Source: Escherichia coli
Lineage (GTDB): Bacteria; Pseudomonadota; Gammaproteobacteria; Enterobacterales; Enterobacteriaceae
Length of the DNA stretch: 64,000 nucleotides
Direction: 5' to 3' (one strand)
Assembly (NCBI RefSeq): GCF_030013205.1
Contig: NZ_CP122648.1
Part shown: piece by piece, positions 1-64,000 of the stretch
Position numbering within the stretch: position 1 is the first letter of the stretch
Layout of the letters: the number at the start of each line of letters is the position of its first letter
Notes under the pieces: generated by a model
Databases searched by the model: none
What the model was told of the DNA's origin: nothing
Seen by the model: only the letters and a program-made list of their open reading frames with translations
Position numbers and translations under genes: made by a program

Positions 1-146
1 GATTCATTCTTACCGCAGGCGCGGGTTCGAGGTTAAGAAAGCTCTCAGTCTCGACTATCGGCACTGGATAATCTCTGTCAGGCTGCCTTATTCCGAACGC
101 CCACCACGTGCGTCCCGCACTTTCCAGCAACGGATCTGGAGGTAAC

Positions 147-1196
147 GTGCGGGTATTACTTAGACCTGTTCTGGTGCCTGAGCTTGGGCTGGTGGTCCTT
201 AAGCCGGGCCGTGAATCCATACAGATATTTCATAATCCTCGAGTGCTGGTGGAACCGGAACCAAAAAGCATGCGTAATCTGCCATCCGGAGTCGTTCCTG
301 CCGTTCGCCAGCCGCTGGCGGAAGACAAAACATTGCTGCCGTTTTTTAGTAACGAACTGGTGATTCGTGCTGCTGGCGGCGTTGGCGCATTGTCCGACTG
401 GCTATTACGTCATGTTACATCCTGCCAGTGGCCTAATGGCGATTACCATCACACTGAAACAGTCATTCACCGTTATGGTACCGGCGCAATGGTGTTGTGC
501 TGGCACTGCGACAACCAACTGCGTGACCAGACATCGGAATCACTGGAGCTGCTTGCTCAACAAAATCTGACAGCATGGGTGATTGACGTCATCCGTCACG
601 CAATAAGCGGTACGCAGGAGCGGGAATTATCTTTGGCTGAATTATCCTGGTGGGCGGTCTGCAATCAGGTGGTGGATGCACTACCTGAGGCTGTATCGCG
701 TCGTTCGCTGGGATTACCAGCGGAAAAAATCTGCTCGGTGTACCGCGAAAGCGACATCGTACCGGGAGAGCAGACCGCCACCAGCATATTGAAACAACGC
801 ACAAAAAATCTTGCACCGTTGCCTTACGCCCACCAGCAACAAAAATCACCACAGGAAAAGACGGTGGTAAGAATCACCGTTGATCCAGAGTCTCCGGAAT
901 CTTTCATGAAGCTGCCTAAACGTCGCCGCTGGGTTAAGGAGAAATACACACGTTGGGTTAAGACACAGCCGTGTGCTTGCTGCGGTATGCCAGCCGACGA
1001 TCCGCATCATCTGATTGGTCACGGGCAGGGCGGAATGGGAACAAAAGCACATGATCTCTTTGTGTTGCCTTTGTGCAGAAAGCATCACAACGAGCTGCAT
1101 ACGGATACAGTGGCATTTGAAGATAAGTATGGCTCCCAACTGGAGCTGATATTTCGTTTTATCGATCGCGCGCTGGCAATTGGCGTACTGGCGTAA
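147..1196 (+). CDS. ydfU: DUF968-family prophage protein with C-terminal Cys/His cluster (HNH-like)
   Basis: ORF track 108..1196. GTG at 147 is preceded by GGAGGT and gives the 349 aa length recalled for K-12 YdfU. C-terminus carries CACCG...HH...CRKHH. Confidence 0.65.
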   Translation: MRVLLRPVLVPELGLVVLKPGRESIQIFHNPRVLVEPEPKSMRNLPSGVVPAVRQPLAEDKTLLPFFSNELVIRAAGGVGALSDWLLRHVTSCQWPNGDYHHTETVIHRYGTGAMVLCWHCDNQLRDQTSESLELLAQQNLTAWVIDVIRHAISGTQERELSLAELSWWAVCNQVVDALPEAVSRRSLGLPAEKICSVYRESDIVPGEQTATSILKQRTKNLAPLPYAHQQQKSPQEKTVVRITVDPESPESFMKLPKRRRWVKEKYTRWVKTQPCACCGMPADDPHHLIGHGQGGMGTKAHDLFVLPLCRKHHNELHTDTVAFEDKYGSQLELIFRFIDRALAIGVLA

Positions 1197-1209
1197 GTGG
1201 AGAACGAGC

Positions 1210-1962
1210 ATGAACCTTGAAGCCTTACCAAAATATTACTCCCCAAAATCTCCAAAATTGAGCGATGACGCTCCAGCGACAGGCACCGGTTGTTTAACAA
1301 TTACGGATGTAATGGCAGCGCAGGGGATGGTGCAGTCGAAAGCACCACTTGGGTTGGCCTTATTTCTGGCAAAAGTTGGTGTTCAGGACCCTCAGTTTGC
1401 GATTGAAGGCCTGCTAAATTACGCGATGGCACTGGATAACCCGACATTGAACAAATTGAGTGAAGAAATCCGGTTACAGATTATTCCTTACCTCGTGAGT
1501 TTTGCCTTTGCTGATTACTCCAGGTCTGCGGCAAGTAAGGCTCGCTGTGAGCATTGTTCAGGTACGGGATTTTATAATGTATTGCGCGAAGTGGTGAAAC
1601 ACTACAGACGCGGGGAATCTGTAATCAAGGAAGAATGGGTGAAGGAACTATGTCAGCATTGCCATGGTAAGGGCGAAGCCAGCACAGCGTGCAGAGGGTG
1701 TAAGGGTAAAGGGATTGTTCTGGATGAAAAAAGAACCCGGTTTCATGGCGTACCGGTATATAAGATTTGTGGGCGTTGTAATGGAAACCGGTTTAGTCGT
1801 TTACCGACCACGCTGGCACGACGTCATGTCCAGAAGCTGGTACCAGACCTGACCGATTATCAGTGGTATAAGGGGTATGCGGACGTCATTGGTAAACTGG
1901 TAACAAAGTGCTGGCAGGAAGAAGCATACGCGGAAGCGCAATTGAGGAAGGTGACGAGATAA
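1210..1962 (+). CDS. quuQ: Late-gene antitermination protein Q
   Basis: ORF 1180..1962; internal ATG at 1210 gives 250 aa. Cys-rich zinc-finger-like motifs (CEHCSGTG, CQHCHGKG, CRGCKGKG, CGRCNG). Position is immediately upstream of the late promoter/terminator and lysis genes. Confidence 0.8.
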   Translation: MNLEALPKYYSPKSPKLSDDAPATGTGCLTITDVMAAQGMVQSKAPLGLALFLAKVGVQDPQFAIEGLLNYAMALDNPTLNKLSEEIRLQIIPYLVSFAFADYSRSAASKARCEHCSGTGFYNVLREVVKHYRRGESVIKEEWVKELCQHCHGKGEASTACRGCKGKGIVLDEKRTRFHGVPVYKICGRCNGNRFSRLPTTLARRHVQKLVPDLTDYQWYKGYADVIGKLVTKCWQEEAYAEAQLRKVTR

Positions 1963-1993
1963 ATGATTTTTGCTGAAGATGGCGACATGATGT

Positions 1994-2022
1994 TTGCATT
2001 TTTCAAAAAATATGGATAAAAT
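1994..2022 (+). promoter_or_regulatory. Candidate PR-prime-like late promoter (-35 TTGCAT 1994-1999, 17 bp spacer, -10 TAAAAT 2017-2022)
   Basis: Sigma70-like hexamers read directly from the sequence, directly downstream of the Q gene and about 45 bp upstream of a strong intrinsic terminator, as in lambdoid late-control regions. Confidence 0.4.
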
Positions 2023-2066
2023 TTTTTCAACGATGGGCTTTGTATACCCGACGTTAAGAAAAAGTA

Positions 2067-2098
2067 GAAAACCCGCTGATGAGCGGGTTTTGTGCTTT
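2067..2098 (+). terminator. Intrinsic terminator (tR-prime-like) downstream of Q
   Basis: Stem ACCCGC / GCGGGT with loop TGATGA, followed by a T-rich tract TTTTGTGCTTT. Confidence 0.6.
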
Positions 2099-2383
2099 AA
2101 ATGGGGCAATGGTAATGTTGAATCTCATCCCGGGACTCATGTCTGTTAACTTATTATTTAGCTGGTGACTTGGTTATTTGCCTGATGTTTAAAATGTTTT
2201 CTTCCAGTACAATGTCCCTAAACACAATGAGTCTGCTTATTATATTATTAGCAGAGCTATTACGGCCAAAGTACAGCATAAGCTTTTAAAGCCAATCAAC
2301 CAGTCATCAAGACAGACGGGGTTATTCATAAAAACTCTCCATGTGTGATCCGATGGGGCCTGAAATTAAAGCTTTAATATAGC

Positions 2384-2596
2384 TCATGAAAGGTAAACAT
2401 TGGCAGCTGAAGGGCCACGCAGACCATTTATCCGGCAAAATTCCACGCGTAATCCGGTGGTAATTTCTTCTGCATCGCGGAGATTGAGCGCTGAAACATG
2501 AAGCTGGACATCGATACGACCATCGGATGGGGTGATAAGACCCTTGCCGCTTTTGCCGTCAAAGGTTTTGACAATTCCTGTCATTTTACGGGACAA
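2384..2596 (-). CDS. cspF: Cold-shock-domain protein CspF
   Basis: 70 aa [16 protein letters not shown]... with the cold-shock-domain fold pattern; matches recalled K-12 CspF. Confidence 0.9.
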
Positions 2597-2896
2597 AAAA
2601 ATTCCTTAATACTGATAACTTGGCGCACTATACACACGTTCCTGAAGAAAGCTATAGTTTTTTGATGGGGTTGAAGATGGCTGGATGTCTAAAATAAACA
2701 TTGCTTCATATGTTCAACTATGCGTTAATGATTGCGTCGGTTTGAAGAACAGACGATATACGAAGTAGTTTACTAAAGCAGTTCTCATTTCAGGTGTTAT
2801 TCACTTATTCCTTCTTTGAGTCTCTCCAATTAAGTACGAAGTCGTTTCTGTTATGCAAACCATTTATGCCGAAAGGCTCAAGTTAAGGAATGTAGA

Positions 2897-3112
2897 ATGT
2901 CAAATAAAATGACTGGTTTAGTAAAATGGTTTAACGCTGATAAAGGTTTCGGCTTTATTTCTCCTGTTGATGGTAGTAAAGATGTGTTTGTGCATTTTTC
3001 TGCGATTCAGAATGATAATTATCGAACCTTATTTGAAGGTCAAAAGGTTACCTTCTCTATAGAGAGTGGTGCTAAAGGTCCTGCAGCAGCAAATGTCATC
3101 ATTACTGATTAA
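2897..3112 (+). CDS. cspB: Cold-shock protein CspB
   Basis: 71 aa [24 protein letters not shown]... with RNP1-like motif (KGFGFI); long upstream leader typical of cold-shock genes. Confidence 0.9.
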
Positions 3113-3393
3113 AATTCATCGCTCGTCTGTATACGATAACGAAGAAGGCTGATGCCTGAGTAGAGATACGGACAGAGTAGTGAATATTGGATCTCTTTAA
3201 TAAAAAGTAAGGAGGTCCAATACATGAAACAATGGCTAGCATATTTGGCAAAATCTTAATCAGGAAAAGTATGCTAACCATTGTGGTGAAGTGCAGGTTT
3301 GCTGAATGAATAGTTTTACAGCAGAAGCTAACTGCTGGCATGGCAAAACAAAGTGCGTAAGTGGATGACTCCCACAAAAAGCACCACAATCTC

Positions 3394-3417
3394 AAACCCG
3401 CTCAGGCGGGTTTTTTA
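3394..3417 (+). terminator. Intrinsic terminator downstream of cspB
   Basis: Stem CCCGC / GCGGG with loop TCAG, followed by TTTTTT. Confidence 0.6.
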
Positions 3418-3475
3418 TTATCTGCTTTAAATATATTATTAAAATATAAAAAATACTTGTTACTAATAAAATCAA

Positions 3476-3646
3476 TCAGGCTACAGCTTTAAGATTTGTC
3501 TGGAATACTTTGTTGCAATGAGGGCAGATCAAAAGGGCACCTTTTTGTACTCTTGAAAAACTGTGTTCTGACTCTTGGGTGCAGTTTGGGCAGGAACATT
3601 TAACGAGATAATTACGGCGTGATTTTGAGTTTTTACGTTCTGACAT
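3476..3646 (-). CDS. ynfU: Small zinc-ribbon protein (CxCPxC ... CPxC), YnfU-like
   Basis: ORF 3476..3697; internal ATG at 3644-3646 with an AGGAAAAG Shine-Dalgarno-like sequence gives 56 aa MSERKNSKSRRNYLVKCSCPNCTQ...CPHCNKVF. The gene name is from memory and uncertain. Confidence 0.45.
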   Translation of the reverse strand: MSERKNSKSRRNYLVKCSCPNCTQESEHSFSRVQKGALLICPHCNKVFQTNLKAVA

Positions 3647-3865
3647 AGGCTTTTCCTGTATAAATGGCCGTATACAGTACACTAAATATGAAAACATTTC
3701 TCGTATTATTATTTTATATATGACTTTCTTTCAAAATAATTACCCACATTTTTAATGTGTATGTTTTTTTAGCGCCGTTGAGAACAACGTGTGCTGTCAA
3801 AACTACCCCGTAGACTCCGATCTTTTCAAACATATTGCACCATCCGTGTACATCGGGGTGAGGAT

Positions 3866-4081
3866 ATGAAATCAATGGATAAGTTAACAACAGGTGTTGC
3901 CTATGGCACATCGGCGGGTAATGCTGGTTTCTGGGCATTGCAGTTACTCGATAAAGTAACTCCGTCACAGTGGGCTGCAATCGGTGTGCTGGGTAGCCTG
4001 GTTTTTGGCCTGCTGACGTATCTGACAAATCTTTATTTCAAGATTAAAGAAGACAGGCGTAAGGCTGCGAGAGGAGAGTAA
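3866..4081 (+). CDS. essQ: Phage holin, phage-21 S-type (pinholin-like), with dual start motif MKSMDK
   Basis: ATG at 3866 preceded by GGGGTGAGGA; 71 aa with a hydrophobic transmembrane core and charged C-terminus; directly upstream of the endolysin. Confidence 0.8.
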
Positions 4082-4085
4082 TCCA

Positions 4086-4393
4086 ATGACTCAAGACTAT
4101 GAACTGGTTGTGAAAGGAGTCCGTAATTTTGAGAATAAAGTTACGGTAACTGTAGCCTTACAGGACAAAGAACGCTTTGACGGTGAAATTTTTGACCTGG
4201 ATGTCGCCATGGACCGTGTTGAAGGAGCTGCGCTGGAGTTTTATGAGGCAGCAGCCAGAAGGAGCGTCCGGCAAGTCTTCCTGGAAGTAGCAGAAAAATT
4301 GTCAGAAAAAGTTGAGTCTTATCTGCAGCATCAGTACTCCTTTAAGATTGAAAATCCTGCCAATAAGCACGAGCGTCCTCATCATAAATATCT

Positions 4394-4397
<4 letters not shown>
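4086..4397 (+). CDS. ydfR: Prophage protein of unknown function (DUF1327-like) located between holin and endolysin
   Basis: 103 aa ORF; its stop overlaps the endolysin start (4394..4397), suggesting translational coupling. Confidence 0.7.
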
Positions 4398-5421
<1,024 letters not shown>

Positions 5422-5782
5422 GGTAATATTAAATCGGAACATTTACATCGCGGAATGTAAAATTTAAATAAAAAGGACTCTTCCATGAGCCAAAATTCCT
5501 GAAATCTTAAGGGTAAGATAAAAGGTCTTAATCAGAATGACACGTTTTATTAATAAATAAAGCTATTCTTTCATTGCTGTGTTTTTCTTTACAAAAGTAA
5601 TCCTTGCTATGGGTGGTTAATCATGCGTTAATGGTGTTCTGGTTTGTTACAAATTTATCTGAAGCAGTCATTGTTATAATTTTATTATTTGTACCTCTTG
5701 AGATTTCCTTGTTGGTTTTTCTCTCTGATATTTTTTTCGGACCATTCTGCCCAAGGGCTAATTTCTTCAAAAGGTAATAATT

Positions 5783-5995
5783 ATGTCTAACAAAATGACT
5801 GGTTTAGTGAAATGGTTTAACCCTGAAAAAGGTTTTGGTTTCATCACGCCGAAAGATGGCAGCAAAGATGTGTTTGTCCATTTCTCAGCAATTCAGAGCA
5901 ACGATTTCAAAACATTAACTGAGAATCAGGAAGTTGAATTTGGTATTGAGAACGGACCTAAAGGTCCTGCCGCTGTTCATGTAGTGGCGCTTTGA
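5783..5995 (+). CDS. cspI: Cold-shock protein CspI
   Basis: 70 aa [26 protein letters not shown]..., a paralogue of cspB. Confidence 0.9.
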
Positions 5996-6194
5996 GGTAG
6001 ACAATATTACAAACCATATTCACTTTAGATGCCCGTGTTGTCATGGTTCCCAGTATAGAACATCATCTTTTGATGTTTCTGACATGAATCCTTTCGGGGC
6101 AAAATGTATCTTTTGTAAATCAATGATGATTACATTTGATAATATTTCACAATACTTAAATGCCAGCCGTCTGTCGTTGGATTTGAAAAAGTGA
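5985..6194 (+). other. Zinc-ribbon-like open frame (CPCC...CIFC) with no in-frame ATG/GTG/TTG upstream of the first Cys pair; possible pseudogene or unconventional start
   Basis: Frame is open from 5985 to the TGA at 6192-6194; encodes ...RCPCCHGSQYRTSSFDVSDMNPFGAKCIFCKSMMITF...; resembles the zinc-ribbon ORF at 3476..3646; followed by a hairpin plus T-run at about 6199-6226. Confidence 0.3.
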
Positions 6195-6341
6195 AAATGA
6201 AGGCTCCTTCGGGAGCTTTTTTGCTTGGTGTCTATTCGATGGATACTCACATACTACGGTAACATCATGAAAAAAATCATAGTTTTTTTTAACTCTGAAC
6301 CAGCAGTGGTAGTGCCAGCGATGACTGGAGTTAACACCATC

Positions 6342-6497
6342 ATGCGTGAATATCCAAATGGCGAAAAAACACACCTTACTGTAATGGCCGCAGGGTTTCC
6401 ATCTCTGACCGGAGATCATAAAGTCATTTATGTAGCCGCGGATCGACATGTTACTTCAGAAGAAATTCTGGAAGCAGCAATAAGGCTCTTGAGTTGA
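6342..6497 (+). CDS. ynfN: Small prophage protein (51 aa), YnfN-like
   Basis: ORF track 6225..6497; internal ATG at 6342 gives 51 aa MREYPNGEKTHLTVMAAGFPSLTGDH.... The start choice and the name are uncertain. Confidence 0.4.
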   Translation: MREYPNGEKTHLTVMAAGFPSLTGDHKVIYVAADRHVTSEEILEAAIRLLS

Positions 6498-6668
6498 TTT
6501 GATGCTATTGCATTGATAATTCAGGAAAATTCTCTTTGTCTGTTTGTGTAAAATTTAGACTATCGTATGTTGATTATTGCGATGTTTCATCTTATCTTTT
6601 ACACGTTTGCACCATATAATCGACTTACTGTGTAACTGGAAAGTCATAACAGACTAAAAGAGGAAATG

Positions 6669-6842
6669 ATGAATATTGAAAACTTAAAAACAAAAGCAGA
6701 AGCAGATATTTCTGAATATATAACAAAAAAAATTATTGAACTTAAGAAAAAGACCGGGAAAGAAGTTACCAGTATTCAGTTTACCGCACGGGAAAAAATG
6801 ACGGGTCTTGAAAGCTATGATGTCAAGATTAATTTAATCTGA
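6669..6842 (+). CDS. gnsB: GnsA/GnsB-family small protein (57 aa)
   Basis: Below the 60 aa track cut-off, so read by hand: ATGATG at 6666-6671, stop TGA at 6840-6842; MNIENLKTKAEADISEYITKKIIELKKKTGKEVTSIQFTAREKMTGLESYDVKINLI; AGGAAA Shine-Dalgarno-like sequence upstream. Confidence 0.65.
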   Translation: MNIENLKTKAEADISEYITKKIIELKKKTGKEVTSIQFTAREKMTGLESYDVKINLI

Positions 6843-6993
6843 TGTATTCAATAATAAAATTTATCCATAAACCTCGTTTTTACGGGGTTTTGTTATATTT
6901 GAATGGTTCCGAATATCTAAATCACAATTGTTGATGGTTTTTATTAAACCAATGCAGTCCGGCTCAGGAGTGAGAGAAGCCGGACGTTATGGT

Positions 6994-7419
6994 TTAGCGT
7001 GGTAAGATCTGTGTAGTTTTCTGGATGCTTTCAGTAAATAGTAATGAATTATCAAAGGTATAGTAATATCTTTTTTGTTCGTGGATATTTGTAACCCACC
7101 GAAAAACTCCTGCTTTAGCAAGGTTTCTTCTGTATTCCTGAAATGTGATCTCTCTGGATTTCAGCTTATTAGAGGTCGTTTCTATAAGATGCCTATCCTT
7201 TGAAAATTTGACAGACACAATGTTTTTTAGGCCCTTTAATAACACTGTATTATCATTTTTTAATACAATATGAACATTCTCTGTGGCTAAATAGTAAATG
7301 TAATGTGAGACATTGTGACGTTTTAGCTCAGAATAAAACCATTGATAGTTTAAATCGTTTCGAACTTTATCAAATATTTGTTTAAAAATGACTACCTGAT
7401 CCATAGATAAACCTTCCAT
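6994..7419 (-). CDS. ydfO: DUF1398-family prophage protein
   Basis: 141 aa ORF (alternative start at 7404 gives 136 aa); co-directional with and immediately downstream of the ribbon-helix-helix gene. Confidence 0.7.
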
Positions 7420-7461
7420 GTGATATGAGGGGGCGTAGTCTGCACGATTATCTAAATTGCT

Positions 7462-7695
7462 TCAATCTGGTCTGACCTGTTTTCTGAGCAATTCAGTAAT
7501 GTCACTCTTTTCTTTGTTTGCTTCAGAAGAAACTCTTTTTTCTGAGCACAGTCTCCGGCGGCAGGCTTCAATGACCCAGGCTGAGAAATTCCCGGACCCT
7601 TTTTGCTCAAGAGCGATGTTAATTTGTTCAATCATTTGGTTAGGAAAGCGGATGTTGCGGGTTGTTGTTCTGCGGGTTCTGTTCTTCGTTGACAT
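7462..7695 (-). CDS. ynfO: Small ribbon-helix-helix-like DNA-binding protein
   Basis: 77 aa; segment RNIRFPNQMIEQINIALEQKG...NFSAWVIEACRRRL fits a beta-strand plus two helices as in Arc/CopG-type proteins. Confidence 0.6.
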   Translation of the reverse strand: MSTKNRTRRTTTRNIRFPNQMIEQINIALEQKGSGNFSAWVIEACRRRLCSEKRVSSEANKEKSDITELLRKQVRPD

Positions 7696-7799
7696 GAGGT
7701 TGCCCCGTATTCAGTGTCGCTGATTTGTATTGTCTGAAGTTGTTTTTACGTTAAGTTGATGCAGATCAATTAATACGATACCTGCGTCATAATTGATTA

Positions 7800-8083
7800 T
7801 TTGACGTGGTTTGATGGCCTCCACGCACGTTGTGATATGTAGATGATAATCATTATCGCTTTACGGGTCCTTTCCGGTGATCCGACAGGTTACGGGGCGG
7901 CGACCTCGCGGGTTTTCGCTATTTATGAAAATTTTCCGGTTTAAGGTGTTTCCGTTCTTCTTCGTCGTAACTTAATGTTTTTATTTAAAATACCCCCTGA
8001 AAAGAAAGGAAACGACAGGTGCTGAAAGCGAGCTTTTTGGCCTCTGTCGTTTCCTTTCTCTGTTTTTGTCCGTGGAATGAGCA
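7800..8083 (+). other. Lambda-type cos site (cosQ/cosN/cosB); cosN 12-nt cohesive-end sequence GGGCGGCGACCT at 7895..7906
   Basis: The sequence around 7881-8083 matches the recalled junction of the lambda right and left ends (..TCCGACAGGTTACG | GGGCGGCGACCTCGCGGGTTTTCGCTATTTATGAAAATTTTCCGGTTTAAGG..), followed by the Nu1-like gene. Confidence 0.75.
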
Positions 8084-8629
8084 ATGGAAGTCAACAAAAA
8101 GCAGCTGGCTGACATTTTCGGTGCGAGTATCCGTACCATTCAGAACTGGCAGGAACAGGGAATGCCCGTTCTGCGAGGCGGTGGCAAGGGTAATGAGGTG
8201 CTTTATGACTCTGCCGCCGTTATAAGATGGTATGCCGAAAGGGATGCTGAAATTGAGAACGAAAAGCTGCGCCGGGAAGTTGAAGAACTGCGGCAGGCCA
8301 GCGAGACAGATCTCCAGCCAGGGACTATTGAGTACGAACGCCATCGACTTACGCGTGCGCAGGCCGACGCACAGGAGCTGAAAAATGCCAGAGACTCCGC
8401 TGAAGTGGTGGAAACCGCATTCTGTACTTTCGTGCTGTCGCGGATCGCAGGTGAAATTGCCAGTATTCTCGACGGGATCCCCCTGTCGGTGCAGCGGCGT
8501 TTTCCGGAACTGGAAAACCGACATGTTGATTTCCTGAAACGGGATATCATCAAAGCCATGAACAAAGCAGCCGCGCTGGATGAACTGATACCGGGGTTGC
8601 TGAGTGAATATATCGAACAGTCAGGTTAA
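8084..8629 (+). CDS. nohA: Terminase small subunit (lambda Nu1 homologue)
   Basis: 181 aa MEVNKKQLADIFGASIRTIQNWQEQGMPV..., essentially lambda Nu1 with a winged-HTH N-terminus. Confidence 0.85.
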   Translation: MEVNKKQLADIFGASIRTIQNWQEQGMPVLRGGGKGNEVLYDSAAVIRWYAERDAEIENEKLRREVEELRQASETDLQPGTIEYERHRLTRAQADAQELKNARDSAEVVETAFCTFVLSRIAGEIASILDGIPLSVQRRFPELENRHVDFLKRDIIKAMNKAAALDELIPGLLSEYIEQSG

Positions 8630-10088
8630 CAGGCTGCGGCATTTTGTCCGCGCCGGGCTTCGCTCACTGTTCAGGCCGGAGCCACAGACCGCCGTTGAAT
8701 GGGCGGATGCTAATTACTATCTCCCGAAAGAATCCGCATACCAGGAAGGGCGCTGGGAAACACTGCCCTTTCAGCGGGCCATCATGAATGCGATGGGCAG
8801 CGACTACATCCGTGAGGTGAATGTGGTGAAGTCTGCCCGTGTTGGTTATTCCAAAATGCTGCTGGGTGTTTATGCCTACTTCATAGAGCATAAGCAGCGC
8901 AACACCCTTATCTGGTTGCCGACGGATGGTGATGCCGAGAACTTTATGAAAACTCACGTTGAGCCGACCATCCGTGATATTCCTTCGCTGCTTGCGCTGG
9001 CCCCGTGGTATGGCAAAAAGCACCGGGATAACACGCTCACCATGAAGCGTTTCACCAATGGTCGTGGCTTCTGGTGCCTGGGCGGTAAAGCGGCAAAAAA
9101 CTACCGTGAAAAGTCGGTGGATGTGGCGGGTTATGATGAACTTGCTGCTTTTGATGATGATATTGAACAGGAAGGCTCTCCGACGTTCCTGGGTGACAAG
9201 CGTATTGAAGGCTCGGTCTGGCCAAAGTCCATCCGTGGCTCCACGCCCAAAGTGAGAGGCACCTGCCAGATTGAGCGTGCAGCCAGTGAATCCCCGCATT
9301 TTATGCGTTTTCATGTTGCCTGCCCGCACTGCGGGGAGGAGCAGTACCTTAAATTTGGCGATAAAGAGACGCCGTTTGGCCTCAAATGGACGCCGGATGA
9401 TCCCTCCAGCGTGTTTTATCTCTGCGAGCATAATGCCTGCGTCATCCGCCAGCAGGAGCTGGACTTTACTGATGCCCGTTATATCTGCGAAAAGACCGGG
9501 ATCTGGACCCGTGATGGCATTCTCTGGTTTTCGTCATCCGGTGAAGAGATTGAGCCGCCGGACAGTGTGACCTTTCACATCTGGACGGCGTACAGCCCGT
9601 TCACCACCTGGGTGCAGATTGTCAAAGACTGGATGAAAACGAAAGGGGATACGGGAAAACGTAAAACCTTCGTGAACACCACGCTCGGTGAGACGTGGGA
9701 AGCGAAAATCGGCGAACGTCCGGATGCTGAAGTGATGGCAGAGCGGAAAGAGCATTATTCAGCGCCCGTTCCTGACCGTGTGGCTTACCTGACCGCCGGT
9801 ATCGACTCCCAGCTGGACCGCTACGAAATGCGCGTATGGGGATGGGGGCCGGGTGAGGAAAGCTGGCTGATTGACCGGCAGATTATTATGGGCCGCCACG
9901 ACGATGAACAGACGCTGCTGCGTGTGGATGAGGCCATCAATAAAACCTATACCCGCCGGAATGGTGCAGAAATGTCGATATCCCGTATCTGCTGGGATAC
10001 TGGCGGGATTGACCCGACCATTGTGTATGAACGCTCGAAAAAGCATGGGCTGTTCCGGGTGATCCCCATTAAAGGGGCATCCGTCTAA
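8604..10088 (+). pseudogene. Terminase large subunit (lambda gpA homologue), N-terminal 494 codons only; truncated by an internal prophage deletion
   Basis: GTG start overlapping nohA; protein matches the recalled lambda gpA N-terminus up to ...[10 protein letters not shown], then a stop. Lambda continues YGKPVASMPRKRNKNG, which is absent here. Confidence 0.8.
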
Positions 10089-10149
10089 GGGACGCTTCCT
10101 GAACAACATTAACGCGGTCAGTAAAACAGACTTTGCTGATAAGCGTGGT

Positions 10150-11904
10150 ATGCGTTATGTGCGGGTTAACGCTCCTGCAGGTGCAACATCTGGAAAATAT
10201 TACCCTGTTGTTGTTATGCGTTCTGCTGGCTCAGTAAGCGAACTGGCATCAAGGGTCATTATCACCACGGCACCGCGAACCGCAGGCGATCCGATGAATA
10301 ACTGCGAGTTTAACGGATTTGTTATGCCTGGTGGCTGGACTGACAGGGGGCGTTATGCTTATGGAATGTTCTGGCAATATCAAAACAATGAACGAGCCAT
10401 CCACTCAATAATGATGAGTAATAAGGGCGATGATTTGCGCTCTGTGTTCTATGTTGATGGCGCTGCTTTCCCTGTTTTTGCGTTTATCGAAGATGGCCTG
10501 TCAATATCCGCACCTGGTGCTGATCTCGTTGTTAATGATACGACCTATAAGTTTGGGGCAACAAATCCAGCGACTGAATGTATCGCGGCGGACGTTATCC
10601 TTGATTTTAAGAGTGGGCGTGGTTTTTATGAGTCTCATTCGTTAATCGTTAACGATAACTTGTCGTGCAAAAAACTTTTTGCCACAGACGAAATTGTAGC
10701 GCGTGGTGGTAATCAGATTCGAATGATAGGTGGGGAGTATGGTGCATTATGGCGTAATGATGGCGCTAAAACTTACCTGCTGCTTACCAATCAAGGTGAT
10801 GTTTATGGTGGCTGGAATACATTAAGACCGTTTGCTATTGATAACGCAACCGGCGAACTGGTTATTGGAACCAAACTGTCCGCAAGTCTGAACGGTAATG
10901 CATTAACAGCAACAAAGCTGCAAACGCCAAGACTGGTTTCTGGTGTTGAGTTTGATGGTTCCAAAGATATTACTTTAACCGCCGCGCATGTGGCTGCTTT
11001 TGCCAGAAGGGCAACGGATACATATGCCGATGCGGATGGTGGCGTTCCCTGGAATGCCGAATCAGGCGCTTACAATGTCACCCGCTCTGGCAACAGCTAT
11101 ATTCTGGTTAACTTCTATACCGGAGTCGGAAGTTGCCGGACATTGCAGATGAAGGCGCATTACAGAAATGGAGGTCTGTTCTACCGTTCCTCAAGAGATG
11201 GCTATGGTTTTGAGGAAGACTGGGCAGAAGTTTATACCTCGAAAAATCTTCCACCAGAAAGCTACCCAGTCGGTGCACCAATCCCGTGGCCATCAGATAC
11301 CGTTCCGTCTGGTTATGCCCTGATGCAGGGGCAGACTTTTGACAAATCTGCTTACCCGAAACTTGCAGCCGCTTATCCGTCAGGCGTGATCCCTGATATG
11401 CGTGGCTGGACGATTAAGGGCAAACCTGCCAGTGGTCGGGCCGTATTGTCTCAGGAACAGGACGGCATTAAATCGCACACCCACAGCGCCAGCGCATCCA
11501 GTACGGATTTGGGGACGAAAACCACATCGTCGTTTGATTACGGCACTAAATCCACGAATAACACCGGGGCGCATACCCATAGTGTTAGCGGTACGGCTGC
11601 TTCAGCCGGTGCACATACCCATTCGATAACATTTGTTTCAGGTGGCACCAAAGGTGCTCCGGGAAGTGGATCACCTGATTATTCTAAATACAGTGTTAAC
11701 ACTTCTTCTGCAGGCGCTCATACGCACTCTGTATCGGGTACTGCTGCAAGCGCAGGTGCACACGCACATACTGTAGGTATTGGTGCGCATACGCACTCGG
11801 TTGCGATTGGTTCACATGGACACACCATCACCGTTAACGCTGCTGGTAACGCGGAAAACACCGTCAAAAACATCGCATTTAACTATATTGTGAGGCTTGC
11901 ATAA
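10150..11904 (+). CDS. stfQ: Side tail fibre protein fragment (Stf-like C-terminal region)
   Basis: 584 aa ORF with repeated GAHTHS motifs near the C-terminus, typical of lambda Stf / T-even long-tail-fibre tips; followed by a Tfa gene; upstream end abuts the terminase deletion junction. Confidence 0.6.
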
Positions 11905-12479
11905 TGGCATTCAGAATGAGTGAACAACCACGGACCATAAAAATTTATAATCTGCTGGCCGGAACTAATGAATTTATTGGTGAAGGTGATGCATATATTC
12001 CGCCTCATACAGGTCTGCCAGCAAACAGTACCGATATTGCACCGCCAGATATTCCGGCTGGCTTCGTGGCTGTTTTCAACAGTGATGAGTCATCGTGGCA
12101 TCTCGTTGAAGATCATCGGGGTAAAACGGTTTATGACGTGGCTTCCGGCGACGCGTTATTTATTTCTGAACTCGGTCCGTTACCGGAAAATGTTACCTGG
12201 TTATCGCCGGAAGGGGAGTTTCAGAAGTGGAACGGCACAGCCTGGGTGAAGGATACGGAAGCAGAAAAACTGTTCCGGATCCGGGAGGCGGAAGAAACAA
12301 AAAACAACCTGATGCAGGTAGCCAGTGAGCATATTGCGCCGCTTCAGGATGCTGCAGATCTGGAAATCGCAACGGAGGAAGAAATCTCGTTGCTGGAAGC
12401 ATGGAAAAAGTATCGGGTATTGCTGAACCGTGTTGATACGTCAACTGCACAGGATATTGAATGGCCAGCACTGCCGTAG
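11904..12479 (+). CDS. tfaQ: Tail fibre assembly protein (Tfa family)
   Basis: 191 aa; start overlaps the stf stop; conserved Tfa C-terminal region. Confidence 0.8.
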
Positions 12480-12576
12480 GGTAAAACATATAAATTCTAT
12501 AATTAGATGTATCTTTCCATTTACGGCAAGGAAGGGGGCTTGGAAGACGTAAAGCATCTCACACCGAGATTATTTT

Positions 12577-13167
12577 TTATATGTCAGGTGTCTGAAGTTT
12601 TGCTTTGGCTCTTAAAATGGTTTGCCGCGAGGTTTTGAATTCCCGGGCAATGGCACTTATACTTACACCTGACTTAATTCGTTCGAATACCGCCTGTTTC
12701 TGTTCTTCATTTAACACAGGTGGTCGACCAAAACGTTTCCCTGCGCCGCGGGCACTTACTATCCCGGAATGAGTGCGTTCAAGTAAAAGGTCTCGTTCAA
12801 ATTCAGCGACTGCTGAAATTACTTGCATCATCATTTTTCCTGTTGGACTGGTCAGGTCAATGCCCCCCAATGCTAAGCAATGCACTCTGATACCTGTTTC
12901 GGTCAGTTGTTCCACTGTTTTCCTGATATCCATTGCATTACAACCAAGGCGATCCAGTTTTGTCACAATCAATTGATCACCACATTTCAGGCGAGCAAGC
13001 AACCGGTTAAAACCAGGACGCTCACTGGTTGCTGCTGAGCCGCTAATGTGTTCTTCGATTATTTGCTGAGGTTTGATTTTAAAACCTGCACTTTCGATTT
13101 CCCGGCGTTGATTTTCGGTGGTCTGATCCAGCGTTGATATCCGACAGTAAGCAAAAATTCGAGACAT
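12577..13167 (-). CDS. pinQ: Serine recombinase / DNA invertase (Pin family)
   Basis: 196 aa; N-terminal resolvase catalytic domain (YCRISTLDQ with catalytic Ser) and C-terminal HTH; convergent with tfa. Confidence 0.8.
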
Positions 13168-13483
13168 AGTGAGACTCTATACGAAATTGGTGTTCATATC
13201 ATAATGCATCTCAGAAAATAATTATGATTATTTTTGTGCATATTTGTATGTACACGTTCGAAAATAAACGAATGCGTATGCAACCCCGTAATTTTGGTGA
13301 GACCCAAAATCGATTTTGTGAAAAATGGCTTTAACTCGGTTTGTTTTTCGAGTTCCGGGCGGACTCAAGGAAGAAGAATAGTGTTGCGTGTTATTTTAAC
13401 CAGATTTCAAGTTGTTTGGTCGTGGAAAAGTGGAGCAAAATGTTGTTAAAGTGGAAAAATGATAAAAAAGTAAGTTTATTATA

Positions 13484-13717
13484 TTACATTTTACCATTTA
13501 AATTTTGGTTGTCTTTAAGAACTGATATCGCTGTTTGTAATAATTCTTTGTTATCCAGCCATGATTTTTTCTTTATGTTTCCTTCAATGTAATCAAGCAA
13601 TGTTCTGGTATTGATAGGTCTTCCCTGTTTTGCTACTTCCACTACAGCATCCCCTAGGATAATTCTTACTTCAGGAAGCTGCGCAGGGAACCACTTTAGG
13701 GTGTCTTTTGATTTCAT
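13484..13717 (-). CDS. ydfK: Small prophage protein YdfK-like (77 aa)
   Basis: ORF 13484..13750; internal ATG at 13715-13717 with an AAGGAA Shine-Dalgarno-like sequence gives 77 aa. Confidence 0.55.
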   Translation of the reverse strand: MKSKDTLKWFPAQLPEVRIILGDAVVEVAKQGRPINTRTLLDYIEGNIKKKSWLDNKELLQTAISVLKDNQNLNGKM

Positions 13718-14502
13718 GAAGATATTCCTTAAAATATTATTGATTTTCATTGCGATATTGTATGTCTGATTCAGGATATGTTGACTTATACATCGGTTTT
13801 GTCTGGGTTATTGGATATGCCAATCCCTAATTTTATTAGGGCATGACTAAAAATGCTGAATATGATAAGGAGAGATGTGATTATCAGTATGCTGTTCATA
13901 TAGCCTCGAATTAGTAATGTGTTATATATGATATAGTTGACAATTTTTATCTTGGGTGTTCTTAAAGTTCGTAGATAAACATTGTCGTTTCAGGTATACA
14001 GGAATGCTAACAGGTGGCAGCAAAAATCAGGCGGTTTATGGCGCAAGCTGAAGCGGCAACTGCAAACTATCTTATGCAGAGACTCTACACGGATTGGGTT
14101 TAAAAGTATACATAGATAACAGTTTTTATCTGAAAAAGAAAAATATCAAGGTGATATAGCCTATATGCCTTTGATGCGGAGGAATGAATGTGATGGGAGT
14201 GATGTATCTGAATAGTTGAAAAACCGCAGACACGCCTTATGCAAGAACGTGCTGCGGTTGGCTGGTAAATTTTTCGATAGTGTGAGTATTGAATGATTTC
14301 CAGCCGTTCTTGATTTTACGCATAAATCCATGAAAAAACTACTTATCTGTTGGGGAGTTTTTTTGGGGCATATATGGGACAGAAATAGGCCCCAGATAGA
14401 CACTGAGATCGAACTTAGGATGCTTTTTAAAAAATGCAACTATCTGAAAAAACCTAGAAAACGCCAAGGAAACCACAGGATGGGAAAAAACACCTGTGAA
14501 TT

Positions 14503-15786
14503 ATGGATTTCCAGTTATATTCGCTCGGCGCAGCGTTAGTGTTTCATGAAATATTTTTTCCTGAATCATCAACGGCAATGGCGTTAATTCTGGCAATGGG
14601 AACCTACGGTGCAGGTTATGTGGCGCGTATTGTCGGAGCATTTATTTTCGGCAAAATGGGCGACAGAATCGGGCGTAAAAAAGTGCTCTTTATTACCATC
14701 ACTATGATGGGGATCTGTACTACCTTAATTGGTGTGCTGCCGACCTATGCACAAATTGGTGTGTTTGCGCCAATTTTGCTGGTGACGCTGCGTATTATTC
14801 AGGGGCTGGGGGCAGGCGCGGAAATTTCCGGTGCCGGCACGATGCTGGCGGAATATGCACCAAAAGGTAAGCGCGGAATTATCTCCTCATTTGTTGCTAT
14901 GGGGACTAACTGCGGAACCTTGAGCGCAACGGCAATCTGGGCCTTTATGTTCTTCATTCTCAGTAAAGAGGAACTGCTTGCGTGGGGATGGCGTATACCG
15001 TTCCTGGCGAGCGTTGTCGTGATGGTCTTTGCTATCTGGTTGCGTATGAATCTGAAAGAAAGCCCGGTCTTTGAGAAGGTTAACGACAGCAACCAACCGA
15101 CAGCAAAACCTGCACCTGCTGGTAGCATGTTCCAGAGCAAATCCTTCTGGCTGGCAACAGGGCTGCGTTTTGGTCAGGCTGGTAACTCCGGTTTAATTCA
15201 GACTTTCCTTGCAGGCTATTTAGTGCAGACGTTATTGTTTAACAAAGCAATTCCAACAGATGCATTGATGATCAGTTCGATTCTCGGCTTTATGACCATT
15301 CCGTTCCTTGGTTGGTTATCCGATAAAATAGGTCGCCGGATCCCGTATATTATTATGAATACCTCTGCGATTGTGCTGGCGTGGCCAATGCTTTCTATCA
15401 TCGTAGATAAAAGCTATGCCCCGAGCACCATTATGGTTGCACTGATTGTGATTCATAACTGTGCGGTGCTGGGATTATTTGCTCTGGAAAACATTACCAT
15501 GGCAGAAATGTTCGGCTGTAAAAACCGCTTTACCCGGATGGCGATTTCTAAAGAAATTGGTGGTCTTATCGCTTCCGGTTTTGGTCCTATCCTGGCGGGT
15601 ATTTTCTGCACCATGACGGAATCCTGGTATCCGATCGCCATTATGATCATGGCATATTCAGTGATTGGTTTAATCTCTGCGCTGAAAATGCCAGAAGTGA
15701 GAGACCGTGATTTAAGTGCACTGGAAGATGCCGCGGAAGATCAACCGCGTGTTGTAACAGCTGCGCAACCTTCAAGAAGTCTGTAA
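14503..15786 (+). CDS. ydfJ: MFS metabolite:H+ symporter-family transporter, apparently N-terminally truncated by the prophage insertion
   Basis: 427 aa polytopic membrane protein starting in what looks like the first transmembrane helix (MDFQLYSLGAALVFHEIFFP); an in-frame stop lies immediately upstream; a phage non-coding region precedes it. Confidence 0.7.
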   Translation: MDFQLYSLGAALVFHEIFFPESSTAMALILAMGTYGAGYVARIVGAFIFGKMGDRIGRKKVLFITITMMGICTTLIGVLPTYAQIGVFAPILLVTLRIIQGLGAGAEISGAGTMLAEYAPKGKRGIISSFVAMGTNCGTLSATAIWAFMFFILSKEELLAWGWRIPFLASVVVMVFAIWLRMNLKESPVFEKVNDSNQPTAKPAPAGSMFQSKSFWLATGLRFGQAGNSGLIQTFLAGYLVQTLLFNKAIPTDALMISSILGFMTIPFLGWLSDKIGRRIPYIIMNTSAIVLAWPMLSIIVDKSYAPSTIMVALIVIHNCAVLGLFALENITMAEMFGCKNRFTRMAISKEIGGLIASGFGPILAGIFCTMTESWYPIAIMIMAYSVIGLISALKMPEVRDRDLSALEDAAEDQPRVVTAAQPSRSL

Positions 15787-15875
15787 ATCCTCCATCCCTT
15801 CTCTTACCGGAGAGGGGATTTTTTATTCATATAACAAAACATGCAGCTTGCCATATTTAAATTTAAGGAATTGTT

Positions 15876-17336
15876 ATGGGAAATAATTTGTTATCAGCAA
15901 AAGCGACGCTCCCTGTTTATGATCGTAATAACCTGGCCCCAAGAATTGTTCATTTAGGCTTTGGCGCATTTCACCGTGCGCATCAGGGCGTGTATGCCGA
16001 TATTCTTGCTACAAAACATTTCAGTGATTGGGGATATTATGAGGTCAATTTAATCGGCGGCGAACAGCAAATTGCCGATTTACAACAGCAAGATAATCTT
16101 TATACCGTTGCGGAAATGTCGGCCGATGCGTGGACGGCTCGCGTCGTTGGCGTCGTTAAAAAAGCCTTGCACGTACAGATAGATGGCTTAGAAACCGTGT
16201 TGGCTGCGATGTGTGAACCGCAAATCGCGATTGTCTCTCTGACAATCACCGAAAAAGGGTATTTCCACTCTCCGGCGACCGGACAGTTAATGCTCGATCA
16301 CCCGATGGTCGCTGCCGACGTGCAAAATCCCCACCAGCCGAAAACTGCAACAGGGGTGATTGTTGAGGCGCTGGCTCGCCGTAAAGCGGCAGGACTTCCC
16401 GCATTTACCGTCATGTCATGTGACAACATGCCAGAAAACGGTCATGTTATGCGTGACGTTGTCACTTCCTACGCGCAAGCTGTTGATGTAAAACTGGCAC
16501 AATGGATCGAAGTAAACGTGACTTTCCCATCAACAATGGTGGACCGTATTGTGCCCGCAGTGACAGAGGATACGCTGGCGAAAATCGAACAACTTACCGG
16601 TGTGCGCGATCCTGCTGGCGTTGCCTGTGAACCTTTCCGCCAGTGGGTAATAGAAGATAACTTTGTTGCCGGACGTCCGGAATGGGAAAAAGCGGGAGCC
16701 GAACTGGTTAGTGATGTGCTGCCTTATGAAGAGATGAAGTTGCGCATGCTCAACGGCAGTCATTCATTCCTGGCGTATCTGGGGTATCTTGCTGGATATC
16801 AGCACATTAATGACTGCATGGAAGATGAACATTATCGTCATGCAGCGTATGCCTTGATGTTGCAGGAACAAGCGCCGACGTTGAAAGTGCAGGGCGTTGA
16901 TTTGCAAGATTACGCTAACCGATTAATTGAACGCTATAGCAACCCGGCGCTACGTCATCGAACCTGGCAGATTGCGATGGATGGCAGCCAGAAATTGCCA
17001 CAGCGGATGTTGGATTCTGTTCGCTGGCATCTGGCGCATGACAGCAAGTTCGATCTGCTGGCGCTGGGCGTCGCAGGTTGGATGCGTTATGTCGGTGGTG
17101 TTGATGAACAGGGAAATCCGATAGAAATCAGTGACCCACTGTTACCTGTTATTCAGAAGGCTGTACAAAGTAGTGCCGAAGGGAAAGCGCGCGTCCAGTC
17201 ATTGCTGGCGATTAAGGCGATCTTTGGTGATGATTTGCCAGACAATAGCTTGTTTACTGCAAAAGTGACGGAAGCGTACTTGTCTTTATTAGCGCATGGT
17301 GCGAAAGCGACCGTTGCGAAATATTCCGTGAAGTAA
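15876..17336 (+). CDS. ydfI: Mannitol-dehydrogenase-family oxidoreductase (D-mannonate oxidoreductase-like)
   Basis: 486 aa; N-terminal Rossmann motif ([10 protein letters not shown]); similar to UxuB/UxaB-type enzymes. Confidence 0.85.
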
Positions 17337-17371
17337 AAAAAGCAATGCCGCCATCGGCGGCATTCACACGC

Positions 17372-17575
17372 TTAGTTCATGCCGAGACGAATCAGGTCCA
17401 GAGGTGCCAGTTTCTCTTCACAACCTTCAACAACTACGGTTTTTCCGCGGCGGACTTGCTCAGCGGTCAGACCTTCAGTATCAATCGACAGGATCTTGCC
17501 AGTGTGACCGGTGCCGCTAACCATAACACGGCTGCCAGTGGTGATTGCGTTACGGTTACGATCGTAGGTCGTCAT
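17372..17575 (-). CDS. ydfZ: Small protein YdfZ (67 aa)
   Basis: 67 aa [30 protein letters not shown]...; position conserved between ydfI and ydfH. Confidence 0.7.
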
Positions 17576-17751
17576 AGGTGTTTTCTCCTTTCTGATTTAC
17601 AGTCGAAGCCCACGTAACGGGCGCAATATAAATACTCCTGTCGAGTGAAATATTTTTTGTTTTTGATCAAGCTCACATCTTTTTTGATGCATGCATGAGC
17701 CATAAGGCGGGGGGAGAGACTCTCACCCCGAATGGGATGAGAGGAAATGAA

Positions 17752-18438
17752 TTACTCTTCGCTAAACCAGTCGCTGTTTTCCTGGCGGATCTGGCGCACG
17801 GATTCGCTGATTTCCTGCAAATGTTGCGTCATTGCACGTTCTACCGCATCGCCATCACGTTTTTGCAGGGCAGAGAAAATATCAAGATGCTGGCGTAACA
17901 GCATTTCTGGTGGAGAAACGTGGTCGAAACACATATAGCGCACGCGATCAACGGTCGCTTTCAGGTTCTCAATGGTATCCCACGCCAGTTGACAGTCGGC
18001 AATCTGCGTCAGGAGTTGATGGAAGTTGTCATCAAGTTCAAAAAAATCATCCAGTTGCTTGCGCTCAATGGCAATGCGTTGCTGGTGAAGATTTTGTTCC
18101 AGTTGGTAGCACTGGCTTTCGGTAATCATGCTCGCCGCCCGACGCGCCACCGCGCACTCAATGGCCTGACGGATAAAACTGCCGTTGCGCACCTGGGCCA
18201 TGGAAATTTTGTTGACGTAGCTGCCACGCTGCGGACGAATTTGAATCAGGCCGTTTTCCGCCAGTTTAATAAAGGCTTCACGAACCGGCTGGCGTGACAC
18301 ATTGAAACGAACAGAAACTTCTTTTTCCGACAACGGTGTGCCTGGTGCAATCAGGCAATGGACAATGTCGCGACGAAGAATACGATAAATCTGCTGATTG
18401 ACAGGCTGTGTGGGATTAAGTTGCGTTTCGACGGTCAT
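17752..18438 (-). CDS. ydfH: GntR/FadR-family transcriptional regulator
   Basis: 228 aa; N-terminal winged HTH ([24 protein letters not shown]) and FCD-type C-terminal domain. Confidence 0.8.
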
Positions 18439-18526
18439 TCGTTCTTGCTTGTGAGTGAGTTAACTGCATGAGTCTACCACTTTTTTGTGACAAGCAATAA
18501 CCCGGCAGTTACGCCGGGTATAAAAA

Positions 18527-19273
18527 TTACTGACGGTGGACATTCAGTCCGGCATAGCTTTGGGTAACCGGCATCATTTCCAGGGTATTGATATTGACGT
18601 GAGCAGGCAGCGTTGATACCCACCAGACGGCTTCGCTGACATCTTCTGGCGTCAATGCAACGGTATTTTGATAGGTTTTTTCCGCTTTACCGTCATCGCC
18701 TTTAAAGCGGACATTGGAAAACTCGGTGCCACCCACCAGACCCGGTTCGATGTCGGTGACGCGCACCGCCGTACCATGCAGGTCCGTACGCAGATTCAGG
18801 CTAAACTGACGAACAAACGCTTTCGTCGCACCGTAAACGTTACCACCGGCATACGGCCAGCTACCTGCCGTTGAGCCAATGTTAATAATATGACCATGAT
18901 TACGTTCAACCATACCCGGTAAGACGGCGCGCGTCATATATACCAGGCCTTTATTGTTGGTATCAATCATCGTTTCCCAGTCTTCAACGCTGGCTTTATG
19001 CGCAGGCTCCATGCCCAACGCCAGGCCGGCATTATTTACCAGGATATCAATATTGCTCCACTCGGCAGGAAGCGATGCCAGCATCTCTTCAATAGCGGCG
19101 CGGTTGCGAACGTCCAGTTGGGCGATATAAAGATTATCTCCCAGTTCGTCTTTTAACTCCTGCAACCGCTCCTGGCGACGGCCAGTGGCGATAACTTTAT
19201 GCCCTTGTTGAATAAAACGACGAGTAATGCATTCACCAAAACCTGCCGTTGCTCCAGTTACTAAAACGATCAT
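18527..19273 (-). CDS. ydfG: NADP-dependent short-chain dehydrogenase (3-hydroxy acid dehydrogenase)
   Basis: Start at MIVLVTGATAGFG (Rossmann TGxxxGxG) gives 248 aa; catalytic YGATK motif is present. Confidence 0.85.
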   Translation of the reverse strand: MIVLVTGATAGFGECITRRFIQQGHKVIATGRRQERLQELKDELGDNLYIAQLDVRNRAAIEEMLASLPAEWSNIDILVNNAGLALGMEPAHKASVEDWETMIDTNNKGLVYMTRAVLPGMVERNHGHIINIGSTAGSWPYAGGNVYGATKAFVRQFSLNLRTDLHGTAVRVTDIEPGLVGGTEFSNVRFKGDDGKAEKTYQNTVALTPEDVSEAVWWVSTLPAHVNINTLEMMPVTQSYAGLNVHRQ

Positions 19274-19409
19274 CTCACTGTTCCTCAACGCTTTTGTGTG
19301 TCAATAACATAGCACGTGATGCTTAAGAGCGGGTAATACTGGTTTGCAAGATTGCACTCCGTTATCAGTAAGCCTACGCTATGGAACACCTCGCGTTCAG
19401 GAGAAGAAA

Positions 19410-21455
19410 ATGACAACAATGAATCCTTTCCTTGTGCAAAGCACACTGCCGTATCTGGCTCCCCATTTTGATCAAATTGCCAATCATCACTATCGCCCGG
19501 CATTCGATGAGGGAATGCAGCAAAAGCGGGCAGAAATTGCTGCCATCGCGCTTAACCCGCAAACACCTGATTTCAACAATACTATTCTGGCACTGGAACA
19601 AAGCGGAGAATTACTTACCCGCGTTACCAGCGTCTTTTTTGCGATGACTGCGGCGCATACTAATGATGAATTACAGCGTCTTGATGAACAGTTTTCCGCT
19701 GAACTGGCGGAACTGGCTAATGATATCTATCTGAACGGTGAATTATTCGCGCGGGTAGATGCTGTCTGGCAACGCCGTGAATCCCTGGGACTTGATAGTG
19801 AATCCATCCGCCTGGTGGAGGTCATTCATCAACGTTTTGTCCTTGCCGGAGCCAAACTTGCACAAGCTGATAAAGCAAAATTAAAAGTCCTGAATACAGA
19901 AGCTGCGACCCTGACCAGCCAGTTTAACCAGCGGTTACTGGCAGCAAATAAATCCGGCGGTCTGGTTGTGAACGATTTCGCGCAGCTGGCAGGAATGAGT
20001 GAGCAAGAGATTGCGCTGGCGGCAGAGGCGGCTCGCGAGAAAGGTCTGGATAACAAATGGCTGATTCCGTTGCTGAATACCACCCAGCAACCAGCGCTTG
20101 CTGAACTGCGCGATCGCGCGACGCGTGAAAAACTGTTCACTGCGGGCTGGACGCGAGCGGAAAAAAATGATGCCAATGATACCCGCGCTATCATTCAACG
20201 TCTGGTGGAGATCCGCGCGCAGCAGGCGAAACTGCTTGGTTTCCCTCATTATGCCGCATGGAAAATCGCCGATCAGATGGCAAAAACGCCAGAAGCAGCA
20301 CTCAACTTTATGCGGGAAATTGTTCCAGCGGCGCGTCAACGTGCGAGCGATGAATTAGCCTCCATACAGGCGGTTATCGATAAGCAGCAGGGCGGGTTTA
20401 GCGCGCAGCCGTGGGACTGGGCATTTTATGCCGAGCAGGTAAGACGTGAGAAATTCGATCTCGATGAATCGCAGCTCAAGCCATATTTTGAATTAAACAC
20501 GGTGTTGAATGAAGGTGTATTCTGGACCGCGAATCAGCTCTTCGGTATTAAGTTTGTCGAACGTTTTGATATTCCTGTCTACCATCCTGACGTTCGTGTA
20601 TGGGAAATTTTTGATCATAATGGCGTGGGGCTGGCGTTATTTTACGGTGATTTCTTCGCCCGTGATTCAAAAAGCGGCGGTGCATGGATGGGCAATTTTG
20701 TTGAGCAATCAACGCTTAATGAAACGCATCCGGTAATTTATAACGTCTGCAATTATCAGAAACCCGCTGCCGGTGAGCCTGCGTTGTTACTCTGGGATGA
20801 TGTCATAACCTTATTCCATGAATTTGGTCATACGTTGCACGGCCTCTTTGCCCGCCAGCGTTATGCCACACTTTCCGGCACCAACACGCCGCGTGATTTT
20901 GTCGAATTTCCGTCGCAAATCAACGAACACTGGGCAACGCATCCGCAGGTATTCGCTCGCTACGCCCGGCATTATCAGAGCGGGGCAGCAATGCCTGACG
21001 AACTGCAACAGAAAATGCGTAATGCCAGCCTGTTCAATAAAGGGTATGAGATGAGCGAACTGCTTAGCGCCGCACTTCTCGATATGCGCTGGCATTGCCT
21101 GGAAGAAAACGAAGCAATGCAGGATGTCGATGATTTCGAATTGCGGGCGCTGGTGGCAGAAAATATGGATCTTCCCGCTATACCGCCACGCTATCGCAGC
21201 AGTTATTTCGCCCATATTTTTGGTGGCGGATATGCCGCAGGTTATTACGCTTATCTGTGGACGCAAATGTTGGCCGATGATGGTTACCAGTGGTTTGTTG
21301 AGCAGGGCGGATTAACGCGTGAAAATGGGCGGCGTTTTCGCGAGGCGATTCTTTCCAGAGGTAACAGCGAAGATCTGGAACGCCTGTATCGACAATGGCG
21401 CGGTAAGGCACCTCAGATTATGACGATGCTGCAACATCGTGGCTTGAACGTATAA
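19410..21455 (+). CDS. dcp: Dipeptidyl carboxypeptidase II (M3-family zinc metallopeptidase)
   Basis: 681 aa from the ATG at 19410 (AGGAGAAG upstream); HEFGH zinc-binding motif present. Confidence 0.9.
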   Translation: MTTMNPFLVQSTLPYLAPHFDQIANHHYRPAFDEGMQQKRAEIAAIALNPQTPDFNNTILALEQSGELLTRVTSVFFAMTAAHTNDELQRLDEQFSAELAELANDIYLNGELFARVDAVWQRRESLGLDSESIRLVEVIHQRFVLAGAKLAQADKAKLKVLNTEAATLTSQFNQRLLAANKSGGLVVNDFAQLAGMSEQEIALAAEAAREKGLDNKWLIPLLNTTQQPALAELRDRATREKLFTAGWTRAEKNDANDTRAIIQRLVEIRAQQAKLLGFPHYAAWKIADQMAKTPEAALNFMREIVPAARQRASDELASIQAVIDKQQGGFSAQPWDWAFYAEQVRREKFDLDESQLKPYFELNTVLNEGVFWTANQLFGIKFVERFDIPVYHPDVRVWEIFDHNGVGLALFYGDFFARDSKSGGAWMGNFVEQSTLNETHPVIYNVCNYQKPAAGEPALLLWDDVITLFHEFGHTLHGLFARQRYATLSGTNTPRDFVEFPSQINEHWATHPQVFARYARHYQSGAAMPDELQQKMRNASLFNKGYEMSELLSAALLDMRWHCLEENEAMQDVDDFELRALVAENMDLPAIPPRYRSSYFAHIFGGGYAAGYYAYLWTQMLADDGYQWFVEQGGLTRENGRRFREAILSRGNSEDLERLYRQWRGKAPQIMTMLQHRGLNV

Positions 21456-21819
21456 ACACCACCAATGGCTGGCCTGGATTTATCGCCAGACCAGCCTCGT
21501 TATAGCAGTAATTGCAGCAGCTGGGTGAGGGCAAACTTCACCGCTAATGCGAATGCCGTTTCGCAGTCGCCAGCAAAATTACTTTTTTTGTATACCCTTC
21601 CGTTATAATAATTTTCAAATTTATAAATCTGATTGTTCTGAAATATGTTTAAGACTCTTTAATCTTCTTCTTACTTTAGTGAGTTAAATTCTCTTAATAT
21701 TTGACAGCTAGTTGCCTGATTTTAAATGCCTTATAACAATTGGCAGTATTCTTATTTGTCAATTATAAAAATAGCAACCAGACTTAATAAGTCAAACCAA
21801 ACGCAATTAAGGAGTCAGT

Positions 21820-22212
21820 ATGAAATTTCAGGCCATTGTATTAGCAAGTTTTCTTGTCATGCCTTATGCGTTGGCAGATGACCAGGGCGGATTAAAACAG
21901 GATGCAGCGCCACCGCCGCCTCATGCAATAGAAGATGGCTATCGCGGAACCGATGATGCAAAAAAAATGACCGTTGATTTCGCAAAAACCATGCATGATG
22001 GCGCTTCGGTTTCACTACGCGGTAATTTGATTTCTCACAAAGGAGAGGACCGTTACGTTTTTCGCGATAAGAGCGGTGAAATTAATGTTGTTATTCCTGC
22101 GGCAGTCTTTGATGGACGAGAAGTTCAGCCGGACCAGATGATCAACATTAGCGGTAGTCTGGATAAGAAAAGCGCTCCGGCCGTCGTTCGGGTCACTCAT
22201 TTGCAGAAATAA
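21820..22212 (+). CDS. ydeI: Periplasmic OB-fold (BOF/YgiW-family) stress protein
   Basis: 130 aa with signal peptide [19 protein letters not shown]. Confidence 0.8.
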
Positions 22213-22251
22213 AAATAAATTAGCCTGATGGCCTGAACTACTGGGCCATTA

Positions 22252-22290
22252 GGTTATTGGGTTATTGGGTTATTGGGTTATTGGGTTATG
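22252..22290. repeat. Short tandem repeat: four perfect copies of GGTTATTG plus a partial fifth
   Basis: Read directly from the sequence; lies in the intergenic region between ydeI and dgcZ. Confidence 0.9.
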
Positions 22291-22490
22291 CTATTTGTCA
22301 TCCTTTTAATTGCGATAATGCAGGCTTAATTTACAGAATTAAACACTTTTTTATCTGCTGATTTTGTTTCAAATCACAATGTTATCTCAGAGGTGATTCA
22401 TAACTTCGGATTTCTATGAAAATATTGACGTAATTTTGCTTTTCTCTCGTTAGAATAGCGCGCACAAGGAACTGTGAAAAAGGAGTGGCA

Positions 22491-23381
22491 ATGATCAAGA
22501 AGACAACGGAAATTGATGCCATCTTGTTAAATCTCAATAAGGCTATCGATGCCCACTACCAGTGGCTGGTAAGTATGTTTCGCAGCGTAGTCGCGAGAGA
22601 TGCCAGTAAGCCAGAAATAACGGATAACCATTCTTATGGACTGTGCCAGTTTGGTCGGTGGATTGATCATCTGGGACCACTCGATAACGATGAATTACCT
22701 TATGTTCGGCTAATGGATTCTGCCCATCAACATATGCATAACTGTGGTCGGGAATTAATGCTGGCTATTGTTGAAAATCACTGGCAGGACGCGCATTTCG
22801 ACGCCTTTCAGGAAGGGGTGCTTTCTTTTACTGCGGCATTAACCGATTACAAAATTTATTTGCTGACGATCCGTAGCAATATGGATGTTTTGACGGGATT
22901 GCCGGGTCGTCGGGTTCTTGATGAATCCTTTGATCATCAGTTACGCAACGCTGAGCCTCTGAATCTTTATTTAATGTTGTTGGATATTGACCGATTTAAA
23001 TTGGTTAATGATACCTACGGGCATTTAATCGGCGATGTAGTATTACGCACCCTGGCAACTTACTTAGCCAGTTGGACGCGCGATTACGAAACGGTTTATC
23101 GCTACGGTGGCGAAGAATTTATCATTATTGTCAAAGCGGCTAATGATGAAGAAGCATGTCGTGCAGGTATCAGAATTTGCCAGTTAGTCGATAACCATGC
23201 CATCACACATTCTGAAGGGCATATCAACATTACCGTGACAGCAGGTGTGAGTCGCGCATTTCCTGAAGAGCCTCTGGATGTGGTCATTGGAAGAGCGGAC
23301 CGGGCAATGTATGAGGGTAAGCAAACCGGAAGAAATCGCTGTATGTTTATTGACGAACAAAACGTGATTAACCGAGTTTAA
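22491..23381 (+). CDS. dgcZ: Zinc-regulated diguanylate cyclase (CZB domain plus GGDEF)
   Basis: 296 aa from the ATG at 22491; GGEEF active-site motif (RYGGEEF) present. Confidence 0.85.
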   Translation: MIKKTTEIDAILLNLNKAIDAHYQWLVSMFRSVVARDASKPEITDNHSYGLCQFGRWIDHLGPLDNDELPYVRLMDSAHQHMHNCGRELMLAIVENHWQDAHFDAFQEGVLSFTAALTDYKIYLLTIRSNMDVLTGLPGRRVLDESFDHQLRNAEPLNLYLMLLDIDRFKLVNDTYGHLIGDVVLRTLATYLASWTRDYETVYRYGGEEFIIIVKAANDEEACRAGIRICQLVDNHAITHSEGHINITVTAGVSRAFPEEPLDVVIGRADRAMYEGKQTGRNRCMFIDEQNVINRV

Positions 23382-23417
23382 GCTCCGTTTAACATTCATT
23401 GAGAAAACTGATGCTAC

Positions 23418-23524
23418 TGTGTCAACGATCCGTTATCAGTGCAGGAAAATGCCTGTTAGCGTAAAAGCAAAACACAAATCTATCCATGCAAGCATTCACC
23501 GCCGGTTTACTGGCGGTTTTTTTT
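23418..23524 (+). ncRNA. mgrR: Candidate small RNA (MgrR-like), ending at an intrinsic terminator
   Basis: PhoP-box-like direct repeat AGTTTA-N5-CGTTTA at 23375-23391, then an A/T-rich stretch, then a stem (ACCGCCGG / CTGGCGGT) followed by eight T at 23498-23524; no plausible ORF. Position between dgcZ and mgtS matches the recalled mgrR location. Start coordinate is approximate. Confidence 0.4.
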
Positions 23525-23599
23525 CGCCGTCATAAAAATCAGGCCCCTTGTACACAGTTGTAACAAGGGGCCGGTTAGGTGAGGGATTATCTCCGTTCA

Positions 23600-23695
23600 T
23601 TAGTCATCCCATTTGTGGCTGAAATACGCGGCCAGAAAACCAGAAAATAAAATTATTCCCAGTACGGCCATAAAAACATTCATATTACCCAGCAT
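23600..23695 (-). CDS. mgtS: Small membrane protein MgtS (31 aa)
   Basis: Not in the ORF track (below 60 aa); reverse strand reads ATG CTG GGT AAT ATG ... = MLGNMNVFMAVLGIILFSGFLAAYFSHKWDD, with a GGAGG Shine-Dalgarno sequence 7 nt upstream and a downstream hairpin. Confidence 0.8.
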   Translation of the reverse strand: MLGNMNVFMAVLGIILFSGFLAAYFSHKWDD

Positions 23696-23821
23696 TATTT
23701 GCCTCCGTTTATGGTGTGGTGTGTTTCCTCGCTTACCTTAATTTTCATCTCAATGAGAAAGATATTAGCAGAGGTAACCTAAACGAAGGCTGAATTAAAT
23801 TTTTATTGTGTTCGACTTAAA

Positions 23822-25009
23822 TCAACAAAGCGCGGGCTGCCCCCACGGTCTTGCACGAATTCCTTTTAACATAAGCACCCACGCAGCAATGATCACCAAC
23901 GCTAAGATGATAAACAGCGAGAAAGGCGGCAGACTGGTAAGCACTATGCCACTCACTAATGGGTTAATCGCCGCACCAAGCCAGCCTAAAGACTGGGCGG
24001 AAAAATAGCTGGCTTTCATTCCTGGCGGCGCAATATGGTCAATCAACATATACTCGCCCGGCGCATAAATGATTTCACCGACAGTAAATACCGCAGCTGA
24101 CATACCCCACAATAGCAGGCTGTTGCCGGAAAAAATAAAACCAACCAGACCGATGACGAAACAGAGGGTGCCTGCTGTCATCAGCGCGCGGATGTTAGCC
24201 GGGTTAAGGCGGCGGCCCACGGAATATTGCAACGTAACTACCATGGCAGCATTAACCGGAAGAACAACCGCAACCACCTTTTCGGCAAAATCCCCATCAG
24301 CAATCACCATCACATATTGTGAAATGCACGAGGCAAATGCGCCGCTAACAAAGGAAGCCAGAAAACCAGAGCAGGTAAACCACAACAGTGCTTTATCTTG
24401 TAATAAAACTGTCGGCGACCAGGCACTGCCTGTTTCCGTGGCGATGATTTTCTCGCTGCGCTTTACCCAAATTTGAATGAAAAGCATGGGAAACGCGGAA
24501 CAGATAGCTGCCAGCCAGAAGGGCAGATTGATGCTCTGCATCACCAACAACGTGCCGAGCGGCGGACCGATGGTCCAGCCAATGTTTAGCATGGTGTAGT
24601 TGATTGAGAAGATTTTCGTTTTGCTGGTGGAGGAAAGATTGTCGGCAAACCAGGCTTTCAACACGGTAGCAAAAACGGAATAGGCGCAGTTAATAAGGGC
24701 AAAAAAGAGCACCACCAGCGTCACGTTATTCACTAAAGGAATGGCAATAAAACCGCTGGCGAAGGCGGTAATTGCCAGTAACATATAGCGTTTCTTGTCG
24801 AACTTATCCGCCAGGATACCAAAACCGAGGCTAAAAACGACGCCAATAGTGAGCGCAATTGTCATCGCATAACCGATTAGATCGACACTCAGGCTGTACT
24901 GGCGACTCAAGTAAATGGTCATAAACGGCAGCGTAGCGCCGCGTCCGATGGTTAATAACAACGACGAGGCAAGAAGGGCGCTGGTAGAGCGTCGTAGGGA
25001 TAAGTTCAT
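23822..25009 (-). CDS. ydeE: MFS transporter
   Basis: 395 aa, 12-TM-like hydropathy pattern. Confidence 0.85.
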   Translation of the reverse strand: MNLSLRRSTSALLASSLLLTIGRGATLPFMTIYLSRQYSLSVDLIGYAMTIALTIGVVFSLGFGILADKFDKKRYMLLAITAFASGFIAIPLVNNVTLVVLFFALINCAYSVFATVLKAWFADNLSSTSKTKIFSINYTMLNIGWTIGPPLGTLLVMQSINLPFWLAAICSAFPMLFIQIWVKRSEKIIATETGSAWSPTVLLQDKALLWFTCSGFLASFVSGAFASCISQYVMVIADGDFAEKVVAVVLPVNAAMVVTLQYSVGRRLNPANIRALMTAGTLCFVIGLVGFIFSGNSLLLWGMSAAVFTVGEIIYAPGEYMLIDHIAPPGMKASYFSAQSLGWLGAAINPLVSGIVLTSLPPFSLFIILALVIIAAWVLMLKGIRARPWGQPALC

Positions 25010-25203
25010 TTGTCTGTCCGGCAGTGCGTTTCGTTATGTTTTGTTTTAGAGATGTAAAGAAATAGCATGGCAAAAATCCGAAGTATAGCGACTTATTTGC
25101 GCATTAATGCCGTCGTAATCGCCGACTAACGAATCAACTGTTAAAGAAAAGTAAATTCAGCTAAGTTGATTGCTTACAAAAGATGAAATTCAGAGGCGGT
25201 AGA

Positions 25204-26103
25204 ATGTCGCGAAAAGATGGGGTGTTGGCGCTACTGGTAGTGGTCGTATGGGGGCTAAATTTTGTGGTCATCAAAGTGGGGCTTCATAACATGCCACCGC
25301 TGATGTTGGCCGGTTTGCGCTTTATGCTGGTTGCTTTTCCGGCTATCTTTTTTGTCGCACGACCGAAAGTACCACTGAATTTGCTGCTGGGGTATGGATT
25401 AACCATCAGTTTTGCGCAGTTTGCTTTTCTTTTTTGTGCCATTAACTTCGGTATGCCTGCTGGACTGGCTTCGCTGGTGTTACAGGCACAGGCGTTTTTT
25501 ACTATCGTGCTTGGCGTGTTTACTTTTGGTGAGCGACTGCATGGCAAACAATTGGCGGGGATCGCCTTAGCGATTTTTGGCGTACTGGTGTTAATCGAAG
25601 ATAGTCTGAACGGTCAGCATGTGGCGATGTTCGGCTTTATGTTGACCCTGGCGGCAGCATTTAGTTGGGCGTGTGGCAACATCTTCAATAAAAAGATCAT
25701 GTCGCACTCAACGCGTCCGGCGGTGATGTCGCTGGTAATCTGGAGCGCATTAATCCCAATCATTCCCTTCTTTGTTGCCTCGCTGATTCTCGATGGTTCC
25801 GCAACCATGATTCACAGTCTGGTCACTATCGATATGACCACCATCTTGTCTCTGATGTATCTGGCGTTTGTGGCGACAATTGTTGGTTATGGGATCTGGG
25901 GGACGTTACTGGGACGCTATGAAACCTGGCGGGTTGCACCGTTATCGTTACTGGTGCCCGTAGTAGGACTGGCAAGTGCGGCACTATTGTTGGATGAACG
26001 CTTAACGGGTCTACAATTTTTCGGTGCGGTGCTCATTATGACCGGGCTGTATATCAATGTATTTGGCTTGCGGTGGCGTAAAGCGGTAAAGGTTAGAGGC
26101 TAA
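25204..26103 (+). CDS. eamA: Cysteine / O-acetylserine exporter (DMT superfamily, EamA)
   Basis: 299 aa from the ATG at 25204; two EamA-type repeats. Confidence 0.85.
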   Translation: MSRKDGVLALLVVVVWGLNFVVIKVGLHNMPPLMLAGLRFMLVAFPAIFFVARPKVPLNLLLGYGLTISFAQFAFLFCAINFGMPAGLASLVLQAQAFFTIVLGVFTFGERLHGKQLAGIALAIFGVLVLIEDSLNGQHVAMFGFMLTLAAAFSWACGNIFNKKIMSHSTRPAVMSLVIWSALIPIIPFFVASLILDGSATMIHSLVTIDMTTILSLMYLAFVATIVGYGIWGTLLGRYETWRVAPLSLLVPVVGLASAALLLDERLTGLQFFGAVLIMTGLYINVFGLRWRKAVKVRG

Positions 26104-26109
26104 ACCATA

Positions 26110-26149
26110 CGCACAGAATGTGATGTCAGCACTCTGTGCGTCTGCTTTT
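26110..26149 (+). terminator. Hairpin plus T-rich tract downstream of eamA, at the left edge of the PTS island
   Basis: Stem CGCACAGA / TCTGTGCG with a 15-nt loop, followed by TCTGCTTTTA. Confidence 0.4.
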
Positions 26150-26846
26150 ATCGCGGGAAAAAGTACTTTACCTGGAACTCGAAAATATTGCTGTAAAGTA
26201 ACGAATAATCCAGCGGAATAGAGTTACTGTCCACAGCCTGGGTCTGGATTTTAAGTATGGGATCCCGTGGGCTGATCCGTAAAATACTGGCGATTTCTGG
26301 GGTAGGAAAAGTAGGGGAGAAAGTTTCAAAGGTGCCAATGATTTTGATCCCGCATTCGTTCTCAATATACGAAAATTTGGATTTTTGCATATGTGCTACG
26401 GTTAAATCAGGAAAACGTGCCACTGACATCCACGTTTCTTCTAATTGTGCTGCATTATCCTCAATGAATCGCAGTCTCTTTATGTAATAAACCTGCTCAC
26501 CAGTCACTAAATTCAGCTCAGTCGCAATAGGGGGTGAAGCATCCTGCACTTCAAATTTCATAATCTGACTTCCTGCCTCCTTGCCGCTTTTATGCGCAAT
26601 TTCACTGAAGCTGTTCATGTGATCAATGTGTGCAACAAAATTCTTTTTTTGAATATATGTTCCTGAACCATGCTTTCTATGAATAATTCCTTCGCCTTCC
26701 AGCAAGGATAATGCCTTACGCAGGGTATTACGCGAAACATTATAACGAACAGCGAGTTCAGCTTCTGACGGCAACAAATCACCAACATGCCATGAATAGC
26801 CATTGATCTCGGATTTAAGTAAGCGGGCAATCTTTTGAAAAATCAC
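26148..26846 (-). CDS. GntR/HutC-family transcriptional regulator (HTH plus UTRA-like effector domain)
   Basis: 232 aa; N-terminal GntR HTH (LPSEAELAVRYNVSRNTLRKAL); divergent from the PTS operon. Confidence 0.8.
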   Translation of the reverse strand: MIFQKIARLLKSEINGYSWHVGDLLPSEAELAVRYNVSRNTLRKALSLLEGEGIIHRKHGSGTYIQKKNFVAHIDHMNSFSEIAHKSGKEAGSQIMKFEVQDASPPIATELNLVTGEQVYYIKRLRFIEDNAAQLEETWMSVARFPDLTVAHMQKSKFSYIENECGIKIIGTFETFSPTFPTPEIASILRISPRDPILKIQTQAVDSNSIPLDYSLLYSNIFEFQVKYFFPR

Positions 26847-27044
26847 TTTTGCACCTTTTAAGAGCCATTGAAAACAAGGAGTTGAGTCCTGATTGGTTTA
26901 TCGTATGGTCGAGTCGTTTAATTATCACCCTGATGTTGAACAACTTTAGTGCTGTATTACTGTGATCAATGTACCAGGACGTATAGCTACTGCGGGATAT
27001 GATATTTACACAATGTAATCTGTTATATACCAGTAAGGGAAAAT

Positions 27045-27356
27045 ATGAAAAAAATATTGTTAGTTTGCGCTGCGGGCATGTCAACCAGTATGCTGGTTAA
27101 ACGTATGATTGATCATGCTAACGCTATTTCACTTGAAGTTAATATTTCCGCATTGGCGATTGCAGAGGCTAAAGGGAAAATTAAAAATAACGAAGTTGAC
27201 GTTGTTTTACTTGGCCCGCAAGTTCGCTTTCAGAAACCAGAGATTGAAGCTGTTGCACAGGGGAAAATGCCTGTAGCTGTTATCGAGATGAAAGACTATG
27301 GCACCATGAACGGACAGGCAGTTCTTGAATTTGCGATGAAACTACTGCAAGAGTAA
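27045..27356 (+). CDS. PTS EIIB component, lactose/cellobiose family
   Basis: 103 aa; MKKILLVCAAGMSTSMLV with the phosphorylatable Cys near the N-terminus. Confidence 0.8.
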   Translation: MKKILLVCAAGMSTSMLVKRMIDHANAISLEVNISALAIAEAKGKIKNNEVDVVLLGPQVRFQKPEIEAVAQGKMPVAVIEMKDYGTMNGQAVLEFAMKLLQE

Positions 27357-27431
27357 GAATCTAATATTATTAAACTATTACCTGAACTAACTTTTCACAC
27401 ATCATAAAATGGCTATGGCATACATGCTTTA

Positions 27432-28793
27432 TTGGGATGTATAAATATCCAGAACAACAGGTATAAAAAAATGGGATTAATGACCTCATTCGAACGTGGA
27501 ATGGAACGTTTTCTTGTTCCAGTTGCTATCAAGTTAAACTCACAAAAACATGTTGCAGCGGTGAGAGATGGATTCGTTTTTACGTTTCCAATTATCATGG
27601 CAAGCTCATTAATTATATTAATAAACTTTGCCATATTATCGCCAGACGGCTTTATTGCCGGACTGCTGCATCTGAACAGCGTTTTTCCCAACCTTGAAAA
27701 AGCACAAGCTATTTTTACTCCGGTAATGAATGGCTCTGTAAATATCATGTCAATTATGATTGCTTTCCTGGTCGCCAGAAATATGGCGATTAGCTATGAG
27801 CAAGATGATCTTTTATGCGGATTAACGGCAATAGGCGCATTTTTTATTGTTTATACGCCATATCAGATGATAGATGGGCAAGCATTCCTGACGACCAAAT
27901 ATCTCGGCGCACAGGGGTTGTTTGTTGCTGTTATAGTTGCATTAATCACAAGTGAAATATTTTGTCGCTTAGCTCGAAACCCAAAAATCACCATAACGAT
28001 GCCGGCAGCTGTACCTCCTGCGGTAGCGCGTTCATTTAAAGTTTTATTGCCAATATTTTTTGTCATGGTGTTCTTTTCCGCACTTAATTATTGCCTGACA
28101 CTGATATCCCCGGCAGGATTAAACGATCTTATTTACACATTAATCCAGACGCCGCTCAAACATATGGGAACGAATATCTTTGCGGTAATTATCCTGGGGG
28201 CTGTGGGTAATTTCCTTTGGGTGCTGGGGATCCACGGACCTAATACCACCTCGGCAATTCGAGAAACTGTTTTTTCTGAGGCTAATCTGGAGAATCTCTC
28301 CTGGGCCGCTCAACACGGCACTACCTGGGGCGCGCCATATCCGATTACCTGGACTTCTATTAATGATGCATTCGCCAACTGCGGCGGTTCAGGTATGACG
28401 TTGGGGTTATTGTTGGCTATTTTTATCGCTTCTAAGCGTGCGGAATACCGTGATCTGGCAAAAATGTCGTTTATCCCCGGTATTTTCAATATCAATGAAC
28501 CGGTAATGTTCGGCCTTCCTATTGTACTTAACCCCATCATGATGGTGCCGTTTATTCTGGTTCCCATTGTTAACTGTGCCATTGGTTACTTCTTTGTTTC
28601 GATGGAAATTATTCCACCGGTTGCTTATGCCGTGCCCTGGACTACGCCCGGACCTTTAATTGCTTTCCTCGGAACCGGGGGAAACTGGCTGGCGTTACTG
28701 GTGGGTTTTTTATGTTTAGGTGTGGCGACAATGATCTATTTACCTTTTGTTATTGCCGCCAACAAGGTCAATAACATGACAACTAACGGATAA
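27432..28793 (+). CDS. PTS EIIC permease, lactose/cellobiose family
   Basis: 453 aa polytopic membrane protein between the IIB and IIA genes; alternative start at 27472. Confidence 0.8.
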   Translation: MGCINIQNNRYKKMGLMTSFERGMERFLVPVAIKLNSQKHVAAVRDGFVFTFPIIMASSLIILINFAILSPDGFIAGLLHLNSVFPNLEKAQAIFTPVMNGSVNIMSIMIAFLVARNMAISYEQDDLLCGLTAIGAFFIVYTPYQMIDGQAFLTTKYLGAQGLFVAVIVALITSEIFCRLARNPKITITMPAAVPPAVARSFKVLLPIFFVMVFFSALNYCLTLISPAGLNDLIYTLIQTPLKHMGTNIFAVIILGAVGNFLWVLGIHGPNTTSAIRETVFSEANLENLSWAAQHGTTWGAPYPITWTSINDAFANCGGSGMTLGLLLAIFIASKRAEYRDLAKMSFIPGIFNINEPVMFGLPIVLNPIMMVPFILVPIVNCAIGYFFVSMEIIPPVAYAVPWTTPGPLIAFLGTGGNWLALLVGFLCLGVATMIYLPFVIAANKVNNMTTNG

Positions 28794-28814
28794 TCCCATT
28801 TACACAGGAAGGAG

Positions 28815-29132
28815 ATGTTGATGTTTGCAGATGAAGAACTTGTTATGGAGTTACTGATCAACGCGGGACAGGCACGTTCTGATGCGATGGAAGCCATACG
28901 TTGTGCCGGGCAAAAAGACTGGCAGGGCGCAACTCAGCTAATGGCCAGTTCGGAATTAGCCTGTCTTCAGGCACATAAGATTCAGACCGCGTTAATTAGT
29001 CAGGATGAAGGTTGTGGCAAAATAGAAGTTAATTTAATTCTGGTTCATGCACAGGATCATTTGATGAATGCAATATTATGCCAGGATTTAGCCAGGGAAA
29101 TTATTTCATTAAGAAAAGAGCTCCATGCCTGA
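28815..29132 (+). CDS. PTS EIIA component, lactose/cellobiose family
   Basis: 105 aa helical protein with a conserved His (QAHKIQTAL) as in ChbA/CelC-type IIA. Confidence 0.75.
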   Translation: MLMFADEELVMELLINAGQARSDAMEAIRCAGQKDWQGATQLMASSELACLQAHKIQTALISQDEGCGKIEVNLILVHAQDHLMNAILCQDLAREIISLRKELHA

Positions 29133-29184
29133 TTTTTTCCTCCAGTGCGATAGCTGGAGGAAATTATTACACTCTTAAGGATAA

Positions 29185-32325
<3,141 letters not shown>

Positions 32326-32352
32326 GACTTCAGGAAGATATTACGGAGATAT

Positions 32353-32374
32353 CAGGCTCTGTGATCAGAGCCTG
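32353..32374. terminator. Perfect 9-bp hairpin (CAGGCTCTG tgat CAGAGCCTG) between the glucosidase gene and marB
   Basis: Read directly; lacks a clear U-tract, so its terminator function is uncertain. Confidence 0.35.
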
Positions 32375-32381
32375 ACAATAA

Positions 32382-32600
32382 CTACATAGCGTGTTGATTA
32401 TAATAGGGCACGCCGAGCGCATCCGACTTATCACTGCCAGTACCCATGTGATTTAAATCAAACGGTGGTTGTTCCTGCGATGGGGGAACAACCACGACAT
32501 TGGCACAGGAAGTAACAACCGGCTGCGTGGTTTGTTCCGCAATGCCCTGCGTGGAAAAGAGAATAAGCGCAGCTGCTATTGCGGATAAAAGTGGTTTCAT
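32382..32600 (-). CDS. marB: MarB periplasmic protein
   Basis: 72 aa with signal peptide MKPLLSAIAAALILFSTQGIA; located downstream of marA. Confidence 0.85.
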   Translation of the reverse strand: MKPLLSAIAAALILFSTQGIAEQTTQPVVTSCANVVVVPPSQEQPPFDLNHMGTGSDKSDALGVPYYNQHAM

Positions 32601-32631
32601 GATTGCCTCAGTGACGTTGTCACGTTATCAA

Positions 32632-33021
32632 CTAGCTGTTGTAATGATTTAATGGATGTAAAAAGCGCGATTCGCCCTGCATATTGGTCATCCGGTATTT
32701 ATGCGGCGGAACATCAAAGTAATTTTTGAAGGTTCGGGTCAGAGTTTGTTGCGACTCGAAGCCATATCGTTCTGCCAGATAGAGTATCGGCTCGTTACTT
32801 TCCTTCAGCTTTTGCGCGATTTCCGTCATCTTACGGCTGCGGATGTATTGGCCTAATGAATGACCGGTTTCTTTTTTAAACATCCGTTGCAGGTGCCATT
32901 TGGAGTAACCCGAACGCTCTGACACTTTCTCCAGTGACAGTGGCGATTCCAGGTTGTCCTCGATCCAGTCCAAAATGCTATGAATGGTAATAGCGTCAGT
33001 ATTGCGTCTGGACATCGTCAT
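32632..33021 (-). CDS. marA: AraC/XylS-family transcriptional activator MarA
   Basis: Two HTH motifs; matches the recalled MarA sequence ([22 protein letters not shown]...); the start may be at 33015. Confidence 0.9.
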
Positions 33022-33035
33022 ACCTCTTTTTTTGT

Positions 33036-33470
33036 TTACGGCAGGACTTTCTTAAGCAAATGCTCAAGTGTTGCCACTTCGTCCGCGGTCAGGTTTTTTG
33101 TTAATTCTTGATGCAGGTCCTGGCCAACTAATTGATGGCATTGTTCACATATTGCCGCGCCGCTGGTGGTAAGTTTTACCAGTACGCCGCGCTTGTCATT
33201 CGGGTTCGGCAACCTTTCCACCCAGCCTTTACAGACCAGGCGATCCAGCATACGGGTCAGCGCCCCCAGGTCGACCGATAACACTCTTTTCAGTTCAACC
33301 GGAGTAATACACGCCGCGCAGCGGATAGAGCAGAGCACCTTAAACTGTGCCGCGGTAATATCCAGCGGAGACAGATACTCGTTAAGCAGGCGATCTTTCT
33401 TCTGATTAACCATATGGATTAAGCGACCCAATGGAATAATTTCATTGAACAGATCGCTGGTACTTTTCAC
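33036..33470 (-). CDS. marR: MarR-family repressor MarR
   Basis: 144 aa winged-helix protein upstream of marA in the same operon. Confidence 0.9.
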
Positions 33471-33681
33471 ATTAGTTGCCCTGGCAAGTAATTAGTTGCA
33501 GGGGATAATATTGCCCAGGCAAGTATAAGTCAAATGAATGAATTGACCGATGCCACGTTTTGCTAAATCGGTTCAAGTTTTGGTCAGTGCGATGCAAGGC
33601 TAGCTAAAGAGTGACACTTTATCGTTGTTTACCCCTTATACTTTTCGCTGATAACCCAGATACACAGGATAACAACCACCA
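33471..33681. promoter_or_regulatory. marO control region (divergent marRAB and marC promoters; MarR operator palindromes containing TTGCC/GGCAA)
   Basis: GTTGCCCTGGCAAGTAATTAGTTGCAGGGGATAATATTGCCCAGGCAAG at about 33465-33520 contains TTGCC...GGCAA inverted repeats, as in the recalled marO. Confidence 0.6.
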
Positions 33682-34347
33682 ATGTTAGATTTGTTTAAAG
33701 CAATAGGCCTGGGGCTGGTGGTGTTACTGCCGTTAGCTAACCCATTAACAACTGTCGCGTTATTTCTTGGCCTGGCAGGCAACATGAACAGTGCCGAACG
33801 TAATCGTCAGTCGTTGATGGCCTCGGTGTACGTATTTGCCATCATGATGGTGGCGTATTACGCCGGGCAACTGGTGATGGATACATTTGGCATTTCGATT
33901 CCCGGTCTGCGAATTGCAGGCGGCTTAATCGTCGCGTTTATCGGTTTTCGGATGCTCTTTCCGCAACAGAAAGCGATTGATTCACCGGAGGCGAAAAGCA
34001 AGTCGGAAGAGCTGGAAGATGAACCCAGCGCCAATATTGCTTTTGTACCACTGGCAATGCCAAGTACCGCCGGTCCGGGAACCATTGCAATGATTATTAG
34101 CTCGGCGTCCACAGTGCGTCAGAGTTCAACCTTCGCTGATTGGGTGCTGATGGTTGCGCCGCCGCTGATCTTTTTCCTGGTGGCGGTTATTTTGTGGGGA
34201 AGTCTACGCAGCTCTGGCGCAATTATGCGGCTGGTGGGTAAGGGGGGCATTGAAGCGATCTCCCGTCTGATGGGATTCCTGCTGGTATGTATGGGGGTGC
34301 AGTTTATTATTAACGGCATCCTGGAAATCATTAAAACGTACCACTAA
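33682..34347 (+). CDS. marC: MarC-family inner membrane protein
   Basis: 221 aa membrane protein divergent from marRAB. Confidence 0.85.
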
Positions 34348-34368
34348 AAAAGGCCCAAATGGGCCTTT
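34346..34368. terminator. Bidirectional intrinsic terminator between the convergent genes marC and sotB
   Basis: AAAAAGGCCC aaat GGGCCTTT: GC stem flanked by an A-run and a T-run. Confidence 0.6.
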
Positions 34369-34371
34369 CAA

Positions 34372-35562
34372 CTATTGCGTCTGTTCTTCGAGTGTCACTG
34401 GCCAGCGGCGGAAAATGATGATTGACCATATTAACGCGGCAAAGGCAGGCACCGCGCCCACATAACCAATCATCGACATTGACCAGTGCAGACTTACCTG
34501 ATTACCTACCAACGCACCCGCGCCGATTCCAATATTAAATATCCCGGAGAATAGCGCCATCGCGACGTCGGTAGCATCTGGTGCCAGCGCCAGCACTTTA
34601 ACCTGCATACCAAGCCCGATGATCATCATCGCTATCCCCCAGAAAATACTCAGCACCCCGAGGTGTATTTCACTGTTCGCCGCAGGTAGCAGCAGTGCGA
34701 GGCACACCAGCAACAACGCAATCGCCGTACTCACCAACGCAGACGCATACTGATTACCCAGTTTACCGAAAATCACGCTGCCAATAATGCCCGCACCACC
34801 GAGTAATAACAGTAATGCCGTGGCAAAGTTGGCGCTGAATCCCGCAATGTTTTGCACAAAAGGCTCGATATAGCTGTATGCCGTGTAATGGGCGGTGACA
34901 ACCACCACAGTTAACAAATAAATGCTCATTAATGCCGGGCGGCGGAACAATAGCGGGAGGCTTTTCAATGAACCGGAATGCTCACTGGGCAGCAAGGGAA
35001 GTAACTTAATCAGGCACAAAAGGGTAATAAACGCCCCGATACCAATCGCGAAGAAGGTCATTCGCCAGCCAAAATACTGCCCCACAATGCGCCCGAGAGG
35101 TAAACCTAATACCATTGCCAGTGCTGTACCGGTGGCAATTAAACTCAACGCCTGCGCTCGCTTCCCGGCCGGAGCCATACGGATCGCCAGAGACGCCGTA
35201 ATCGACCAGAAAATCGCATGTGCAAAAGCCACACCAATGCGACTGATCACCAGAACGGTAAAGCTCCACGACAAAAACGACAGTACGTGGCTGGCAATAA
35301 ATACCACAAACAGGCAGATCAGTAATTTGCGTCGTTCAACCTGGCTGGTCATTAACATAAAAGGCAATGACATTAGCGCCACTACCCATGCATAAATCGT
35401 CAACATGATGCCGACCTGAGCGGTTTGCATGTGAAAACTTTGCGCAATGTCAGAGAGCAGGCCAACAGGGACAAATTCGGTGGTGTTGAAGATGAAGGCG
35501 GCGACTGCCAGCGTAACGACCCGTAGCCACGCCACTTTGCGGGAAACAGTGTTTGTTGTCAT
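34372..35562 (-). CDS. sotB: MFS sugar efflux transporter
   Basis: 396 aa, 12-TM MFS pattern. Confidence 0.8.
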
Positions 35563-35711
35563 AACAGATTATCGGGTGAGTTGCGAAAAAGTGATGAAAT
35601 GATCTTAAAACGGTTAATGATGTGAATACAATGCATTTGTGATCTGGATCGCGTTTTCCGTTTCTCTGACGCTGATTCTTTCACGCGTCAGAGAGTCGGT
35701 CACATCACGGT

Positions 35712-36827
35712 TTAATAACGTTCAGGGAGGTCTGGCGTTTTGGAGGTTGCGGGTATAGGTGGTCTGACAGGGGAGCGAGGCCTGTTTTTCACCAGGTCTT
35801 CATGAGTAACTTTTGGCGGCGTTTCATTTTTTACAAAAAGTTTGAGGGTCTTGCACGCCATATGTTTGATAATTTTATCATCACTTAATGATGCTGGCAT
35901 CAACACGTCAATCAAATCACTTTCATTGGGATTCATAAATTGGTGATAGTGCAATAACATATTGGCGAAAAATAAAAACAAGTCCTGAAAATGTGGAAAA
36001 TCTTGTTCTGCTAAAAGGGATAAAAAGCAGATGCAGACTTCGGGTAGTACATGTTTGTTAGAACCTAGTGAATCCATCAGACTTTGCAATAAATCCTCTT
36101 TTAATTCGCTGTCCGTTATGTCGAGAATAGCGGTGAGCAAGTTAGGTTCTTTATTCCCGAACCATCTGTGAACCTCAGAGTTATTCCATAATCGGGGGAG
36201 TATGACAAAATTACCGCGAGAGATAAAATTCAGGACAAGCAAATCAAACTGGCGTAAGTAATCTGCAGCGGTATGGTGATCCGGATGCAGGGGTTCAATA
36301 TGTGGCGTATGCGCTCTTTTGATAGGAACGCCAGGGTTGATTATTGGAAATTGTTCTATAAAGTCATTCAGAAACAGAAAGAGCACACGCTCGACGCCGG
36401 TCTGAAATACGCGCCCCATAGTGACAGGCTTTGGGTTGGGAGCGCAAAAAATATTAATTTCCCCATCATGGCGGAAATTATCTAAATAAATAGGGCTTAA
36501 ATTTATTACTACCTGAAATTCAATATTTTCTTTGTGTCTTCCATTCTTGACGGGATAAGTGAGTTTAAACTGAACCTTTTCATTGTATAGCGTGTCGTTA
36601 CCCCGAAAAGAAGTCCTCTGAATATATGATAAGTTGTCAAGGTTATTAAATATCTTTTTTGTGGCTGAGTTGATGTTTAAAGACGTGCGCCACTCTTCAT
36701 CACAGATTATTGTACTTAGCGCATCAATAAAATCCTTTAAAATTTCTTTTACCTGAGGAGCAATATTACGAACGGGAAAATCATCAGGAAGAGATATGTA
36801 ATTGCTGATGCTTACTGGCGTAACCAT
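35712..36827 (-). CDS. yneK: Uncharacterised protein (YneK-like), AT-rich gene with Pro-rich C-terminus
   Basis: 371 aa ORF with no recognisable domain; C-terminus RPRSPVRPPIPATSKTPDLPERY; visibly lower GC than its neighbours. Confidence 0.7.
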   Translation of the reverse strand: MVTPVSISNYISLPDDFPVRNIAPQVKEILKDFIDALSTIICDEEWRTSLNINSATKKIFNNLDNLSYIQRTSFRGNDTLYNEKVQFKLTYPVKNGRHKENIEFQVVINLSPIYLDNFRHDGEINIFCAPNPKPVTMGRVFQTGVERVLFLFLNDFIEQFPIINPGVPIKRAHTPHIEPLHPDHHTAADYLRQFDLLVLNFISRGNFVILPRLWNNSEVHRWFGNKEPNLLTAILDITDSELKEDLLQSLMDSLGSNKHVLPEVCICFLSLLAEQDFPHFQDLFLFFANMLLHYHQFMNPNESDLIDVLMPASLSDDKIIKHMACKTLKLFVKNETPPKVTHEDLVKNRPRSPVRPPIPATSKTPDLPERY

Positions 36828-36910
36828 ATTTGCCCCATATAGTCATAAGTCATCGGAGCATCACTATATAGAGCATATTAGCCGCAAGAACTATCAAAAA
36901 TAGCTCATTG

Positions 36911-37786
36911 CTAACTCTGTTTTGCCGAGTCAGACACATCCAGTAGTTGAATAAATGCCTCAAGCGGACGCGTTTTCGCACCGCGACGCCAGACCAGCCA
37001 GGTTGTTAACCAACGCCATTGCTCAGCTAACGGCCACGCTTCAACCTGGTGATGCCCCGGCATACTTTCCAGCATAGAGCGCGGAATAAGCGCAATACCT
37101 GCTCCTGCGACCACACAGGCCAACATTCCGTGATAAGACTCCATCTCATGGATAGTTCCCGGAGCGGCACCGTCAGCATGAAACCAGCTCTCGAAGTGGC
37201 GACGATACGAACAATTGGCGCGGAAGGCATAAATGTTACTGCCATTAACCTGACTGGCGCGGGTTACTGGCGCATGTCCTTGTGGCGTGACGATCATCAG
37301 CTCCTCGCGGTACACCGGTATCCCGTCAATGGCAGTATGGTTAATGGGCCCATCAATAAACGCTGCATTCAGTTTTCCCTCCAGCACACCTTCCAGCATA
37401 GTGCCGGAAGGGCCGGTGGAAAGTGAAAACTGAATTTTGGGATAACGACGGTTAAATTGCGCCAGCGTGGCCGGAATGCGCACCGCTGCGGTGCTTTCCA
37501 GCGAACCAAGAGAAAATAAACCTTGCGGCTCATCGCCAGCGACAACGCTCCGCGCTTCATCCACTAACGCGAGAATTTGTTGGCTATAGCGTAAAAAGTT
37601 ATGCCCGGCAGGCGAGAGACGTAAACGCTGATTCTCGCGAATAAACAGATCAACCCCCAGTTCTGTTTCCAGCTGGCGTAGACGGGTAGTGAGATTCGAC
37701 GGCACGCGATGCACTTTTGCTGCAGCCTGGGTAATGCTGCCAGCTTCGGCAACCGCGTTGAACATCTCCAGTTGGGTCAGATCCAT
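36911..37786 (-). CDS. yneJ: LysR-family transcriptional regulator
   Basis: 291 aa; N-terminal LysR HTH; divergent from sad. Confidence 0.8.
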
Positions 37787-37886
37787 AATATTCTCGATTC
37801 ATGAATAAGTGGCTTAATATTATTCATTTTCAAGCAAGAGTAAATCTGCGTATCTTTTTACCATAACTCATAAAGGAGATACCCCG

Positions 37887-39275
37887 ATGACCATTACTCC
37901 GGCAACTCATGCAATTTCGATAAATCCTGCCACCGGTGAACAACTTTCTGTGTTGCCGTGGGCTGGCGCTGATGATATCGAAAACGCACTTCAGCTGGCG
38001 GCAGCAGGCTTTCGCGACTGGCGCGAGACAAATATAGATTATCGTGCTGAAAAACTGCGTGATATCGGTAAGGCTCTGTGCGCCCGTAGCGAAGAAATGG
38101 CGCAAATGATCACCCGTGAAATGGGCAAACCGATCAACCAGGCGCGTGCTGAAGTGGCGAAATCGGCGAATTTGTGTGACTGGTATGCAGAACATGGTCC
38201 GGCGATGTTGAAGGCGGAACCTACGCTGGTGGAAAATCAGCAGGCGGTTATTGAGTATCGTCCGTTGGGGACGATTCTGGCGATTATGCCGTGGAACTTT
38301 CCGTTATGGCAGGTGATGCGTGGCGCTGTTCCCATCATTCTTGCAGGTAACGGTTACTTACTTAAACATGCGCCGAATGTGATGGGCTGTGCACAGCTCA
38401 TTGCCCAGGTGTTTAAAGATGCGGGTATCCCACAAGGCGTATATGGCTGGCTGAATGCCGACAACGACGGCGTCAGTCAGATGATTAAAGACTCGCGCAT
38501 TGCTGCTGTCACGGTGACCGGAAGTGTTCGTGCGGGAGCGGCTATTGGCGCACAGGCTGGAGCGGCACTGAAAAAATGCGTACTGGAACTGGGCGGTTCG
38601 GATCCATTTATTGTGCTTAACGATGCCGATCTGGAACTGGCGGTTAAAGCGGCGGTAGCCGGACGTTATCAGAATACCGGACAGGTTTGTGCAGCGGCAA
38701 AACGCTTTATCATCGAAGAGGGAATTGCTTCGGCATTTACCGAACGTTTTGTGGCAGCTGCGGCAGCCTTGAAAATGGGCGATCCCCGTGACGAAGAGAA
38801 CACTCTCGGACCAATGGCTCGTTTTGATTTACGTGATGAGCTGCATCATCAGGTGGAGAAAACCCTGGCGCAGGGTGCGCGTTTGTTACTGGGCGGGGAA
38901 AAGATGGCTGGGGCAGGTAACTACTATCCGCCAACGGTTCTGGCGAATGTTACCCCAGAAATGACCGCGTTTCGGGAAGAAATGTTTGGCCCCGTTGCGG
39001 CAATCACGATTGCGAAAGATGCAGAACATGCACTGGAACTGGCTAATGATAGCGAGTTCGGCCTTTCAGCGACCATTTTTACCACTGACGAAACACAGGC
39101 CGGACAGATGGCGGCACGTCTGGAATGCGGTGGGGTGTTTATCAATGGTTATTGTGCCAGCGACGCGCGAGTGGCCTTTGGTGGCGTGAAAAAGAGTGGC
39201 TTTGGTCGTGAGCTTTCCCATTTCGGCTTACACGAATTCTGTAATATCCAGACGGTGTGGAAAGACCGGATCTGA
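37887..39275 (+). CDS. sad: NAD(P)-dependent succinate-semialdehyde dehydrogenase
   Basis: 462 aa aldehyde dehydrogenase with catalytic Cys (GQVCAAAKR) and Glu (LELGGSDP). Confidence 0.85.
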
Positions 39276-39338
39276 CGCTACATATTCAGCTCTGATATAC
39301 TCGCAGGTCTTTTCAGACCTGCGGTCCAGGAGTAGAAA

Positions 39339-40265
39339 GTGGCAGTCGCCATGGATAATGCAATTTTAGAAAACATCTTGCGGCAAGTGCGGCCGCTCAT
39401 TGGTCAGGGTAAAGTCGCGGATTATATTCCGGCGCTGGCTACGGTAGACGGTTCCCGATTGGGCATTGCTATCTGTACCGTTGACGGACAGCTTTTTCAG
39501 GCCGGAGACGCGCAAGAACGTTTTTCCATTCAGTCTATTTCCAAAGTGCTGAGTCTCGTTGTCGCCATGCGTCATTACTCCGAAGAGGAAATCTGGCAAC
39601 GCGTCGGCAAAGATCCGTCTGGATCACCGTTCAATTCTTTAGTGCAACTGGAAATGGAGCAGGGTATTCCGCGTAATCCGTTTATTAATGCCGGTGCGCT
39701 GGTGGTCTGCGATATGTTGCAAGGGCGATTAAGCGCTCCTCGGCAACGTATGCTGGAAGTCGTGCGCGGCTTAAGCGGTGTGTCTGATATTTCCTACGAT
39801 ACGGTGGTAGCGCGTTCCGAATTTGAACACTCCGCGCGAAATGCGGCTATCGCCTGGCTGATGAAGTCGTTTGGCAATTTCCATCATGACGTGACAACCG
39901 TTCTGCAAAACTACTTTCATTACTGCGCTCTGAAAATGAGCTGTGTAGAGCTGGCCCGGACGTTTGTCTTTCTGGCTAATCAGGGGAAAGCTATTCATAT
40001 TGATGAACCTGTGGTGACGCCAATGCAGGCGCGGCAAATTAACGCACTGATGGCGACCAGTGGTATGTACCAGAACGCGGGGGAGTTTGCCTGGCGGGTG
40101 GGACTACCGGCGAAATCTGGCGTTGGTGGCGGTATTGTGGCGATTGTTCCGCATGAAATGGCCATCGCAGTCTGGAGCCCGGAACTGGATGATGCCGGTA
40201 ACTCGCTTGCGGGCATTGCTGTCCTTGAACAATTGACGAAACAACTAGGGCGTTCGGTTTATTAA
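39339..40265 (+). CDS. glsB: Glutaminase 2
   Basis: 308 aa serine-dependent glutaminase (beta-lactamase-like fold, SISKV motif). Confidence 0.85.
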
Positions 40266-40624
40266 TGCAGTCTCTCGATCCACTCTTCGCGCGTTTATCC
40301 CGTTCAAAATTTCGCTCTCGGTTTCGTTTGGGCATGAAAGAGCGTCAGTATTGTCTGGAGAAAGGCGCGCCAGTCATCGAACAACATGCGGCGGATTTTG
40401 TCGCTAAACGTCTTGCTCCGGCATTACCGACTAATGACGGTAAGCAAACCCCCATGCGCGGGCATCCGGTGTTTATCGCTCAGCACGCCACTGCAACCTG
40501 TTGTCGCGGTTGTCTGGCTAAGTGGCATAACATTCCGCAGGGTGTTTCGTTAAGCGAGGAACAACAACGTTATATCGTGGCGGTAATCTATCACTGGTTG
40601 GTTATACAGATGAATCAGCCATGA
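40265..40624 (+). CDS. yneG: Small protein YneG-like (DUF4186-like)
   Basis: 119 aa ORF translationally coupled to glsB (overlapping stop/start). Confidence 0.7.
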   Translation: MQSLDPLFARLSRSKFRSRFRLGMKERQYCLEKGAPVIEQHAADFVAKRLAPALPTNDGKQTPMRGHPVFIAQHATATCCRGCLAKWHNIPQGVSLSEEQQRYIVAVIYHWLVIQMNQP

Positions 40625-40762
40625 TAATTGCGGAAAACGATAAAATAGCATTCCCAGGATATCTTTATTTGCTGCCGCTGTCAGCGAACATGCTATCCTT
40701 TATAAGAATTTACTTATTACGTTGAGATAATTGCCACCCGCAATTGTATGGACAGATAATTA

Positions 40763-42181
40763 ATGCATGTACAGCCCATTTCAACTTTCCGTTTGTTCCA
40801 GGAAGGTCATCTGCTACGTAATAGCATCGCTATTTTTGCGCTAACCACGCTGTTCTATTTTATTGGTGCAGAGTTACGGCTGGTTCACGAACTTTCTCTT
40901 TTCTGGCCGCTGAATGGCGTAATGGCGGGGGTGTTTGCCCGCTATGTCTGGCTTAATCGACTGCATTACTATGCGATCAGTTATGTGGCAATGCTGGTTT
41001 ATGATGCCATAACCACCGAATGGGGGCTGGTTTCACTGGCTATCAATTTCTCCAATATGATGTTTATTGTTACCGTCGCCTTACTGGTCGCGCGGGATAA
41101 GCGTCTGGGGAAAAATAAGTACGAGCCAGTAAGTGCCTTACGGCTATTTAATTACTGTCTGATTGCCGCATTATTATGCGCTATTGTCGGGGCGATTGGT
41201 TCGGTCAGTATTGATAGTCTGGATTTCTGGCCTTTGCTTGCCGACTGGTTCAGTGAGCAATTCTCAACGGGCGTGTTGATAGTGCCTTGTATGCTGACGT
41301 TGGCAATTCCTGGAGTGCTGCCGCGCTTTAAAGCAGAACAGATGATGCCCGCTATCGCGCTTATTGTGTCGGTTATTGCCTCGGTAGTCATTGGCGGAGC
41401 GGGGAGTCTGGCGTTCCCGCTGCCTGCATTAATCTGGTGTGCCGTGCGCTATACGCCGCAGGTAACATGTCTGTTGACCTTTGTCACCGGTGCGGTGGAA
41501 ATCGTACTGGTGGCAAATTCGGTGATTGATATCTCGGTCGGTTCGCCGTTCTCCATTCCGCAAATGTTCTCCGCACGTCTCGGTATTGCCACGATGGCGA
41601 TATGCCCAATTATGGTTTCTTTTAGCGTGGCAGCGATCAATTCGCTAATGAAGCAAGTTGCGCTGCGAGCCGACTTTGATTTTCTGACTCAGGTTTACTC
41701 ACGGTCCGGTCTTTATGAGGCGCTGAAAAGTCCATCGCTGAAACAGACACAACATCTGACTGTCATGCTGCTTGATATCGACTATTTCAAAAGCATTAAC
41801 GATAACTATGGACATGAATGTGGCGATAAAGTGTTAAGCGTGTTTGCCCAGCATATTCAGAAGATTGTCGGTGATAAGGGGCTGGTGGCGCGAATGGGCG
41901 GCGAAGAATTTGCTGTTGCAGTGCCATCGGTGAATCCTGTCGATGGTCTGCTAATGGCGGAAAAAATCCGTAAAGGCGTTGAACTGCAACCGTTCACCTG
42001 GCAACAAAAAACGCTTTATCTCACGGTAAGTATTGGCGTCGGTAGTGGTTGCGCATCGTACCGAACGCTGACCGATGACTTTAATAAATTGATGGTCGAA
42101 GCCGATACATGTCTGTATCGCTCGAAGAAAGATGGGCGCAACCGTACCAGCACTATGCGTTACGGTGAGGAAGTTGTCTGA
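40763..42181 (+). CDS. dgcF: Membrane-anchored diguanylate cyclase (GGDEF)
   Basis: 472 aa; N-terminal multi-TM sensor region; C-terminal GGDEF domain with a GGEEF motif (RMGGEEF). Confidence 0.75.
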   Translation: MHVQPISTFRLFQEGHLLRNSIAIFALTTLFYFIGAELRLVHELSLFWPLNGVMAGVFARYVWLNRLHYYAISYVAMLVYDAITTEWGLVSLAINFSNMMFIVTVALLVARDKRLGKNKYEPVSALRLFNYCLIAALLCAIVGAIGSVSIDSLDFWPLLADWFSEQFSTGVLIVPCMLTLAIPGVLPRFKAEQMMPAIALIVSVIASVVIGGAGSLAFPLPALIWCAVRYTPQVTCLLTFVTGAVEIVLVANSVIDISVGSPFSIPQMFSARLGIATMAICPIMVSFSVAAINSLMKQVALRADFDFLTQVYSRSGLYEALKSPSLKQTQHLTVMLLDIDYFKSINDNYGHECGDKVLSVFAQHIQKIVGDKGLVARMGGEEFAVAVPSVNPVDGLLMAEKIRKGVELQPFTWQQKTLYLTVSIGVGSGCASYRTLTDDFNKLMVEADTCLYRSKKDGRNRTSTMRYGEEVV

Positions 42182-42407
42182 CATCTTTATTCATTCACAG
42201 CGAATTAAATGCAATGTGTTCTACCACTTTATGTTCGAAGAAAAGGCGTATTTCCTCAATTAAACCATGATCCGCGCCACACTTTTCTCATAAAACTGCT
42301 CATTAATCATCAGGAGTTGATCAAAACAGGGGTTCGGCGTATTAAAGCTTGCTAACCTGTCGTACCAATTCAAACAGGTTGTATGACTAATCAGAAGGGA
42401 ACCCATT

Positions 42408-43859
42408 GTGAAAACACTAAATCGTCGCGATTTTCCCGGTGCACAGTATCCAGAACGTATCATTCAGTTTGGTGAAGGTAACTTCCTGCGCGCCTTTGTT
42501 GACTGGCAAATCGATCTCCTGAATGAGCACACCGATCTGAATTCTGGCGTGGTCGTTGTTCGTCCGATTGAAACTTCATTCCCGCCGTCATTGAGCACGC
42601 AGGATGGTCTGTACACCACCATTATCCGTGGTTTGAATGAGAAGGGGGAGGCGGTCAGCGACGCGCGTCTGATTCGCTCGGTTAATCGTGAAATCAGCGT
42701 CTACAGTGAATACGATGAATTCCTGAAACTGGCGCACAACCCGGAAATGCGCTTTGTTTTCTCTAACACCACCGAAGCGGGTATCAGCTACCATGCGGGC
42801 GATAAATTCGATGACGCGCCAGCGGTAAGTTATCCGGCAAAACTGACCCGTCTGCTGTTCGAACGTTTTAGCCATTTCAACGGAGCGCAGGATAAAGGTT
42901 GGATCATCATCCCATGTGAACTGATCGACTATAACGGCGATGCACTGCGTGAACTGGTGCTGCGCTACGCGCAAGAGTGGGCACTACCAGAAGCATTTAT
43001 TCAATGGCTGGATCAGGCTAACAGCTTCTGTTCTACGCTGGTGGACCGTATCGTTACCGGTTATCCGCGTGATGAAGTGGCTAAACTGGAAGAAGAACTG
43101 GGTTATCACGATGGTTTCCTCGACACCGCTGAACACTTTTACCTGTTTGTGATTCAGGGTCCGAAATCCTTAGCGACTGAACTGCGTCTGGACAAATATC
43201 CGCTCAACGTGCTGATTGTTGACGATATTAAACCGTACAAAGAACGCAAAGTGGCAATCCTCAACGGTGCGCACACCGCGCTGGTTCCGGTGGCGTTCCA
43301 GGCAGGGCTGGATACCGTAGGTGAAGCGATGAACGATGCTGAAATTTGCGCATTCGTTGAAAAGGCCATCTACGAAGAAATTATTCCGGTACTGGATTTG
43401 CCACGTGATGAACTGGAATCTTTCGCCAGTGCAGTCACCGGACGTTTCCGTAACCCGTACATCAAACATCAGTTGCTATCTATCGCCCTCAACGGTATGA
43501 CCAAGTTCCGCACCCGCATCCTGCCGCAACTGCTGGCAGGGCAGAAGGCAAACGGCACACTTCCGGCGCGCCTTACTTTCGCATTAGCGGCATTGATTGC
43601 GTTTTATCGCGGTGAGCGTAATGGAGAAACATATCCGGTACAGGACGATGCACATTGGCTGGAACGTTATCAGCAACTCTGGAGCCAGCATCGTGACCGT
43701 GTTATCGGTACCCAGGAACTGGTAGCGATTGTTTTGGCAGAAAAAGACCACTGGGAGCAGGACCTGACGCAAGTGCCTGGTCTGGTCGAGCAGGTGGCTA
43801 ATGACCTGGATGCGATTCTCGAAAAAGGAATGCGCGAAGCTGTACGTCCGTTGTGCTAA
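42408..43859 (+). CDS. uxaB: Altronate oxidoreductase (tagaturonate reductase)
   Basis: 483 aa mannitol-dehydrogenase-family enzyme. Confidence 0.9.
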
Positions 43860-44055
43860 TACTCTGAACCCGGTTTCGACCGGGTTTCTTATTTTACTAT
43901 ATTAGTTACAACATCCTATGTGCCTTTATCATTAACGGGTGCCATATGCCACACCTGTAAATGTTGTAAGCTTGTAGGTAATTTGTACGTAGCGTCTTGA
44001 GAATGTGATCGTAATCACGTTTAATAGGGCGACTTTTCCACGCCTGAAGATAACC

Positions 44056-44970
44056 ATGATAGTTCGTCCACAACAACACTGGCTGCGCCGTATTTTTGTC
44101 TGGCATGGCTCAGTATTATCCAAGATATCCTCGCGCTTACTACTCAATTTTCTCTTTTCTATCGCTGTTATTTTCATGCTGCCCTGGTACACGCATTTGG
44201 GCATCAAATTCACCCTCGCACCGTTCAGCATTCTCGGTGTCGCCATCGCCATTTTTCTTGGTTTTCGTAATAATGCCGGGTACGCCCGTTACGTTGAAGC
44301 GCGAAAACTTTGGGGGCAGTTGATGATTGCCTCACGGTCGTTACTGCGGGAGGTAAAAACGACATTGCCGGATTCGGCAAGTGTAAGGGAGTTTGCCCGG
44401 CTGCAAATTGCCTTCGCCCATTGTTTACGCATGACATTACGCAAACAGCCACAGGCGGAAGTGCTGGCACATTATCTCAAGACTGAAGATCTTCAGCGTG
44501 TACTGGCTTCGAACTCTCCAGCTAACCGTATCTTGTTAATAATGGGAGAATGGTTGGCGGTTCAGCGCCGCAATGGACAGCTTTCAGATATCCTGTTTAT
44601 TAGCCTCAACGATCGGCTTAACGATATTTCAGCGGTTCTGGCAGGCTGCGAGCGCATTGCCTATACGCCAATTCCCTTTGCCTACACCCTGATTTTGCAT
44701 CGTACCGTTTATCTGTTTTGTATCATGCTGCCGTTCGCGCTGGTCGTGGACCTGCATTACATGACGCCTTTTATCTCTGTGCTGATTTCCTACACTTTTA
44801 TTTCGCTGGATTGTCTGGCGGAAGAACTGGAAGATCCCTTCGGTACTGAAAACAATGATTTACCGCTGGATGCCATCTGCAACGCTATTGAAATTGACCT
44901 GTTACAGATGAACGATGAAGCAGAAATTCCGGCAAAAATTCTTCCCGATCGTCATTACCAGCTGACGTAA
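44056..44970 (+). CDS. yneE: Bestrophin-like (UPF0187) membrane protein
   Basis: ORF 44005..44970; ATG at 44056 gives 304 aa. Confidence 0.75.
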   Translation: MIVRPQQHWLRRIFVWHGSVLSKISSRLLLNFLFSIAVIFMLPWYTHLGIKFTLAPFSILGVAIAIFLGFRNNAGYARYVEARKLWGQLMIASRSLLREVKTTLPDSASVREFARLQIAFAHCLRMTLRKQPQAEVLAHYLKTEDLQRVLASNSPANRILLIMGEWLAVQRRNGQLSDILFISLNDRLNDISAVLAGCERIAYTPIPFAYTLILHRTVYLFCIMLPFALVVDLHYMTPFISVLISYTFISLDCLAEELEDPFGTENNDLPLDAICNAIEIDLLQMNDEAEIPAKILPDRHYQLT

Positions 44971-44973
44971 GAT

Positions 44974-45732
44974 TTACTCCGTACGCCGGGCAACAATAAA
45001 CAGACGCGGAAATGCCAGCAGTATCTGTCCGTTCTCTTGCAGTGGATACTGCTCTTCCAGCATCTGATGGTAGCGCGTAAGAAAATGCTGCTGTTCGCTC
45101 TCGGTCAGATCCTGTAACCACGGACGTAATCCAGTGGCGGTCACCCAATCGATAATCGCCTGGTGCGACGGCATCTGGTGATAGTAGGTGGTTCGCCAGA
45201 TATCGACCTCACATCCGGCTTCGCTCAAAATATCGTAGTAAGCATGAACGCCAGCCAGCGGCTCACGCCCGCGATCCGGATAATTTTGTTCCCAGGCAAC
45301 TTCGCGCATGAGCACATGGGTTGGCTCTAGCCAGTTATCTGGCATCTGTACTGCCAACACACCATGCGAATTAAGTAAAGAAACCAGATGAGGGAACAAT
45401 TCGTAGTGGTCGGGCAGCCATTGCAGTGAGGCATTAGCAAAAATCAGATCGAGTGCCTGTTCCGGTTGCCAGTTGCGGATGTCTGCTTCCACGAACTGGC
45501 AGTCTGGCAAAGCACTGCGCGCTTCAGCAATCATCGCCGGAGACGAGTCGATGCCTGTTATCCTGGCCGCAGGCCAACGTTGATGCAGCAGGGCGGTGCT
45601 GTTACCTGGGCCACAGCCAAGATCGGCAACGTATTCGATATTCTCCAGCGGCACTCTGGCAAGCAACTCCACCGCCGGACGCGATCGTTCAGCGGCAAAG
45701 TGCAGATATAAAGAGGGGTTCCAGTCAGACAT
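44974..45732 (-). CDS. tam: Trans-aconitate 2-methyltransferase
   Basis: 252 aa SAM-dependent methyltransferase (DLGCGPGN motif). Confidence 0.85.
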
Positions 45733-45788
45733 TTTTTTACTCCCGTCAGCGCGTTACCCCAATTGTAGATAAAACTGATAAATTCGCC

Positions 45789-46079
45789 TCACGGCATCAA
45801 CCCATTGAACAGACGTTTTTTACGCGGCCCGGTCATTAAAGATTCCAGTTTCGCGACACAGGTTTTGTAGTGGGGCGTGGTTTTATGGAATGCCACTGCG
45901 TCTTCATCTTTATAGGCTTCGTAGATATAAAAGCGCGAATTCACTTCCGGGTCCTGTAAGACATCGAAGCGCAAATTGCCTTCTTCCTGTACAGAGCCCA
46001 GGTGGTTCTGGCGAAAAACTTCGATAAACTCGTCAACCTTGTCTTCATGAACGTTAATTTCAACCAGTGTGACGTGCAT
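45789..46079 (-). CDS. lsrG: (4S)-4-hydroxy-5-phosphonooxypentane-2,3-dione isomerase (AI-2 degradation)
   Basis: 96 aa ABM-type monooxygenase-like fold; last gene of the lsr operon. Confidence 0.85.
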
Positions 46080-46102
46080 AATTCTTCTCCTTAAATCCGC
46101 AG

Positions 46103-46978
46103 TTACTGTTTTTCACTCAGATAGAGTTCATATGCCCGATCAGCCGTTTCGTTATGGTGAACCACCGCCTGTACGGCTTTCATCATCGCCACCGGATGGT
46201 CAGACTGGAAAATATTCCGCCCCATATCCACACCAGAAGCGCCCTGATCGATAGCCTGCCAGCACATTTCCAGCGCCTCGCGCTCCGGTAGTTTTTTACC
46301 GCCAGCAATAACAATGGGTACCGGACATCCGGCAACAATCCGTTCAAAACCTTTTTCGACATAATAAGTTTTGATAATCTGCGCCCCCATTTCAGCGGCG
46401 ATTCGAGTCGCGAGCGAGAAATAACGCTGATCGCGCACCATATCTTTGCCCACGCCAGTCACGGCCATGGTCGGCATTCCCACTTTCATTCCGGCATCGA
46501 CCAGCTGAATAATATTTTTGATCGACTGATGTTCATATTCGCTGCCGATATAAACCTGCGCCGCCACCGCGCAACTGTTCAGGCGCACGGCGTCATCCAT
46601 CGATAACGCCACGGCTTCATTACTTAATTCCGCCAGAATAGAGTTCGCACCTGACGCCCGCAGTACCACTGGCTTATTAGTCGCCGGGGGGACTACGCTG
46701 CGCAAAATGCCGCGCGTACACATTAATACATCGGCATGTTCAAACAGCGGGGCGATATTTATATCAATGCGTTCAAGTCCGGTAGTCGGCCCCTGAAAAT
46801 AACCATGGTCAAAGGCCAGCATCACGGTGTTACCCGTTTTCGGATTAAATATCCGTGATAAGCGTGACTGCATTCCCCAATCCAGCGCACCGCAACCTTT
46901 CAGGGTAAAAGGGATATTTTGTTGCGGTTGATCGGTACGAAAATCTTTACCATCTTTAATATCGTCTAAATCTGCCAT
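46103..46978 (-). CDS. lsrF: 3-hydroxy-5-phosphonooxypentane-2,4-dione thiolase (aldolase-like)
   Basis: 291 aa class I aldolase-like protein. Confidence 0.85.
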
Positions 46979-47004
46979 AACGTACTCCGGTTAAGTAATG
47001 CACA

Positions 47005-48027
47005 TCAGAAATCGTATTTGCCGATATTCTCTTTGTTGAATATCACGCGCTCCGGTAACAGTACGATGCCATTACCATCCGCTTCGTAGTCATAGCCCTG
47101 AACGCTGTTTGGCGAGACTTCCACCTGACCTACGCCCTGAATATCCAGCTTGTCGCCCGTTTTCATTGATCCTTTTTTCAATAATTCATCCGCGACATAA
47201 ACTGAAATTTTGCCTTGCTGAACCACATCCCACAGGCCAAATTCTTTCACCGTGCCGCGTTCCACATACGGACGCATCACGTTTGGCGTACTGAATCCGA
47301 CAATCGCAACTTTGTCATTTTTCAGGTTTTCTGCGGCTTGTGCGGCAGCGGGCAGGGCGTTGGCGTCGGGGGCGATAATGGCGTCGAGATCGCTATACGC
47401 TTTTAATATTCCTTCTGCGGTTTGTAATGATTTAGTGGCATCGTTATAGCCAAACTGCGTAGTGACAATTTCCCAGCCAGGATGCTCTTTGGCGATTTTC
47501 GCTTTCGCTTCTTTCACCCACTGGTTTTGGTCCGTAACGGTGGGGCTTGAGTAGAAAAACGCGACTTTGGCTTTGTCTTTATTTACCTGACGCGCCGCCA
47601 TATCCACCAACATACCTCCCAACTGGGCGGGCGTTCCCTGATTAATGTAGTAAGAGCGGCACTCCGGTTTAGTATCAGAGTCCCAGGTCAGCACTCTCAC
47701 ACCACGTTGCATGGCGCGTTTCAGTGCCGGACACAAGCCATCAGGCGAAACCGCAGAAACGATAATGGCGTTATAACCCTGATTAACGAAGTTATTAATC
47801 AACTGTACCTGACCAGAAACACTGGGTTCTGTCGGCCCGTCGTAGGTCACATCAACGCCCAGCTCTTTACCCGCTTGTTGTGCGCCGTTGCCACCGCTGG
47901 TAAAAAATCCCACGCCAACCAGTTTGGGAATAAATGCAATACGCTCTGCGGCCTGCACATTCATAGAGATTGCGGCAATGCCAAGCGCGCTAAGTAAGGC
48001 GATTTTCTTAAAGCGATGAAGTGTCAT
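47005..48027 (-). CDS. lsrB: AI-2 periplasmic binding protein
   Basis: 340 aa with signal peptide; ribose-binding-protein-like fold. Confidence 0.85.
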
Positions 48028-48038
48028 GAAGATATCCT

Positions 48039-49031
48039 TTATGGCAATGGGTTATTGGCCCGACGCGCCAGCCACTCTTTAATTTGCTGGCGATGCAGGC
48101 TAACGGAACGACCTACGACAACGACGATAAGTAGCGCACCGGAAAGGGCGCTGGACACCTGATTTGGCACTCCTGCCATTTGCAAACCTTGTTGCAAATA
48201 TCCCACTAATAAAACCGCAATGGCGGTGCCGATAATGGAACCGGAACCACCATAAATATTGGCACCGCCAAGCACCACGGCGGTGATGGCGGGCATCAGA
48301 AACGACGCACCGAGATCGGAACGTGCTGAACCAAAATACGACACCAGCAGCACAGCGGCGACCGCAGACGCCAGCCCCGTCATGGCATAGAGCGCACATA
48401 AGGTACGGTTAACTGGAATCGCGCTATAAAGCGCCACGCGCGGGCTTTGCCCAATCAAAAACACGTTACGTCCGGCATGGGTTTTATGCAGCCAGAGCCA
48501 GAAAACGAGGAGACATATCAGGAAGATAATCAGCGGAACGGGGAGTCCCAGTACATCCAGGTTAGCGAAATCTGTAAACGCCATCGGGAATCCACCAATA
48601 CCTTCGTACCCCGTCGCTCCGGCCATCCCGGAAAGCAGCAGGGCACTTCCGGCAAACAGATACAGCGTGCCAAGCGTAATCACCAGCGGGTTAACTTTGG
48701 TATAGATAATTAATCCGGCGTTGATCAGCCCGCACAATGCGCCGAGCAGTAAGGTCAGAAGAATCGCCAGCGGCATCGGCACACCACTTTGAAACAGTAC
48801 GCCCAATGCAATGGCGCAGAGGCCGATAGTCGAACCAAACGAAATATCGATCCCGCCACTGACAATCACCATCGTCAGCGGTAGGGCGACAATGCCAATG
48901 CAAATAAAGTCACTGGTGCTGAACAGCAACATATTGAGATCTAACATCCGCGGGTTAATTGCACCAAATGCAACAATCTCAATAACGAGCAGTGCGGCAA
49001 GAGCCAGTTCCCAACCGTAGCGAATACGCAT
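48039..49031 (-). CDS. lsrD: AI-2 ABC transporter permease
   Basis: 330 aa membrane permease. Confidence 0.85.
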
Positions 49032-50059
49032 TACGCGGCCTCCCGTTTTTTACCTGACGAAGCGGGTTTAACGGATGGCGGTGGCGTCATAAAGCGGGCA
49101 TATTTTTGCCGCCGCAGATTACGTTCCAGCGCACAACGCAGGCGTCCATCAAACACCAGCACCGCCAGCAGCACGAGGCCCGCGATAAAATCGTTCCACC
49201 ATGCCGGAATGCGCAACAGCACCAGTACACTATCGATCTGCGTCAGGAACCATGCGCCGAGTACCGCACCGATGATCGCGCCGGAACCGCCGAGCAAACT
49301 AATGCCGCCCAGCACGCAGGCTGCAATTGCTTTCATCTCCAGCCCGGTACCGGTCTGGTTGGGGATAAAACCAATCTGCGAAGCAAACACAATTCCCGCC
49401 AGTGCCGCCATGCAGCCGTTCAACGAAAATGCCACAATGCGAATGGCTTCCGTACGAACGCCCAGTTGACGAGCGCCCTGTAAATTATCGCCCGTGACAT
49501 AAAAACTGCGTCCAAACGCCGTCTTTGCCAGCAGCCAGGCCATAAATGCCACCAGAATTATCGTCAACCAACCAATCGCGGAAACGCCAAACAGCAGCGG
49601 TGCGGAGAGCTGTTTCAGTTCGGCGGGTAACCCTTCAATCCATTTGCCGCCAGTCCACAGCAACATGATGCCTCTGTACAACCCTAACGTGCCAAGGGTG
49701 GCAACAATGGCAGGGATCTTTAGCCACGCGACCAGGACACCGTTGAAAAATCCCGCGAGCAAACCAAGCAGTAAAGTCGCGACACAGGCAACAGGTAGTG
49801 AATATCCTGCGTTCAGTAACATCCCCAACAGCACCGCGCACATTCCGGTAATCGAACCCACTGAAACATCAATATTGCGCGTAAGCATTACCAGCGTCGC
49901 GCCCATTGCCAGCAGGATCAGGATTTGCGCGCTGCTATAAACCATGGTCAGCGTTTGCACACTTAAATACTGGCGGTCGAGAAAACCGGGTAATACAAAC
50001 AGCAGCACCACCGCCAGCAGTGCTGTGATTTCACGGTTGTTCTGAATAAATTTCAGCAT
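49031..50059 (-). CDS. lsrC: AI-2 ABC transporter permease
   Basis: 342 aa membrane permease overlapping lsrD and lsrA ends. Confidence 0.85.
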
Positions 50060-51588
50060 GACGCCTCCTGACGCTGACTATCGCCGAAGGCAACGCGCAT
50101 AATGGTCTCGACATTAATATCGCGTCCGGTCAGTGCAGAGTGGGCAATTTCGCCCTGATGCATCACATATACGCGATCTGCCATCAGTTCGATCTCTTCC
50201 AGATCAGAGGAGATAAGCAGCACTGCCACATTCTGTGCGGCGATGCTGCGCAACAGCTGGTAGATATCATTACGGGCTGAGACATCCACGCCGCGCGTCG
50301 GCTCATCGACAATCAATACTTGCGGCGAGGCTTCCAGACATTTGGCAATCAGGATTTTTTGCTGGTTGCCGCCGGATAAGGTCCGCGCAGCTTGTTCCGG
50401 TTGGTTAAATTTAATATTCAGCGCCCGACGATAACGTTCCAGTGTGGCGCTATCTTTCGCGGTTTTCGCCCAGAATCCACGAAGGTTATGAGTAAGGGCG
50501 CAGACGTTCCAGGCCAGCGAAGCATCGAGATTCAGTCCGGATGACTGGCGATCTTCCGGCAGATAAACCAGACCGCGCAGTAAACGTTCTCCAGTGGATA
50601 ATTTATTGATCTCTTTACCATTCAGCATAATGCGTCCGCCACGCAAAGTACGCAGACCATAGAGCGTCTCGGCCAGTTCTGTGCGTCCGGCCCCCACCAG
50701 CCCAGCCAGACCCAGAATTTCTCCGGCATTAAGCGTCAGGCTGACATTCATAAAACCTTCGCCGGTCAGGTTTTCCAGTGTCAGCACCGGCGTTCCGGCG
50801 GCATGTTGTGGGCGGTTGCCAGGTAACTCCAGCCATAATTTTTGGCTGGCAGAGAGCGATTTTTCCCGTAGCGCTGGCGTGATGGCCTGAATAATGTCGT
50901 CGGTAGACAGTTCGCTGGTTTTGCCGCTTAAGGCGATAGTTCCGTCGCGCATCACGCTAATCCGATCGGCAATCTGGCGAATTTCCGGCAGCTTATGCGA
51001 GATAAAAACAATACCCACGCCAGTAGCAAGCAGCTCTTGCAAGCGAGTAAACAAGCGTTCGGTTTCCGCAGGGGTAAGCGAGGCGGTAGGTTCATCGAGG
51101 ATCAGAATCCGCGAGTCGCGCATCAGCCCGCGGAGGATTTCCACCATTTGGCGATCGGCGACATCCAGAGATCCTGCCAGACTATGCAGATCAAACTGGC
51201 AGCCCAGAGCCGCCAGCAAGTTCTTCATTTTCTGCATGGAGAGCTGTTTTTTTGCCAGCCCAAACAGAATGTTTTCTTTTATCGACAGGCTTGGGAAAAG
51301 CAGCGGTTCCTGGGGAACGAGATAAATACCCAACTGATGAGCATGAACTGGCGTTAATCTGGTGTAGTTGTTGCCCCCAATCTCAAGCGTACCGCTATCA
51401 GCAGGGGTAATACCGGCAATAATCTTCATTAACGTCGATTTACCGGCACCATTGCCGCCGAGCAGGGCGTGGACCTCCCCCTGGTGCAACGTAAAATCGA
51501 TGCCTTTCAGGACATTAACCCCTGAATACTGTTTATAAACCGAGCGGGCGCAAAGTAGCGGTAACGCGCGGGTATCACTCGTTTGCAT
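50053..51588 (-). CDS. lsrA: AI-2 ABC transporter ATP-binding protein (tandem ABC domains)
   Basis: 511 aa with two Walker A motifs ([17 protein letters not shown]). Confidence 0.85.
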
Positions 51589-51836
51589 ATTTCCCCCGTT
51601 CAGTTTTGCAGGTGAGTTTTGAACAAATGTATTTCTGCTTTTAATTTGTTCATAACCTTAGGTGGACATTGCACATATTTCCGACGAATAGATCACAATT
51701 TATGCTATTTTGATTTTCACGGTTGCGTTTGTTCATGCTCGTAGAGTCAAACTGTGGTTGCCATCACAGATATAAATGCGCAAGAACTGAACAATTGCAT
51801 TAAAGATTTAAGTATGTTCAAAGTGAAGAATGAATT
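51589..51836. promoter_or_regulatory. Divergent lsrA / lsrR promoter and operator region
   Basis: AT-rich 248-bp intergenic region between the divergent lsrACDBFG and lsrRK operons; individual sites not resolved. Confidence 0.4.
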
Positions 51837-52790
51837 ATGACAATCAACGATTCGGTAATTTCAGAACAGGGAATGTGTGAAGAAGAACAGGTCGCGCGGA
51901 TTGCGTGGTTTTACTACCACGACGGGCTGACCCAGAGTGAGATCAGCGATCGTCTCGGCCTGACCCGTTTGAAAGTGTCGCGATTACTGGAGAAAGGGCA
52001 TCAGTCCGGCATTATTCGCGTACAGATTAATTCTCGCTTTGAAGGCTGTCTGGAATATGAAACACAATTACGTCGTCAGTTTTCGCTGCAACATGTCCGG
52101 GTGATCCCAGGGCTTGCGGATGCTGATGTCGGCGGGCGACTAGGGATAGGCGCGGCGCATATGTTGATGAGTTTACTTCAACCACAACAGATGCTGGCGA
52201 TTGGTTTTGGCGAGGCAACCATGAATACGCTGCAACGCTTAAGTGGTTTTATTTCGTCACAGCAAATTCGCCTGGTCACGCTCTCCGGTGGAGTCGGTTC
52301 TTATATGACGGGTATCGGGCAGCTTAACGCGGCGTGCAGTGTGAATATTATTCCGGCTCCGTTGCGGGCATCCTCCGCTGACATTGCCCGTACGCTAAAA
52401 AATGAAAATTGCGTCAAAGATGTTCTGCTAGCCGCGCAAGCAGCGGATGTGGCGATTGTCGGCATTGGGGCTGTGAGTCAACAAGACGACGCAACAATCA
52501 TTCGCTCCGGCTATATCAGCCAGGGCGAACAGTTAATGATTGGTCGAAAAGGGGCTGTTGGCGACATTTTAGGCTACTTTTTTGATGCAAAAGGTGACGT
52601 TGTCACGGATATCAAAATACATAACGAACTGATTGGCTTACCTTTAAGCGCGCTGAAGACTATTCCCGTCCGGGTTGGCGTTGCAGGGGGAGAAAATAAA
52701 GCCGAAGCAATTGCCGCTGCAATGAAAGGCGGTTATATCAACGCACTGGTTACCGATCAGGATACAGCAGCGGCGATTTTACGTAGTTAA
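51837..52790 (+). CDS. lsrR: SorC-family repressor of the lsr operon
   Basis: 317 aa; N-terminal HTH and sugar-phosphate-binding C-terminal domain. Confidence 0.85.
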
Positions 52791-52868
52791 ATTTGCATGA
52801 CCTTATTACCGGGAATGATGGAGAACGTACAGAGGAACAGACAGAACGCATAAGCCGAGGATAATCTA

Positions 52869-54461
52869 ATGGCTCGACTCTTTACCCCTTCTGAATCAAA
52901 GAACTACCTGATGGCGCTGGATGCAGGTACCGGAAGTATTCGGGCTGTGATATTCGACCTGGAAGGCAATCAAATAGCCGTGGGACAGGCGGAGTGGCGG
53001 CACCTGGCAGTACCGGACGTTCCTGGTTCTATGGAATTTGATCTCAACAAAAACTGGCAACTGGCGTGTGAGTGTATGCGCCAGGCGCTGCACAACGCCG
53101 GCATAGCCCCGGAGTATATCGCTGCCGTTTCGGCATGTTCGATGCGCGAAGGTATTGTTTTATATAACAATGAAGGAACACCGATCTGGGCCTGCGCCAA
53201 TGTGGATGCCAGAGCGGCGCGCGAAGTTAGCGAACTTAAAGAACTGCACAACAATACCTTTGAAAACGAAGTTTATCGCGCCACCGGACAAACGCTGGCT
53301 TTAAGCGCTATTCCCAGATTACTTTGGCTGGCGCACCATCGTTCTGATATCTACCGACAGGCGTCGACCATCACCATGATCAGCGACTGGCTGGCCTATA
53401 TGCTCAGCGGCGAACTGGCGGTGGATCCCTCTAACGCTGGCACCACGGGACTTCTTGATCTAACCACCCGTGACTGGAAACCTGCATTGCTGGATATGGC
53501 CGGACTGCGGGCCGATATTCTTTCTCCTGTCAAAGAAACCGGCACATTGCTGGGCGTGGTAAGTTCACAAGCGGCGGAACTCTGCGGTCTGAAGGCGGGC
53601 ACTCCGGTGGTCGTTGGAGGAGGCGACGTGCAACTTGGTTGCCTGGGGTTAGGTGTTGTCCGTCCGGCACAAACCGCTGTTCTTGGCGGTACATTCTGGC
53701 AGCAAGTTGTAAACTTAGCCGCGCCGGTGACAGACCCAGAAATGAACGTGCGCGTTAATCCTCATGTTATTCCTGGCATGGTACAAGCTGAATCTATAAG
53801 CTTTTTTACCGGACTCACCATGCGCTGGTTCCGCGATGCTTTCTGTGCCGAAGAAAAACTGATTGCCGAACGTTTAGGCATCGACACCTATACGCTGCTG
53901 GAAGAGATGGCCAGTCGGGTGCCGCCTGGGTCGTGGGGCGTAATGCCGATATTCTCCGACAGAATGCGCTTTAAAACCTGGTATCACGCTGCGCCTTCCT
54001 TTATTAACTTGTCCATTGACCCGGATAAATGTAACAAAGCGACATTGTTCCGTGCGCTGGAAGAAAATGCGGCGATTGTATCAGCGTGTAACTTGCAGCA
54101 AATTGCTGATTTCTCGAATATTCATCCCACCTCTCTGGTCTTTGCAGGCGGAGGTTCAAAAGGGAAATTATGGAGTCAAATTCTCGCTGATGTCTCGGGA
54201 TTACCCATCAATATTCCAGTGGTCAAAGAAGCCACTGCATTAGGATGTGCCATTGCAGCTGGCGTCGGTGCCGGAATTTTTTCATCAATGGCAGAAACCG
54301 GAGAACGCCTGGTTCGCTGGGAACGGACGCACACACCAGACCCGGAAAAGCATGAACTTTATCAGGATTCACGCGATAAGTGGCAGGCAGTTTATCAGGA
54401 TCAGCTGGGGCTGGTTGATCATGGACTGACGACGTCGTTATGGAAAGCACCTGGGTTATAG
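52869..54461 (+). CDS. lsrK: Autoinducer-2 kinase (FGGY carbohydrate kinase family)
   Basis: 530 aa FGGY-kinase pattern. Confidence 0.85.
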
Positions 54462-54984
54462 TTTCATTGACAGCCACATCATGATGACCGTGGCTGTTAG
54501 TTTTTGAGTATTCTTATTTCCCTTCTTTTAGAGCTGGCTTGTTAAATGCCAGCTTGCAGATTCATCGTTCCATCGCCAGTAATATATTCAAGGGGAAATT
54601 GCTATTTTTCTTAAAACATTAAGCATAACCCTTATTTTATAGCGAATATTCCTAAAGGCATAAATGAATGAAAAAGAGTTTTAATAGAGTTCTTTTTTAG
54701 CAATTAATGCTATTCTTTGTTAAATATGATGATGGTAATATTCTTATTCACAGAAACAGTTTTCTTATTAAGCAACAATAACTCATGGTTCATTTTTAAA
54801 TAAAATAAGAACTATGCAATTTTTAATCTATCAATTCGAAAGTATTAGCAAATTAGCCAAATTGACACCTTCCCACCTCCAACCAACACTCAATACAGAC
54901 CTCTGACAATTTAATAAGTTTCATTTTTAATGTCTGACGACTCATCTCTTTCGTGGCTGTATTGTTTGTATATGGAGCGTTTAT

Positions 54985-57900
54985 ATGAATAGAATCTATC
55001 GCGTGATATGGAATTGCACCCTACAGGTATTTCAGGCCTGCTCGGAATTGACTCGCAGGGTAGGTAAAACATCAACGGTTAATTTGCGTAAATCCTCTGG
55101 ACTGACAACGAAATTCAGTAGATTGACGCTGGGTGTTTTGCTGGCACTAAGCGGTTCAGCGTCTGGTGCGAGTCTGGAAGTTGATAATGATCAGATTACC
55201 AATATTGATACTGATGTTGCTTATGATGCCTACCTGGTTGGCTGGTATGGCACTGGAGTGCTTAATATTTGGGCTGGCGGTAATGCCTCCTTAACCACTA
55301 TTACTACCAGCGTCATTGGTGGTAATGAGAACTCGAAGGGCACCGTTAATGTTTTGGGTGGCACCTGGCGATTGTATGAACGGGCGAAGCTTTCCGCTAT
55401 ATCTATATCGGTGATGCTGGCGATGGTGAACTTAATGTCTCGAGTGAAGGCAAAGTAGATTCGGGAATTATCACTGCGGGGATGAAAGAAACAGGCACAG
55501 GCAACATTACTGTTAAGGATAAGAACTCCGTTATCACTAATCTCGGAACTAATCTTGGTTATGACGGCCACGGCGAAATGAATATCAGTAATGAGGGGCT
55601 TGTTGTCAGCAACGGAGGAAGCTCACTCGGTTATGGAGAAACCGGCGTCGGGAAGGTTAGCATCACCACGGGGGGGATGTGGGAGGTCAATAAGAATGTC
55701 TATACCACTATTGGTGTTGCGGGCGTCGGAAACCTCAATATCAGCGATGGCGGTAAGTTCGTATCGCAAAATATTACTTTTTTGGGCGATAAAGCAAGCG
55801 GTATCGGCACACTGAACCTGATGGATGCGACATCATTGTTCGATACTGTAGGTATCAATGTCGGTAATTTTGGTAGCGGCATCGTAAATGTCAGTAATGG
55901 TGCCACTCTTAATTCAACGGGCTATGGATTTATCGGAGGAAATGCCTCCGGTAAGGGGATAGTTAATATTTCAACGGATAGTCTCTGGAATTTAAAAACG
56001 TCATCTACTAACGCCCAATTGCTACAGGTCGGTGTATTAGGCGCGGGTGAACTGAATATTACCACCGGAGGTATAGTTAAAGCACGTGATACACAAATAG
56101 CTCTCAATGACAAAAGTAAGGGCGACGTGCGGGTGGATGGGCAGAACTCTCTTCTTGAAACATTCAATATGAACGTAGGGACGACTGGCACAGGTACGTT
56201 AACCCTGACGAATAACGGTACGCTGAATGTCGAAGGTGGAGAAGTTTACTTAGGTGTTTTTGCGCTTGCTGTAGGAACGCTAAACATTGGTGCTGCTCAC
56301 GGTGAGGCGGCGGCAGATGCCGGATTTATCACCAATGCGACGAAAGTGGAGTTTGGTCTTGGCGAAGGCGTTTTTGTCTTTAATCATACCAATAACAGTG
56401 ATGCCGGCTACCAGGTCGATATGCTGATTACGGGTGACGATAAAGACGGAAAAGTGATGCATGATGCAGGCCATACGGTGTTCAATGCAGGGAATACTTA
56501 TAGCGGTAAAACGTTGGTCAATGGCGGCCTCCTGACCATTGCGTCACATACGGCAGATGGGGTAACTGGCATGGGTTCGAGTGAAGTAACCATTGCAAGC
56601 CCCGGTACGCTCGACATTCTCGCATCAACGAACAGTGCGGGAGATTACACGCTGACCAATGCGCTCAAAGGCGATGGCTTGATGCGAGTGCAGCTGTCAT
56701 CCTCCGACAAAATGTTTGGCTTTACCCATGCAGCAGGGACTGAATTCGCCGGTGTTGCCCAACTGAAAGACAGTACCTTCGCACTGGAACGCGACAACAC
56801 CGCTGCGCTTACTCACGCGATGCTGCAGTCTGACAGTGAAAATACCACATCGGTAAAAGTGGGAGAGCAATCCATTGGTGGACTAGCCATGAATGGCGGT
56901 ACGCTCACTTTCGATACGGATATACCTGCTGCGACGCTTGCGGAGGGATATATCAGCGTCGATACACTGGTTGTCGGCGCGGGTGACTACACCTGGAAAG
57001 GCCGTAACTATCAGGTAAACGGGACGGGCGACGTGCTTATCGACGTGCCTAAACCGTGGAATGATCCCATGGCGAATAACCCTCTGACGACGCTCAATTT
57101 GCTGGAACACGATGATAGCCATGTCGGCGTTCAACTGGTGAAGGCGCAAACGGTTATTGGGTCGGGTGGCTCATTAACGTTACGTGATTTACAGGGCGAC
57201 GAGGTGGAAGCGGACAAAACGTTACACATTGCACAAAACGGAATAGTGGTCGCCGAGGGTGATTATGGATTCCGCCTCACGACCGCACCAGGTGATGGTT
57301 TGTACGTTAACTATGGGCTGAAAGCGCTGAACATCCATGGTGGGCAAAAGCTGACGTTAGCCGAACATGGCGGAGCCTATGGCGCAACGGCCGATATGTC
57401 GGCAAAAATCGGTGGTGAAGGGGATCTGGCAATCAATACGGTGCGACAGGTTTCGCTTTCTAACGGTCAGAACGACTATCAGGGGGCAACCTACGTTCAG
57501 ATGGGGACATTACGTACCGATGCGGATGGCGCGCTGGGCAATACTCGGGAACTGAACATCAGCAACGCGGCCATCGTCGATCTTAATGGATCGGCCCAGA
57601 CGGTAGAGACATTCACCGGGCTGATGGGTTCGACTGTTTTGTTTAAAGAGGGGTCGCTGACGGTGAATAAAGGTGGGATCAGTCAGGGCGAACTGACAGG
57701 TGGCGGAAACCTGAATGTTACAGGGGGAACACTGGCTATCGAGGGGCTTAATGCACGCTACAATGCGTTAACCAGCATTAGCCCAAATGCCGAAGTCAGC
57801 CTCGATAATACGCAGGGGTTAGGCAGAGGAAATATTGCCAATGACGGTCTGTTAACGCTAAAAAATGTGACCGGCGAACTGCGTAATAGCATAAGCGGGA

Positions 57901-59777
57901 AGGGTATCGTGAGCGCAACCGCCAGGACAGATGTAGAGCTGGATGGCGATAATAGCCGCTTTGTGGGGCAATTCAACATTGATACAGGCAGCGCGCTCAG
58001 CGTCAACGAGCAGAAAAACCTGGGTGATGCTTCCGTTATCAATAATGGCCTGCTCACCATCTCCACTGAGCGTAGCTGGGCGATGACGCACAATATCAGC
58101 GGTAGCGGTGATGTGACAAAACTGGGTACCGGGATCCTGACTCTTAACAAAGATTCCGCGGCGTATCAGGGTACGACGGATATCGTGGGTGGTGAAATTG
58201 CTTTCGGTTCCGACTCTGCCATTAATATGGCAAGTCAGCACATTAATATCCATAACAGCGGTGTGATGTCGGGAAATGTCACCACTGCAGGTGATGTGAA
58301 CGTTATGCCAGGGGGGACACTGCGTGTCGCTAAAACCACTGTCGGCGGTAACCTGGAGAATGGTGGCACGGTTCAAATGAACAGCGAAGGGGGGAAACCG
58401 GGGAATGTACTGACCGTTAACGGTAACTATACCGGAAACAATGGCCTGATGACGTTCAACGCGACGCTGGGCGGCGATAATTCGCCCACCGATAAGATGA
58501 ACGTGAAAGGCGATACCCAAGGGAATACTCGCGTTCGGGTTGATAACATTGGCGGCGTCGGTGCACAAACGGTCAACGGTATTGAACTCATTGAGGTTGG
58601 CGGTAATTCTGCAGGTAACTTCGCGCTGACCACCGGAACTGTCGAAGCTGGGGCTTACGTCTACACGCTGGCTAAAGGGAAGGGGAATGACGAGAAAAAC
58701 TGGTATCTGACCAGTAAATGGGACGGCGTAACGCCAGCGGATACACCCGATCCCATCAATAATCCCCCTGTTGTGGATCCGGAAGGCCCATCAGTTTATC
58801 GCCCGGAGGCCGGAAGCTATATCAGCAACATTGCCGCAGCCAACTCGCTGTTTAGCCATCGCTTACACGACCGTCTGGGTGAGCCGCAGTATACAGATTC
58901 ACTGCATTCTCAGGGTTCGGCAAGCAGTATGTGGATGCGTCATGTCGGGGGGCACGAACGTTTCAGGACCGGTGACGGGCAGCTAAATACTCAGGCTAAC
59001 CGCTATGTATTGCAGCTAGGAGGCGATTTGGCGCAGTGGAGTAGCAACGCGCAGGATCGCTGGCATCTTGGCGTGATGGCAGGCTACGCCAATCAGCACA
59101 GTAATACTCAGAGTAATCGTGTGGGTTATAAATCGGATGGGCGCATCAGCGGTTACAGCGCAGGACTGTACGCGACCTGGTATCAGAACGATGCGAATAA
59201 GACCGGCGCTTATGTTGACAGCTGGGCGCTGTATAACTGGTTTGATAACAGCGTCAGTTCCGATAACCGTTCTGCTGTCGACTATGATTCTCGCGGTGTG
59301 ACGGCCTCTGTTGAGGGTGGGTATACCTTTGAAGCGGGAACATTTAGCGGCAGCGAAGGGACGCTGAATACCTGGTACGTCCAGCCACAGGCGCAAATCA
59401 CCTGGATGGGTGTGAAAGATTCTGACCATACCCGGAAAGACGGAACACGCATTGAAACGGAAGGCGGCGGAAACGTGCAAACGCGACTTGGGGTGAAAAC
59501 CTACCTGAACAGTCATCACCAGCGTGACAATGGTAAACAGCGTGAGTTCCAGCCTTACATTGAAGCGAACTGGATCAACAACAGCAAAGTCTACGCCGTG
59601 AAGATGAATGGTCAAACCGTAAGCCGTGATGGTGCGCGTAATCTCGGTGAAGTACGTACCGGGGTTGAGGCGAAAGTAAATAACAACCTTAGCCTGTGGG
59701 GGAATGTCGGTGTGCAACTAGGTGATAAAGGCTATAGCGATACTCAGGGCATGCTGGGTGTGAAATATAGCTGGTAA
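54985..59777 (+). pseudogene. yneO: AIDA/Ag43-like autotransporter adhesin disrupted by a frameshift (yneO-like)
   Basis: Extended autotransporter signal peptide (MNRIYRVIWN...) in ORF 54985..55458; the passenger and beta-barrel continue in another frame (ORF 55482..59777, frame open from 55380); C-terminus ends in an aromatic-rich beta-barrel (...GMLGVKYSW). Confidence 0.8.
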
Positions 59778-59852
59778 ACCGTATAAGCCGCATGTCGAAG
59801 ATGCATGCGGCTTAATATTGCCGACTTCAAACGACTTTTAAATCCTCCTTTT

Positions 59853-59966
59853 TATCCGCGATCGCGGATATCGCAGCGTTTATCCCGTAGAGCGGATAAG
59901 ATGTGTTTCCATATTGACTTTATCCTCACTAAAGGATAAAACTGATAATATCCCCTTGAGCGGATA
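59853..59966. promoter_or_regulatory. hipBA operator array: four TATCC-N8-GGATA palindromes (59853-59870, 59881-59898, 59921-59938, 59949-59966)
   Basis: Four exact matches to the HipB operator consensus, read directly from the sequence upstream of hipB. Confidence 0.8.
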
Positions 59967-59987
59967 AATTTGCTGTGGACGTATGAC

Positions 59988-60254
59988 ATGATGAGCTTTC
60001 AGAAGATCTATAGCCCAACGCAATTAGCGAATGCAATGAAACTGGTTCGTCAGCAAAATGGCTGGACGCAGAGCGAGCTGGCGAAAAAAATCGGCATTAA
60101 GCAGGCGACAATTTCCAATTTCGAAAACAACCCTGACAATACCACGCTGACGACATTTTTTAAGATTTTACAGTCGCTTGAACTCTCAATGACGCTATGC
60201 GACACGAAAAATGCCTCGCCAGAATCAACAGAACAGCAAGATCTGGAGTGGTAA
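59988..60254 (+). CDS. hipB: Antitoxin HipB (Xre-type HTH)
   Basis: 88 aa MMSFQKIYSPTQLANAMKLVRQQNGWTQSELAKKIG...; stop overlaps the hipA start. Confidence 0.9.
   Translation: MMSFQKIYSPTQLANAMKLVRQQNGWTQSELAKKIGIKQATISNFENNPDNTTLTTFFKILQSLELSMTLCDTKNASPESTEQQDLEW

Positions 60255-64000: not shown

Follow-up and report, generated by a model that had tools for sequence, protein, structure and literature searches.

Jablonska et al. (2017) placed the families DUF968 and DUF1364 in group 7 of the His-Me finger superfamily, naming YdfU and YbcO (3g27), listed RusA and Q as neighbours, and proposed a NinG- or Ref-like role in recombination (PMC5714182). A zinc-finger HNH motif of DUF968 was reported by Curtis et al. 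(2014) (PMC4118853), and ydfU continues to be listed among the uncharacterised genes (PMC11551758). Of the characterised proteins, Gp16 of the Staphylococcus phage phiNM1 is the closest in sequence to the YdfU HNH core; it is a nickase that binds RecA and whose activity is enhanced by RecA, and mutations of its catalytic histidines relieve its toxicity only partly (PMC12817073). The best structural match is Ref of phage P1 (PDB 3PLW), a RecA-dependent HNH endonuclease. YbcO (Escherichia coli DLP12 and phage 82; DUF1364; PDB 3G27) is a single-domain protein of 96 aa; YdfU is longer by about 250 residues at its N-terminus. In phage lambda, the nin region encodes Rap (NinG), a His-Me finger nuclease that acts on branched recombination intermediates (PMC5714182) and whose genomic slot is comparable to that of YdfU. 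A further relative, pdcB of phage P1, is dispensable and its function is unassigned (PMC10695390, PMC10067587).

The window analysed here is the whole 64,000-nucleotide stretch of E. coli DNA, and its first 2200 bases are 100% identical to E. coli chromosomes annotated with ydfU (DUF968) followed by ydfT (antitermination protein Q). In an identical annotated chromosome, the prophage is of the Qin type, with dicB, relBE, hokD, and rem upstream and cspF, cspB, essD, and rrrQ downstream; positions 147–1196 of the window are thus ydfU of the Qin prophage. The ydfU-Q region is matched in 4921 of the 5426 complete E. coli genomes. The features of the locus are as follows.

1..145, + strand: 3' portion of the preceding 92-aa hypothetical ORF (sequence, annotation of identical DNA)
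138..142, + strand: GGAGG, Shine-Dalgarno-like (read from the sequence)
147..1196, + strand: ydfU coding sequence (Pfam DUF968, PHROG 96)
147..620, + strand: N-terminal domain, residues 1-158
423..509, + strand: codons for the Cys/His tetrad of the N-domain, which may bind a structural zinc ion (conservation)
537..806, + strand: helical linker region, residues 131-220 (Pfam, model, alignment)
831..857, + strand: probable flexible linker, residues 229-237 (pLDDT <50; variable and gapped in the alignment)
909..962, + strand: basic patch K255-K272 (conservation; role inferred)
972..1100, + strand: HNH / His-Me finger core, residues 276-318
1210..1962, + strand: ydfT/quuQ, Q antiterminator (Pfam Antiterm E 3.6e-54, annotation)

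The ydfU ORF encodes 349 aa, with a GTG start and a TAA stop. The longest version of the same ORF starts at GTG 108 and the annotated version at GTG 147, both ending at 1196 (+). The latter start is backed by the GGAGG sequence 4 nt upstream, by the TAA codon of the preceding ORF at 143–145, and by an alignment of 27 diverse homologues, whose N-termini coincide at M-R/K-x-L-L. The protein matches Pfam DUF968 (PF06147) far beyond chance (E 1.6e-76; 256.6 bits, with a gathering cut-off of 27.8), the match covering profile positions 1–171 completely and YdfU residues 160–346, and it matches PHROG 96, ‘HNH endonuclease’, over its full length (E 3e-170); no match was found in NCBIfam. A previous sequence-only reading of this DNA had named 147–1196 as the DUF968 protein YdfU, and the Pfam match and the annotation of identical DNA agree with that identification.

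A search of 1.84 billion representative proteins for homologues gave 2899 hits, and 28 diverse full-length homologues sharing 27–80% identity were aligned. Lambdoid phages of Escherichia, Shigella, Salmonella, Klebsiella, Yersinia, and Edwardsiella carry full-length homologues, as do Vibrio phages and P1-like phages. Residues C93, C118, W119, K258, C276, D303, P308, and G329 are invariant among the 28, and an ELxWWA motif is conserved within the helical linker, where the Pfam DUF968 profile begins.

Judged from its sequence, the Cys/His cluster from C276 to H318 is genuine: a His-Me finger core of the HNH type, stabilised by zinc and with a predicted metal site. The peptide quoted in the sequence-only reading, CACCGMPADDPHHLIGHGQGGMGTKAHDLFVLPLCRKHHNELH, corresponds to these residues (nt 972–1100). 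In the C-terminal ~90 residues, which have the makeup of a canonical HNH core, C276, C279, C310, and H313 are the predicted zinc ligands, the H287-H288 pair is the predicted general base, and D303, H314, and H318 are predicted to hold the catalytic metal. The beta-hairpin and helix (beta-beta-alpha) that define the His-Me finger superfamily are present. H287 and H288 lie in strand 1, as expected of a general base, and are kept in 26/28 and 25/28 homologues, respectively, H288 aligning with H157 of Gp16 and with the HH pair of Ref; as expected of metal ligands at the sequence level, H314 and H318 are each found in 25/28, beside the invariant D303. Immediately N-terminal to the core lies a basic patch, K255-K272 (KLPKRRRWVKEKYTRWVK), in which K258 is invariant and P257 and V271 are near-invariant. 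This patch may contact DNA, an analogy drawn from the basic segment at the N-terminus of Ref (PMC4330346).

The comparison with Gp16 is the most direct. The two cores share 41% identity over 59 aa (BLASTP E 3e-10; hhalign probability 93.5%), and the residues that were mutated in Gp16 have one-to-one counterparts in YdfU: C145/C148/C181/H184 of Gp16 correspond to C276/C279/C310/H313 of YdfU, and H157/H185/H189 to H288/H314/H318. Gp16 itself matches HNHc_6 at 4.9e-117 and is also over the cut-off for DUF968. The match to Ref is more distant in sequence (BLASTP E 2e-4; hhalign probability 66%); Ref has an insertion beyond the HNH helix, and its N-terminus is a disordered, basic segment of 76 aa, whereas YdfU has a folded 250-aa N-terminal region. 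Against Pfam HNHc_6 (PF16784; the type of Gp16 and phiETA Orf20), YdfU scored 26.4 bits, just below the threshold of 26.6, and only the HNH part (profile 123–184) was matched; HNHc_6 proteins have a NinB/Orf-like N-terminal domain, but no NinB match was found in the N-terminal region of YdfU. The score against RecA_dep_nuc (PF16786) was 18 bits, below the threshold of 26.9, yet Ref is the best fold match. On sequence grounds, the YdfU core shares its lineage with P1 Ref, phiNM1 Gp16, and YbcO. Searching the PDB with the single YdfU protein sequence gave nothing significant, and the YdfU family profile retrieved YbcO only (E 0.74). The HNH-like character that the sequence-only reading had ascribed to the C-terminal cluster is upheld by the Gp16 alignment, by PHROG 96, and by the conserved catalytic set. 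In checks of the kind that it had suggested, Ref and Gp16 were recovered as the best fold match and by hhalign, respectively, but Foldseek against the PDB returned nothing significant.

A second Cys/His cluster, which the sequence-only reading had missed, was found in the N-terminal half: C93-x7-H101-H102 ... C118-W-H-C121-D122-N123, with the tetrad codons at 423–425 (C93), 447–449 (H101), 498–500 (C118), and 507–509 (C121). In addition to the two invariant cysteines, position 101 is Cys or His in 27/28 homologues and position 121 in 28/28, and D122 is kept in 26/28. All four tetrad positions are Cys/His in 27/28 homologues, which exceeds the conservation of the C-terminal zinc site and makes the tetrad the best-conserved feature of the family, ahead of the active site. 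The N-domain (residues 1–158), which is also found as a separate PHROG family (phrog_11007), starts with a small beta/alpha region and continues with a beta-beta-alpha module (helix 78–89, strands 105–110 and 113–118, and helix 119–125). On the basis of the model and the conservation, residues ~76–130 probably form a second, degenerate HNH-like beta-beta-alpha zinc module. The comparison values of the N-domain were 5.1 for ScoMcrA, 4.7 for IscB, 4.3 for EcoKMcrA, and 4.0 each for Cap5, Cas5-HNH, and GVE2 HNH, followed by a second Cap5 (3.9) and a second IscB (3.7), and were lower for Ref (3.6), ZRANB3 HNH (3.4), Hpy99I (3.4), and YbcO (3.3). Profile-profile alignment of the N- and C-domains (hhalign) reached an E value of only 0.02–0.075, in the register expected for a duplication: W85/W270, C93/C276 (with a one-position offset in hhalign), and C118/C310, with D122 opposite H314. 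Chance hits were all that the N-domain gave when 49 members were scanned against Pfam and its profile was searched against the PDB. The N-terminal half looks like an additional, inactivated copy of the C-terminal HNH fold; because the tetrad is kept but strand 1 contains no conserved histidine in the 28-homologue alignment that could serve as general base, the module is probably non-catalytic.

In seven proteins (P0125, P0145, P0156, P0170, P0189, P0190, and P0256), the N-terminal part of YdfU is joined to pieces of tail-tip, tail-fibre, portal, or capsid proteins. Deletions in decaying prophages probably gave rise to these chimeras. Fusions of this N-terminus to glycine-rich domains or to those of tail, portal, or capsid proteins, considered at first as possibly informative, were discarded as best read as chimeras of prophage decay or assembly.

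The zinc tetrad of the C-domain is entire in 22/28 homologues; in the remaining six, C279 and C310/H313 have been lost jointly and the catalytic residues retained. The catalytic set H287/H288/D303/H314/H318 is entire in 25/28 homologues, even in the six lacking structural zinc ligands, which points to selection on catalysis. In the other three homologues, among them P1 PdcB, the catalytic histidines are gone and four cysteines are retained. PdcB is a full-length homologue of YdfU (26% identity over 349 aa, E 4e-40). It keeps both Cys clusters, as YdfU does, but the catalytic residues are replaced (PHH to PYI, H314 to Q, and H318 to E). The pdcB gene (L002:4905-5948) is located directly 5' of the late-promoter activator gene lpa, and P1 encodes Ref besides PdcB.

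These patterns bear on the possibility that YdfU works mainly by binding DNA or protein, without catalysis, for example as a scaffold or as a regulator of recombination or replication, and that its HNH residues are dispensable or vestigial. The PdcB clade has kept the whole architecture, both zinc sites, and the position before the activator gene in the absence of H287/H288/H314/H318, so the shared function of the family may not need catalysis, and the N-domain tetrad being better conserved than the active site is consistent with such a role. For YdfU itself, we nevertheless regard it as unlikely, given the retention of the five catalytic residues described above and the fact that the relatives Ref and Gp16 are active nucleases.

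The place of ydfU is the nin region, with the replication genes on one side and the gene for the late activator (Q or Lpa) on the other. In the window, it is separated by a gap of 13 nt (1197–1209) from the Q gene downstream. No promoter-like site was seen between the two genes, and a scan of the region for promoters and terminators gave nothing above the shuffled expectation. A terminator-like hairpin with a T-rich tail is present at 1130–1148 (+) of the window, within the 3' end of ydfU, and is probably due to chance. The Q protein also contains, beside its Antiterm domain, a match to the Pfam DnaJ_CXXCXGXG zinc motif (E 1.3e-8, residues 148–193). Three 607-aa proteins (P0003, P0004, and P0006) are YdfU-Q fusions with DUF968, HNHc_6, and Antiterm domains; since ydfU and Q are in different frames in the window, such fusions would need an indel, and they are probably frameshift variants or assembly errors.

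Synteny was compared in 80 closely related IMG/VR loci (L012–L091), all of at least 84% identity and hence not a sample of diversity. In 63 of these, the RusA gene lies directly 3' of ydfU and before Q; a direct ydfU-Q junction is found in 16, and the window has this minority arrangement, with RusA absent between the two genes. RusA is adjacent or nearby also in SfV, YeP3, EPP-1, a Klebsiella phage, and metagenomic contigs. In Klebsiella phage 1 LV-2017, an unannotated gap 5' of the ydfU homologue (L006:~3047-3447) encodes a RusA-like ORF (MKLTLPFPPSVNSYWRAP...). The presence of RusA beside most relatives indicates that YdfU accompanies this Holliday-junction resolvase and does not replace it. 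Both positional claims of the sequence-only reading, namely that ydfU immediately precedes Q and that it occupies the slot of lambdoid nin-region recombination or nuclease genes, are consistent with these data.

The activator encoded after ydfU varies: it is a Q protein of PF03589 in Qin, SfV, and YeP3, a Q protein of PF06530 or DUF1133 or of PF06323 in other relatives, and Lpa in P1-like elements. Because at least four unrelated Q families and Lpa follow ydfU, the association appears to be positional and not tied to one Q, and a specific functional tie between ydfU and Q was rejected. On the 5' side, the 92-aa ORF (WP_012304870 in NZ_CP080235; L001:11867-12145) ends one base before the ydfU start and is directly 5' of ydfU in 77 of the 80 close loci, which suggests translational coupling with ydfU. 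It matches no Pfam family and is not conserved in more distant clades. A conserved small upstream partner gene (up92, PdcA, and others) was rejected as a candidate, the upstream ORFs being unrelated between clades. In Stx2 phages, the homologues of ydfU are located just 5' of the Q gene, and Q controls toxin expression in these phages. Judging from these homologues, the association of ydfU with haemolytic uraemic syndrome in a GWAS (PMC11950266) most likely reflects linkage to Stx2 prophages.

An attack on the host or on competitors must also be considered: YdfU could be a conflict nuclease that damages or arrests the host chromosome, or targets competing phages or elements, in favour of lytic growth. 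Host growth and replication are inhibited by Gp16, which also condenses the nucleoid (PMC12817073), Ref makes lysogens more sensitive to ciprofloxacin (PMC4713147), and the strong Rho-dependent terminator located upstream of ydfU in K-12, which has a silencing effect, has been read as suppressing toxic prophage genes (PMC9160355). Such a role is nonetheless improbable in our view; nothing meaningful was found when YdfU was compared with the PADLOC proteins of known defence systems, and the tight linkage to RusA in the nin region fits the processing of DNA intermediates better. The same linkage makes it very improbable that YdfU does the work of lambda Rap (NinG) or RusA as a resolvase of Holliday junctions or D-loops. 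The ydfU and rap genes share a genome region and Rap is a predicted His-Me finger protein (PMC5714182), but YdfU, unlike Rap, co-occurs with RusA and replaces no resolvase, and a second resolvase would be redundant beside RusA in the 63 close and several distant loci. Moreover, YdfU has no Pfam hit to NinG/Rap (PF05766) and no significant BLASTP match to it, and the hhalign alignment with Rap (probability 6.7%) spans 13 columns and contains the CxxC motif only. Packaging and homing HNH proteins are frequent in phages (PMC12817073), but it is hardly credible that YdfU is a packaging-associated HNH protein (an aid to terminase at cos, like HK97 gp74) or a free-standing homing endonuclease, as nohA and the terminase genes are ~7 kb downstream of ydfU rather than beside it, SfV has a separate small HNH protein at the genome end beside its packaging genes, and sporadic homing insertions would not be expected to hold a constant syntenic position behind one and the same upstream ORF, as ydfU does in 77/80 loci.

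Taken from its sequence and the model, YdfU is probably a phage nin-region DNA nuclease built of two His-Me finger (HNH) folds. By analogy with its relatives, its most likely function would be that of a nin-region DNA nickase or endonuclease, possibly assisted by RecA. Positioning the active HNH domain on DNA or on a partner protein would fall to the degenerate module together with the helical linker and the basic patch. In the delayed-early phase, replication or recombination intermediates (D-loops, forks, and nicked circles) would then be nicked or cut, with YdfU acting alongside RusA and not as its substitute. Dependence on or stimulation by RecA is plausible by analogy with Ref (PMC3973344) and Gp16 (PMC12817073). 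In the cryptic Qin prophage, ydfU is intact, but according to published data it is silenced by the strong upstream Rho-dependent terminator (PMC9160355).

The HNH assignment, the RusA and Q neighbours, and the recombination hypothesis for YdfU have already been published, and the view of the sequence-only reading that this is an HNH-type nuclease gene in the nin slot, although supported here, was already in the literature. The additions made here are modest, namely the degenerate second HNH-like domain, the catalytically dead PdcB clade, the quantified linkage to RusA, and the varied activators after ydfU. A bolder proposal, and a rather doubtful one, is that the YdfU/PdcB family forms a distinct two-module His-Me finger class, in which the conserved pseudo-HNH zinc domain would target a nickase of the Ref/Gp16 type to RecA-coated or branched DNA. 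Lambdoid and P1-like phages would thereby gain a RecA-assisted nicking step upstream of RusA, for example to start or bias recombination-dependent replication, and dead members such as PdcB would keep the targeting or binding function only.

The degenerate N-domain and the dead PdcB clade suggest specific mutants, and programmable Ref-like nucleases are of some interest as tools. Genes like ydfU are present in most E. coli genomes, and if YdfU is a RecA-assisted nickase, it may influence the induction of prophages, their recombination with one another, and antibiotic-phage synergy.

Follow-up and report, generated by a model that had tools for sequence, protein, structure and literature searches.

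A lambdoid late-control cassette of the Qin type with cold-shock genes in its adjoining cargo slot in Escherichia coli

The DNA between the late antiterminator gene and the lysis genes described here is very probably (roughly 85%) a Qin-type lambdoid late-control cassette, followed by a cargo slot that carries cold-shock (csp) genes as morons. Positions 1–7000 of the window, i.e., the whole 64-kb stretch of E. coli DNA that was analyzed, are Qin prophage. This segment matches porcine ETEC chromosomes and the complete phage PhiR42_1 with 100% identity, and over 1180–6200 the window is 99.94% identical to Qin of E. coli K-12 with unchanged gene order. K-12 Qin, with the order ydfU-ydfT/quuQ-ynfS-cspF-cspB-ynfU-essQ-ydfR-rrrQ-rzpQ-cspI, is the same element with the same annotation, so that the whole arrangement is known, not new. 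A few point differences separate the window from K-12, whereas it matches the porcine ETEC chromosomes exactly; ynfN is longer in the window than in K-12 Qin, and likewise in the ETEC strains. The prophage in the window is cryptic, with its structural genes for head and tail deleted. The same arrangement is also found in the complete phages PhiR42_1, 2H10, HannyBb, PhiR63_1 and Tritos, and the PhiR phage panel is plaque-forming. Pfam matches and promoter and terminator scans located all features of a preliminary description, i.e., csp genes, promoter-like site, terminator and holin, at the positions given there.

We used blastn to delimit the cargo. Homology with SfV, mEp460, Stx2c, Stx2k and Stx1 phages and PhiR47_1 stops at position 2091, and in PhiR47_1 it returns, beyond unrelated cargo, at 3840, which is 26 bp ahead of the holin gene. 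From these breakpoints we define a replaceable, AT-rich slot of 1748 bp (2092–3839), which in the window contains ynfS, cspF, cspB and ynfU. In other phages with the same Q module the slot holds tRNAs, methylases or stx genes, and in Salmonella phage 118970_sal3 it is near-empty. GC content is 33–43% in 2000–3800 compared with 47–55% in ydfU and Q and 45–50% in the lysis genes, which is consistent with an insert. The breakpoints and the differing cargo hence bear out the proposal of the preliminary description that a csp pair sits in a replaceable site after a Q-dependent promoter and terminator and ahead of the lysis cassette; the distance from terminator to holin, put at about 1.7 kb, measured 1767 bp. 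The insert had been drawn at 1963–3420, which does enclose cspF and cspB, but the cargo really spans 2092–3839 and includes ynfS and ynfU. We also abandon the premise that a holin normally follows the terminator directly, as relatives with the same Q are known to carry highly variable cargo in this gap. As is typical of morons, the site is filled differently in related phages and its base composition is unlike that of the flanking phage genes. An own promoter and 3′ end were found for cspB; for cspF and ynfU the promoters are predictions only.

On the plus strand, cspB (2897–3112) encodes a cold-inducible CspA-family protein of 71 amino acids (Pfam cold-shock domain, CSD, E 9.8e-32; annotation). 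It is preceded by a promoter region (2701–2896) that includes a 161-nt cold-shock leader with cold box (2736–2896), identified by a match to Rfam RF01766 starting at 2736. The match scored 158.8 bits, and that of the cspI leader 114.2 bits, with a cut-off of 78. A cspB leader of about 160 nt and the cold induction of CspB and CspI are documented (PMC6719143). Downstream, the structured 3′ UTR of cspB (3113–3227) folds into two hairpins (−43.2 kcal/mol, z −6.5), and the major in vivo 3′ end of cspB at 3225–3227 corresponds to K-12 Term-seq positions 1641224–1641226(−). An 11-codon open reading frame at 3224–3259 with a perfect Shine-Dalgarno sequence is probably no gene: its AAGGAGG forms the 3′ side of a 14-bp hairpin, and the RNA found in vivo stops at its ATG.

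The divergent cspF (minus strand, 2384–2596) encodes 70 amino acids from a TTG start (Pfam PF00313, E 5.6e-22). The RNP residues read from its translation are KGKGLITP and VQLHV, i.e., aromatic RNP1 and RNP2 motifs are missing, and CspF has been described as lacking aromatic RNA-binding motifs (PMC6719143). CspB and CspI have these motifs intact (RNP1 KGFGFI and RNP2 VFVHF in CspB). Long leaders had been claimed for both genes of the pair; this was correct for cspB, whereas at cspF we found no match to the cspA-type leader RF01766, and the cspF leader is probably short, with TATAGT conserved about 30 nt ahead of the start codon. Downstream of cspF on the same strand lies the small protein gene ynfS (2240–2329), annotated in K-12 and ETEC. 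The remaining cargo gene, ynfU (minus strand, 3476–3646), encodes a small zinc-ribbon protein (Pfam PF23499, E 3.5e-31; annotation). A bidirectional hairpin terminator found by the scan at 3394–3420 shows an in vivo 3′ end on the minus strand, that of ynfU (Term-seq 1641060(+), window 3391). An Rfam Trp_leader match at 3335–3419 (21.7 bits compared with a cut-off of 41, E 0.85) was discarded as a generic terminator match.

A third paralogue, cspI, follows the spanin genes with its leader at 5638–5782 and its coding sequence at 5783–5995 on the plus strand (RF01766; Pfam CSD, E 1.6e-31). The three CSD genes claimed for this prophage were thus confirmed, all by PF00313 matches. The cspI block forms a second AT-rich cargo with a GC content of 31–39%. 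We considered ynfQ as a fourth CSD gene, but its translation is a four-cysteine protein without this domain.

The preliminary description took the three csp genes as a hint of selection for cold adaptation of the host or of an RNA-chaperone function for the phage. Instead of being cargo that benefits the host, the csp genes could serve the late programme of the phage itself, as RNA chaperones or antiterminators that support late transcription, translation or lysis timing in the cold. Members of the CspA family are able to melt hairpins in RNA and to work as antiterminators, and cspB and cspI lie in late orientation on either side of the lysis cassette. The arrangement is moreover retained in the five complete phages named above, and csp-like DNA occurs in further phage types (PHB10, Cyrano, pJN2-26). 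However, close relatives that share Q and the holin family have unrelated cargo and no csp genes, and in Tritos ynfS and the end of cspF have been lost. The leaders of cspB and cspI are of the host cspA cold-shock type, suited to expression from a silent prophage, and cspF is encoded opposite to the late transcript and has no RNA-binding motifs. We hence regard a role in the late programme as unlikely.

The control cassette ahead of the slot belongs to a conserved module common to SfV, mEp460 and Stx phages. It contains ydfU (plus strand, 147–1196; DUF968/HNH-like, Pfam PF06147, E 1.6e-76; annotation) and, downstream, ydfT/quuQ (plus strand, 1210–1962), which encodes a late antiterminator of the Q-lambda family with 250 amino acids (Pfam PF03589, E 3.6e-54). 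In the PDB, QuuQ matched the Q-lambda structures 7UBM (E 4.6e-36) and 4MO1 (E 1.1e-23). The Q families are defined in PMC9388147. Neither Q21 (PF06530) nor Q82 (PF06323) was among the Pfam matches of QuuQ, and the PDB search gave no match to Q21 structures; membership in Q21 or Q82 is thereby ruled out. Phages 21 and 82, suggested earlier for comparison of the late-control region, were hence unsuitable, and lambda is the right comparator because QuuQ belongs to the Q-lambda family. QuuQ carries a zinc-finger insertion with the motif CXXCXGXG (residues 121–159, PF00684, 35.4 bits), which is 39 amino acids long and located in the DNA-binding arm.

Directly downstream of the Q gene, 32 nt past its stop codon, is a predicted sigma70 promoter of the lambda pR′ type (plus strand, 1994–2022), with a −35 element TTGCAT (1994–1999), a 17-bp spacer and a −10 element TAAAAT (2017–2022). 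It aligns in exact register with lambda pR′ (TTGACT, 17 bp, TAAATT) and shares the 6-nt gap to a predicted sigma70-dependent pause element, AACGATGGG (AACGAT followed by GGG, 2029–2037), which is identical to lambda pR′ +1 to +9. The role of this element (SDPE) has been described (PMC9388147). From the homology to lambda, the predicted transcription start is at about 2029, i.e., K-12 position ~1642422(−). The 64-kb window contains the combined motif TAAANT-N5-CAACGATGGG a single time, compared with 0 expected from 100 shuffles. Promoter and pause element are conserved in 10 related phages carrying the same Q. The spacer, where the Q-binding element lies in lambda, is identical to lambda at 11 of 17 positions and varies hardly at all between phages with this Q. 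In contrast, lambda has a −35-like TTGACT just upstream of the pause element, where Qin has TTTTTT. Because of this replacement, the 39-residue insertion and the partly different spacer, we can only infer the loading of QuuQ. A literature search returned nothing specific to the Qin late promoter.

In principle, the Q transcription unit could simply end at 1994–2098 with an ordinary terminator and a promoter-like match due to chance, and a separate promoter located past cspB would then drive the lysis and late genes. Overall, the promoter scan was at chance level (11 sites found compared with 9.6 expected), and the terminator lies 105 nt past the Q stop codon, where it could simply end the Q mRNA. 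The significance of the site hence derives from its homology to lambda pR′ and not from the scan match at 1993/1994–2022: all elements, from the −35 to the pause element, stand in the lambda register, for which no chance match is expected. We found no second pR′-like motif elsewhere in the 64-kb window. Downstream of cspB, the sole plus-strand scan match, at 3713–3740, is weak, at chance level and without such a motif. The pR′ elements are conserved in phages with this Q, whereas conservation between PhiR47_1 and the window ahead of the holin ends at 26 bp, so that no holin promoter is shared. Moreover, Q would be functionless if no promoter responded to it. A separate late promoter is hence very improbable.

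The pR′-type promoter is followed by the intrinsic terminator tR′ (plus strand, 2067–2098), identified by its hairpin and T-run, by folding and by K-12 Term-seq. Its 10-bp stem (2068–2091) has a GC-rich core, CCCGCT/AGCGGG, and the T-run extends to 2098; RNA 2029–2098 folds with −29.7 kcal/mol (z = −6.6). Published K-12 Term-seq places a 3′ end at 1642356(−), i.e., window 2095, in three data sets. The hairpin sequences differ among relatives with pairing kept, and the SfV counterpart is annotated as a terminator. By scan score the hairpin is a terminator on both strands, so it could also end cspF-ynfS transcription. Together, promoter and terminator predict a transcript of about 67 nt (plus strand, 2029–2095) with its 3′ end taken from K-12 Term-seq and its 5′ end from lambda homology only. 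By analogy, this RNA would be the counterpart of lambda 6S RNA and of StxS. No Rfam family matched it. The 3′ end at tR′ could partly belong to transcripts that continue from ydfU-ydfT. A plus-strand 3′ end at 2263, present in one K-12 data set, indicates some transcription past tR′ without induction.

The lysis cassette begins with essQ (plus strand, 3866–4081), a holin of the phage-21 type with the dual-start motif MKSM (Pfam PF04971, E 4.4e-34). It is followed on the same strand by ydfR (DUF1327, 4086–4397), the lysozyme gene rrrQ (4394–4927) and rzpQ (4924–5421) with embedded rzoQ (5117–5371), all assigned by Pfam and annotation. The N-terminus of RrrQ has a hydrophobic, signal-anchor-like segment. 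Phage 21, which has the pinholin S21 and a SAR endolysin, shares the P21 holin family PF04971 and the MKSM dual start with essQ. This likeness is limited to the lysis genes, whereas Q and the late promoter of Qin are outside the Q21 family.

Compared with lambda Q-pR′-6S RNA-tR′, Qin has the same Q family, the same promoter geometry (−35, 17 bp, −10, 6 nt), the same pause element and a terminator downstream. In contrast, the slot after tR′ is about 0.4 kb in lambda and 1.75 kb of cargo in Qin, and lambda 6S RNA, with 194 nt, is longer than the ~67-nt RNA predicted here. Stx phages carry their cargo at the same place, right after pR′/tR′ and ahead of the holin, and Stx2c, Stx2k and one Stx1 phage have the same Q-pR′-tR′ module with about 90% identity. 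However, the Qin cargo consists of cold-shock genes that are regulated by cold through elements of their own, whereas stx2 depends on pR′ and Q. Of the three transcription units in the Qin cargo, two run antisense to late transcription. StxS belongs to another Q/pR′ type with a 258-nt pR′-tR′ interval and has no sequence relation to the Qin RNA.

Outside the prophage, the K-12 chromosomal island cspH-cspG-ymcF-ymcE-gnsA contains a divergent csp pair in the layout of cspF/cspB. CspH and CspF are 77% identical, as are CspG and CspB, and CspG and CspI are 79% identical; the genes downstream in the island are paralogous to ynfQ and gnsB. In contrast to Qin, the island lacks Q, pR′ and a lysis cassette. 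Its cspG resembles cspB in the upstream sequence and the 5′ end of the gene, and cspI in the 3′ end and the sequence that follows. The island thus looks like the outcome of a deletion between the two csp repeats that removed the lysis cassette; cspB and cspI are direct repeats with 73% identity. That the Qin pair is instead ancestral chromosomal DNA, picked up by or beside the prophage, might be argued from this paralogous pair outside any annotated prophage in K-12 and from CspA-family genes being core E. coli genes, but it is extremely improbable because the pair is enclosed by Q and holin within the prophage and also occurs in phage genomes that are packaged, no phage contains a contiguous cspH-cspG-type block, and the island itself, a chimera of cspB and cspI sides ending in a gnsB paralogue, resembles a remnant of the Qin phage region.

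For the late-control cassette with morons we propose the following working. In the lysogen, pR′ would be constitutively active and transcription would stop at tR′, yielding the ~67-nt RNA; in Stx phages, pR′ is constitutive and terminated at tR′, and stx lies within the late transcript (PMC7547250). The insert would be built from small autonomous units; of these, cspF-ynfS and ynfU lie on the minus strand, whereas cspB has the late orientation. After a shift to cold, cspB and cspI are expressed from the silent prophage independently of Q, since cspB is equipped with a promoter of its own, a thermosensing leader and a structured 3′ end. The cspA-type thermoregulator leaders thus make both genes autonomous cold-shock units, and as they are expressed from a silent prophage without Q, we call them morons. 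Upon induction of intact relatives such as PhiR42_1 and 2H10, Q would be loaded at the pR′ pause and carry polymerase past tR′. The Q-modified polymerase would then run antisense to cspF, through cspB and past the 3394–3420 terminator, a further obstacle on the plus strand, to the holin gene and the late operon. In Stx phages with the same Q module, stx is read by the same route. This Q-dependent read-through is suggested by the gene order and by analogy with complete phages of the same arrangement; in the window prophage it may no longer occur, as the structural genes are lost. More speculatively, CspB and CspI might serve as cold-active RNA chaperones for the late transcript, the csp repeats might promote loss of the lysis cassette, and the ~67-nt RNA, whose 3′ end is clear in uninduced K-12, might be a StxS-like regulator, a combination that we consider decidedly doubtful.

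The Qin csp locus is hence real but ordinary, as its location and cold-shock regulation are annotated in K-12. The slot after tR′ is a textbook cargo site of lambdoid phages that in relatives also holds Shiga toxin genes. The locus provides a clean worked example in which the slot boundaries are defined to the base (2091/3840), and about one in four complete E. coli genomes (approximately 1405 of 5426) contain the exact pR′-cspF junction. One Q-pR′-tR′ module is thus combined with different cargo depending on the phage, i.e., cold-shock genes, tRNAs, methylases or Shiga toxins.

Porcine ETEC chromosomes matched positions 1–7000 of the window at 100%, and most of this segment occurred in 1591 complete E. 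coli genomes out of 5426. According to the annotation of the best match and of K-12 MG1655, the region is the cryptic prophage Qin (99.94% identity with K-12 over 1180–6200), with the gene order ydfU, ydfT (quuQ, "antitermination protein Q"), ynfS, cspF, cspB, ynfU, essQ, ydfR, rrrQ, rzpQ/rzoQ, cspI, ynfQ, ynfR, ynfN and gnsB. As the element is Qin itself, the feature is already known. The structural core of the preliminary description is supported, with corrections, and the csp genes, the holin start at 3866, the promoter-like site and the terminator hairpin were all recovered where it had placed them (Pfam, promoter and terminator scans). The copy in the window is defective: at about 8604–14503 the gene for the large terminase subunit is a pseudogene joined to a truncated tail-fibre gene, the head and tail genes have all been lost, and the prophage continues through tfaQ, pinQ, ydfK and ynfT to end at a truncated, disrupted ydfJ. 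ydfK is another cold-shock-induced gene; its product is not a cold-shock domain protein. The complete phage genome PhiR42_1 (48.7 kb), from a plaque-forming panel of lambda-related PhiR phages, carries the same 1180–6200 segment at 99.94% identity (1180–4100 at 100%) together with a complete lambda-like head and tail set.

The antiterminator QuuQ (ydfT, 1210–1962, +) is a member of the Q-lambda family (PF03589, E 3.6e-54 in Pfam; Q-lambda structures 7UBM/4MO1, E 4.6e-36 in the PDB), and the Pfam search placed it outside the families that PMC9388147 defines as Q21 (PF06530) and Q82 (PF06323). Phages 21 and 82, earlier suggested as comparators, hence serve for the lysis cassette with its P21-type holin, not for late control. 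A promoter scan found TTTGCA/TTGCAT...TAAAAT at 1993/1994–2022, which is no proof by itself since the scan ran at chance level (11 matches vs 9.6 in shuffled sequence). The late promoter pR' (1994–2022), TTGCAT-17 bp-TAAAAT-tttttc-AACGATGGG, has the same register as lambda pR', TTGACT-17 bp-TAAATT-tgactc-AACGATGGG. AACGAT is the −10-like, sigma-dependent pause element and Q loading site (PMC9388147), and the combined promoter and pause motif occurs once in the 64 kb, with 0 occurrences expected. Ten phages with the same Q keep the −35, spacer and pause element almost invariant, and their terminator hairpins vary in sequence with pairing kept. These comparisons argue that the promoter is real, with a transcription start predicted at about 2029. 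From alignment, the −10 is TAAAAT in the window, 2H10 and the second HannyBb copy, TAAGAT in most same-Q relatives (SfV, mEp460, Stx phages, PhiR47_1, Tritos) and TAGGAT in the Salmonella phage. HannyBb (2274–2440 and 3968–4130) and PhiR63_1 carry the late-promoter region in two tandem copies. The first, a diverged pR', lies behind the full Q; the second comes after roughly 1.5 kb of different DNA and consists of 58 bp left over from the Q 3' end and a pR'–tR' identical to that of the window, with csp cargo behind it.

Details of Q loading may nevertheless differ from lambda, since only 11 of 17 spacer positions are identical, the TTGACT immediately 5' of the pause element is missing in Qin, and the QuuQ arm contains a 39-residue insertion of the CXXCXGXG type (residues 121–159, window 1570–1686). 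The insertion duplicates a CXXCXGXG knuckle, giving four motifs and a Pfam DnaJ_CXXCXGXG match above cut-off. In lambda, the Q arm that holds the insertion site contacts the Q-binding element and sigma region 4.

The terminator tR' (2067–2098) works in vivo. A terminator scan detected the hairpin at 2068–2091 with its T-run on both strands, and RNA 2029–2098 folds at −29.7 kcal/mol (z = −6.6); the T-run is interrupted and shorter than in relatives, TTTTGTGCTTT. In published K-12 RNA 3'-end mapping (Term-seq; Adams et al. 2021, PMC7815308, supplementary file 1), a 3' end at 1642356(−) has values of 103591, 55368 and 123305 in three data sets and, placed by the flanking sequence in the table, corresponds to window position 2095, directly past the hairpin. 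This fits a constitutive pR' that is stopped at tR', as for lambda 6S RNA or StxS (PMC7547250), and from the predicted 5' end the RNA would be about 67 nt long. Read-through from ydfU–ydfT may contribute to this 3' end, as we found no mapped pR' 5' end. A further Term-seq 3' end past tR', at 2263 on the + strand and antisense to ynfS (PMC7815308), implies that some transcription passes tR' without induction.

In a phage-collection search, the ydfU–Q–pR'–tR' segment was about 90% identical in SfV, mEp460, Ayreon, many Stx2c phages, a Stx2k phage, a Stx1 phage and a Salmonella phage, and all these matches stop at query 912–919, i.e., window 2091–2098. Beyond tR' follow orf47 and methylase-like orf48 in SfV, ORFs and a DNA methylase in mEp460, ORFs, three tRNAs, stx2AB and an iraM-like gene in the Stx2k phage, stx1AB in Lys8385Vzw, only an 85-aa ORF in Salmonella phage 118970_sal3, and a 141-aa ORF with four tRNAs in PhiR47_1. 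The last shares both Q module and holin family with the window and loses homology at 2091 to regain it 26 bp upstream of the holin ATG (position 3840), so that the replaceable slot spans 2092–3839. The csp pair is thus, as proposed, an insertion between late promoter/terminator and lysis cassette; its end had been set too early at 3420, because the slot also holds ynfS and ynfU. The slot is AT-rich (GC 33–43% vs 47–55% in ydfU/Q) and the counterpart of the stx, tRNA or methylase position in other lambdoid phages. DLP12 has nmpC in the same place. Phages 2H10, HannyBb and PhiR63_1 carry the same csp cargo; in Tritos, a clean 258-bp deletion (window 2136–2393) has taken out ynfS together with the final 10 nt of cspF, which shows both genes to be dispensable for a sequenced phage. 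The Q-3'/pR'/tR' segment occurred in 1813 of 5426 E. coli genomes, the pR'-to-cspF junction in about 1405–1424.

Pfam confirmed three cold-shock domain genes in this one prophage, cspF (2384–2596, −, TTG start), cspB (2897–3112) and cspI (5783–5995). The long leaders proposed for the csp pair hold for cspB: the Rfam cspA thermoregulator model (gathering score 78) matched 2736–3128 with 158.8 bits and 5638–6022 with 114.2 bits, which assigns long cold-shock leaders to cspB and cspI, in line with 160 and 145 nt reported beside 159 for cspA and 155 for cspG (PMC6719143). For cspF the Rfam search returned no such leader, and TATAGT about 30 nt before the start, conserved in cspF, cspH and phage 2H10, predicts a short one; CspF also lacks aromatic RNP motifs (PMC6719143). 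K-12 3' ends inside the cspB (2817, +) and cspI (5677, +) leaders (PMC7815308) are consistent with premature termination or processing. The strongest local end, a very strong one, lies at 3225–3227 (PMC7815308), 4–6 nt past the second of two very stable hairpins in the cspB 3' UTR (3110–3260; −43 kcal/mol, z −6.5), and not at the canonical terminator 3394–3420, where the Term-seq 3' end is on the opposite strand, that of ynfU. An 11-codon ORF (3224–3259) with a perfect Shine-Dalgarno-like AAGGAGG is probably not a gene, as the two lie in and after the hairpin arm. ynfQ (6006–6194, apparent ATT start) is named 'cold-shock protein' in RefSeq; its translation is a four-cysteine protein (CPCC...CIFC) without a cold-shock domain, and the name seems to derive from its location behind cspI.

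With gene content, Q family, lambda-like promoter and pause sequence, in vivo terminator, slot boundaries and cold-shock leaders established, we propose that transcription from pR' would begin at 2029, that polymerase would pause in this region for Q to load, and that Q-dependent read-through of tR', the cspB 3' structures and the 3394–3420 terminator would then reach essQ (3866–4081, +) and beyond. A phage-side role of the Csp proteins, as opposed to cargo, is the less likely reading, for close relatives have unrelated cargo instead and the csp genes are under host-type cold regulation. A separate late promoter 3' of cspB is unlikely from the scan, motif search and PhiR47_1 comparison.

csp genes circulate in several phage types, since cspB/cspG-like DNA (about 71% identity) occurs in the unrelated larger phages MK524177 (PHB10), OV696614 (Cyrano) and MZ779062 (pJN2-26), of which PHB10 appears to have a cspH/cspG-like pair. 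The contiguous chromosomal block cspH-cspG-ymcF-ymcE-gnsA was found in no phage of the collection searched. In K-12 (record L015, 3964–5241) it aligns with 2388–3011 (cspF, intergenic region, 5' cspB; 76%) and then with 5779–6142 (cspI–ynfQ; 74%) and gnsB (6651–6843). Upstream of cspG it is cspB-like (66% vs 49% to the cspI side), downstream cspI-like (67% vs 43% to the cspB side), and similarity shifts from cspB to cspI inside cspG. Judged by these alignments, the island is a chimera of the cspF/cspB and cspI/ynfQ/gnsB sides. The pattern fits loss of the lysis cassette in an ancient Qin-like prophage, which may have occurred by recombination between the two flanking csp genes; cspB and cspI form direct repeats that share 73% identity over 191 bp.

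Follow-up and report, generated by a model that had tools for sequence, protein, structure and literature searches.

The frame behind cspI in a Qin-type lambdoid prophage as the ATT-started gene ynfQ, and the covariation of its start codon with csp context

Rare near-cognate AUU start codons are found in Escherichia coli in infC and pcnB, where they stand behind a normal Shine-Dalgarno sequence and give low, regulatable initiation; in infC, the AUU serves the autoregulation of IF3. Two further cases lie behind cold-shock genes. The small proteins YmcF and YnfQ were reportedly discovered by comparative proteomics by D'Lima et al. in 2017, who are said to have mapped their ATT starts. YmcF (b4723), which the core genome of E. 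coli encodes behind cspG, is a true paralogue of YnfQ, with about 65% identity and membership in the same Pfam family, PF23641.

The 2017 paper by D'Lima et al. is the reference given in PMC10191623 for bacterial AUU starts. The gene ynfQ has been listed as "Qin prophage, cold shock induced" (PMC11228462) and is co-regulated with cspI (PMC11228462; PMC11728337). The name requires some care: the "ynfQ" of VanOrsdel et al. 2018 is a different ORF of 37 aa, located at 1632890–1633003 between ydfJ and ydfK (PMC6001520, Table 1), and it collides with the current ynfQ, b4724, which codes for 62 aa and adjoins cspI (RefSeq NC_000913.3). The gene, its ATT start and its cold-shock regulation are thus already present in RefSeq and the literature and are not new. 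The sole new element of the present analysis, and a modest one, is the covariation between the start codon and the neighbouring csp gene.

The frame behind cspI and its identity

The window, i.e. the whole stretch of 64,000 nucleotides that was analysed, contains sequence of a Qin-type lambdoid prophage of E. coli, and ynfQ lies in its lysis-distal "moron" region. On the plus strand, an open frame runs from its first codon at 5985, directly 3' of an in-frame TAG (5982–5984), to a TGA at 6192–6194, and its translation of 69 residues includes ...ITNHIHFRCPCCHGSQYRTSSFDVSDMNPFGAKCIFCKSMMITFDN... An earlier note on this DNA had described such a frame, with two cysteine pairs about 20 residues apart and no ATG, GTG or TTG ahead of the first of them, and the window sequence and its translation bear this out: the pairs, CPxC and CxxC, are C9/C12 (at 6030 and 6039) and C34/C37 (at 6105 and 6114) in YnfQ numbering, spaced by 22 residues, and none of the three codons occurs in frame from 5985 to the first cysteine. 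The note had also taken the ATG at 6084 for the only one in frame; it is the first but not the sole one, an ATG ATG pair following at 6123–6128.

We consider it very probable that this frame represents ynfQ, which follows cspI as the second cistron on a cold-induced transcript of the Qin-type lambdoid prophage, and that its start is the ATT at 6006. The ynfQ CDS of 62 aa (6006–6194, plus strand) has the start ATT 6006–6008 and the stop TGA 6192–6194 and is annotated in RefSeq as b4724 and YP_009518790.1 in K-12 and as WP_071524604.1 in strain ETEC1748. Its product matches Pfam PF23641 (YmcF-like) over positions 1–62 of 62 with 111.8 bits (cutoff 27; E 1.7e-32), and the frame occupies the annotated place of ynfQ in Qin, between cspI and ynfR/ynfN. 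The DNA of the region 5700–6600 is 100% identical to ETEC1748 and 99.7% identical to K-12 MG1655. The Qin gene of K-12 (b4724) codes for the identical 62-aa protein with the same ATT start, the same terminator and the same 10-nt distance from cspI, while the loci differ only in synonymous or flanking nucleotides, so that they represent the same gene. Seven open codons upstream of the start (5985–6005, plus strand; WRFEVDN) lie outside the annotated protein and hold the 3' end of cspI, the cspI stop and the Shine-Dalgarno sequence.

Homologues were assembled as two sets, 80 IMG/VR prophage loci and 80 species-representative genome loci, the latter out of 191 genome matches. For 91 distinct homologous sequences, pN/pS over codons 2–46 is 0.14 in the ynfQ frame, whereas the two remaining frames reach 1.7 and 2.1, and most of the variation in the ynfQ frame is found at third codon positions. 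Judged by this sequence comparison, ynfQ is a real conserved coding gene under strong purifying selection. Standard ORF finders miss it because its start is an ATT; here it was flagged from the sequence alone. Cultured lambdoid phages (OV696610, Tritos; NC_049950, 2H10; LR597641, mEp460_ev081; PV340562; PV340573) have the lysis cassette, cspI, ynfQ, ynfN and gnsB arranged in the same module. Here the case carries a lesson for annotation: in 6 of 9 matching phage records the ynfQ homologue is unannotated, and a PHROGs search with YnfQ gave neither a match nor a PHROG family; both the missing phage annotation and the missing family are probably due to the ATT start.

Transcript and translation start

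The upstream cistron is cspI (5783–5995, plus strand; 70 aa), which is present in the ORF listing and in RefSeq. A cspA-type cold-shock mRNA, consisting of the 5' UTR thermoregulator and the cspI CDS, was recognised at 5638–6022 (plus strand) by Rfam RF01766, a model that spans the whole cspA-type mRNA; the match covers model positions 1–428 of 428 with 114.2 bits (gathering score 78) and extends past the cspI stop into the first ynfQ codons. The cold-shock induction of ynfQ reported in the literature is consistent with this thermoregulator upstream. A second match of the same type, with 158.8 bits, is found at 2736–3128 (plus strand) and spans the cspB mRNA. Behind cspB, in contrast to cspI and cspG, there is no ymcF-like cistron.

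At the other end, where the earlier note had seen a terminator-like hairpin at about 6199–6226, an intrinsic-terminator-like hairpin with a UUCG tetraloop (GGCUCC-UUCG-GGAGCU), followed by U6, is located at 6200–6222 (plus strand; dG -14.9 kcal/mol, z -3.0), and an equivalent hairpin lies behind ymcF (dG -12.0, z -2.7). Given the cspA-type leader match and the hairpin with U6 after the ynfQ stop, a bicistronic cspI-ynfQ mRNA of about 585 nt would be the simplest picture. A scan for an internal ynfQ promoter returned fewer sites than expected by chance, and folding around the start revealed no special structure of the RNA to account for the unusual initiation.

The annotated small protein ynfR (6197–6262, plus strand; 21 aa; RefSeq) begins 2 nt past the ynfQ stop, and its CDS overlaps the terminator, containing both the hairpin and the U-run. 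As ynfR has been reported to be cold-induced as an SPA fusion (PMC6001520), this overlap points either to read-through or to translation of the terminated 3' end. For ynfN, the window has an ORF of 76 aa (6268–6497, plus strand), as in the ETEC1748 annotation, which matches PHROG 3425 over its full length; the K-12 annotation gives only 51 aa, and PHROG 4911 represents that shorter form.

Among the alternatives to a purely coding role, the one that survives best, although we consider it unlikely, is that the region functions also, or mainly, as RNA, in the form of a 3'-UTR-derived sRNA processed from the cspI transcript. The strong terminator that ends the region would suit such an RNA, as would the match of the 3' end of a Salmonella ymcF homologue, together with its terminator, to the Rfam family STnc220 with 102 bits. 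However, the codon-position pattern described above reflects constraint at the protein level, sRNA families had no match in the window at E<=0.1, and the folding of the sequence around the start (5960–6040; z -0.26) is not better than that of shuffles. Moreover, an RNA role would supplement the coding role and not replace it.

The STnc220 match itself (RF02077; gathering score 60) is located at 1347–1426 of a locus from Salmonella enterica subsp. diarizonae (L093), and a weaker one was found at 1347–1420 of a Citrobacter sedlakii locus (L085). As the family matches the 3' end of the ymcF homologue and its terminator, the annotated STnc220 "sRNA" may correspond to the terminal portion of the csp-ymcF mRNA or to a fragment that stems from the 3' end of this transcript.

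The proposed start is supported by its immediate surroundings. A Shine-Dalgarno sequence, GAGGT (5994–5998, plus strand), overlaps the cspI stop TGA (5993–5995) and ends at a normal Shine-Dalgarno spacing, the distance from GAGG(T) to the ATT being 7–8 nt; TAAGG or TGAGG is kept at this position in all csp-adjacent loci. With a gap of 10 nt and a GAGG placed over the upstream TGA, the ynfQ start has the layout of a coupled cistron, and a gap of 9–10 nt is kept in 118 loci. At these 118 loci, the codon aligned with 6006 is ATT in 114 cases and ATC in the other 4, and never ATG. The comparison with other prophage loci that the earlier note had proposed, in search of an intact start codon, thus yielded a conserved ATT or ATC, and in 87 ATT/ATC loci, those of the window and K-12 included, the interval from the last in-frame stop to this codon is free of canonical starts. 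In Kosakonia, the stop of csp lies in the same frame as the homologue, and GGA TTT AGA/ACC is all that separates it from the ATT. Conservation of the ATT or ATC extends over the csp-adjacent loci of many genera and to cultured phages.

On its upstream side, the ynfQ frame of the window is shut by an in-frame ATG followed by TAG (5979–5984, plus strand), as seen from the sequence and from locus comparison. Some E. coli prophage copies have TTG in place of this TAG, and there gene callers lengthen the ORF to about 71 aa. This raises the question whether the true start could be a canonical ATG or TTG located 8–9 codons upstream in the 3' end of cspI, so that the window and K-12 would carry a TAG-truncated allele of a form of about 71 aa. 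The frame is indeed open up to such an ATG or TTG in 13 viral loci and in 23 loci of the species-level set, and database entries of 70–71 aa exist. We nevertheless regard this as very improbable: in 87 loci, among them the window, K-12, most E. coli prophage copies and all Kosakonia, a stop intervenes between that ATG and the ATT; the ATG arises incidentally from the conserved Asn/His-Val codons at the C-terminus of Csp and has no Shine-Dalgarno sequence before it; and the Pfam model starts at the residue encoded by the ATT.

The earlier note had left a choice between a decayed paralogue and unconventional translation. Decay would imply an untranslated pseudogene that has lost its start codon, derived from a YnfU-like gene or from an ATG-started ancestor, and would account for the absence of a canonical start from the open frame and for the ATG with which the homologues from Enterobacter, Klebsiella and Leclercia begin. 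We find this scarcely credible, as purifying selection (pN/pS 0.14) is confined to the ynfQ frame, the ATT or ATC is conserved throughout the csp-adjacent loci, the Shine-Dalgarno sequence is correctly spaced, RefSeq annotates ynfQ as functional, and homology to YnfU, which descent from a YnfU-like gene would entail, is absent. The first option is therefore wrong and the second right, the frame being the annotated, ATT-started ynfQ. Finally, that translation is limited to a 36-aa ORF from the internal ATG at 6084, which is the sole entry of the ORF listing in this frame, can be dismissed with near certainty because the segment upstream of this ATG is just as constrained (pN/pS 0.15 for codons 2–26, 0.10 for codons 5–26), a start there would remove the invariant first cysteine knuckle, and no Shine-Dalgarno sequence precedes it.

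Start codon and csp context

A relation between start codon and context became apparent when both were tabulated for the 80 species-representative loci. Where an intact csp ends 9–10 nt upstream, the start is ATT or ATC in 35 loci and ATG in none, whereas loci that lack an intact adjacent csp have ATG in 37 cases and ATT or ATC in 8, these 8 including one that is cut off by a contig end (L141) and one (L126) with a csp stop 10 nt upstream that falls below the coverage filter. The association is strong by Fisher's test (p 3.5e-15, a value not corrected for phylogeny), and about 7 changes of start class were counted on an NJ gene tree, which is noisy. Pseudescherichia, Atlantibacter subterranea and one C. 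freundii locus depart from the pattern in having an ATT but no csp.

Among the lineages with ATG, Enterobacter, Leclercia, Lelliottia and Silvania possess an AGGAG of their own and have no match to csp or to the cspA leader. Klebsiella and Raoultella still show a recognisable remnant of the 3' end of csp. In C. sedlakii, which is nested among ATT-bearing Citrobacter, a 19-nt deletion has brought a degenerate csp and the ymcF homologue into one ORF, and the ATT has changed to ATG. The resulting csp-ymcF-homologue fusion ORF in strain NBRC 105722 (L085, 997–1389) codes for 130 aa, and the RNA-binding motifs of the fused csp are mutated (KWFN to KEFN and VHFSAI to VPSSAI).

That ATT or ATC goes along with an intact csp, and mostly ATG with its absence, suggests translational coupling. 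We tentatively put forward, as a possibility, that the weak ATT/ATC start has been kept by selection as a component of a coupling device, in which YnfQ would come chiefly from ribosomes leaving the Csp cistron, and in a low ratio to Csp, and that loss or degradation of csp has repeatedly been followed by a switch to ATG with a strong Shine-Dalgarno sequence of its own. In such a device, ribosomes, most likely those that terminate on cspI, whose stop lies 10 nt upstream, would initiate at the weak ATT, and the output of YnfQ would track the translation of cspI at a much lower level. If this is true, the ymcF/ynfQ family represents a natural example of a start codon whose identity co-evolves with its operon context. 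In any case, the pattern of ATT when coupled to csp and ATG when standing alone provides a testable idea as to why a weak start persists.

The YnfQ protein and its relation to known systems

In the alignments, YnfQ shows the conserved core [KR]CPxC[HQ]GSQYR...NPxGAxCIFCK with its four cysteines. The first predicted metal knuckle, C9-P-C11-C12 (6030–6041, plus strand), has C9 and C12 as likely ligands, and three homologues have H, R or Y in place of C11; the second, C34-I-F-C37 (6105–6116, plus strand), occurs in all of the 91 distinct homologues. C9 and C12 are invariant as well, although both positions belonged to the search pattern. As C9, C12, C34 and C37 are invariant and C11 is replaceable, the predicted site consists of CPxC and CxxC. 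H13 is also invariant or nearly so, and H6 nearly invariant. An AlphaFold2 model based on 74 sequences (mean pLDDT 74.8; 85–91 for residues 11–40) places the knuckles on two short strands and has a helix at 44–58. YnfQ is thus predicted, from this model, to be a small Cys4 (C9, C12, C34, C37) metal-binding ribbon with a C-terminal helix. It was modelled as a rubredoxin-like miniprotein in a 2026 review (PMC13348028).

The YmcF-like family is narrow. A profile search of 1.84 billion representatives returned 43 proteins, which are stand-alone and of about 50–95 aa, or shorter fragments, save three long multi-stretch matches; two of these (P0195 and P0200) proved on reading to be spurious repeats. 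Members with a named source are nearly all from Enterobacteriaceae, with Dickeya as an outlier.

Other searches with YnfQ gave no assignment: PADLOC returned no match, all hits of a PDB sequence search were below threshold (a UvrA Zn module, E 0.035, and Rieske box II, E 0.1-0.9), and the only NCBIfam match, to the ECs_2282 CxxC family, was below the cutoff (17.8 bits vs 37). Residues 9–17 (CPCCHGSQY; 6030–6056) look like box II of the cytochrome b6f Rieske protein, CPCHGSQY, with one extra cysteine. A Rieske [2Fe-2S] identity was rejected, as the CxH of box I is missing, the second motif is CxxC, and the resemblance to box II is non-significant at the E values given. With low confidence, we suppose that the most likely role of YnfQ is that of a metal-stabilised binding module which acts beside the Csp RNA chaperones in cold acclimation and may bind RNA, the ribosome or a partner protein.

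Within the same prophage, YnfU is the protein to which the earlier note had compared the frame. The gene ynfU (b4776; 3476–3646, minus strand; RefSeq; Pfam PF23499, NCBIfam NF038384) codes for a validated zinc-knuckle small protein (bioRxiv 10.1101/511675). Both are small Qin-prophage proteins, predicted to be Zn-ribbon-like, in which about 20 residues separate two CxxC knuckles, but YnfU starts at a canonical ATG, its N-terminal tail is basic, and its fold neighbours are LysW-type ribbons, as opposed to TFIIE-alpha for YnfQ. Furthermore, ynfU is convergent to cspB at a distance of 364 nt and is neither co-transcribed with it nor part of a csp operon. The alignment of the two ORFs for which the note had called does not sustain a kinship: BLASTP produced no alignment at E<=100, hhalign gave a probability of 4.3%, and YnfQ has no match to PF23499 or NF038384. 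What the two share is the generic CxxC...CxxC (Cys4) motif alone, in separate Pfam and NCBIfam families.

The relation to YmcF is of a different kind, since the core CPCCHGSQYR...GAKCIFCK is common to both proteins. Like ynfQ, ymcF has an ATT start 10 nt past the csp stop, a Shine-Dalgarno sequence (TAAGG) overlapping that stop, and a GC hairpin with a U-run behind it. The gene order is parallel as well, csp being followed by ymcF or ynfQ and, further on, by gnsA in the ymcF locus and gnsB in the ynfQ locus. The two differ in that ymcF is chromosomal and not prophage-borne, that it has two consecutive ATT codons, and that the C-terminal 15–20 residues of the proteins diverge.

With infC and pcnB, ynfQ shares the near-cognate AUU start behind a normal Shine-Dalgarno sequence. 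We know of no autoregulatory loop of the IF3 type for ynfQ. It is set apart from both genes by a Shine-Dalgarno sequence that overlaps the stop codon of a very highly expressed upstream cistron, a difference that points to coupling or reinitiation.

Follow-up and report, generated by a model that had tools for sequence, protein, structure and literature searches.

Do a small DNA-binding protein and the larger gene that follows it on the same strand form a functional module, or have two unrelated genes come to lie side by side? This question was raised by two minus-strand genes in a 64,000-nucleotide stretch of Escherichia coli DNA (contig NZ_CP122648.1; hereafter the window), for which an earlier note had proposed a two-gene prophage operon of toxin-antitoxin (TA) or regulator-effector type. 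Both open reading frames (ORFs) were present in the window (Table 1). The 1.5-kb block around them was 100% identical to many E. coli chromosomes, in which RefSeq names the genes gnsB, ydfO, ynfO and nohA, and the wider context of this block (relBE, hokD, cspB/F/I, rrrQ, rzpQ, tfaQ and pinQ) was that of the Qin cryptic prophage. Because the RefSeq annotation matched, the pair is the already known ynfO-ydfO; both genes are already catalogued as members of a Qin-type cryptic lambdoid prophage. The small gene lies directly upstream of the DUF1398 gene on the same strand, as had been described, and the two are separated by 42 nt if ydfO starts with the ATG at 7419 or by 57 nt if it starts, as in RefSeq, at 7404. 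The true start of ydfO is likely to be 7404, which has the better Shine-Dalgarno sequence (GGAAGG) and is conserved in YbcV and YcgX.

Table 1. Features of the ynfO-ydfO region, with coordinates counted from the first nucleotide of the window.
Feature	Coordinates	Strand	Description and basis
ydfO	6994..7404	-	DUF1398 protein; 136 aa from the RefSeq start at 7404, 141 aa from 7419
ynfO	7462..7695	-	77-aa YlcI/YnfO-family (DUF3950) protein; Pfam, NCBIfam NF041551, RefSeq name
Predicted ribbon-helix-helix core of YnfO	7537..7668	-	residues ~10-53: strand 10-18, helix 19-32, helix 37-53
Qin-specific 54-bp junction	7479..7532		replaces the 613-bp ybcW/lambdap79 segment; codes for the YnfO tail; blastn against lambda and DLP12
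PdhR-box-like palindrome AACAGGTCAGACCAGAT	7465..7481	-	overlaps the ynfO stop; 61-77 nt upstream of the ydfO start
Inverted repeat, 13-nt arms, 7-nt spacer	7765..7797		70-100 nt upstream of ynfO; candidate operator/promoter element
GC-rich hairpin, 8-bp stem GTCCGGCT/AGCCGGAC	6957..6985		just past the ydfO stop; read from the sequence
cosQ (GGGTCCT)	7865-7871	+	exact match; homology to the lambda right end
cosN, 12-nt cohesive-end sequence	7895-7906	+	exact match; homology to the lambda right end
nohA (Nu1-type small terminase, first packaging gene)	8084..8629	+	divergent from ynfO; Pfam Phage_Nu1 E 2.4e-101; RefSeq nohA

The two genes lie between the lysis cassette (Rz) and cos, antisense to the late operon, and GC content was 28-37% in the ynfO/ydfO region versus 52-58% in nu1/A. 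The distance from the ynfO start to the cos cut was 199 bp, exactly as for the homologous ORF in lambda; the names cosQ and cosN in Table 1 are those that we take, from established knowledge of lambda, to apply to these sites. Beyond nohA, the large-terminase ORF ends at 10088 and a tail-fibre ORF (10150-11904, plus strand) comes next, both being partial in RefSeq. The region 8604-11904 spans the large Qin deletion of head and tail genes, with cosQ, cosN and nohA intact. On the other side, ynfN and gnsB (6225-6842, plus strand) adjoin ydfO on the opposite strand. A family search with ynfN gave no match, and the Pfam name for GnsB is 'GnsA/GnsB toxin of a toxin-antitoxin system', so that any annotated TA-like gene in this neighbourhood, if there is one, is gnsB rather than ydfO. 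Farther out, a full-length cspA-type thermoregulator 5' UTR was found at 5638-6022 on the plus strand, before and into cspI (Rfam RF01766, 114 bits).

YnfO belongs to the YlcI/YnfO family. It matched both Pfam DUF3950 (PF13132; E 2.7e-21, 75.6 bits against a cut-off of 25) and NCBIfam NF041551 (YlcI_YnfO_N; 36.6 bits against a cut-off of 30) above the curated cut-offs. The family is small, with 120 clusters at E<=0.001 in a representative search. Two word-indexed homology searches were dominated by nearly identical sequences from E. coli and from lambda control DNA. A match of YnfO to a 'transcriptional repressor' of the Pasteurella 'phage' Pmp7 was discarded, being antisense to an annotated gene.

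We then asked whether YnfO is a ribbon-helix-helix (RHH) protein. A profile of 21 diverse DUF3950 domains found no RHH protein among PDB sequences at E<=10, and the sole RHH-type match in a Pfam scan of all 21 members was RHH_6 (E 0.12, one member). YnfO differed from Arc/Mnt of phage P22 in having no significant profile match to them: the Pfam Arc profile was missed, and hhalign against Arc (whose sequence was checked against 1ARQ) gave a probability of 12.6%, with a gapless alignment in the expected register (RNIRFP on Arc FNLRWP). Because sequence-only methods fell short, the claim for an RHH fold rests on structure prediction. RHH proteins fold as dimers only, and we therefore built an AF2 model in which a Gly/Ser linker connected two copies of residues 1-56, with the alignment built in the same way. 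In the best model, each half had the strand-helix-helix topology of an RHH protein over ~45 residues (Table 1), with a core pLDDT of 71-78; one of five models converged. The two paired strands were the only strands in the model and formed the two-stranded antiparallel ribbon of a predicted intertwined dimer, which superposed on solved RHH dimers. Further, Foldseek matched the model with a probability of 0.99-1.0 to F-plasmid relaxosome chains labelled TraY, and CopG-family antitoxin domains were also among the structural matches. The RHH-like character ascribed to the 77-aa protein was thereby supported by structure prediction (sequence profiles added little), and the predicted RHH fold of YnfO is well supported. 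From this model we infer that YnfO binds DNA. The protein consists of a basic N-terminal arm, the beta-strand TRNIRFP, two helices and a disposable tail.

When ynfO codons 1-47 were compared with Stx-phage homologues, the synonymous and non-synonymous codon differences numbered 11 and 4, 18 and 4, and 21 and 5, respectively. These codon counts indicate that codons 1-47 of ynfO are under purifying selection and that the ORFs are not chance ones. The 5' coding region of ynfO also holds a direct repeat, AACCCGCA, in two copies 15 bp apart (7656-7678), and the homologue in PPyecE has the same C-to-T change (ATCCGCA) in both copies. The paired change could be a coincidence, a gene conversion or the mark of a cis element.

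The partner proved to be a DUF1398 protein, as had been proposed. YdfO matched Pfam DUF1398 (PF07166) above cut-off with E 1.7e-46, and 140 of 141 residues were identical to PDB 2HH8 ('hypothetical protein ydfO'), an entry that was solved by NMR for the E. coli protein. YdfO is cytoplasmic, of alpha/beta type and internally duplicated, and its fold is otherwise without a match: a fold search with its structure found nothing. The labels 'head protein' and 'putative envelope protein' that PHROG and RefSeq give to DUF1398 were treated as annotation noise, because the fold search was empty and the gene is non-essential. YdfO was 79% identical to YbcV of DLP12, 79% identical to lambdap78 of lambda and 44% identical to the chromosomal YcgX. 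YbcV and lambdap78 share the family, the fold and the place of YdfO (from the lysis genes to cos); unlike in YdfO, ybcW intervenes before the DUF3950 gene. YcgX has the same family and fold, but its gene adjoins bluR.

Published data on these proteins were examined next. Expression of ydfO was induced ~100-fold by ionic liquid, strongly and transiently (PMC4077768). Knock-down of the DUF1398 gene lambdap78 did not affect plating (PMC10695390), and an ASKA clone over-expressing ybcV was viable and was scored for a glycogen phenotype (PMC2853380). Two further statements in the literature were not accepted. The claim that over-expression of YdfO leads to oxidative-stress/peroxide resistance (PMC4077768) was rejected as a mis-citation: the source cited for it (Wang 2010; PMC3105296) deals with YfdK, YfdO and YfdS of CPS-53 and never mentions ydfO. 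This mix-up of the gene names ydfO and yfdO could propagate in the literature. In an in-silico study of drug targets, ydfO is kept as an 'essential' E. coli protein (PMC8229198). That entry cannot be right, because deletions of the whole of Qin are viable (PMC3105296), and it is probably an artefact of ybcV paralogy in the source essentiality list.

Is the pair then a type II TA module, in which YnfO would be an RHH antitoxin and autorepressor and YdfO a toxin, perhaps RNase-like, that YnfO neutralises? Like RHH antitoxins of the CopG/ParD/RelB-like kind, YnfO has an N-terminal RHH domain followed by a tail, and it is encoded ahead of a larger, co-directional gene. In contrast to these antitoxins, neither the YnfO tail nor the partner gene is conserved, and the partner matched no toxin family. 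The C-terminal tail of an RHH antitoxin is the place of toxin binding; in YnfO, no conserved toxin-binding region was found in the tail outside the DNA-binding domain. Pfam and NCBIfam scans of both proteins gave no toxin family, YdfO had neither the family nor the fold of a known toxin, and a PADLOC defence-system scan gave no matches. Nor was a conserved adjacent pair found, as DUF3950 stands alone in Stx-type phages and DUF1398 stands alone at ycgX and at one prophage locus (L008, below). YdfO thus gave no sign of being a toxin, and the indirect evidence from the viable ybcV clone, the neutral lambdap78 knock-down and a natural locus with ynfO truncated but ydfO intact is that it is non-toxic cargo; the hosts in which DUF1398 proteins were over-produced probably each carried chromosomal copies of DUF3950. 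Since pair, tail and partner all differ from those of TA systems, the typical type II layout assumed in the earlier note was not supported, and we consider a TA module very improbable.

To determine whether the two families travel together, we counted them in 5426 complete E. coli genomes, scoring blocks at >=80% coverage. The DUF3950 core was found at 9860 places in 4183 genomes, whereas the Qin-type adjacent block was found in ~1023 genomes and the DLP12-type tripartite block in ~1360. Most DUF3950 copies therefore have no DUF1398 neighbour, and the co-occurrence across genomes that a dedicated pair called for was largely absent. The Stx-type phages and prophages examined contained DUF3950 and no DUF1398; downstream of DUF3950, these prophages had a hypothetical gene and KilA-N, a TonB-like gene, or a hypothetical gene alone. 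Divergent DUF3950 homologues belonged to an ICE-like region and to a TonB-receptor/CopC operon, and no DUF1398 was called near them. On the side of DUF1398, ycgX was matched in 5375 of the 5426 genomes, and ycgX-type loci of Escherichia and Citrobacter had no DUF3950 gene within 5 kb. A genome-wide search for distant DUF1398 loci, with patterns that were too specific, yielded 11 loci (Escherichia, Citrobacter and contaminated MAGs). Short MAG contigs labelled Collinsella sp. (L175) and Candidatus Nanosynbacter sp. (L177) carried the ynfO-ydfO block of E. coli prophages with a DUF1398 75% identical to YdfO, and are almost certainly cases of binning contamination.

At prophage-type loci whose flanks were long enough, a DUF3950 gene nearly always lay 0.1-0.7 kb upstream of DUF1398. 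The exception was L008, in which DUF1398 and ybcW lie beside a different terminase without DUF3950. Such proximity is expected if both genes live in the Rz-to-cos interval of Nu1-type phages. Both ORFs were intact in 123 of 125 Qin-type loci; in one of the other two (L047), ynfO was truncated at codon 39 and ydfO was intact, and in the other the reverse was found. We concluded that ynfO and ydfO are not an obligate module and that their partnership is facultative. Thus, the pair fails as a candidate new TA or defence module and should not be carried forward as one.

The origin of the adjacency became clear from lambda and DLP12. Phage lambda contains an intact 64-codon DUF3950 ORF (48110-48303, minus strand) 199 bp from its right end, which is absent from the annotation of J02459 and NC_001416. 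The first 54 codons and residues of this ORF were 98% identical to those of ynfO and YnfO. Because its homologues show mainly synonymous divergence, the ORF is probably a real lambda gene. The ylcI gene of DLP12, whose first 54 codons were also 98% identical to ynfO at the DNA level, and the lambda ORF have the position of ynfO, at the same distance from the cos cut and divergent from nu1/nohD. In contrast to Qin, the gene downstream of DUF3950 in DLP12 and lambda is ybcW/lambdap79 on the opposite strand, not DUF1398. The DLP12 order ybcV, ybcW, ylcI is the layout of lambda, and DUF1398 is ~680 bp (684) from DUF3950 in both; among the loci, gaps fell into classes of ~115 bp and ~684 bp.

When the window was aligned with lambda by blastn, positions 6975-7478 matched lambda 47023-47527 with 84% identity and positions 7533-7894 matched lambda 48141-48502 with 98% identity. 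The 613 bp that lie between both blocks in lambda, comprising the ybcW/lambdap79 segment, were replaced by 54 bp in the window. The junction follows ynfO codon 54, and the YnfO tail is therefore the product of this replacement. The tails differ accordingly between YnfO (27 residues, from the Qin junction) and YlcI (14 residues), and DUF3950 tails could not be aligned across the family past ~residue 50. As read from these alignments, the ynfO-ydfO adjacency is a lineage-specific rearrangement in Qin-type prophages. The replacement fused the 54 conserved N-terminal DUF3950 codons to a new tail and put ydfO, with its own upstream region including the PdhR box, directly behind ynfO.

Even so, the rearrangement might have created a dedicated regulator-effector operon, in which YnfO of Qin-type prophages represses the ynfO-ydfO transcript and so gates ydfO. 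The two genes are on the same strand with a 57-nt gap, and a terminator scan found no terminator-like site between them, so that read-through from ynfO into ydfO is possible. The hairpin just past the ydfO stop (Table 1), which was absent from the output of that scan, may possibly mark the end of the leftward transcript. Further in favour of an operon, the arrangement recurs with two DUF1398 alleles (~100% and ~75% identity) and is thus not a one-off, and ydfO is inducible, as described above. However, ydfO keeps the upstream block of ybcV. This conserved block reaches 7478 and includes both the PdhR box and a -10-like GATAAT (7447-7452), suggesting that ydfO probably has its own promoter. The palindrome AACAGGTCAGACCAGAT is the site that PdhR SELEX has been reported to give for ynfO/ydfO, with an equivalent site between ybcV and ybcW, and ybcV mRNA was down 10-fold in a pdhR mutant (PMC7660256). 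Moreover, ybcV is expressed although its transcription unit has no DUF3950 gene upstream.

Nor was an operator found for such an operon, either in promoter and repeat scans or by 8-mer comparison. The promoter scan gave no sigma-70-like (consensus) promoter upstream of ynfO. The inverted repeat upstream of ynfO (Table 1) was identical in lambda, DLP12 and 2H10, an identity that has no comparative power because lambda-type copies are ~98% identical there. The flanks of lambda-type and Stx-type DUF3950 copies shared no 8-mer, although the DNA-reading strand is identical, and a conserved operator next to the DUF3950 gene is therefore not evident. Finally, DUF3950 copies elsewhere have unrelated downstream neighbours. 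A dedicated operon is therefore unlikely: of the 'TA-like or regulator-effector pair' proposed in the earlier note, the TA part falls, and the looser notion of a regulator plus cargo may hold for the Qin arrangement.

If DUF1398 is not the constant neighbour of DUF3950, which gene is? In every phage context examined, the DUF3950 gene lay directly upstream of the first packaging gene and ran in the divergent direction. This arrangement held for two unrelated packaging modules, namely Nu1/cos (lambda, DLP12, Qin and 2H10) and HNH + TerS (Stx2a_WGPS8, Lys8385Vzw and PPyecE), in the latter of which the gap between DUF3950 and HNH was only 42 bp. What DUF3950 constantly adjoins is thus the start of the packaging module and not DUF1398. 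Between both packaging contexts, only the first 141 bp of the DUF3950 gene, an N-terminal coding block, were conserved.

DUF3950 genes were also found in phage satellites. In the divergent homologues P0310 and P0328, DUF3950 is fused to a TerS-type helix-turn-helix; both are borne by small integrase-primase-TerS-capsid elements. One such element is a satellite of ~7 kb with the order integrase-AlpA-primase-TerS-capsid (L162/L163, ~1-6900; E. coli CP027459 and AP026754; also L161 and L164). In two E. coli genomes, the satellite, with two DUF3950 genes aboard, interrupted the TerS gene of an Stx-like prophage; a satellite inside the TerS gene of its helper corresponds to the configuration described as a 'helper-embedded satellite' (bioRxiv 10.1101/2022.07.18.500453). 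The C-terminal 53 residues of the fusion matched the SF6 TerS DNA-binding domain in the PDB and shared 64% identity with residues 2-54 of the helper TerS that the insertion interrupts. The fusion protein could thus be a decoy or a redirector for the helper packaging site. The second DUF3950 gene of the satellite, 60 aa in length, lies just upstream of the fusion, divergently to the replication operon. Before this gene, a TATAAT stands between two GGTACGTACC palindromes in the classic operator layout, and the fusion gene is preceded by three to four GTTWAACAC repeats. Judged by their sequence, these palindromes and repeats (L162, 4546-4588 and 4891-4944) look like operator or iteron arrays. The satellite arrangement supports a DNA-binding regulatory role for DUF3950, and the fusions hint at a link between DUF3950 and packaging, which they motivate rather than prove.

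These observations suggest another reading, in which the function of DUF3950 is tied to the packaging boundary, for example by silencing terminase or late genes in the lysogen or in a conflict over cos/terminase between phages or between phage and satellite, with ydfO as unrelated cargo. In favour of this are the constant position across two unrelated packaging modules, the restriction of conservation to the 141-bp coding block, and the carriage of DUF3950 genes by helper-embedded satellites, one of them fused to a TerS DNA-binding domain. On the other hand, the constant position may mean no more than that accessory genes recombine often at a hot spot between lysis and head modules, homologues that are more remote occur in non-phage contexts, a domain fusion attests modularity rather than function, and no DNA motif was common to the cos and HNH surroundings. 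We therefore regard this reading as unlikely. It would make YnfO, YlcI and the lambda ORF a conserved lysogen-expressed DNA binder at the packaging boundary that controls or contests cos/terminase, a role to which we give a small chance. Similarly slight is the chance that satellites captured DUF3950 and fused it to a copy of the helper TerS DNA-binding domain, the presence of ydfO being incidental. The Listeria TerI packaging-inhibitor system was considered as an analogue and discarded, as it had no link to the locus in sequence or position.

The reading that we favour, at slightly better than even chances, is that ynfO and ydfO are two independent accessory genes, an Arc-like DNA binder and a non-toxic cargo gene with its own control region, that were made neighbours by rearrangement. 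Both class as accessory ('moron'-type) genes of the variable, AT-rich stretch that separates the lysis cassette from cos: their place between Rz and cos, the variable neighbours, the deviant GC content and the antisense orientation are those of morons, and lambdap78 is non-essential. The bor-type morons of lambda occupy the same Rz-to-cos interval and, like ynfO/ydfO, are antisense, AT-rich and dispensable for lytic growth; unlike ynfO/ydfO, bor has a demonstrated host phenotype, namely serum resistance. YnfO would most likely be an Arc/Mnt-like dimer that binds DNA sequence-specifically and controls local transcription, the regulatory role being suggested by the model; in contrast to Arc/Mnt of P22, no ant-type target gene was found in Qin or lambda. 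YdfO may be passively co-expressed by read-through from ynfO, and it is dispensable for lytic growth of lambda.

Alternatively, both genes may be functionless remnants carried along in a decaying cryptic prophage. Qin is defective, its large terminase being truncated and fused to a tail-fibre gene; ynfO lacked a recognisable sigma-70-like promoter, and the AT-rich region is typical of silenced foreign DNA. However, nearly all Qin-type loci keep both ORFs intact, as counted above, and synonymous changes predominate in the DUF3950 core. Further, ydfO is inducible, a ylcI transcript has been detected, as a convergent excludon with ybcW in DLP12 (PMC12288877), and intact lambda retains both genes. 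We consider it quite improbable that the two genes are mere remnants.

The present results place DUF3950 (YlcI/YnfO), which had no assigned fold in the libraries searched, in the ribbon-helix-helix class on the basis of the predicted models. In phage lambda itself, a member of this family that lacks annotation, and is probably a real gene under selection, lies 199 bp from cos. The link of DUF3950 to the packaging boundary is the only part of this work with some upside. Together, these findings give a concrete starting place for the function of two y-ome genes of E. coli K-12 and of a domain that is reused by phage satellites.

Follow-up and report, generated by a model that had tools for sequence, protein, structure and literature searches.

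The feature described here belongs to a class that is already known: cryptic lambdoid prophages of Escherichia coli, Qin and DLP12 among them, have long been known to carry a lambda-like cos together with a homologue of Nu1. Lambda qin derivatives probably carry the cos of Qin. Of 5,426 complete E. coli genomes, 4,592 (85%) have a lambda-type cos region of this kind, with a median of two copies per genome. During lambda packaging, the small terminase subunit TerS binds cosB and the large subunit TerL nicks cosN, and the terminase-bound cosB end is translocated (PMC4669245). The third subsite, cosQ, is the packaging-termination signal (PMC4669245), and cos terminases require a downstream cosQ-cosN for termination (PMC4669245, PMC8575938). 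That a helper terminase can package from the cos of a repressed or partial prophage is experimentally established, and helper phages have been shown to package passive prophage DNA from chromosomal cos sites, partial prophages included, if a second cos follows, at ~0.7-2 particles per cell (PMC4669245).

Exchange between such prophages and lambda has been described as well. DLP12 carries a patch of 3.3-3.5 kb around cos that is 98% identical to lambda (PMC3945230, PMC545071). Recombinants between lambda and DLP12, nu1 replacements included, were shown to be viable, and 10 of 19 junctions adjoined cos (PMC3945230). Qin is inserted at the 5' end of ydfJ, occurs in about half of E. coli strains and ranges from 11 to 97 kb (PMC6379469).

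Two further systems invite comparison with the locus described here. PICIs of the EcCICFT073 type resemble it in having no morphogenetic genes, in their lambda-like cosQ and cosN and in needing a helper terminase (PMC6739421, PMC9026076). PICIs, however, excise and replicate, have unit length and use Rpp to redirect TerS to a cosB that is not of the lambda type, whereas the present locus is a grounded prophage with an authentic lambda-type cosB and no annotated satellite functions: its annotation includes many pseudogenes and no integrase or excision function of its own, no replication module and no Rpp. Lateral transduction by pac phages (S. aureus phages, P22) has in common with it the in situ start and polar packaging into host DNA (PMC8575938). 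The headful terminases of pac phages can end packaging with no second site; cos terminases cannot, and the DNA analysed here is without a downstream cos.

In the window, a stretch of 64,000 nucleotides of DNA from a porcine lineage of E. coli, cos lies in the right arm of Qin, a cryptic prophage integrated at ydfJ. The insertion at the 5' end of ydfJ and the gene order expected of Qin were both found, and the gene order and ydfJ boundary of K-12 Qin match those of the window. The 7.5 kb around cos match a set of porcine ETEC/O139 chromosomes at 100% identity. In the RefSeq annotation of an identical genome, the left part reads ydfU-quuQ(ydfT)-cspF-cspB-essD-ydfR-rrrQ-rzpQ-cspI-…-gnsB-ydfO-ynfO and the right part, beginning with cos, nohA-A'-stf'-tfaQ-pinQ-ydfK-ynfT-ydfJ'. 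Directly upstream of cos lie ydfO (DUF1398; 6994-7419, RefSeq CDS 6994-7404) and ynfO (DUF3950; 7462-7695), both on the minus strand. Downstream, on the plus strand, are stf' (10088-11904), a tail fibre gene without its N-terminus, and tfaQ (11904-12479), both annotated by RefSeq and carrying Pfam tail-fibre domains; they are followed by the RefSeq-annotated pinQ (12577-13167, minus strand). The right end of Qin lies at approximately 14511, where the 61-mer spanning the K-12 Qin boundary maps to 14481-14541. It adjoins a truncated ydfJ, annotated without its N-terminus, 6.6 kb downstream of cosN.

The 12-mer GGGCGGCGACCT is located at 7895-7906 on the plus strand and is the sole match with at most one mismatch in the whole window. 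The bare 12-mer is weak evidence, with at least one match at this tolerance in 21 of 100 shuffles; it is the sequence context that decides for a cos. Positions 7533-10090 are collinear with lambda 48141-48502 joined to 1-2197, free of rearrangement, with 42 substitutions and one 1-bp deletion (~98.3% identity). An earlier reading made from the letters of this DNA (the sequence-only reading) had proposed that its claim of an intact lambda-type cos in a defective prophage be checked by alignment with the ends of the lambda genome, and the alignment bears the claim out: cosQ, cosN, I2, R2 and R1 are identical to lambda, the arrangement cosQ-cosN-I2-cosB is kept, and the head and tail genes are deleted.

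Subsites were taken as a 7-bp cosQ; a cosN of 12 bp plus two flanking bp on each side; I2 as bp 18-50; R3 as bp 50-65, with TerS contacts at bp 55-63; and a cosB in the order R3-I1-R2-R1 with R2 inverted (PMC4669245, PMC4856287, PMC9026076). All of them were located on the plus strand. The cosQ (GGGTCCT, 7865-7871) corresponds to lambda 48473-48479, and its spacing to cosN is exactly that of lambda. By the 16-bp definition, cosN (CGGGGCGGCGACCTCG, 7893-7908) carries the conserved CG dinucleotides at both nick sites, which are predicted at 7894/7895 on the top strand and 7906/7907 on the bottom strand. I2 (7912-7944), 100% identical to lambda, is the essential bent spacer that leads from cosN to cosB (PMC4856287). 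The distance from cosN to R3, in which 3-bp changes are deleterious (PMC4856287, PMC9026076), is unchanged from lambda, with no indel in between. The lambda-type cosB spans 7944-8059 (subsites per PMC9026076). Its R3 (7944-7959) is one base off lambda (C53T at 7947), outside the TerS contact segment bp 55-63 (7949-7957), which is identical. The I1 interval (7960-8002) carries A73G at 7967 and T102C at 7996 and encloses an IHF-like core (7973-7985) identical to lambda. The inverted R2 (8003-8018) and R1 (8044-8059) are separated by an interval with one missing base (ΔG138, between 8031 and 8032). The R2/R1 inverted repeat was also recovered by independent detection, and an Rfam scan of 7300-8700 returned only sub-threshold 'miRNA' hairpin matches on it. 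Two further differences from lambda flank these subsites, A48466G at 7858, 7 bp left of cosQ, and A188G at 8081, beside the nohA start. The start codon of Nu1/nohA is placed relative to cos as in lambda.

With cosN, cosQ, I2 and its spacing, cosB and variants compatible with function all present, the site would be a member of the lambda-type cos group. The predicted functional cos covers ~7865-8059 and is enclosed by the interval 7800-8083 that had been singled out before. It resembles the cos of lambda in its subsites and in their order, orientation and spacing, and differs from it by the four changes in the cosB interval together with A48466G and A188G. It also differs in its setting, as the cos of lambda sits in a replicating concatemer and that of the window in the chromosome beside a broken terminase gene.

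The gene that follows, nohA (8084-8629, plus strand), encodes an intact terminase small subunit of 181 aa, a Nu1 homologue (Pfam Phage_Nu1, E=2e-101). NohA differs from lambda Nu1 solely at K48R, A75T and L132I. None of the three changes falls in the recognition helix (17-24), in the wing (31-39) or in the TerL-binding tail at the C-terminus (PMC9026076), so that the DNA-binding and TerL-binding regions are identical to those of Nu1. The 181-aa product would be expected to fill the place of TerS in a functional lambda terminase. Downstream, A' (8604-10088, plus strand) is a truncated pseudogene of the terminase large subunit, 494 aa long, whose stop was created at a deletion junction. At this junction, between CATCCGTCTA and AGGGACGCTTCC (10087/10088), codon 494 of A runs into an internal part of the side-tail-fibre gene, and the microhomology amounts to no more than 2 bp. 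The succession of cos, a lambda-like Nu1 gene and an N-terminal fragment of gpA had been recognised correctly by the sequence-only reading; its assignment of the endonuclease to that fragment was wrong and is corrected here. TerL is laid out with the TerS-binding part and the ATPase motor at the N-terminus and the endonuclease, coiled coil and portal tether at the C-terminus (PMC4669245, PMC4856287, PMC9026076). Codon by codon, A' shows 22 synonymous and no non-synonymous differences from lambda, and its protein matches gpA 1-494 at 100% identity. Pfam places a whole GpA_ATPase at residues 47-285 and GpA_nuclease at residues 322-493, the latter covering only profile positions 2-177 of 294. Ending at residue 494 of 641, A' has lost ~40% of the nuclease domain, the coiled coil and the portal-binding tail; its TerS-binding and ATPase part is complete, and ~60% of the nuclease domain remains. 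The nuclease being truncated, the locus cannot cut its own cos, and cleavage would need the terminase of a helper phage; the dependence on a helper proposed before was right, as the retained gpA fragment is without a complete nuclease domain.

Deletions in Qin vary by strain and include A'1170::tail', A'1233::capsid', A'1464::lom', A'1482::stf' and nohA'::stfQ'. The fourth is that of the window and of its sister strain ETEC6333, the last that of K-12.

The sequence-only reading had named mismatches to lambda within cosN or cosB as what would refute it. There are none in cosN. In cosB, C53T, A73G, T102C and ΔG138 do formally trigger this condition, but they make no valid refutation because the same variants co-occur in viable phages and are frequent in natural lambda-type cos sites. 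Phages 1H12, Lambda_4B5 and Lambda_ev245, whose deposited linear genomes start at the same cosN, combine C53T, A73G, T102C, ΔG138 and A188G; they also carry T85A, where the window is lambda-like. A viral contig collection was then scanned with the invariant cosN-I2 45-mer, which gave 116 readable loci, 84 with a lambda-type cosB and 32 pairing the same cosN-I2 with another cosB type. The deletion ΔG138/137 is present in all 84 lambda-type cosB loci; it is therefore the lambda reference itself that is the outlier at bp 138. Among the same 84 loci, A73G occurs in 59, T102C in 55 and C53T in 14, five of which adjoin a full-length A gene. The core haplotype C53T/A73G/T102C/Δ138 was present in four surveyed loci (one with a full-length A); no phage haplotype among the surveyed loci combined all the variants of the window, A48466G and A188G included. 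The cosQ was unchanged in 112 of the 116 loci. A was truncated in 11 of 42 assessable loci, and a good cos beside a broken terminase is therefore common. By its sequence, the cos of the window is indistinguishable from working lambda-type cos sites, and departures from the lambda reference say little about whether a cos functions.

In K-12, the same module is found in two cryptic prophages, Qin and DLP12. K-12 Qin is like the window in its ydfJ locus, gene order and flanks, and its ydfO-ynfO and nohA sequence is identical to that of the window up to the point where the K-12 deletion starts. This deletion sets in where nohA ends, so that the NohA of K-12 has a changed C-terminus (189 aa) and A' is missing altogether; the window, by contrast, retains 1.48 kb of A and 1.8 kb of stf. 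Its cosB represents a different natural haplotype (G54A, G134A, T145G and T176G). These differences were considered as signs of decay, and this was rejected, the haplotype being widespread and found also beside full-length A. In DLP12 (nohD), the cosB haplotype is that of the window except for T85A and for A187T beside the Nu1 start. DLP12 likewise combines an intact Nu1 homologue with a truncated A (aaaD). It differs from the window in its site, argU, in an A remnant of only ~0.3 kb and in its sequence left of cosN, where a different haplotype shows 12 differences from the window in 7819-7878.

The history of the locus can be read most directly from ETEC6333, in which the deletion junction is identical to that of the window. 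Recurrent formation of this junction was rejected: with only 2 bp of microhomology, it must have been inherited and not formed twice. The two copies show no differences over cspI-ynfO (~1.9 kb) or over stf'-tfaQ (~2.4 kb), and all of their 92 differences are confined to 7878-10034. The ETEC6333 block has a different cohesive end, GGGCGGAAGGCG, with 13 amino acid changes in NohA and 8 in A'. Since other Qin copies carry the nohA of the window type (0-2 nt differences) and that of ETEC6333 is ~46 nt from each, the ETEC6333 allele is the imported one. Its NohA is RefSeq protein WP_000453567.1, which also serves as TerS in pAH01-1, a circular phage-like replicon of 46.9 kb; a search of the ETEC6333 genome found no resident donor or second copy of the patch. 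In a three-way comparison, the left crossover fell in the 14-bp segment CGGGTCCTTTCCGG (7864-7877), which contains cosQ, and the right crossover within the last 53 bp before the junction. Comparison of these sequences makes it clear that, in ETEC6333, a foreign phage allele took the place of the block from cosQ to the junction when the prophage was already defective. This replacement is the natural mirror image of laboratory lambda acquiring DNA from a defective prophage.

The window itself carries the trace of a second, short patch, which likewise is a clear case of replacement in an already defective prophage. Its Qin differs from that of K-12 at 7 of 1,713 positions, and six of the seven lie in 7947-8081, the cosB region, where the window has the DLP12/1H12-type haplotype. 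Judged against other Qin copies, the cosB of the window is this patch, starting within ~50 bp of cosN. Edges at cos may reflect exchange started by cleavage, or assimilation of the whole shared block as with annealing-type recombinases (PMC3945230). For ETEC6333, the left edge may mark the limit of homology and not cleavage, because the homology of a pAH01-1-type donor to Qin begins only at cosQ.

From these observations, the Qin cos is best explained as an intact passive substrate for a terminase acting in trans, of which recombination, not transduction, is the realistic consequence; we give this reading a probability of roughly 0.7. When a phage with lambda packaging specificity grows, its TerS would bind R3, R2 and R1, with IHF at I1, and the bound TerS would position TerL so that cosN is nicked. 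The terminase-bound end would move rightward, in the plus direction, through nohA, A', stf', tfaQ and pinQ, and would enter host DNA after 6.6 kb. The block from cos through nohA to A' is homologous to that of passing phages and would be exchanged in both directions, which may keep the module 'fresh' and feed phage mosaicism. Helper-mediated cleavage of the window cos is plausible because its sequence falls inside the range of functional sites, with intact specificity determinants, and because packaging by a helper from a prophage cos is established (PMC4669245). Cleavage in vivo, and cleavage as the initiator of the exchanges, we infer. One observation from ETEC6333 counts against this best explanation: the long tract lies on the cosB side, which is thought to be protected by terminase (PMC3945230).

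It has to be considered whether the site is instead an inert fossil, left by a recent deletion, not yet decayed and never used, its patches being ordinary homologous recombination that ends at the edge of shared sequence. The absence of non-synonymous changes in A' and the 0-2 nt differences in nohA among Qin copies do suggest little time since inactivation, the homology of the pAH01-1-type donor starts exactly at cosQ, and no cryptic-cos packaging signal was reported from the sequencing of lambda particles (PMC7667829). Yet the sequence competence of the site is complete, and use in trans of a prophage cos by a helper has been established with lambda (PMC4669245). In the work of De Paepe et al., junctions close to cos predominated even though homology reached far to either side (PMC3945230), and the cosB patch of the window starts ~50 bp from cosN although DLP12/1H12-type homology runs more than 300 bp further left. 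An unused fossil is accordingly an improbable account of the locus, though one to be kept in mind. The cos could also be a self-renewing entry point for recombination, at which terminase cuts the chromosomal site and phage-templated repair repeatedly overwrites cos-nohA-A'. If true, this would explain why cos and nohA are intact and mosaic in most E. coli after the loss of structural genes, and the ETEC6333 replacement and the short cosB patch of the window would be two footprints of cleavage-driven overwriting. We put this forward tentatively and consider it rather doubtful.

The sequence-only reading had gone further in another direction and suggested that an orphan cos could allow transduction of adjacent host DNA, that is, a cos-type lateral transduction in which a helper packages and transduces the host chromosome from ydfJ' through mar to lsr. 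Packaging in the plus direction would run, all within one headful, through 6.6 kb of Qin, then ydfJ', ydfI, rspR, ydfG, dcp, dgcZ, eamA and a PTS cluster, and further on through marRAB, sad, glsB and the lsr operon. The annotation of K_EC180 shows marR frameshifted; it is intact in the window, which therefore derives from a sister strain. One lambda headful from 7895 would comprise the 6.6 kb of Qin and ~31-44 kb of host DNA, so that marRAB and the lsr operon would be reached. Sternberg and Weisberg reportedly described, in 1975, 'doc' particles with host DNA packaged from a prophage cos. Packaging is, moreover, polar from cosB (PMC4669245). Termination, however, needs a downstream cosQ-cosN (PMC4669245, PMC8575938), and a search that included relaxed patterns found no second cos, whether in the 56 kb downstream or in the rest of the window; a co-oriented cosQ-cosN at ~78-105% of lambda length downstream, as a cos-to-cos platform would have, is absent. 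Each of the 15 porcine genomes with an identical cos has a single lambda-type cos. Neither generalized nor lateral transduction is considered possible for lambda (PMC8575938), and in purified lambda particles from a K-12 lysogen host reads came almost solely from att-lambda and its ~25-kb flanks (PMC7667829). This lysogen carries the cos of both DLP12 and Qin, yet no cryptic-cos signal was reported (PMC7667829), which means that packaging from a cryptic cos is rare or that its particles are unstable. Transduction of adjacent host DNA is in consequence poorly supported. Packaging from the Qin cos would not be properly terminated, there being no downstream cosQ-cosN, and mature transducing particles would not be expected. 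Because cos terminases need a second cos and none lies downstream, productive transduction of host genes from the window cos is unlikely, and a cos-type lateral transduction of the ydfJ'-mar-lsr region is very unlikely indeed.

A last possibility is that the module has been selected for a function in the host, either as a decoy or poison for an incoming lambda-type terminase, made of an intact TerS and a nuclease-dead TerL still able to bind TerS, or as a regulator linked to FNR. The reading frames of nohA and A' are intact, several independent Qin deletions drop the nuclease end of A and keep cos and nohA, and, as noted above, 85% of E. coli genomes carry a lambda-type cos. An FNR-type palindrome, TTGATGCAGATCAA, lies upstream of cos and nohA at 7756-7769 as the single perfect match in the window, and the same 24-mer is an FNR target validated by ChIP and EMSA upstream of nohA/nohB in K-12 (PMC1802558). 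Against a regulatory role, promoter activity upstream of nohA is low and FNR-independent in K-12 (PMC1802558). A promoter and terminator scan of 7400-8300 gave nothing above shuffled expectation. The endpoints of the A-gene deletions were considered as the outcome of selection against the nuclease; this was set aside, since the query required A' and the view of the deletion pattern is biased by that ascertainment. The signal of purifying selection is explained by the time before the deletion, and A' is lost altogether in K-12 Qin. PADLOC, run on NohA, A', YnfO and YdfO, gave one domain-level HTH match (mad1), in NohA, which was rejected as a sign of defence, and no defence-family match beyond this generic HTH. 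Selection for a host function is highly improbable.

To conclude, exchange of Qin and DLP12 with lambda has already been measured experimentally, and the locus has little value as a discovery. Its value is as a clean natural case in which the packaging module of a grounded prophage was replaced by a foreign phage allele after the structural genes had been lost. For sequencing of lambda-type lysates and for cos-based tools in wild E. coli, at least one competent chromosomal cos would have to be expected. For the biology of E. coli and its phages, the finding bears on defective prophages as both reservoirs and recipients in phage mosaicism.

Comparison of the Qin prophage in the window with that of K-12 (L007) localizes most of their divergence to a single element. 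The two copies differ at seven positions over 1.7 kb, and six of the seven fall inside 135 bp of cosB (window 7947-8081), where the window carries the haplotype of the K-12 prophage DLP12 and the viable lambdoid phage 1H12. A second lambda-type cos, a possible donor of this cosB, was absent from the genomes matching the window.

A larger replacement was found in ETEC6333, a sister strain with a Qin deletion junction identical to that of the window. In its Qin locus, the whole block spanning cosQ to the junction (L132 2079-4235, equivalent to window 7878-10034) has been replaced by a foreign phage allele, and both sides of the import are 100% identical to the window. The imported block has the cohesive end GGGCGGAAGGCG, and its NohA is identical to the TerS of pAH01-1, a 46.9-kb replicon. 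In the window, marR (33036-33470) is intact, with an ORF of 144 codons. The marR gene of K_EC180 is annotated as frameshifted, although this strain is otherwise identical around cos; thus, the window comes from a sister strain.

The internal deletions of Qin differ among strains 1303, GmM062, ET490 and K-12. In all four copies the left end falls inside gene A or where nohA ends, and cos and nohA are kept. This pattern may reflect ascertainment bias because the search query contained the truncated gene A'. Right of the window's own deletion, the pinQ invertase gene (12577-13167) adjoins a truncated tail-fibre gene and a tail-fibre assembly gene (10088-12479). Other phages have such a gene arrangement in their invertible host-range segments.

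In resequenced K-12 colonies, NohA R48K/R70L and NohD K48R were reported as SNPs (PMC11297538). These changes coincide exactly with the differences between the paralogs NohA (nohA, window 8084-8629) and NohD, which suggests that reads cross-mapped between the two cos-noh regions or that gene conversion took place between them.

To the left of cos, a perfect FNR-type palindrome, TTGATGCAGATCAA (window 7756-7769), is located 125 bp from cosN. In K-12, the same 24-mer upstream of nohA and nohB was shown by ChIP and EMSA to be an FNR target, with transcription little affected (PMC1802558). At the palindrome, lambda has the identical sequence in the aligned segment; this host-regulator site therefore belongs to the conserved region upstream of cos.

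The lambda reference has an extra G at bp 138, between R2 and R1 (between window 8031 and 8032), that none of the 84 natural lambda-type cosB sequences in the survey contains. The outlier is the laboratory lambda reference, not the prophage. Among the viral-contig loci, the exact lambda cosN-I2 45-mer is joined to a quite different cosB in 32 of 116, and these cosB types represent other packaging specificities. Such combinations illustrate modular exchange directly to the right of I2.

Follow-up and report, generated by a model that had tools for sequence, protein, structure and literature searches.

A probable deletion scar in a Qin-like prophage of Escherichia coli ends on a recurrently used TA dinucleotide

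Introduction

The domestication of prophages is commonly portrayed as a process of random deletion on which selection acts as a filter. In E. coli, deletions can arise by microhomology-mediated illegitimate recombination, also called alternative end joining. Other deletions have one fixed endpoint: Int-promoted b deletions of phage lambda have one endpoint in att, and deletions at the origins of M13 and pC194 are anchored at the nick site. We analysed a 64,000-nucleotide stretch of E. coli DNA (contig NZ_CP122648.1; hereafter the window) that carries a lambda-like prophage in which the gene for the large subunit of terminase (A) is joined directly to a side tail fibre gene (stf). This junction and others of its kind resemble products of alternative end joining in their 2–4 nt microhomology, the lack of template insertion and the large size of the deletions. 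They differ from such products in that the endpoint is fixed to the base over many events, always falls on TA and leaves the retained end unresected. One fixed endpoint, variable partners and few matching bases are shared with the lambda b and M13/pC194 deletions, but the sites in stf and in the terminase small subunit gene Nu1 are neither att nor known origins, and any enzyme acting on them is putative. The scar itself is ordinary; its tail-fibre end lies on a TA dinucleotide that is used recurrently.

Structure of the element and its junction

Judged by position and gene order, the element is a variant of the cryptic prophage Qin at ydfJ. It adjoins a truncated ydfJ, beyond which ydfI begins at 15876, as in an identical RefSeq chromosome and in the Qin feature of K-12. 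RefSeq annotation and BLAST colinearity with K-12 give the Qin gene order ydfU-quuQ-cspF/cspB-essQ-rrrQ-rzpQ-cspI-gnsB-ydfO-ynfO-nohA-stf-tfaQ-pinQ-ydfK. The chromosomal site, the flanking genes and the order from ydfU/quuQ to ydfJ' are thus those of K-12 Qin, and outside the junction the two elements are 98.8–99.6% identical in nucleotide sequence. The relevant features of the window are the following.

7895..7906, plus strand: cosN, the 12-nt cohesive-end sequence GGGCGGCGACCT, an exact 12-mer with lambda-like cosQ and cosB flanks
8084..8629, plus strand: nohA, an intact Nu1-type terminase small subunit of 181 aa (Pfam Phage_Nu1, E=2e-101)
8573..8590, plus strand: second recurrent breakpoint, intact here, with the sequence GCGCTG-N10-TA and its TA at 8589-8590
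8604..10088, plus strand: A', a truncated terminase large subunit of codons 1-494 that ends in a TAA made by the junction
10086..10087, no strand: deletion junction, a TA common to both parents when window, lambda A and 2H10 stf are aligned together
10086..11904, plus strand: remnant of stf, a side tail fibre gene of 2H10/StfR type, from codon 512 to its end, with a callable ORF from ATG 10150
11904..12479, plus strand: tfaQ, an intact tail fibre assembly protein (Pfam Caudo_TAP, E=4e-43, and RefSeq annotation)
12577..13167, minus strand: pinQ, a serine recombinase of the invertase family (Pfam Resolvase and HTH_7)
14503..15786, plus strand: ydfJ', an N-terminally truncated host gene at the right end of Qin (RefSeq, in the identical chromosome and K-12)

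The left part of the element is 98.4–98.9% identical to the lambda-type cos-Nu1-A region, and the ~330 nt surrounding cosN are near-identical to lambda; the small subunit gene carries the name nohA in the identical RefSeq chromosome. The 494-aa product of A' matches residues 1-494 of lambda gpA (641 aa) at every position and then stops at 10086-10088, as an earlier note made from the sequence alone had stated. All 22 nucleotide differences from lambda in A' are synonymous and none is non-synonymous, indicating that A' has not decayed since the deletion. While the Pfam domain GpA_ATPase is complete, GpA_nuclease is matched only to profile position 177 of 294. A' lacks ~40% of the nuclease domain and the entire C terminus, and does not have the full set found in a functional gpA of 641 aa, namely a complete ATPase, a complete nuclease and the C-terminal portal-binding end. 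RefSeq already marks it as a pseudogene with a missing C terminus.

The right part is 95.8% identical to the stf-tfa-invertase region of 2H10, a functional lambdoid phage (Glaedevirus). From 10086, the stf remnant matches the stf genes of phages 2H10, PhiR34_1 and Kati with 95.8–98.6% nucleotide identity, and 10087-11904 runs colinearly with 2H10 Stf (1117 aa) from codon 512. The ORF from ATG 10150 encodes 584 aa in a frame different from that of A' and contains GAHTHS repeats; its Pfam domains (Gp34_trimer, Collar, Phage_fiber and gp37_C) confirm that it is Stf-like, as had been proposed. Codons 1-511, including those for the N-terminal domain of a functional Stf, are gone and the C-terminal 606 codons are left; RefSeq lists this remnant, too, as a pseudogene, with its N terminus missing. 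Between the tail-fibre-like ORF and the bacterial gene ydfJ there is no portal, head, tail-tube or tape-measure gene, whereas cos and Nu1 are retained, along with the lysis genes and the Q homologue. Annotation and the lambda-like cos flanks agree in this with the earlier description.

Homology to lambda A ends at 10087 and homology to stf begins at 10086, the two BLAST pieces overlapping at query positions 2087-2088. The parental sequences across the join are GTC TA CGG in A and CGA TA AGG in stf, such that alignment with lambda A and 2H10 stf leaves a 2-bp TA microhomology and 0 inserted bases. The TAA stop at 10086-10088 was made by the join, which turned the lambda TAC codon (Tyr495) into TA plus A. 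That a deletion joins a truncated lambda-type terminase large subunit to the C-terminal region of stf is borne out by these alignments. However, the earlier note placed the junction between the two ORFs; the alignment with lambda that it suggested for finding the breakpoint to the base puts the join at the TA of 10086-10087, with 10087-10149 belonging to the coding sequence of stf. From 10063 on, the stf frame is open, and the 61-nt interval 10089-10149 is in-frame stf sequence with no spacer.

Both parts of the window element occur in the same order in the 2H10 genome, where the two TAs lie at 2937 and 21896. The deletion is thus 18,959 bp long, from A codon 495 to stf codon 511, and spans every head and tail gene; these 19 kb are present between the two TAs in the intact phages 2H10 and lambda and absent in the window. 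Flanks colinear with one parental genome (2H10), a short overlap and no foreign DNA are the marks of a simple microhomology-mediated deletion. The junction is found at 100% identity in finished chromosomes, which excludes an assembly artefact. Around it there are no meaningful direct or inverted repeats, and no significant hairpin is predicted at the site (z-scores −0.4 to −1.8), where only a CCC/GGG mini-stem can form. Adjacent deletion mediated by an IS was rejected for the window junction, as A and stf are joined directly without an IS end. We conclude that the feature is very probably the scar left when a lambda-like prophage lost its head and tail genes in a ~19-kb deletion, and has no function of its own.

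The course of events would have been as follows. A lambda/2H10-like prophage would have sat at the Qin site (ydfJ) and lost one contiguous block of ~19 kb, comprising A codons 495-641, W through J, lom and stf codons 1-511, presumably in a single illegitimate joining event across the 2-bp TA common to the parents. Intact cos and Nu1, a dead terminase fragment, a 3′ part of stf predicted to be promoterless, tfaQ and pinQ are what is left. With only these terminase and stf fragments remaining and the morphogenesis genes gone, the element cannot build particles.

Other junctions at the Qin locus

Among 5,426 complete genomes, the window junction occurs in 13, plus 1 copy with an IS66 insertion; all of these genomes are from swine or wild boar. 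In the latter copy, from strain W13-16, IS66 sits inside A' and is secondary. K-12 Qin differs in that its Nu1 (codon ~177, equivalent to window position 8612) is joined to mid-gene sequence of another stf allele, and in that the 1.48-kb A' fragment and ~0.9 kb of stf present in the window are missing. At the same locus, A~490 is joined to stf~261 in strain 11PC, and A~395 is joined to stf~355 in an in-frame fusion in strain 2020CK-00188. Whereas the K-12 junction could be nested inside the window junction, those of 11PC and 2020CK-00188 cannot be derived from it by further deletion, nor can it be derived from them. The morphogenesis block was therefore lost repeatedly and independently. Comparison with K-12, which had been suggested, therefore places the element as Qin but does not uphold the claim that the window deletion was the event that made the prophage defective, because other strains carry different, non-nested junctions.

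Recurrent use of the stf and Nu1 TA dinucleotides

The stf TA is used by at least 11 independent junctions with different partners, that of the window and 10 others. In nine of these 10 the right side is retained, as in the window, and in one (strain UMNF18) the left side. The left partners of the nine are a Rac-type terminase small subunit gene, Nu1, K, ydaY, J, a gene in the tape-measure position, ynaK, a PF20691 gene and L. Every one of the 11 partner parents has TA where the crossover took place, with a microhomology of 2–4 nt. None of the kept ends has been nibbled, an unusual outcome for simple double-strand-break repair in E. coli. Junctions at this TA occur in both stf alleles (CGC and TGC) and include in-frame as well as out-of-frame products. 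Such junctions are rare in complete genomes (at most ~100 of 5,426, judged from rank positions), and searches anchored on the site pattern favour finding them. In an unbiased sample, the 58 viral contigs with the right flank of the site, 3 of ~9 distinct lom/stf junction classes fall on this nucleotide; taking contigs in which any endpoint left of the site is detectable, this is one of ~2,100 positions, or roughly p~2e-5. Further stf endpoints are concentrated near the site, within aa 436-610. We conclude that the right-hand endpoint in stf is not random and that a break-prone TA is reused in other strains. Our literature search, which was not exhaustive, found no description of the stf/Nu1 hot spot.

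The TGC allele of the site, which is carried by K-12 stfR, was searched separately. A codon-degenerate pattern search gave no additional alleles, and a metagenome scan for junction-only variants found nothing. A single intact copy came from the species-representative genomes, in a contig of a MAG that is labelled Collinsella sp.

A second TA, at 8589-8590 in the window (lambda 696-697, Nu1 codon 169), has at least 5 different right-hand partners in junctions on other contigs. The 24.5-kb left arm of 2H10 contains 791 TA dinucleotides, of which only the stf and Nu1 hot spots lie in the context GCGCTG-N10-TA; the whole of lambda has this motif once, in Nu1. This restriction of the motif to both hot spots suggests a site-directed break by a putative agent; the motif was found post hoc, with a rough corrected estimate of p~1e-3.

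Inside L020, the second junction, an inversion, uses GGG rather than TA, indicating that not every rearrangement in these elements is TA-based.

Possible causes of the fixed endpoints

The junctions lead us to infer that the fixed endpoint is most likely explained by a repeated strand break at or beside the stf TA. The broken end would join another such break, as from the Nu1 hot spot to the stf hot spot, or alternatively any TA reached elsewhere in the prophage, via 2–4 nt pairing. Candidate breakage agents are a nuclease of a defence or homing system, a transposase-like enzyme and an off-target terminase.

A fair possibility, short of an even chance, is an endonuclease or recombinase that recognises GCGCTG-N10-TA or a near variant and leaves a 2-nt TA stagger, a geometry that would resemble type IIS/IIB enzymes or homing/defence nucleases of the GIY-YIG type. 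Two cut sites would be ligated directly, and a single cut would join a distant TA. This reading fits the presence of the motif at both multi-partner sites and at no other position in the 2H10 left arm, the exact joining of the Nu1 TA to the stf TA in L042, the inverted motif (TA-N10-CAGCGC) at one single-use partner (L071), the invariant TA in the partner parents and the clustering of the other stf endpoints. It is weakened by the post hoc choice of the motif, by its absence from most partners and by a third site, within the 3′ region of certain stf alleles, at which 21–23 copies contain no junction. A site in ydfU that offered a prospective test is confounded by an ordinary gene-boundary mosaic. 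No enzyme is known to us to have this specificity.

Off-target nicking by a lambda-type terminase, with the 3′ end at the nick kept and re-annealed ahead through TA, is unlikely. The terminase genes belong to the same element, and the strand with the kept 3′ end at the hot spots bears a partial resemblance (TAYS^GGG) to the N1 nick of lambda cosN, TTACG^GGGCGGCGACCT: cos has TTACG^GGG, Nu1 ATACC^GGG and the stf bottom strand TTATC^GGG. The side with the predicted 3′ end is retained in 15 of 16 events (5 of 5 to the left of Nu1 and 10 of 11 to the right of stf), although the same directionality would be expected if only prophage-internal deletions were tolerated. When junctions were sought at the genuine cos N1 nick, one type was found, in two contigs (L032/L038), with a TAC microhomology. 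On the other hand, the left arm of lambda contains 11 TA[CT][CG]GGG sites, of which Nu1 is used and the 10 others are not, and 5 of the stf events are in Rac-type prophages, whose terminase differs.

It is improbable that a TA-targeting transposase recognises a cryptic end here, or that an adjacent deletion was followed by loss of the IS. Elements of the Tc1/IS630 type choose TA targets, and the combination of a strict TA, one fixed site and non-specific TA targets resembles that choice; no IS sequence, however, is present at any junction. The IS30 hot spot of lambda at 33244-33498 (PMC9333248) is unrelated in sequence to the stf site.

We consider it very improbable that no special mechanism is involved and that chance, ascertainment or selection for a particular Stf fragment would suffice. 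The anchored searches and the finding that three of 10 right-retained junctions (those of the window, TerS and ydaY) put TAA in the frame of the left gene at the join would be in keeping with such an origin, but it would have to accommodate 11 different partners at one nucleotide in both stf alleles as well as the junction-class statistic. Moreover, selection cannot set an endpoint to the base, and products in and out of frame both occur.

Serine recombinases cut with a 2-bp stagger and, in most of these contexts, pin follows 2.5 kb downstream, but cleavage by PinQ/PinR of a pseudo-site with a TA core, which would require identical cores, is the least credible explanation: Din-family invertases (hix/gix/cix/pix) use a 26-bp crossover site with AAACC-NN-GGTTT core symmetry, to which 10000-13700 contains no match with ≤2 mismatches, the partner sites have only TA in common and several loci with the junction have no pin gene beside tfa.

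Comparison of the stf site with Chi, dif, Ter and the lambda att core, and with the topoisomerase IB CCCTT motif, the gyrase consensus and the DnaG CTG start, gave no convincing fit. The AGACC recognition site of EcoP1I, at 23–24 nt upstream and displaced by 1–3 nt from the canonical cut, was likewise not convincing.

Implications

Returning to breakage at the motif, we tentatively propose, with somewhat less than even confidence, that a sequence-directed activity at a few GCGCTG-N10-TA sites repeatedly excises the morphogenesis module between Nu1/A and stf, which would amount to directed inactivation rather than random decay. That many independent lineages are cut at one and the same base in stf, and likewise in Nu1, points to a specific agent that can be searched for. 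The scar alone matters for annotation only, in that it accounts for two pseudogenes of a Qin variant restricted to a swine-associated E. coli lineage. As cos and Nu1 are intact, the terminase of a helper phage could in principle act on this variant. PCR of the Nu1-stf junction in lysogens would be a simple assay of how bacteria disarm prophages, and K-12 is usable for it because its stfR carries the site as the TGC allele.

The deletion junction lies within a TA shared by A and stf

Nucleotides 8000-12600 were compared with phage genomes by megablast, which gave two clean pieces. The left piece (8000-10087) matched lambda-type cos-Nu1-A sequence at 98.4-98.9% identity, and the right piece (10086-12600) matched the stf-tfa-invertase region of 2H10, PhiR34_1 and Kati at 95.8-98.6%. 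A three-way alignment with both parents then placed the breakpoint to the base.

Lambda A parent: ...GCATCCGTC TA CGGAAAG
Intact stf parent: ...ATACCCGA TA AGGGACGC
Window: ...GCATCCGTC TA AGGGACGC

Because the A side and the stf side both contain TA, the crossover lies within the TA at 10086-10087, and the junction arose from one illegitimate joining event over a 2-bp overlap. The join converts Tyr495 (TAC) of A into TAA, and stf resumes past codon 511 of 1117. The earlier note had treated the interval between the two ORFs as the deletion junction; an A/stf junction is indeed present, but the 61 nt preceding ATG 10150 are stf codons 512-532, in the same frame as the downstream ORF, a frame that stays open from 10063. 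Functional phage 2H10 is intact for both halves and has the two TAs at 2937 and 21896, so the deletion spans 18,959 bp. The lost genes, in 2H10 order, are the end of A, W, B, C, Nu3, D, E, FI, FII, Z, U, V, G, T, H, M, L, K, I, J, lom and stf codons 1-511.

Both flanking ORFs were as first described, a gpA homologue stopping at 10086-10088 followed by a Stf-like ORF. The truncated terminase large subunit gene, A' (8604-10088), encodes 494 residues that match the first 494 of lambda gpA (641 aa) without exception, followed by TAA; its GpA_ATPase domain is complete, whereas GpA_nuclease ends at profile position 177 of 294. The next long ORF, which begins at ATG 10150 in a different frame, encodes 584 aa with GAHTHS repeats and tail-fibre Pfam domains (Gp34_trimer, Collar, Phage_fiber and gp37_C). 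RefSeq already annotates A' and the stf remnant ('stf) as pseudogenes. Between A' (8604-10085) and lambda A, all 22 nucleotide substitutions are synonymous, and therefore A' has not decayed since it ceased to be a working gene. Such preservation implies either a young deletion or recent renewal of the arm by recombination.

The morphogenesis genes of Qin were lost more than once

At 100% identity, the window matches finished chromosomes of swine ETEC and O139:H1 strains, K_EC180 among them. On the annotation of these chromosomes and comparison with MG1655, the element is the right part of the cryptic prophage Qin. Its gene order is ydfU, quuQ/ydfT, cspF, cspB, essQ, ydfR, rrrQ, rzpQ and cspI, followed by gnsB, ydfO, ynfO, nohA, A', 'stf, tfaQ, pinQ, ydfK, ynfT and truncated host ydfJ; cosN, with lambda-like flanks, is at 7895. 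The first ~9 kb past ydfJ is annotated as ydfI, ydfZ, rspR, ydfG, dcp, ydeI and dgcZ. pinQ (12577-13167) is an intact serine invertase gene, with neither an invertible segment nor a recognisable crossover site adjoining it; the same stf-tfa-invertase arrangement occurs in 2H10.

The exact junction was present in 13 of 5,426 complete genomes, and one additional genome has a later IS66 in A'. In that genome, O139:H1 W13-16 (genome stretch L068, 383-2971), IS66 (tnpA, tnpB, tnpC) lies within A' of an otherwise window-type Qin as a secondary event. By itself the scar is ordinary: it adds a new allele to a well-known cryptic prophage, and its pseudogenes were already flagged.

Other strains carry different junctions at this locus. 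Comparison with K-12 identified the same element with a junction from Nu1 (window-equivalent 8612) to mid-stf. In 11PC, A (window-equivalent 10071) is joined, also across TA, to stf 751 nt upstream of the window endpoint, and in 2020CK-00188, A (9786) is joined through GCTT to stf 470 nt upstream. Relative to the latter two, the window retains more A and less stf. None of the window, 11PC and 2020CK-00188 junctions is derivable from another through further deletion, and the morphogenesis block was therefore lost independently several times at this locus. The observation of the earlier note was confirmed and its interpretation partly supported: the claim that this deletion made the prophage defective does not hold.

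The 2020CK-00188 deletion (L067, 2005-5523) created an in-frame gpA(1-~395)::Stf(~355-end) fusion of 1172 aa. RefSeq lists it under the name 'terminase gpA endonuclease subunit', as if intact, but the protein results from the deletion and is no real terminase. Two tail-fibre fragments (P0038, P0068) are recorded publicly as 'short-chain fatty acid transporter, partial', probably an annotation error.

The same stf dinucleotide is the endpoint of eleven events

The part of the finding that deserves follow-up is the recurrence of this breakpoint. It was first noted in the Rac prophage of NCTC9087, whose terminase small subunit, of another type, meets stf at that same base. Further cases came from public collections, queried first with the sequence to the right of the site and next for proteins in which an 11-residue sequence follows a foreign N-terminus; the DNA of every case was retrieved, and its partner was traced to an uninterrupted parent.

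Junctions at the stf TA (partner; shared sequence; frame where fused in frame)
stf right side retained:
lambda A (window); TA
Rac-type TerS; TA
Nu1; GATA
K; ATA; in frame
ydaY; ATA
J; ATAA; in frame
gene in tape-measure position; TA
ynaK (ParB-like); TA; in frame
PF20691 gene adjoining ynaK; TAA; in frame
L; TAA; in frame
stf left side retained:
UMNF18, stf ...CCCGATAA to the 3' flank of a GIY-YIG nuclease gene; TAA

These eleven different events involve two stf alleles (AAGGGACGC and the K-12-type AAGGGATGC) in Qin-like and Rac-like prophages from unrelated samples, and TA occurs at the crossover in all of the partner parents. About half of the junction classes found fall on the stf TA, as do 3 of about 9 classes, among about 2,100 possible positions, in 58 viral contigs, the sole sample in which endpoints to its left are equally detectable. 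Other stf endpoints were at nt 145, 362, 782, 1307 and 1353, at aa 353, 450, 459, 598 and 610, and at the K-12 endpoint. Full-text literature searches turned up no breakpoint in stf and Nu1 that recurs to the base across lineages.

Rac and Qin have right arms (stf-tfa-pin-ynaE/ydfK-ynaM/ynfT) that are paralogous and nearly identical. In K-12 Rac (L074, 1378-1981), overlap of ynaK (truncated ParB-like) with ydaY marks a further deletion junction.

A second recurrent endpoint in Nu1

A TA in Nu1 (lambda 696-697; window 8589-8590, intact there) forms junctions in other contigs with five or more different downstream partners.

Junctions at the Nu1 TA (partner; contig; shared sequence where recorded)
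stf hot spot; L042
stf ~nt 145; L046; TAC
lom; L022; TA
Z; L020; TA
another tail-fibre gene; L082/L085

With all classes counted, about 15 of 19 junctions crossed over at TA. L020 (~1405-2180) is a complex remnant in which the Nu1-Z join is followed by an inversion linking lambda 8323 to 9292 via GGG and then by a join to stf nt 1353.

Possible origin of the breaks

We infer that a strand break would be made repeatedly at or beside the stf TA, and that the broken end would pair via TA before ligation; breakage of both hot spots could lead to their direct joining, as in L042. Illegitimate recombination with one endpoint fixed is already known, as in lambda b deletions anchored at att and in deletions anchored at the nick site of rolling-circle origins.

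One candidate agent is terminase, nicking off target. On the strand whose 3' end is retained, the stf (bottom strand, TTATC^GGG) and Nu1 (ATACC^GGG) sites resemble the cosN N1 nick (TTACG^GGG), and a true cos end is a junction endpoint in one instance; however, the lambda left arm has ten more heptamers of this kind that carry no junction. In IMG/VR contigs L032 (~10233-10250) and L038, the left side stops one base before the N1 nick (...GGTTAC|) and is joined at TAC to lom, which looks like a terminase-cut cos end rejoined illegitimately.

A motif-specific nuclease is another candidate. In an ungapped alignment the two sites agree at 14 of 24 positions, and they share GCGCTG-N10-TA (8573-8590 in Nu1). 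The 24.5-kb left arm of 2H10 contains 791 TAs and 55 oriented GCGCTGs, yet exactly two GCGCTG-N10-TA sequences, both of them hot spots, and the only one among the 2,170 TAs of lambda is the Nu1 site. The motif is present in inverted form in one single-use partner (L071). Against this candidate, the motif was found post hoc, with a fair significance of only ~1e-3, and a third site, which some stf alleles carry in their 3' part, had no junctions in 21-23 copies.

Pin recombinase is an unlikely agent because no crossover-site similarity was found, the partners have nothing but TA in common and, at several loci with junctions, no pin gene adjoins tfa. Involvement of IS elements is unsupported, since none is present at any junction. 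Chance, ascertainment or selection cannot explain a recurrence that is exact to the base and yields both in-frame and out-of-frame products.

At the end of ydfU (1170-1195), ~30% of E. coli records lose similarity a few bases from the stop codon, and this sharp module edge ahead of the Q gene is 5-10 nt from a further GCGCTG-N10-TA site.

Follow-up and report, generated by a model that had tools for sequence, protein, structure and literature searches.

Does the transporter gene that opens directly beside phage DNA in this stretch of the Escherichia coli chromosome begin where it should, or has the phage cut it? In the window, the whole stretch of 64,000 nucleotides analyzed here, phage genes give way to an open reading frame (ORF) of 427 codons, which a sequence-only reading had taken for ydfJ, interrupted in its 5′ part by an integrated prophage. 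Our analysis suggested that positions 14497-14511 are almost certainly the attR of a Qin-type (mEp460-like) lambdoid prophage, which its integrase inserted into an attB at codons 28-31 of ydfJ; no evidence contradicting this reading was found. The splitting of ydfJ by Qin-type prophages is an ordinary event that has already been described (PMC6379469; PMC8112680), and Qin is reported to lie at the 5′ end of ydfJ, with 28 N-terminal codons and the promoter lost (PMC6379469). The features needed for the argument are as follows.

1-14500, no strand: right-hand part of a Qin-type defective lambdoid prophage (gene order as in K-12; annotation by way of strain K_EC180)
12577-13167, minus strand: pinQ, serine recombinase gene among the last phage genes before attR; of the invertase type, not the integrase
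13484-13717, minus strand: ydfK, prophage cold-shock gene (from annotation)
13786-13899, minus strand: ynfT, small prophage gene and last annotated phage coding sequence before attR
14503-15786, plus strand: ydfJ′, truncated MHS-family MFS transporter gene, codons 29-455 of 455 (427 aa)
15876-17336, plus strand: ydfI, mannitol-dehydrogenase-family oxidoreductase gene, directly downstream of ydfJ and parted by the prophage from rspA-rspB

Length and N-Terminus of YdfJ

In the E. coli strains 27992 and 10035776-3, where the site is empty, the genes rspA-rspB-ydfJ-ydfI are contiguous and ydfJ encodes 455 aa. The 1284 nt of ydfJ′ in the window are 100% identical at the nucleotide level to codons 29-455 of the 10035776-3 allele, and 28 N-terminal residues are gone. 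The assignment of the gene to ydfJ agrees with RefSeq/PGAP, which flags ydfJ of the near-identical strain K_EC180 as "incomplete; missing N-terminus."

A database search returned the 455-aa form from E. coli, together with YdfJ orthologues of 454-460 aa in Citrobacter, Enterobacter, Lelliottia and Leclercia, with 82-85% identity. Among the matches listed, the forms shorter than 454 aa with a named organism were all from E. coli, and the 427-aa form showed 99% identity to the E. coli query. Residues 12-28 (DLVKAAVSGWLGTALEF) were invariant or almost so across 14 aligned full-length proteins. As a whole protein the window ORF belongs to the MHS family (TIGR00883, metabolite/H+ symporter), scoring 453.5 bits against 462.9 bits for the intact protein and a curated cutoff of 443.45. 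Its alignments enter the profiles late, at position 7 rather than 1 in TIGR00883, 37 rather than 12 in ShiA (a model of 438 positions), 40 rather than 22 in ProP (500 positions) and 37 rather than 14 in the MFS family model PRK10406. The first hydrophobic stretch in the hydropathy plot covers about residues 12-48, with Met29 in its middle. A complete N-terminus with a first transmembrane helix was thus not found in the window ORF, whose 28 missing residues include residues 12-28. Taken together, hydropathy, conservation and profile coordinates indicate that the Met29 start would fall in the middle of the first transmembrane helix, and the abrupt beginning that had been noticed from the letters is borne out.

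An AlphaFold2 model of intact YdfJ, made from a 15-sequence alignment for the boundaries of this helix, was discarded at a mean pLDDT of 36.9, and a PDB sequence search found no solved homologue of YdfJ at E <= 1e-5.

Sequence of the Junction and the att Core

The surroundings of position 14503 read cac ctg TGA att ATG gat ttc cag. By direct reading, the TGA at 14497-14499 is an in-frame stop of phage origin, two codons 5′ of the ATG; an in-frame TGA directly upstream had been reported correctly but placed at 14494-14496, which is CTG, one codon (3 nt) away. The ATG at 14503 corresponds to the codon of Met29, internal to native ydfJ, and lies within the att core; the phage did not create this start. 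The DNA before it is AT-rich and of phage type, as had been claimed: GC content is 0.31-0.40 over 13250-14450 vs. 0.44-0.52 within ydfJ, and the neighboring genes are ynfT, ydfK, pinQ, tfaQ and a tail fiber gene. Around the junction we distinguished three elements.

14224-14500, no strand: phage arm of attR (the P arm of attP), non-coding and conserved among otherwise different ydfJ prophages
14501-14511, no strand: attR copy of the exact att core TTATGGATTTC, 11 bp, the same in attB, attP, attL and attR
14497-14511, no strand: extended imperfect core, TGAATT-ATGGATTTC in the window vs. TGAATTTATGGATTTC in attB (one T fewer)

A single copy of the core TTATGGATTTC is present in the window, vs. 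0.03 copies expected by chance. It is bordered on its left by the attP-type sequence CCTGTGAATT and on its right by the attB-type sequence CAGTTATATTCG. Megablast homology to the empty-site genomes (27992 and 10035776-3) begins at 14497-14501, with none further upstream, and similarity reaches 14497 when one indel in the T run is allowed. The att sequence of phages that integrate into ydfJ (PPydfJ) measures 18-19 bp (Nakamura et al., 2021, PMC8112680, S7 Fig legend), and the extended core counted from 14497 fits this report.

A four-way alignment was built from the empty site (attB), the left end of the K_EC180 prophage (attL), the window (attR) and the phage mEp460_ev081 (attP), with the following sequence around the core.

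attB: GCGCTTG-AATTTATGGATTTC CAGTTATATTCG
attP: ACACCTGTGAATTATGGATTTC AAGAGTCATACG
attL: left side from attB, right side from attP
attR: left side from attP, right side from attB

The left flank is of the attB type in attL and of the attP type in attR, which places the crossover inside the 11-bp identity. Joining attL and attR and removing one core rebuilds attB exactly, with no loss of host sequence.

An unannotated 69-aa ORF (14330-14539, plus strand) crosses the att junction, starting in phage DNA and entering ydfJ in a frame other than that of the gene; it is without family support and probably spurious.

The Opposite Prophage End

The N-terminal codons of ydfJ had been expected beyond the window, at the far end of the prophage. 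The 5′ 81 nt of the gene are indeed missing from the window (0 matches at up to 3 mismatches). The left junction was read in K_EC180 (NZ_CP062203.1), a strain with 99.97% identity to the window across 36 kb (1 mismatch, 9 gaps). The displaced 5′ piece of ydfJ lies there at 18013-18105 of the K_EC180 locus (L003), beginning 58 bp after rspB, and contains the second core at 18095-18105. Its reading frame, MTIEKHERSTKDLVKAAVSGWLGTALEFMDF-KSHAC*, is 36 aa long (L003 18013-18123), and the stop codon of int lies 38 bp beyond the core, at L003 18143. The same chimera is annotated in K-12 as "protein YnfP" (b4534, 36 aa; NC_000913.3 1652728..1652838), which consists of ydfJ codons 1-31, 5 phage codons (KSHAC) and a stop.

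In the coordinates of the K_EC180 record, the left core precedes window position 1 by about 13 kb, and the element measures about 27.5 kb in all; rspB lies about 27.5 kb away in this strain, in which ydfJ is followed by ydfI, ydfZ, rspR, ydfG and dcp (RefSeq). The K_EC180 integrase, encoded outside the window next to an excisionase gene, has 426 aa with PF12167 Arm-DNA-bind_2 (E 3.7e-22) and PF00589 Phage_integrase (E 3.9e-18); with both a catalytic and an arm-DNA-binding domain, it is a heterobivalent tyrosine integrase. The marks of a Qin/PPydfJ-type attR were all found: a break of homology, a second core with 5′ ydfJ beside int, a contiguous attP and the gene content of Qin.

The Phage Arm and Free Phages

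We searched phage genomes with a 712-bp attP construct, made of the window phage arm with the core (14150-14511) and the int-side arm of K_EC180. The construct was contiguous at 100% query cover in PhiR42_1 (100% identity), mEp460_ev081 (99.6%), HannyBb (99.3%) and Tritos (98.7%), so that the attP region of these phages is 98.7-100% identical to the joined prophage ends. All four are deposited as complete phage genomes, 45-49 kb in size, which presumably include the head and tail genes lost from the window prophage. In mEp460_ev081, the phage that was inspected, the order is tail fiber, tail-fiber assembly (tfa), Ser recombinase, ydfK-like gene, attP, int, xis and exo, which is the window right end joined to the K_EC180 left end, and the flanking genes match those ends as well. 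In addition, the Stx2a-converting phage records LC727844-LC727872 are about 90% identical to parts of the attP region, at one end of the record, which suggests that these phages may carry a related int/att module.

The extent of the arm held in common with the window differs among prophages, starting from about 14224 in the E6474 prophage and covering only about 14350-14511 in the O157:H7 prophage with DUF1076 genes. That different ydfJ prophages have the proximal arm in common is what would be expected of a functional attP arm and a shared integrase type. Short repeats were observed in and near the arm, TATCTGAA at 14127, 14205 and 14441 and GAAAAAAC at 14332, 14446 and 14484, as well as an invariant GGGGCATATATGGGACA at 14366-14382 in its conserved part. 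These motifs are candidate Int-arm, IHF or Xis sites; the arm, of which about 150-280 bp are conserved among different prophages, may carry the binding sites of these proteins.

Taken together, a tyrosine integrase almost certainly recombined attP with attB inside ydfJ, at codons 28-31, by a crossover within the 11-bp TTATGGATTTC. A crossover within the core means that phage DNA, including the in-frame TGA, replaces ydfJ codons 1-27 and that the remaining ORF begins at Met29. The first 31 codons, with 5 phage codons, remain at attL beside int and xis, outside the window, and the same event severed ydfJ-ydfI from rspA-rspB, their immediate upstream neighbors where the site is empty. Transporter function and the native ydfJ promoter were presumably lost with it.

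Two other origins of the junction deserve to be weighed against the attR reading. In one, the transporter is native and full-length at 427 aa and the phage only adjoins its gene in an intergenic position, as might be thought from K-12, whose RefSeq record treats ydfJ (b1543, 427 aa) as an ordinary CDS rather than a pseudogene, and from the TIGR00883 score, which passes the cutoff even for the short protein. The intact 455-aa alleles in 2009 of 5426 E. coli genomes, the 454-460 aa of four other genera with their almost invariant residues 12-28, the late entry into TIGR00883, ShiA and ProP and the PGAP flag speak against it, and we give this explanation hardly any probability; homologues in which 427 aa is the native length with a normal first helix, the finding that was to overturn the interpretation made from the sequence, did not appear. 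The other ascribes the break to a deletion, an IS-mediated rearrangement or illegitimate recombination rather than to an integrase. The heavy decay of the prophage, with a cut terminase fused to a cut tail-fiber gene, and the IS2 within intQ of K-12 would be in keeping with such events, but the att alignment is perfectly reciprocal, attP is contiguous in four free phages, the host sequence is fully kept and the breakpoint is common to unrelated prophages, which makes this origin exceedingly unlikely as well. The integration of the prophage in the 5′ part of ydfJ, as first proposed, is therefore upheld by the four-way alignment and by the attP of free phages.

Prophage Content and Related Elements

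The prophage genes of the window run in the order ydfU, ydfT (Q-like antiterminator), cspF/B, lysis genes, cspI, gnsB and nohA, followed by a cut terL, a cut stf fused to it, tfaQ, pinQ, ydfK and ynfT; about 600 bp of non-coding DNA separate ynfT from ydfJ′. The terminase large-subunit gene without its C-terminus (8604-10088) adjoins the tail-fiber gene without its N-terminus (10082-11904), and one deletion within the prophage appears to account for the absence of all head and tail genes. Because of this apparent loss, the prophage is defective despite intact int and xis. An Rfam scan of 13000-15000 returned only sub-threshold chance matches (CssrB, 25 bits vs. a gathering score of 76).

The closest known counterpart is the cryptic prophage Qin of K-12 (NC_000913.3 1632277..1652745), which abuts the 427-aa ydfJ on one side and the 36-aa ynfP on the other. 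It resembles the window element in the attR junction, the core, the 427-aa ydfJ and the right-arm order from ynfT, ydfK, pinQ, tfaQ, stf and nohA to ydfU; the right arm over 14100-14520 is almost identical, and 13800-16000 of the window shows 97.7% identity to K-12-type records. The two elements differ in size (20.5 kb for K-12 Qin vs. about 27.5 kb for the window element as read in K_EC180), and in that of the window the tail-fiber remnant is longer and fused to the cut terminase gene. Whereas K-12 has the pseudogenes ydfE and intQ with IS2, K_EC180 carries an intact integrase, an excisionase and a 2.4-kb exonuclease gene (L003 18143-22253 vs. L004, the K-12 locus, 26079-28709), and between dicC and ydfW it has additional decayed genes (DUF977, a methyltransferase and an ISNCY transposase remnant).

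PPydfJ prophages of STEC (O157:H7, O26:H11 and others; PMC8112680) share with the window the ydfJ site, the truncation point and about 150 bp of the proximal attP arm. In O157:H7, however, the DNA is unrelated to the window upstream of about 14350, and the cargo beside attR consists of three DUF1076 genes and a DinI-like gene in place of pinQ, ydfK and ynfT; we take these DUF1076 genes to be the nleG-type effector genes described at this prophage end in PMC8112680. Compared with phage lambda, the system is alike in the short core common to attP and attB, in xis beside int, in an integrase with an N-terminal arm-binding domain, and in a long conserved phage arm on the side away from int with a short arm abutting int. 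It differs in the core sequence, in its target (within ydfJ vs. the intergenic gal-bio site of lambda) and in the arm-binding family, which is PF12167 here.

Occupancy of the Site Among E. coli

A 201-bp query across attB was unbroken, and the site thus empty, in 2009 of the 5426 complete E. coli genomes searched (about 37%); most of the remaining genomes hold a prophage of some kind at the site, with the query split at the core. The right arm of the window from at least about 14224 is present in 2574 genomes, and the E6474 and O157:H7 prophages cut ydfJ at the same nucleotide as in the window. In other studies, Qin was found in 48% of 638 strains (PMC6379469) and many strains, K-12 included, are occupied at ydfJ (Nakamura et al., 2021, PMC8112680). 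In two independent pairs, the window with 10035776-3 (L006) and K-12 (L004) with 27992 (L002), the occupied and empty ydfJ alleles are nucleotide-identical, so that gain or loss of the prophage must be recent relative to divergence by point mutation.

Fate of the Truncated Gene

Given this identity, an intact ydfJ′ ORF says nothing on function, as there has been no time for decay. This bears on the possibility that ydfJ′ is still alive, transcribed from a phage-side promoter, translated from Met29 and yielding a working or partly working transporter. The 427-codon ORF is intact in every occupied genome examined and annotated as a CDS in K-12, and one RNA-seq study lists ydfJ among the genes changing on DicC induction in K-12, which means that ydfJ′ is transcribed to some extent. 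Against it, the intact ORF is uninformative for the reason just given, and the missing residues 12-28, almost invariant elsewhere, correspond to the N-terminal half of the first hydrophobic segment. A promoter scan of 13736-14503 found no sigma-70-like promoter on the plus strand, which is a weak negative, and direct reading of cacctgtgaattATG before the ATG at 14503 found no Shine-Dalgarno-like sequence. A living ydfJ′ therefore seems very improbable to us. A dN/dS comparison of truncated and intact alleles as a test of selection was dropped, the alleles being nucleotide-identical in the two pairs.

A further possibility is "active lysogeny," in which the prophage would serve as a reversible switch and its excision by Int and Xis would conditionally restore ydfJ and the rspAB-ydfJ-ydfI cluster. 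K_EC180 has retained int (426 aa), xis and both att cores in intact form, occupied and empty sites are found on identical ydfJ alleles, and precise excision would rebuild the gene exactly. The pattern is, however, equally explained by temperate phages that come and go in the ordinary way at a much-used attB, empty in 37% of genomes, and the K-12 integrase is a pseudogene; we hold such a switch to be very improbable. A limited literature search on ydfJ, rspAB and ydfI found no link to a substrate such as gulonate. More broadly, it appears very unlikely that the Qin-type element serves as a conditional switch or that the Met29-initiated YdfJ′ or the 36-aa YnfP chimera has a function of its own.

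Implications for E. coli

Beyond the correct annotation of YdfJ and YnfP, the significance of the split is slight. The 427-aa "YdfJ" carried by K-12 and by roughly half of E. coli genomes is what remains of the protein after N-terminal truncation, not its native form. Moreover, few lambdoid attB sites in E. coli are as heavily used as ydfJ, whose users include effector-carrying STEC prophages; this is relevant for prophage typing. As the rspA-rspB-ydfJ-ydfI cluster is split in occupied strains, work on its transport or metabolic role should use strains in which the site is empty.
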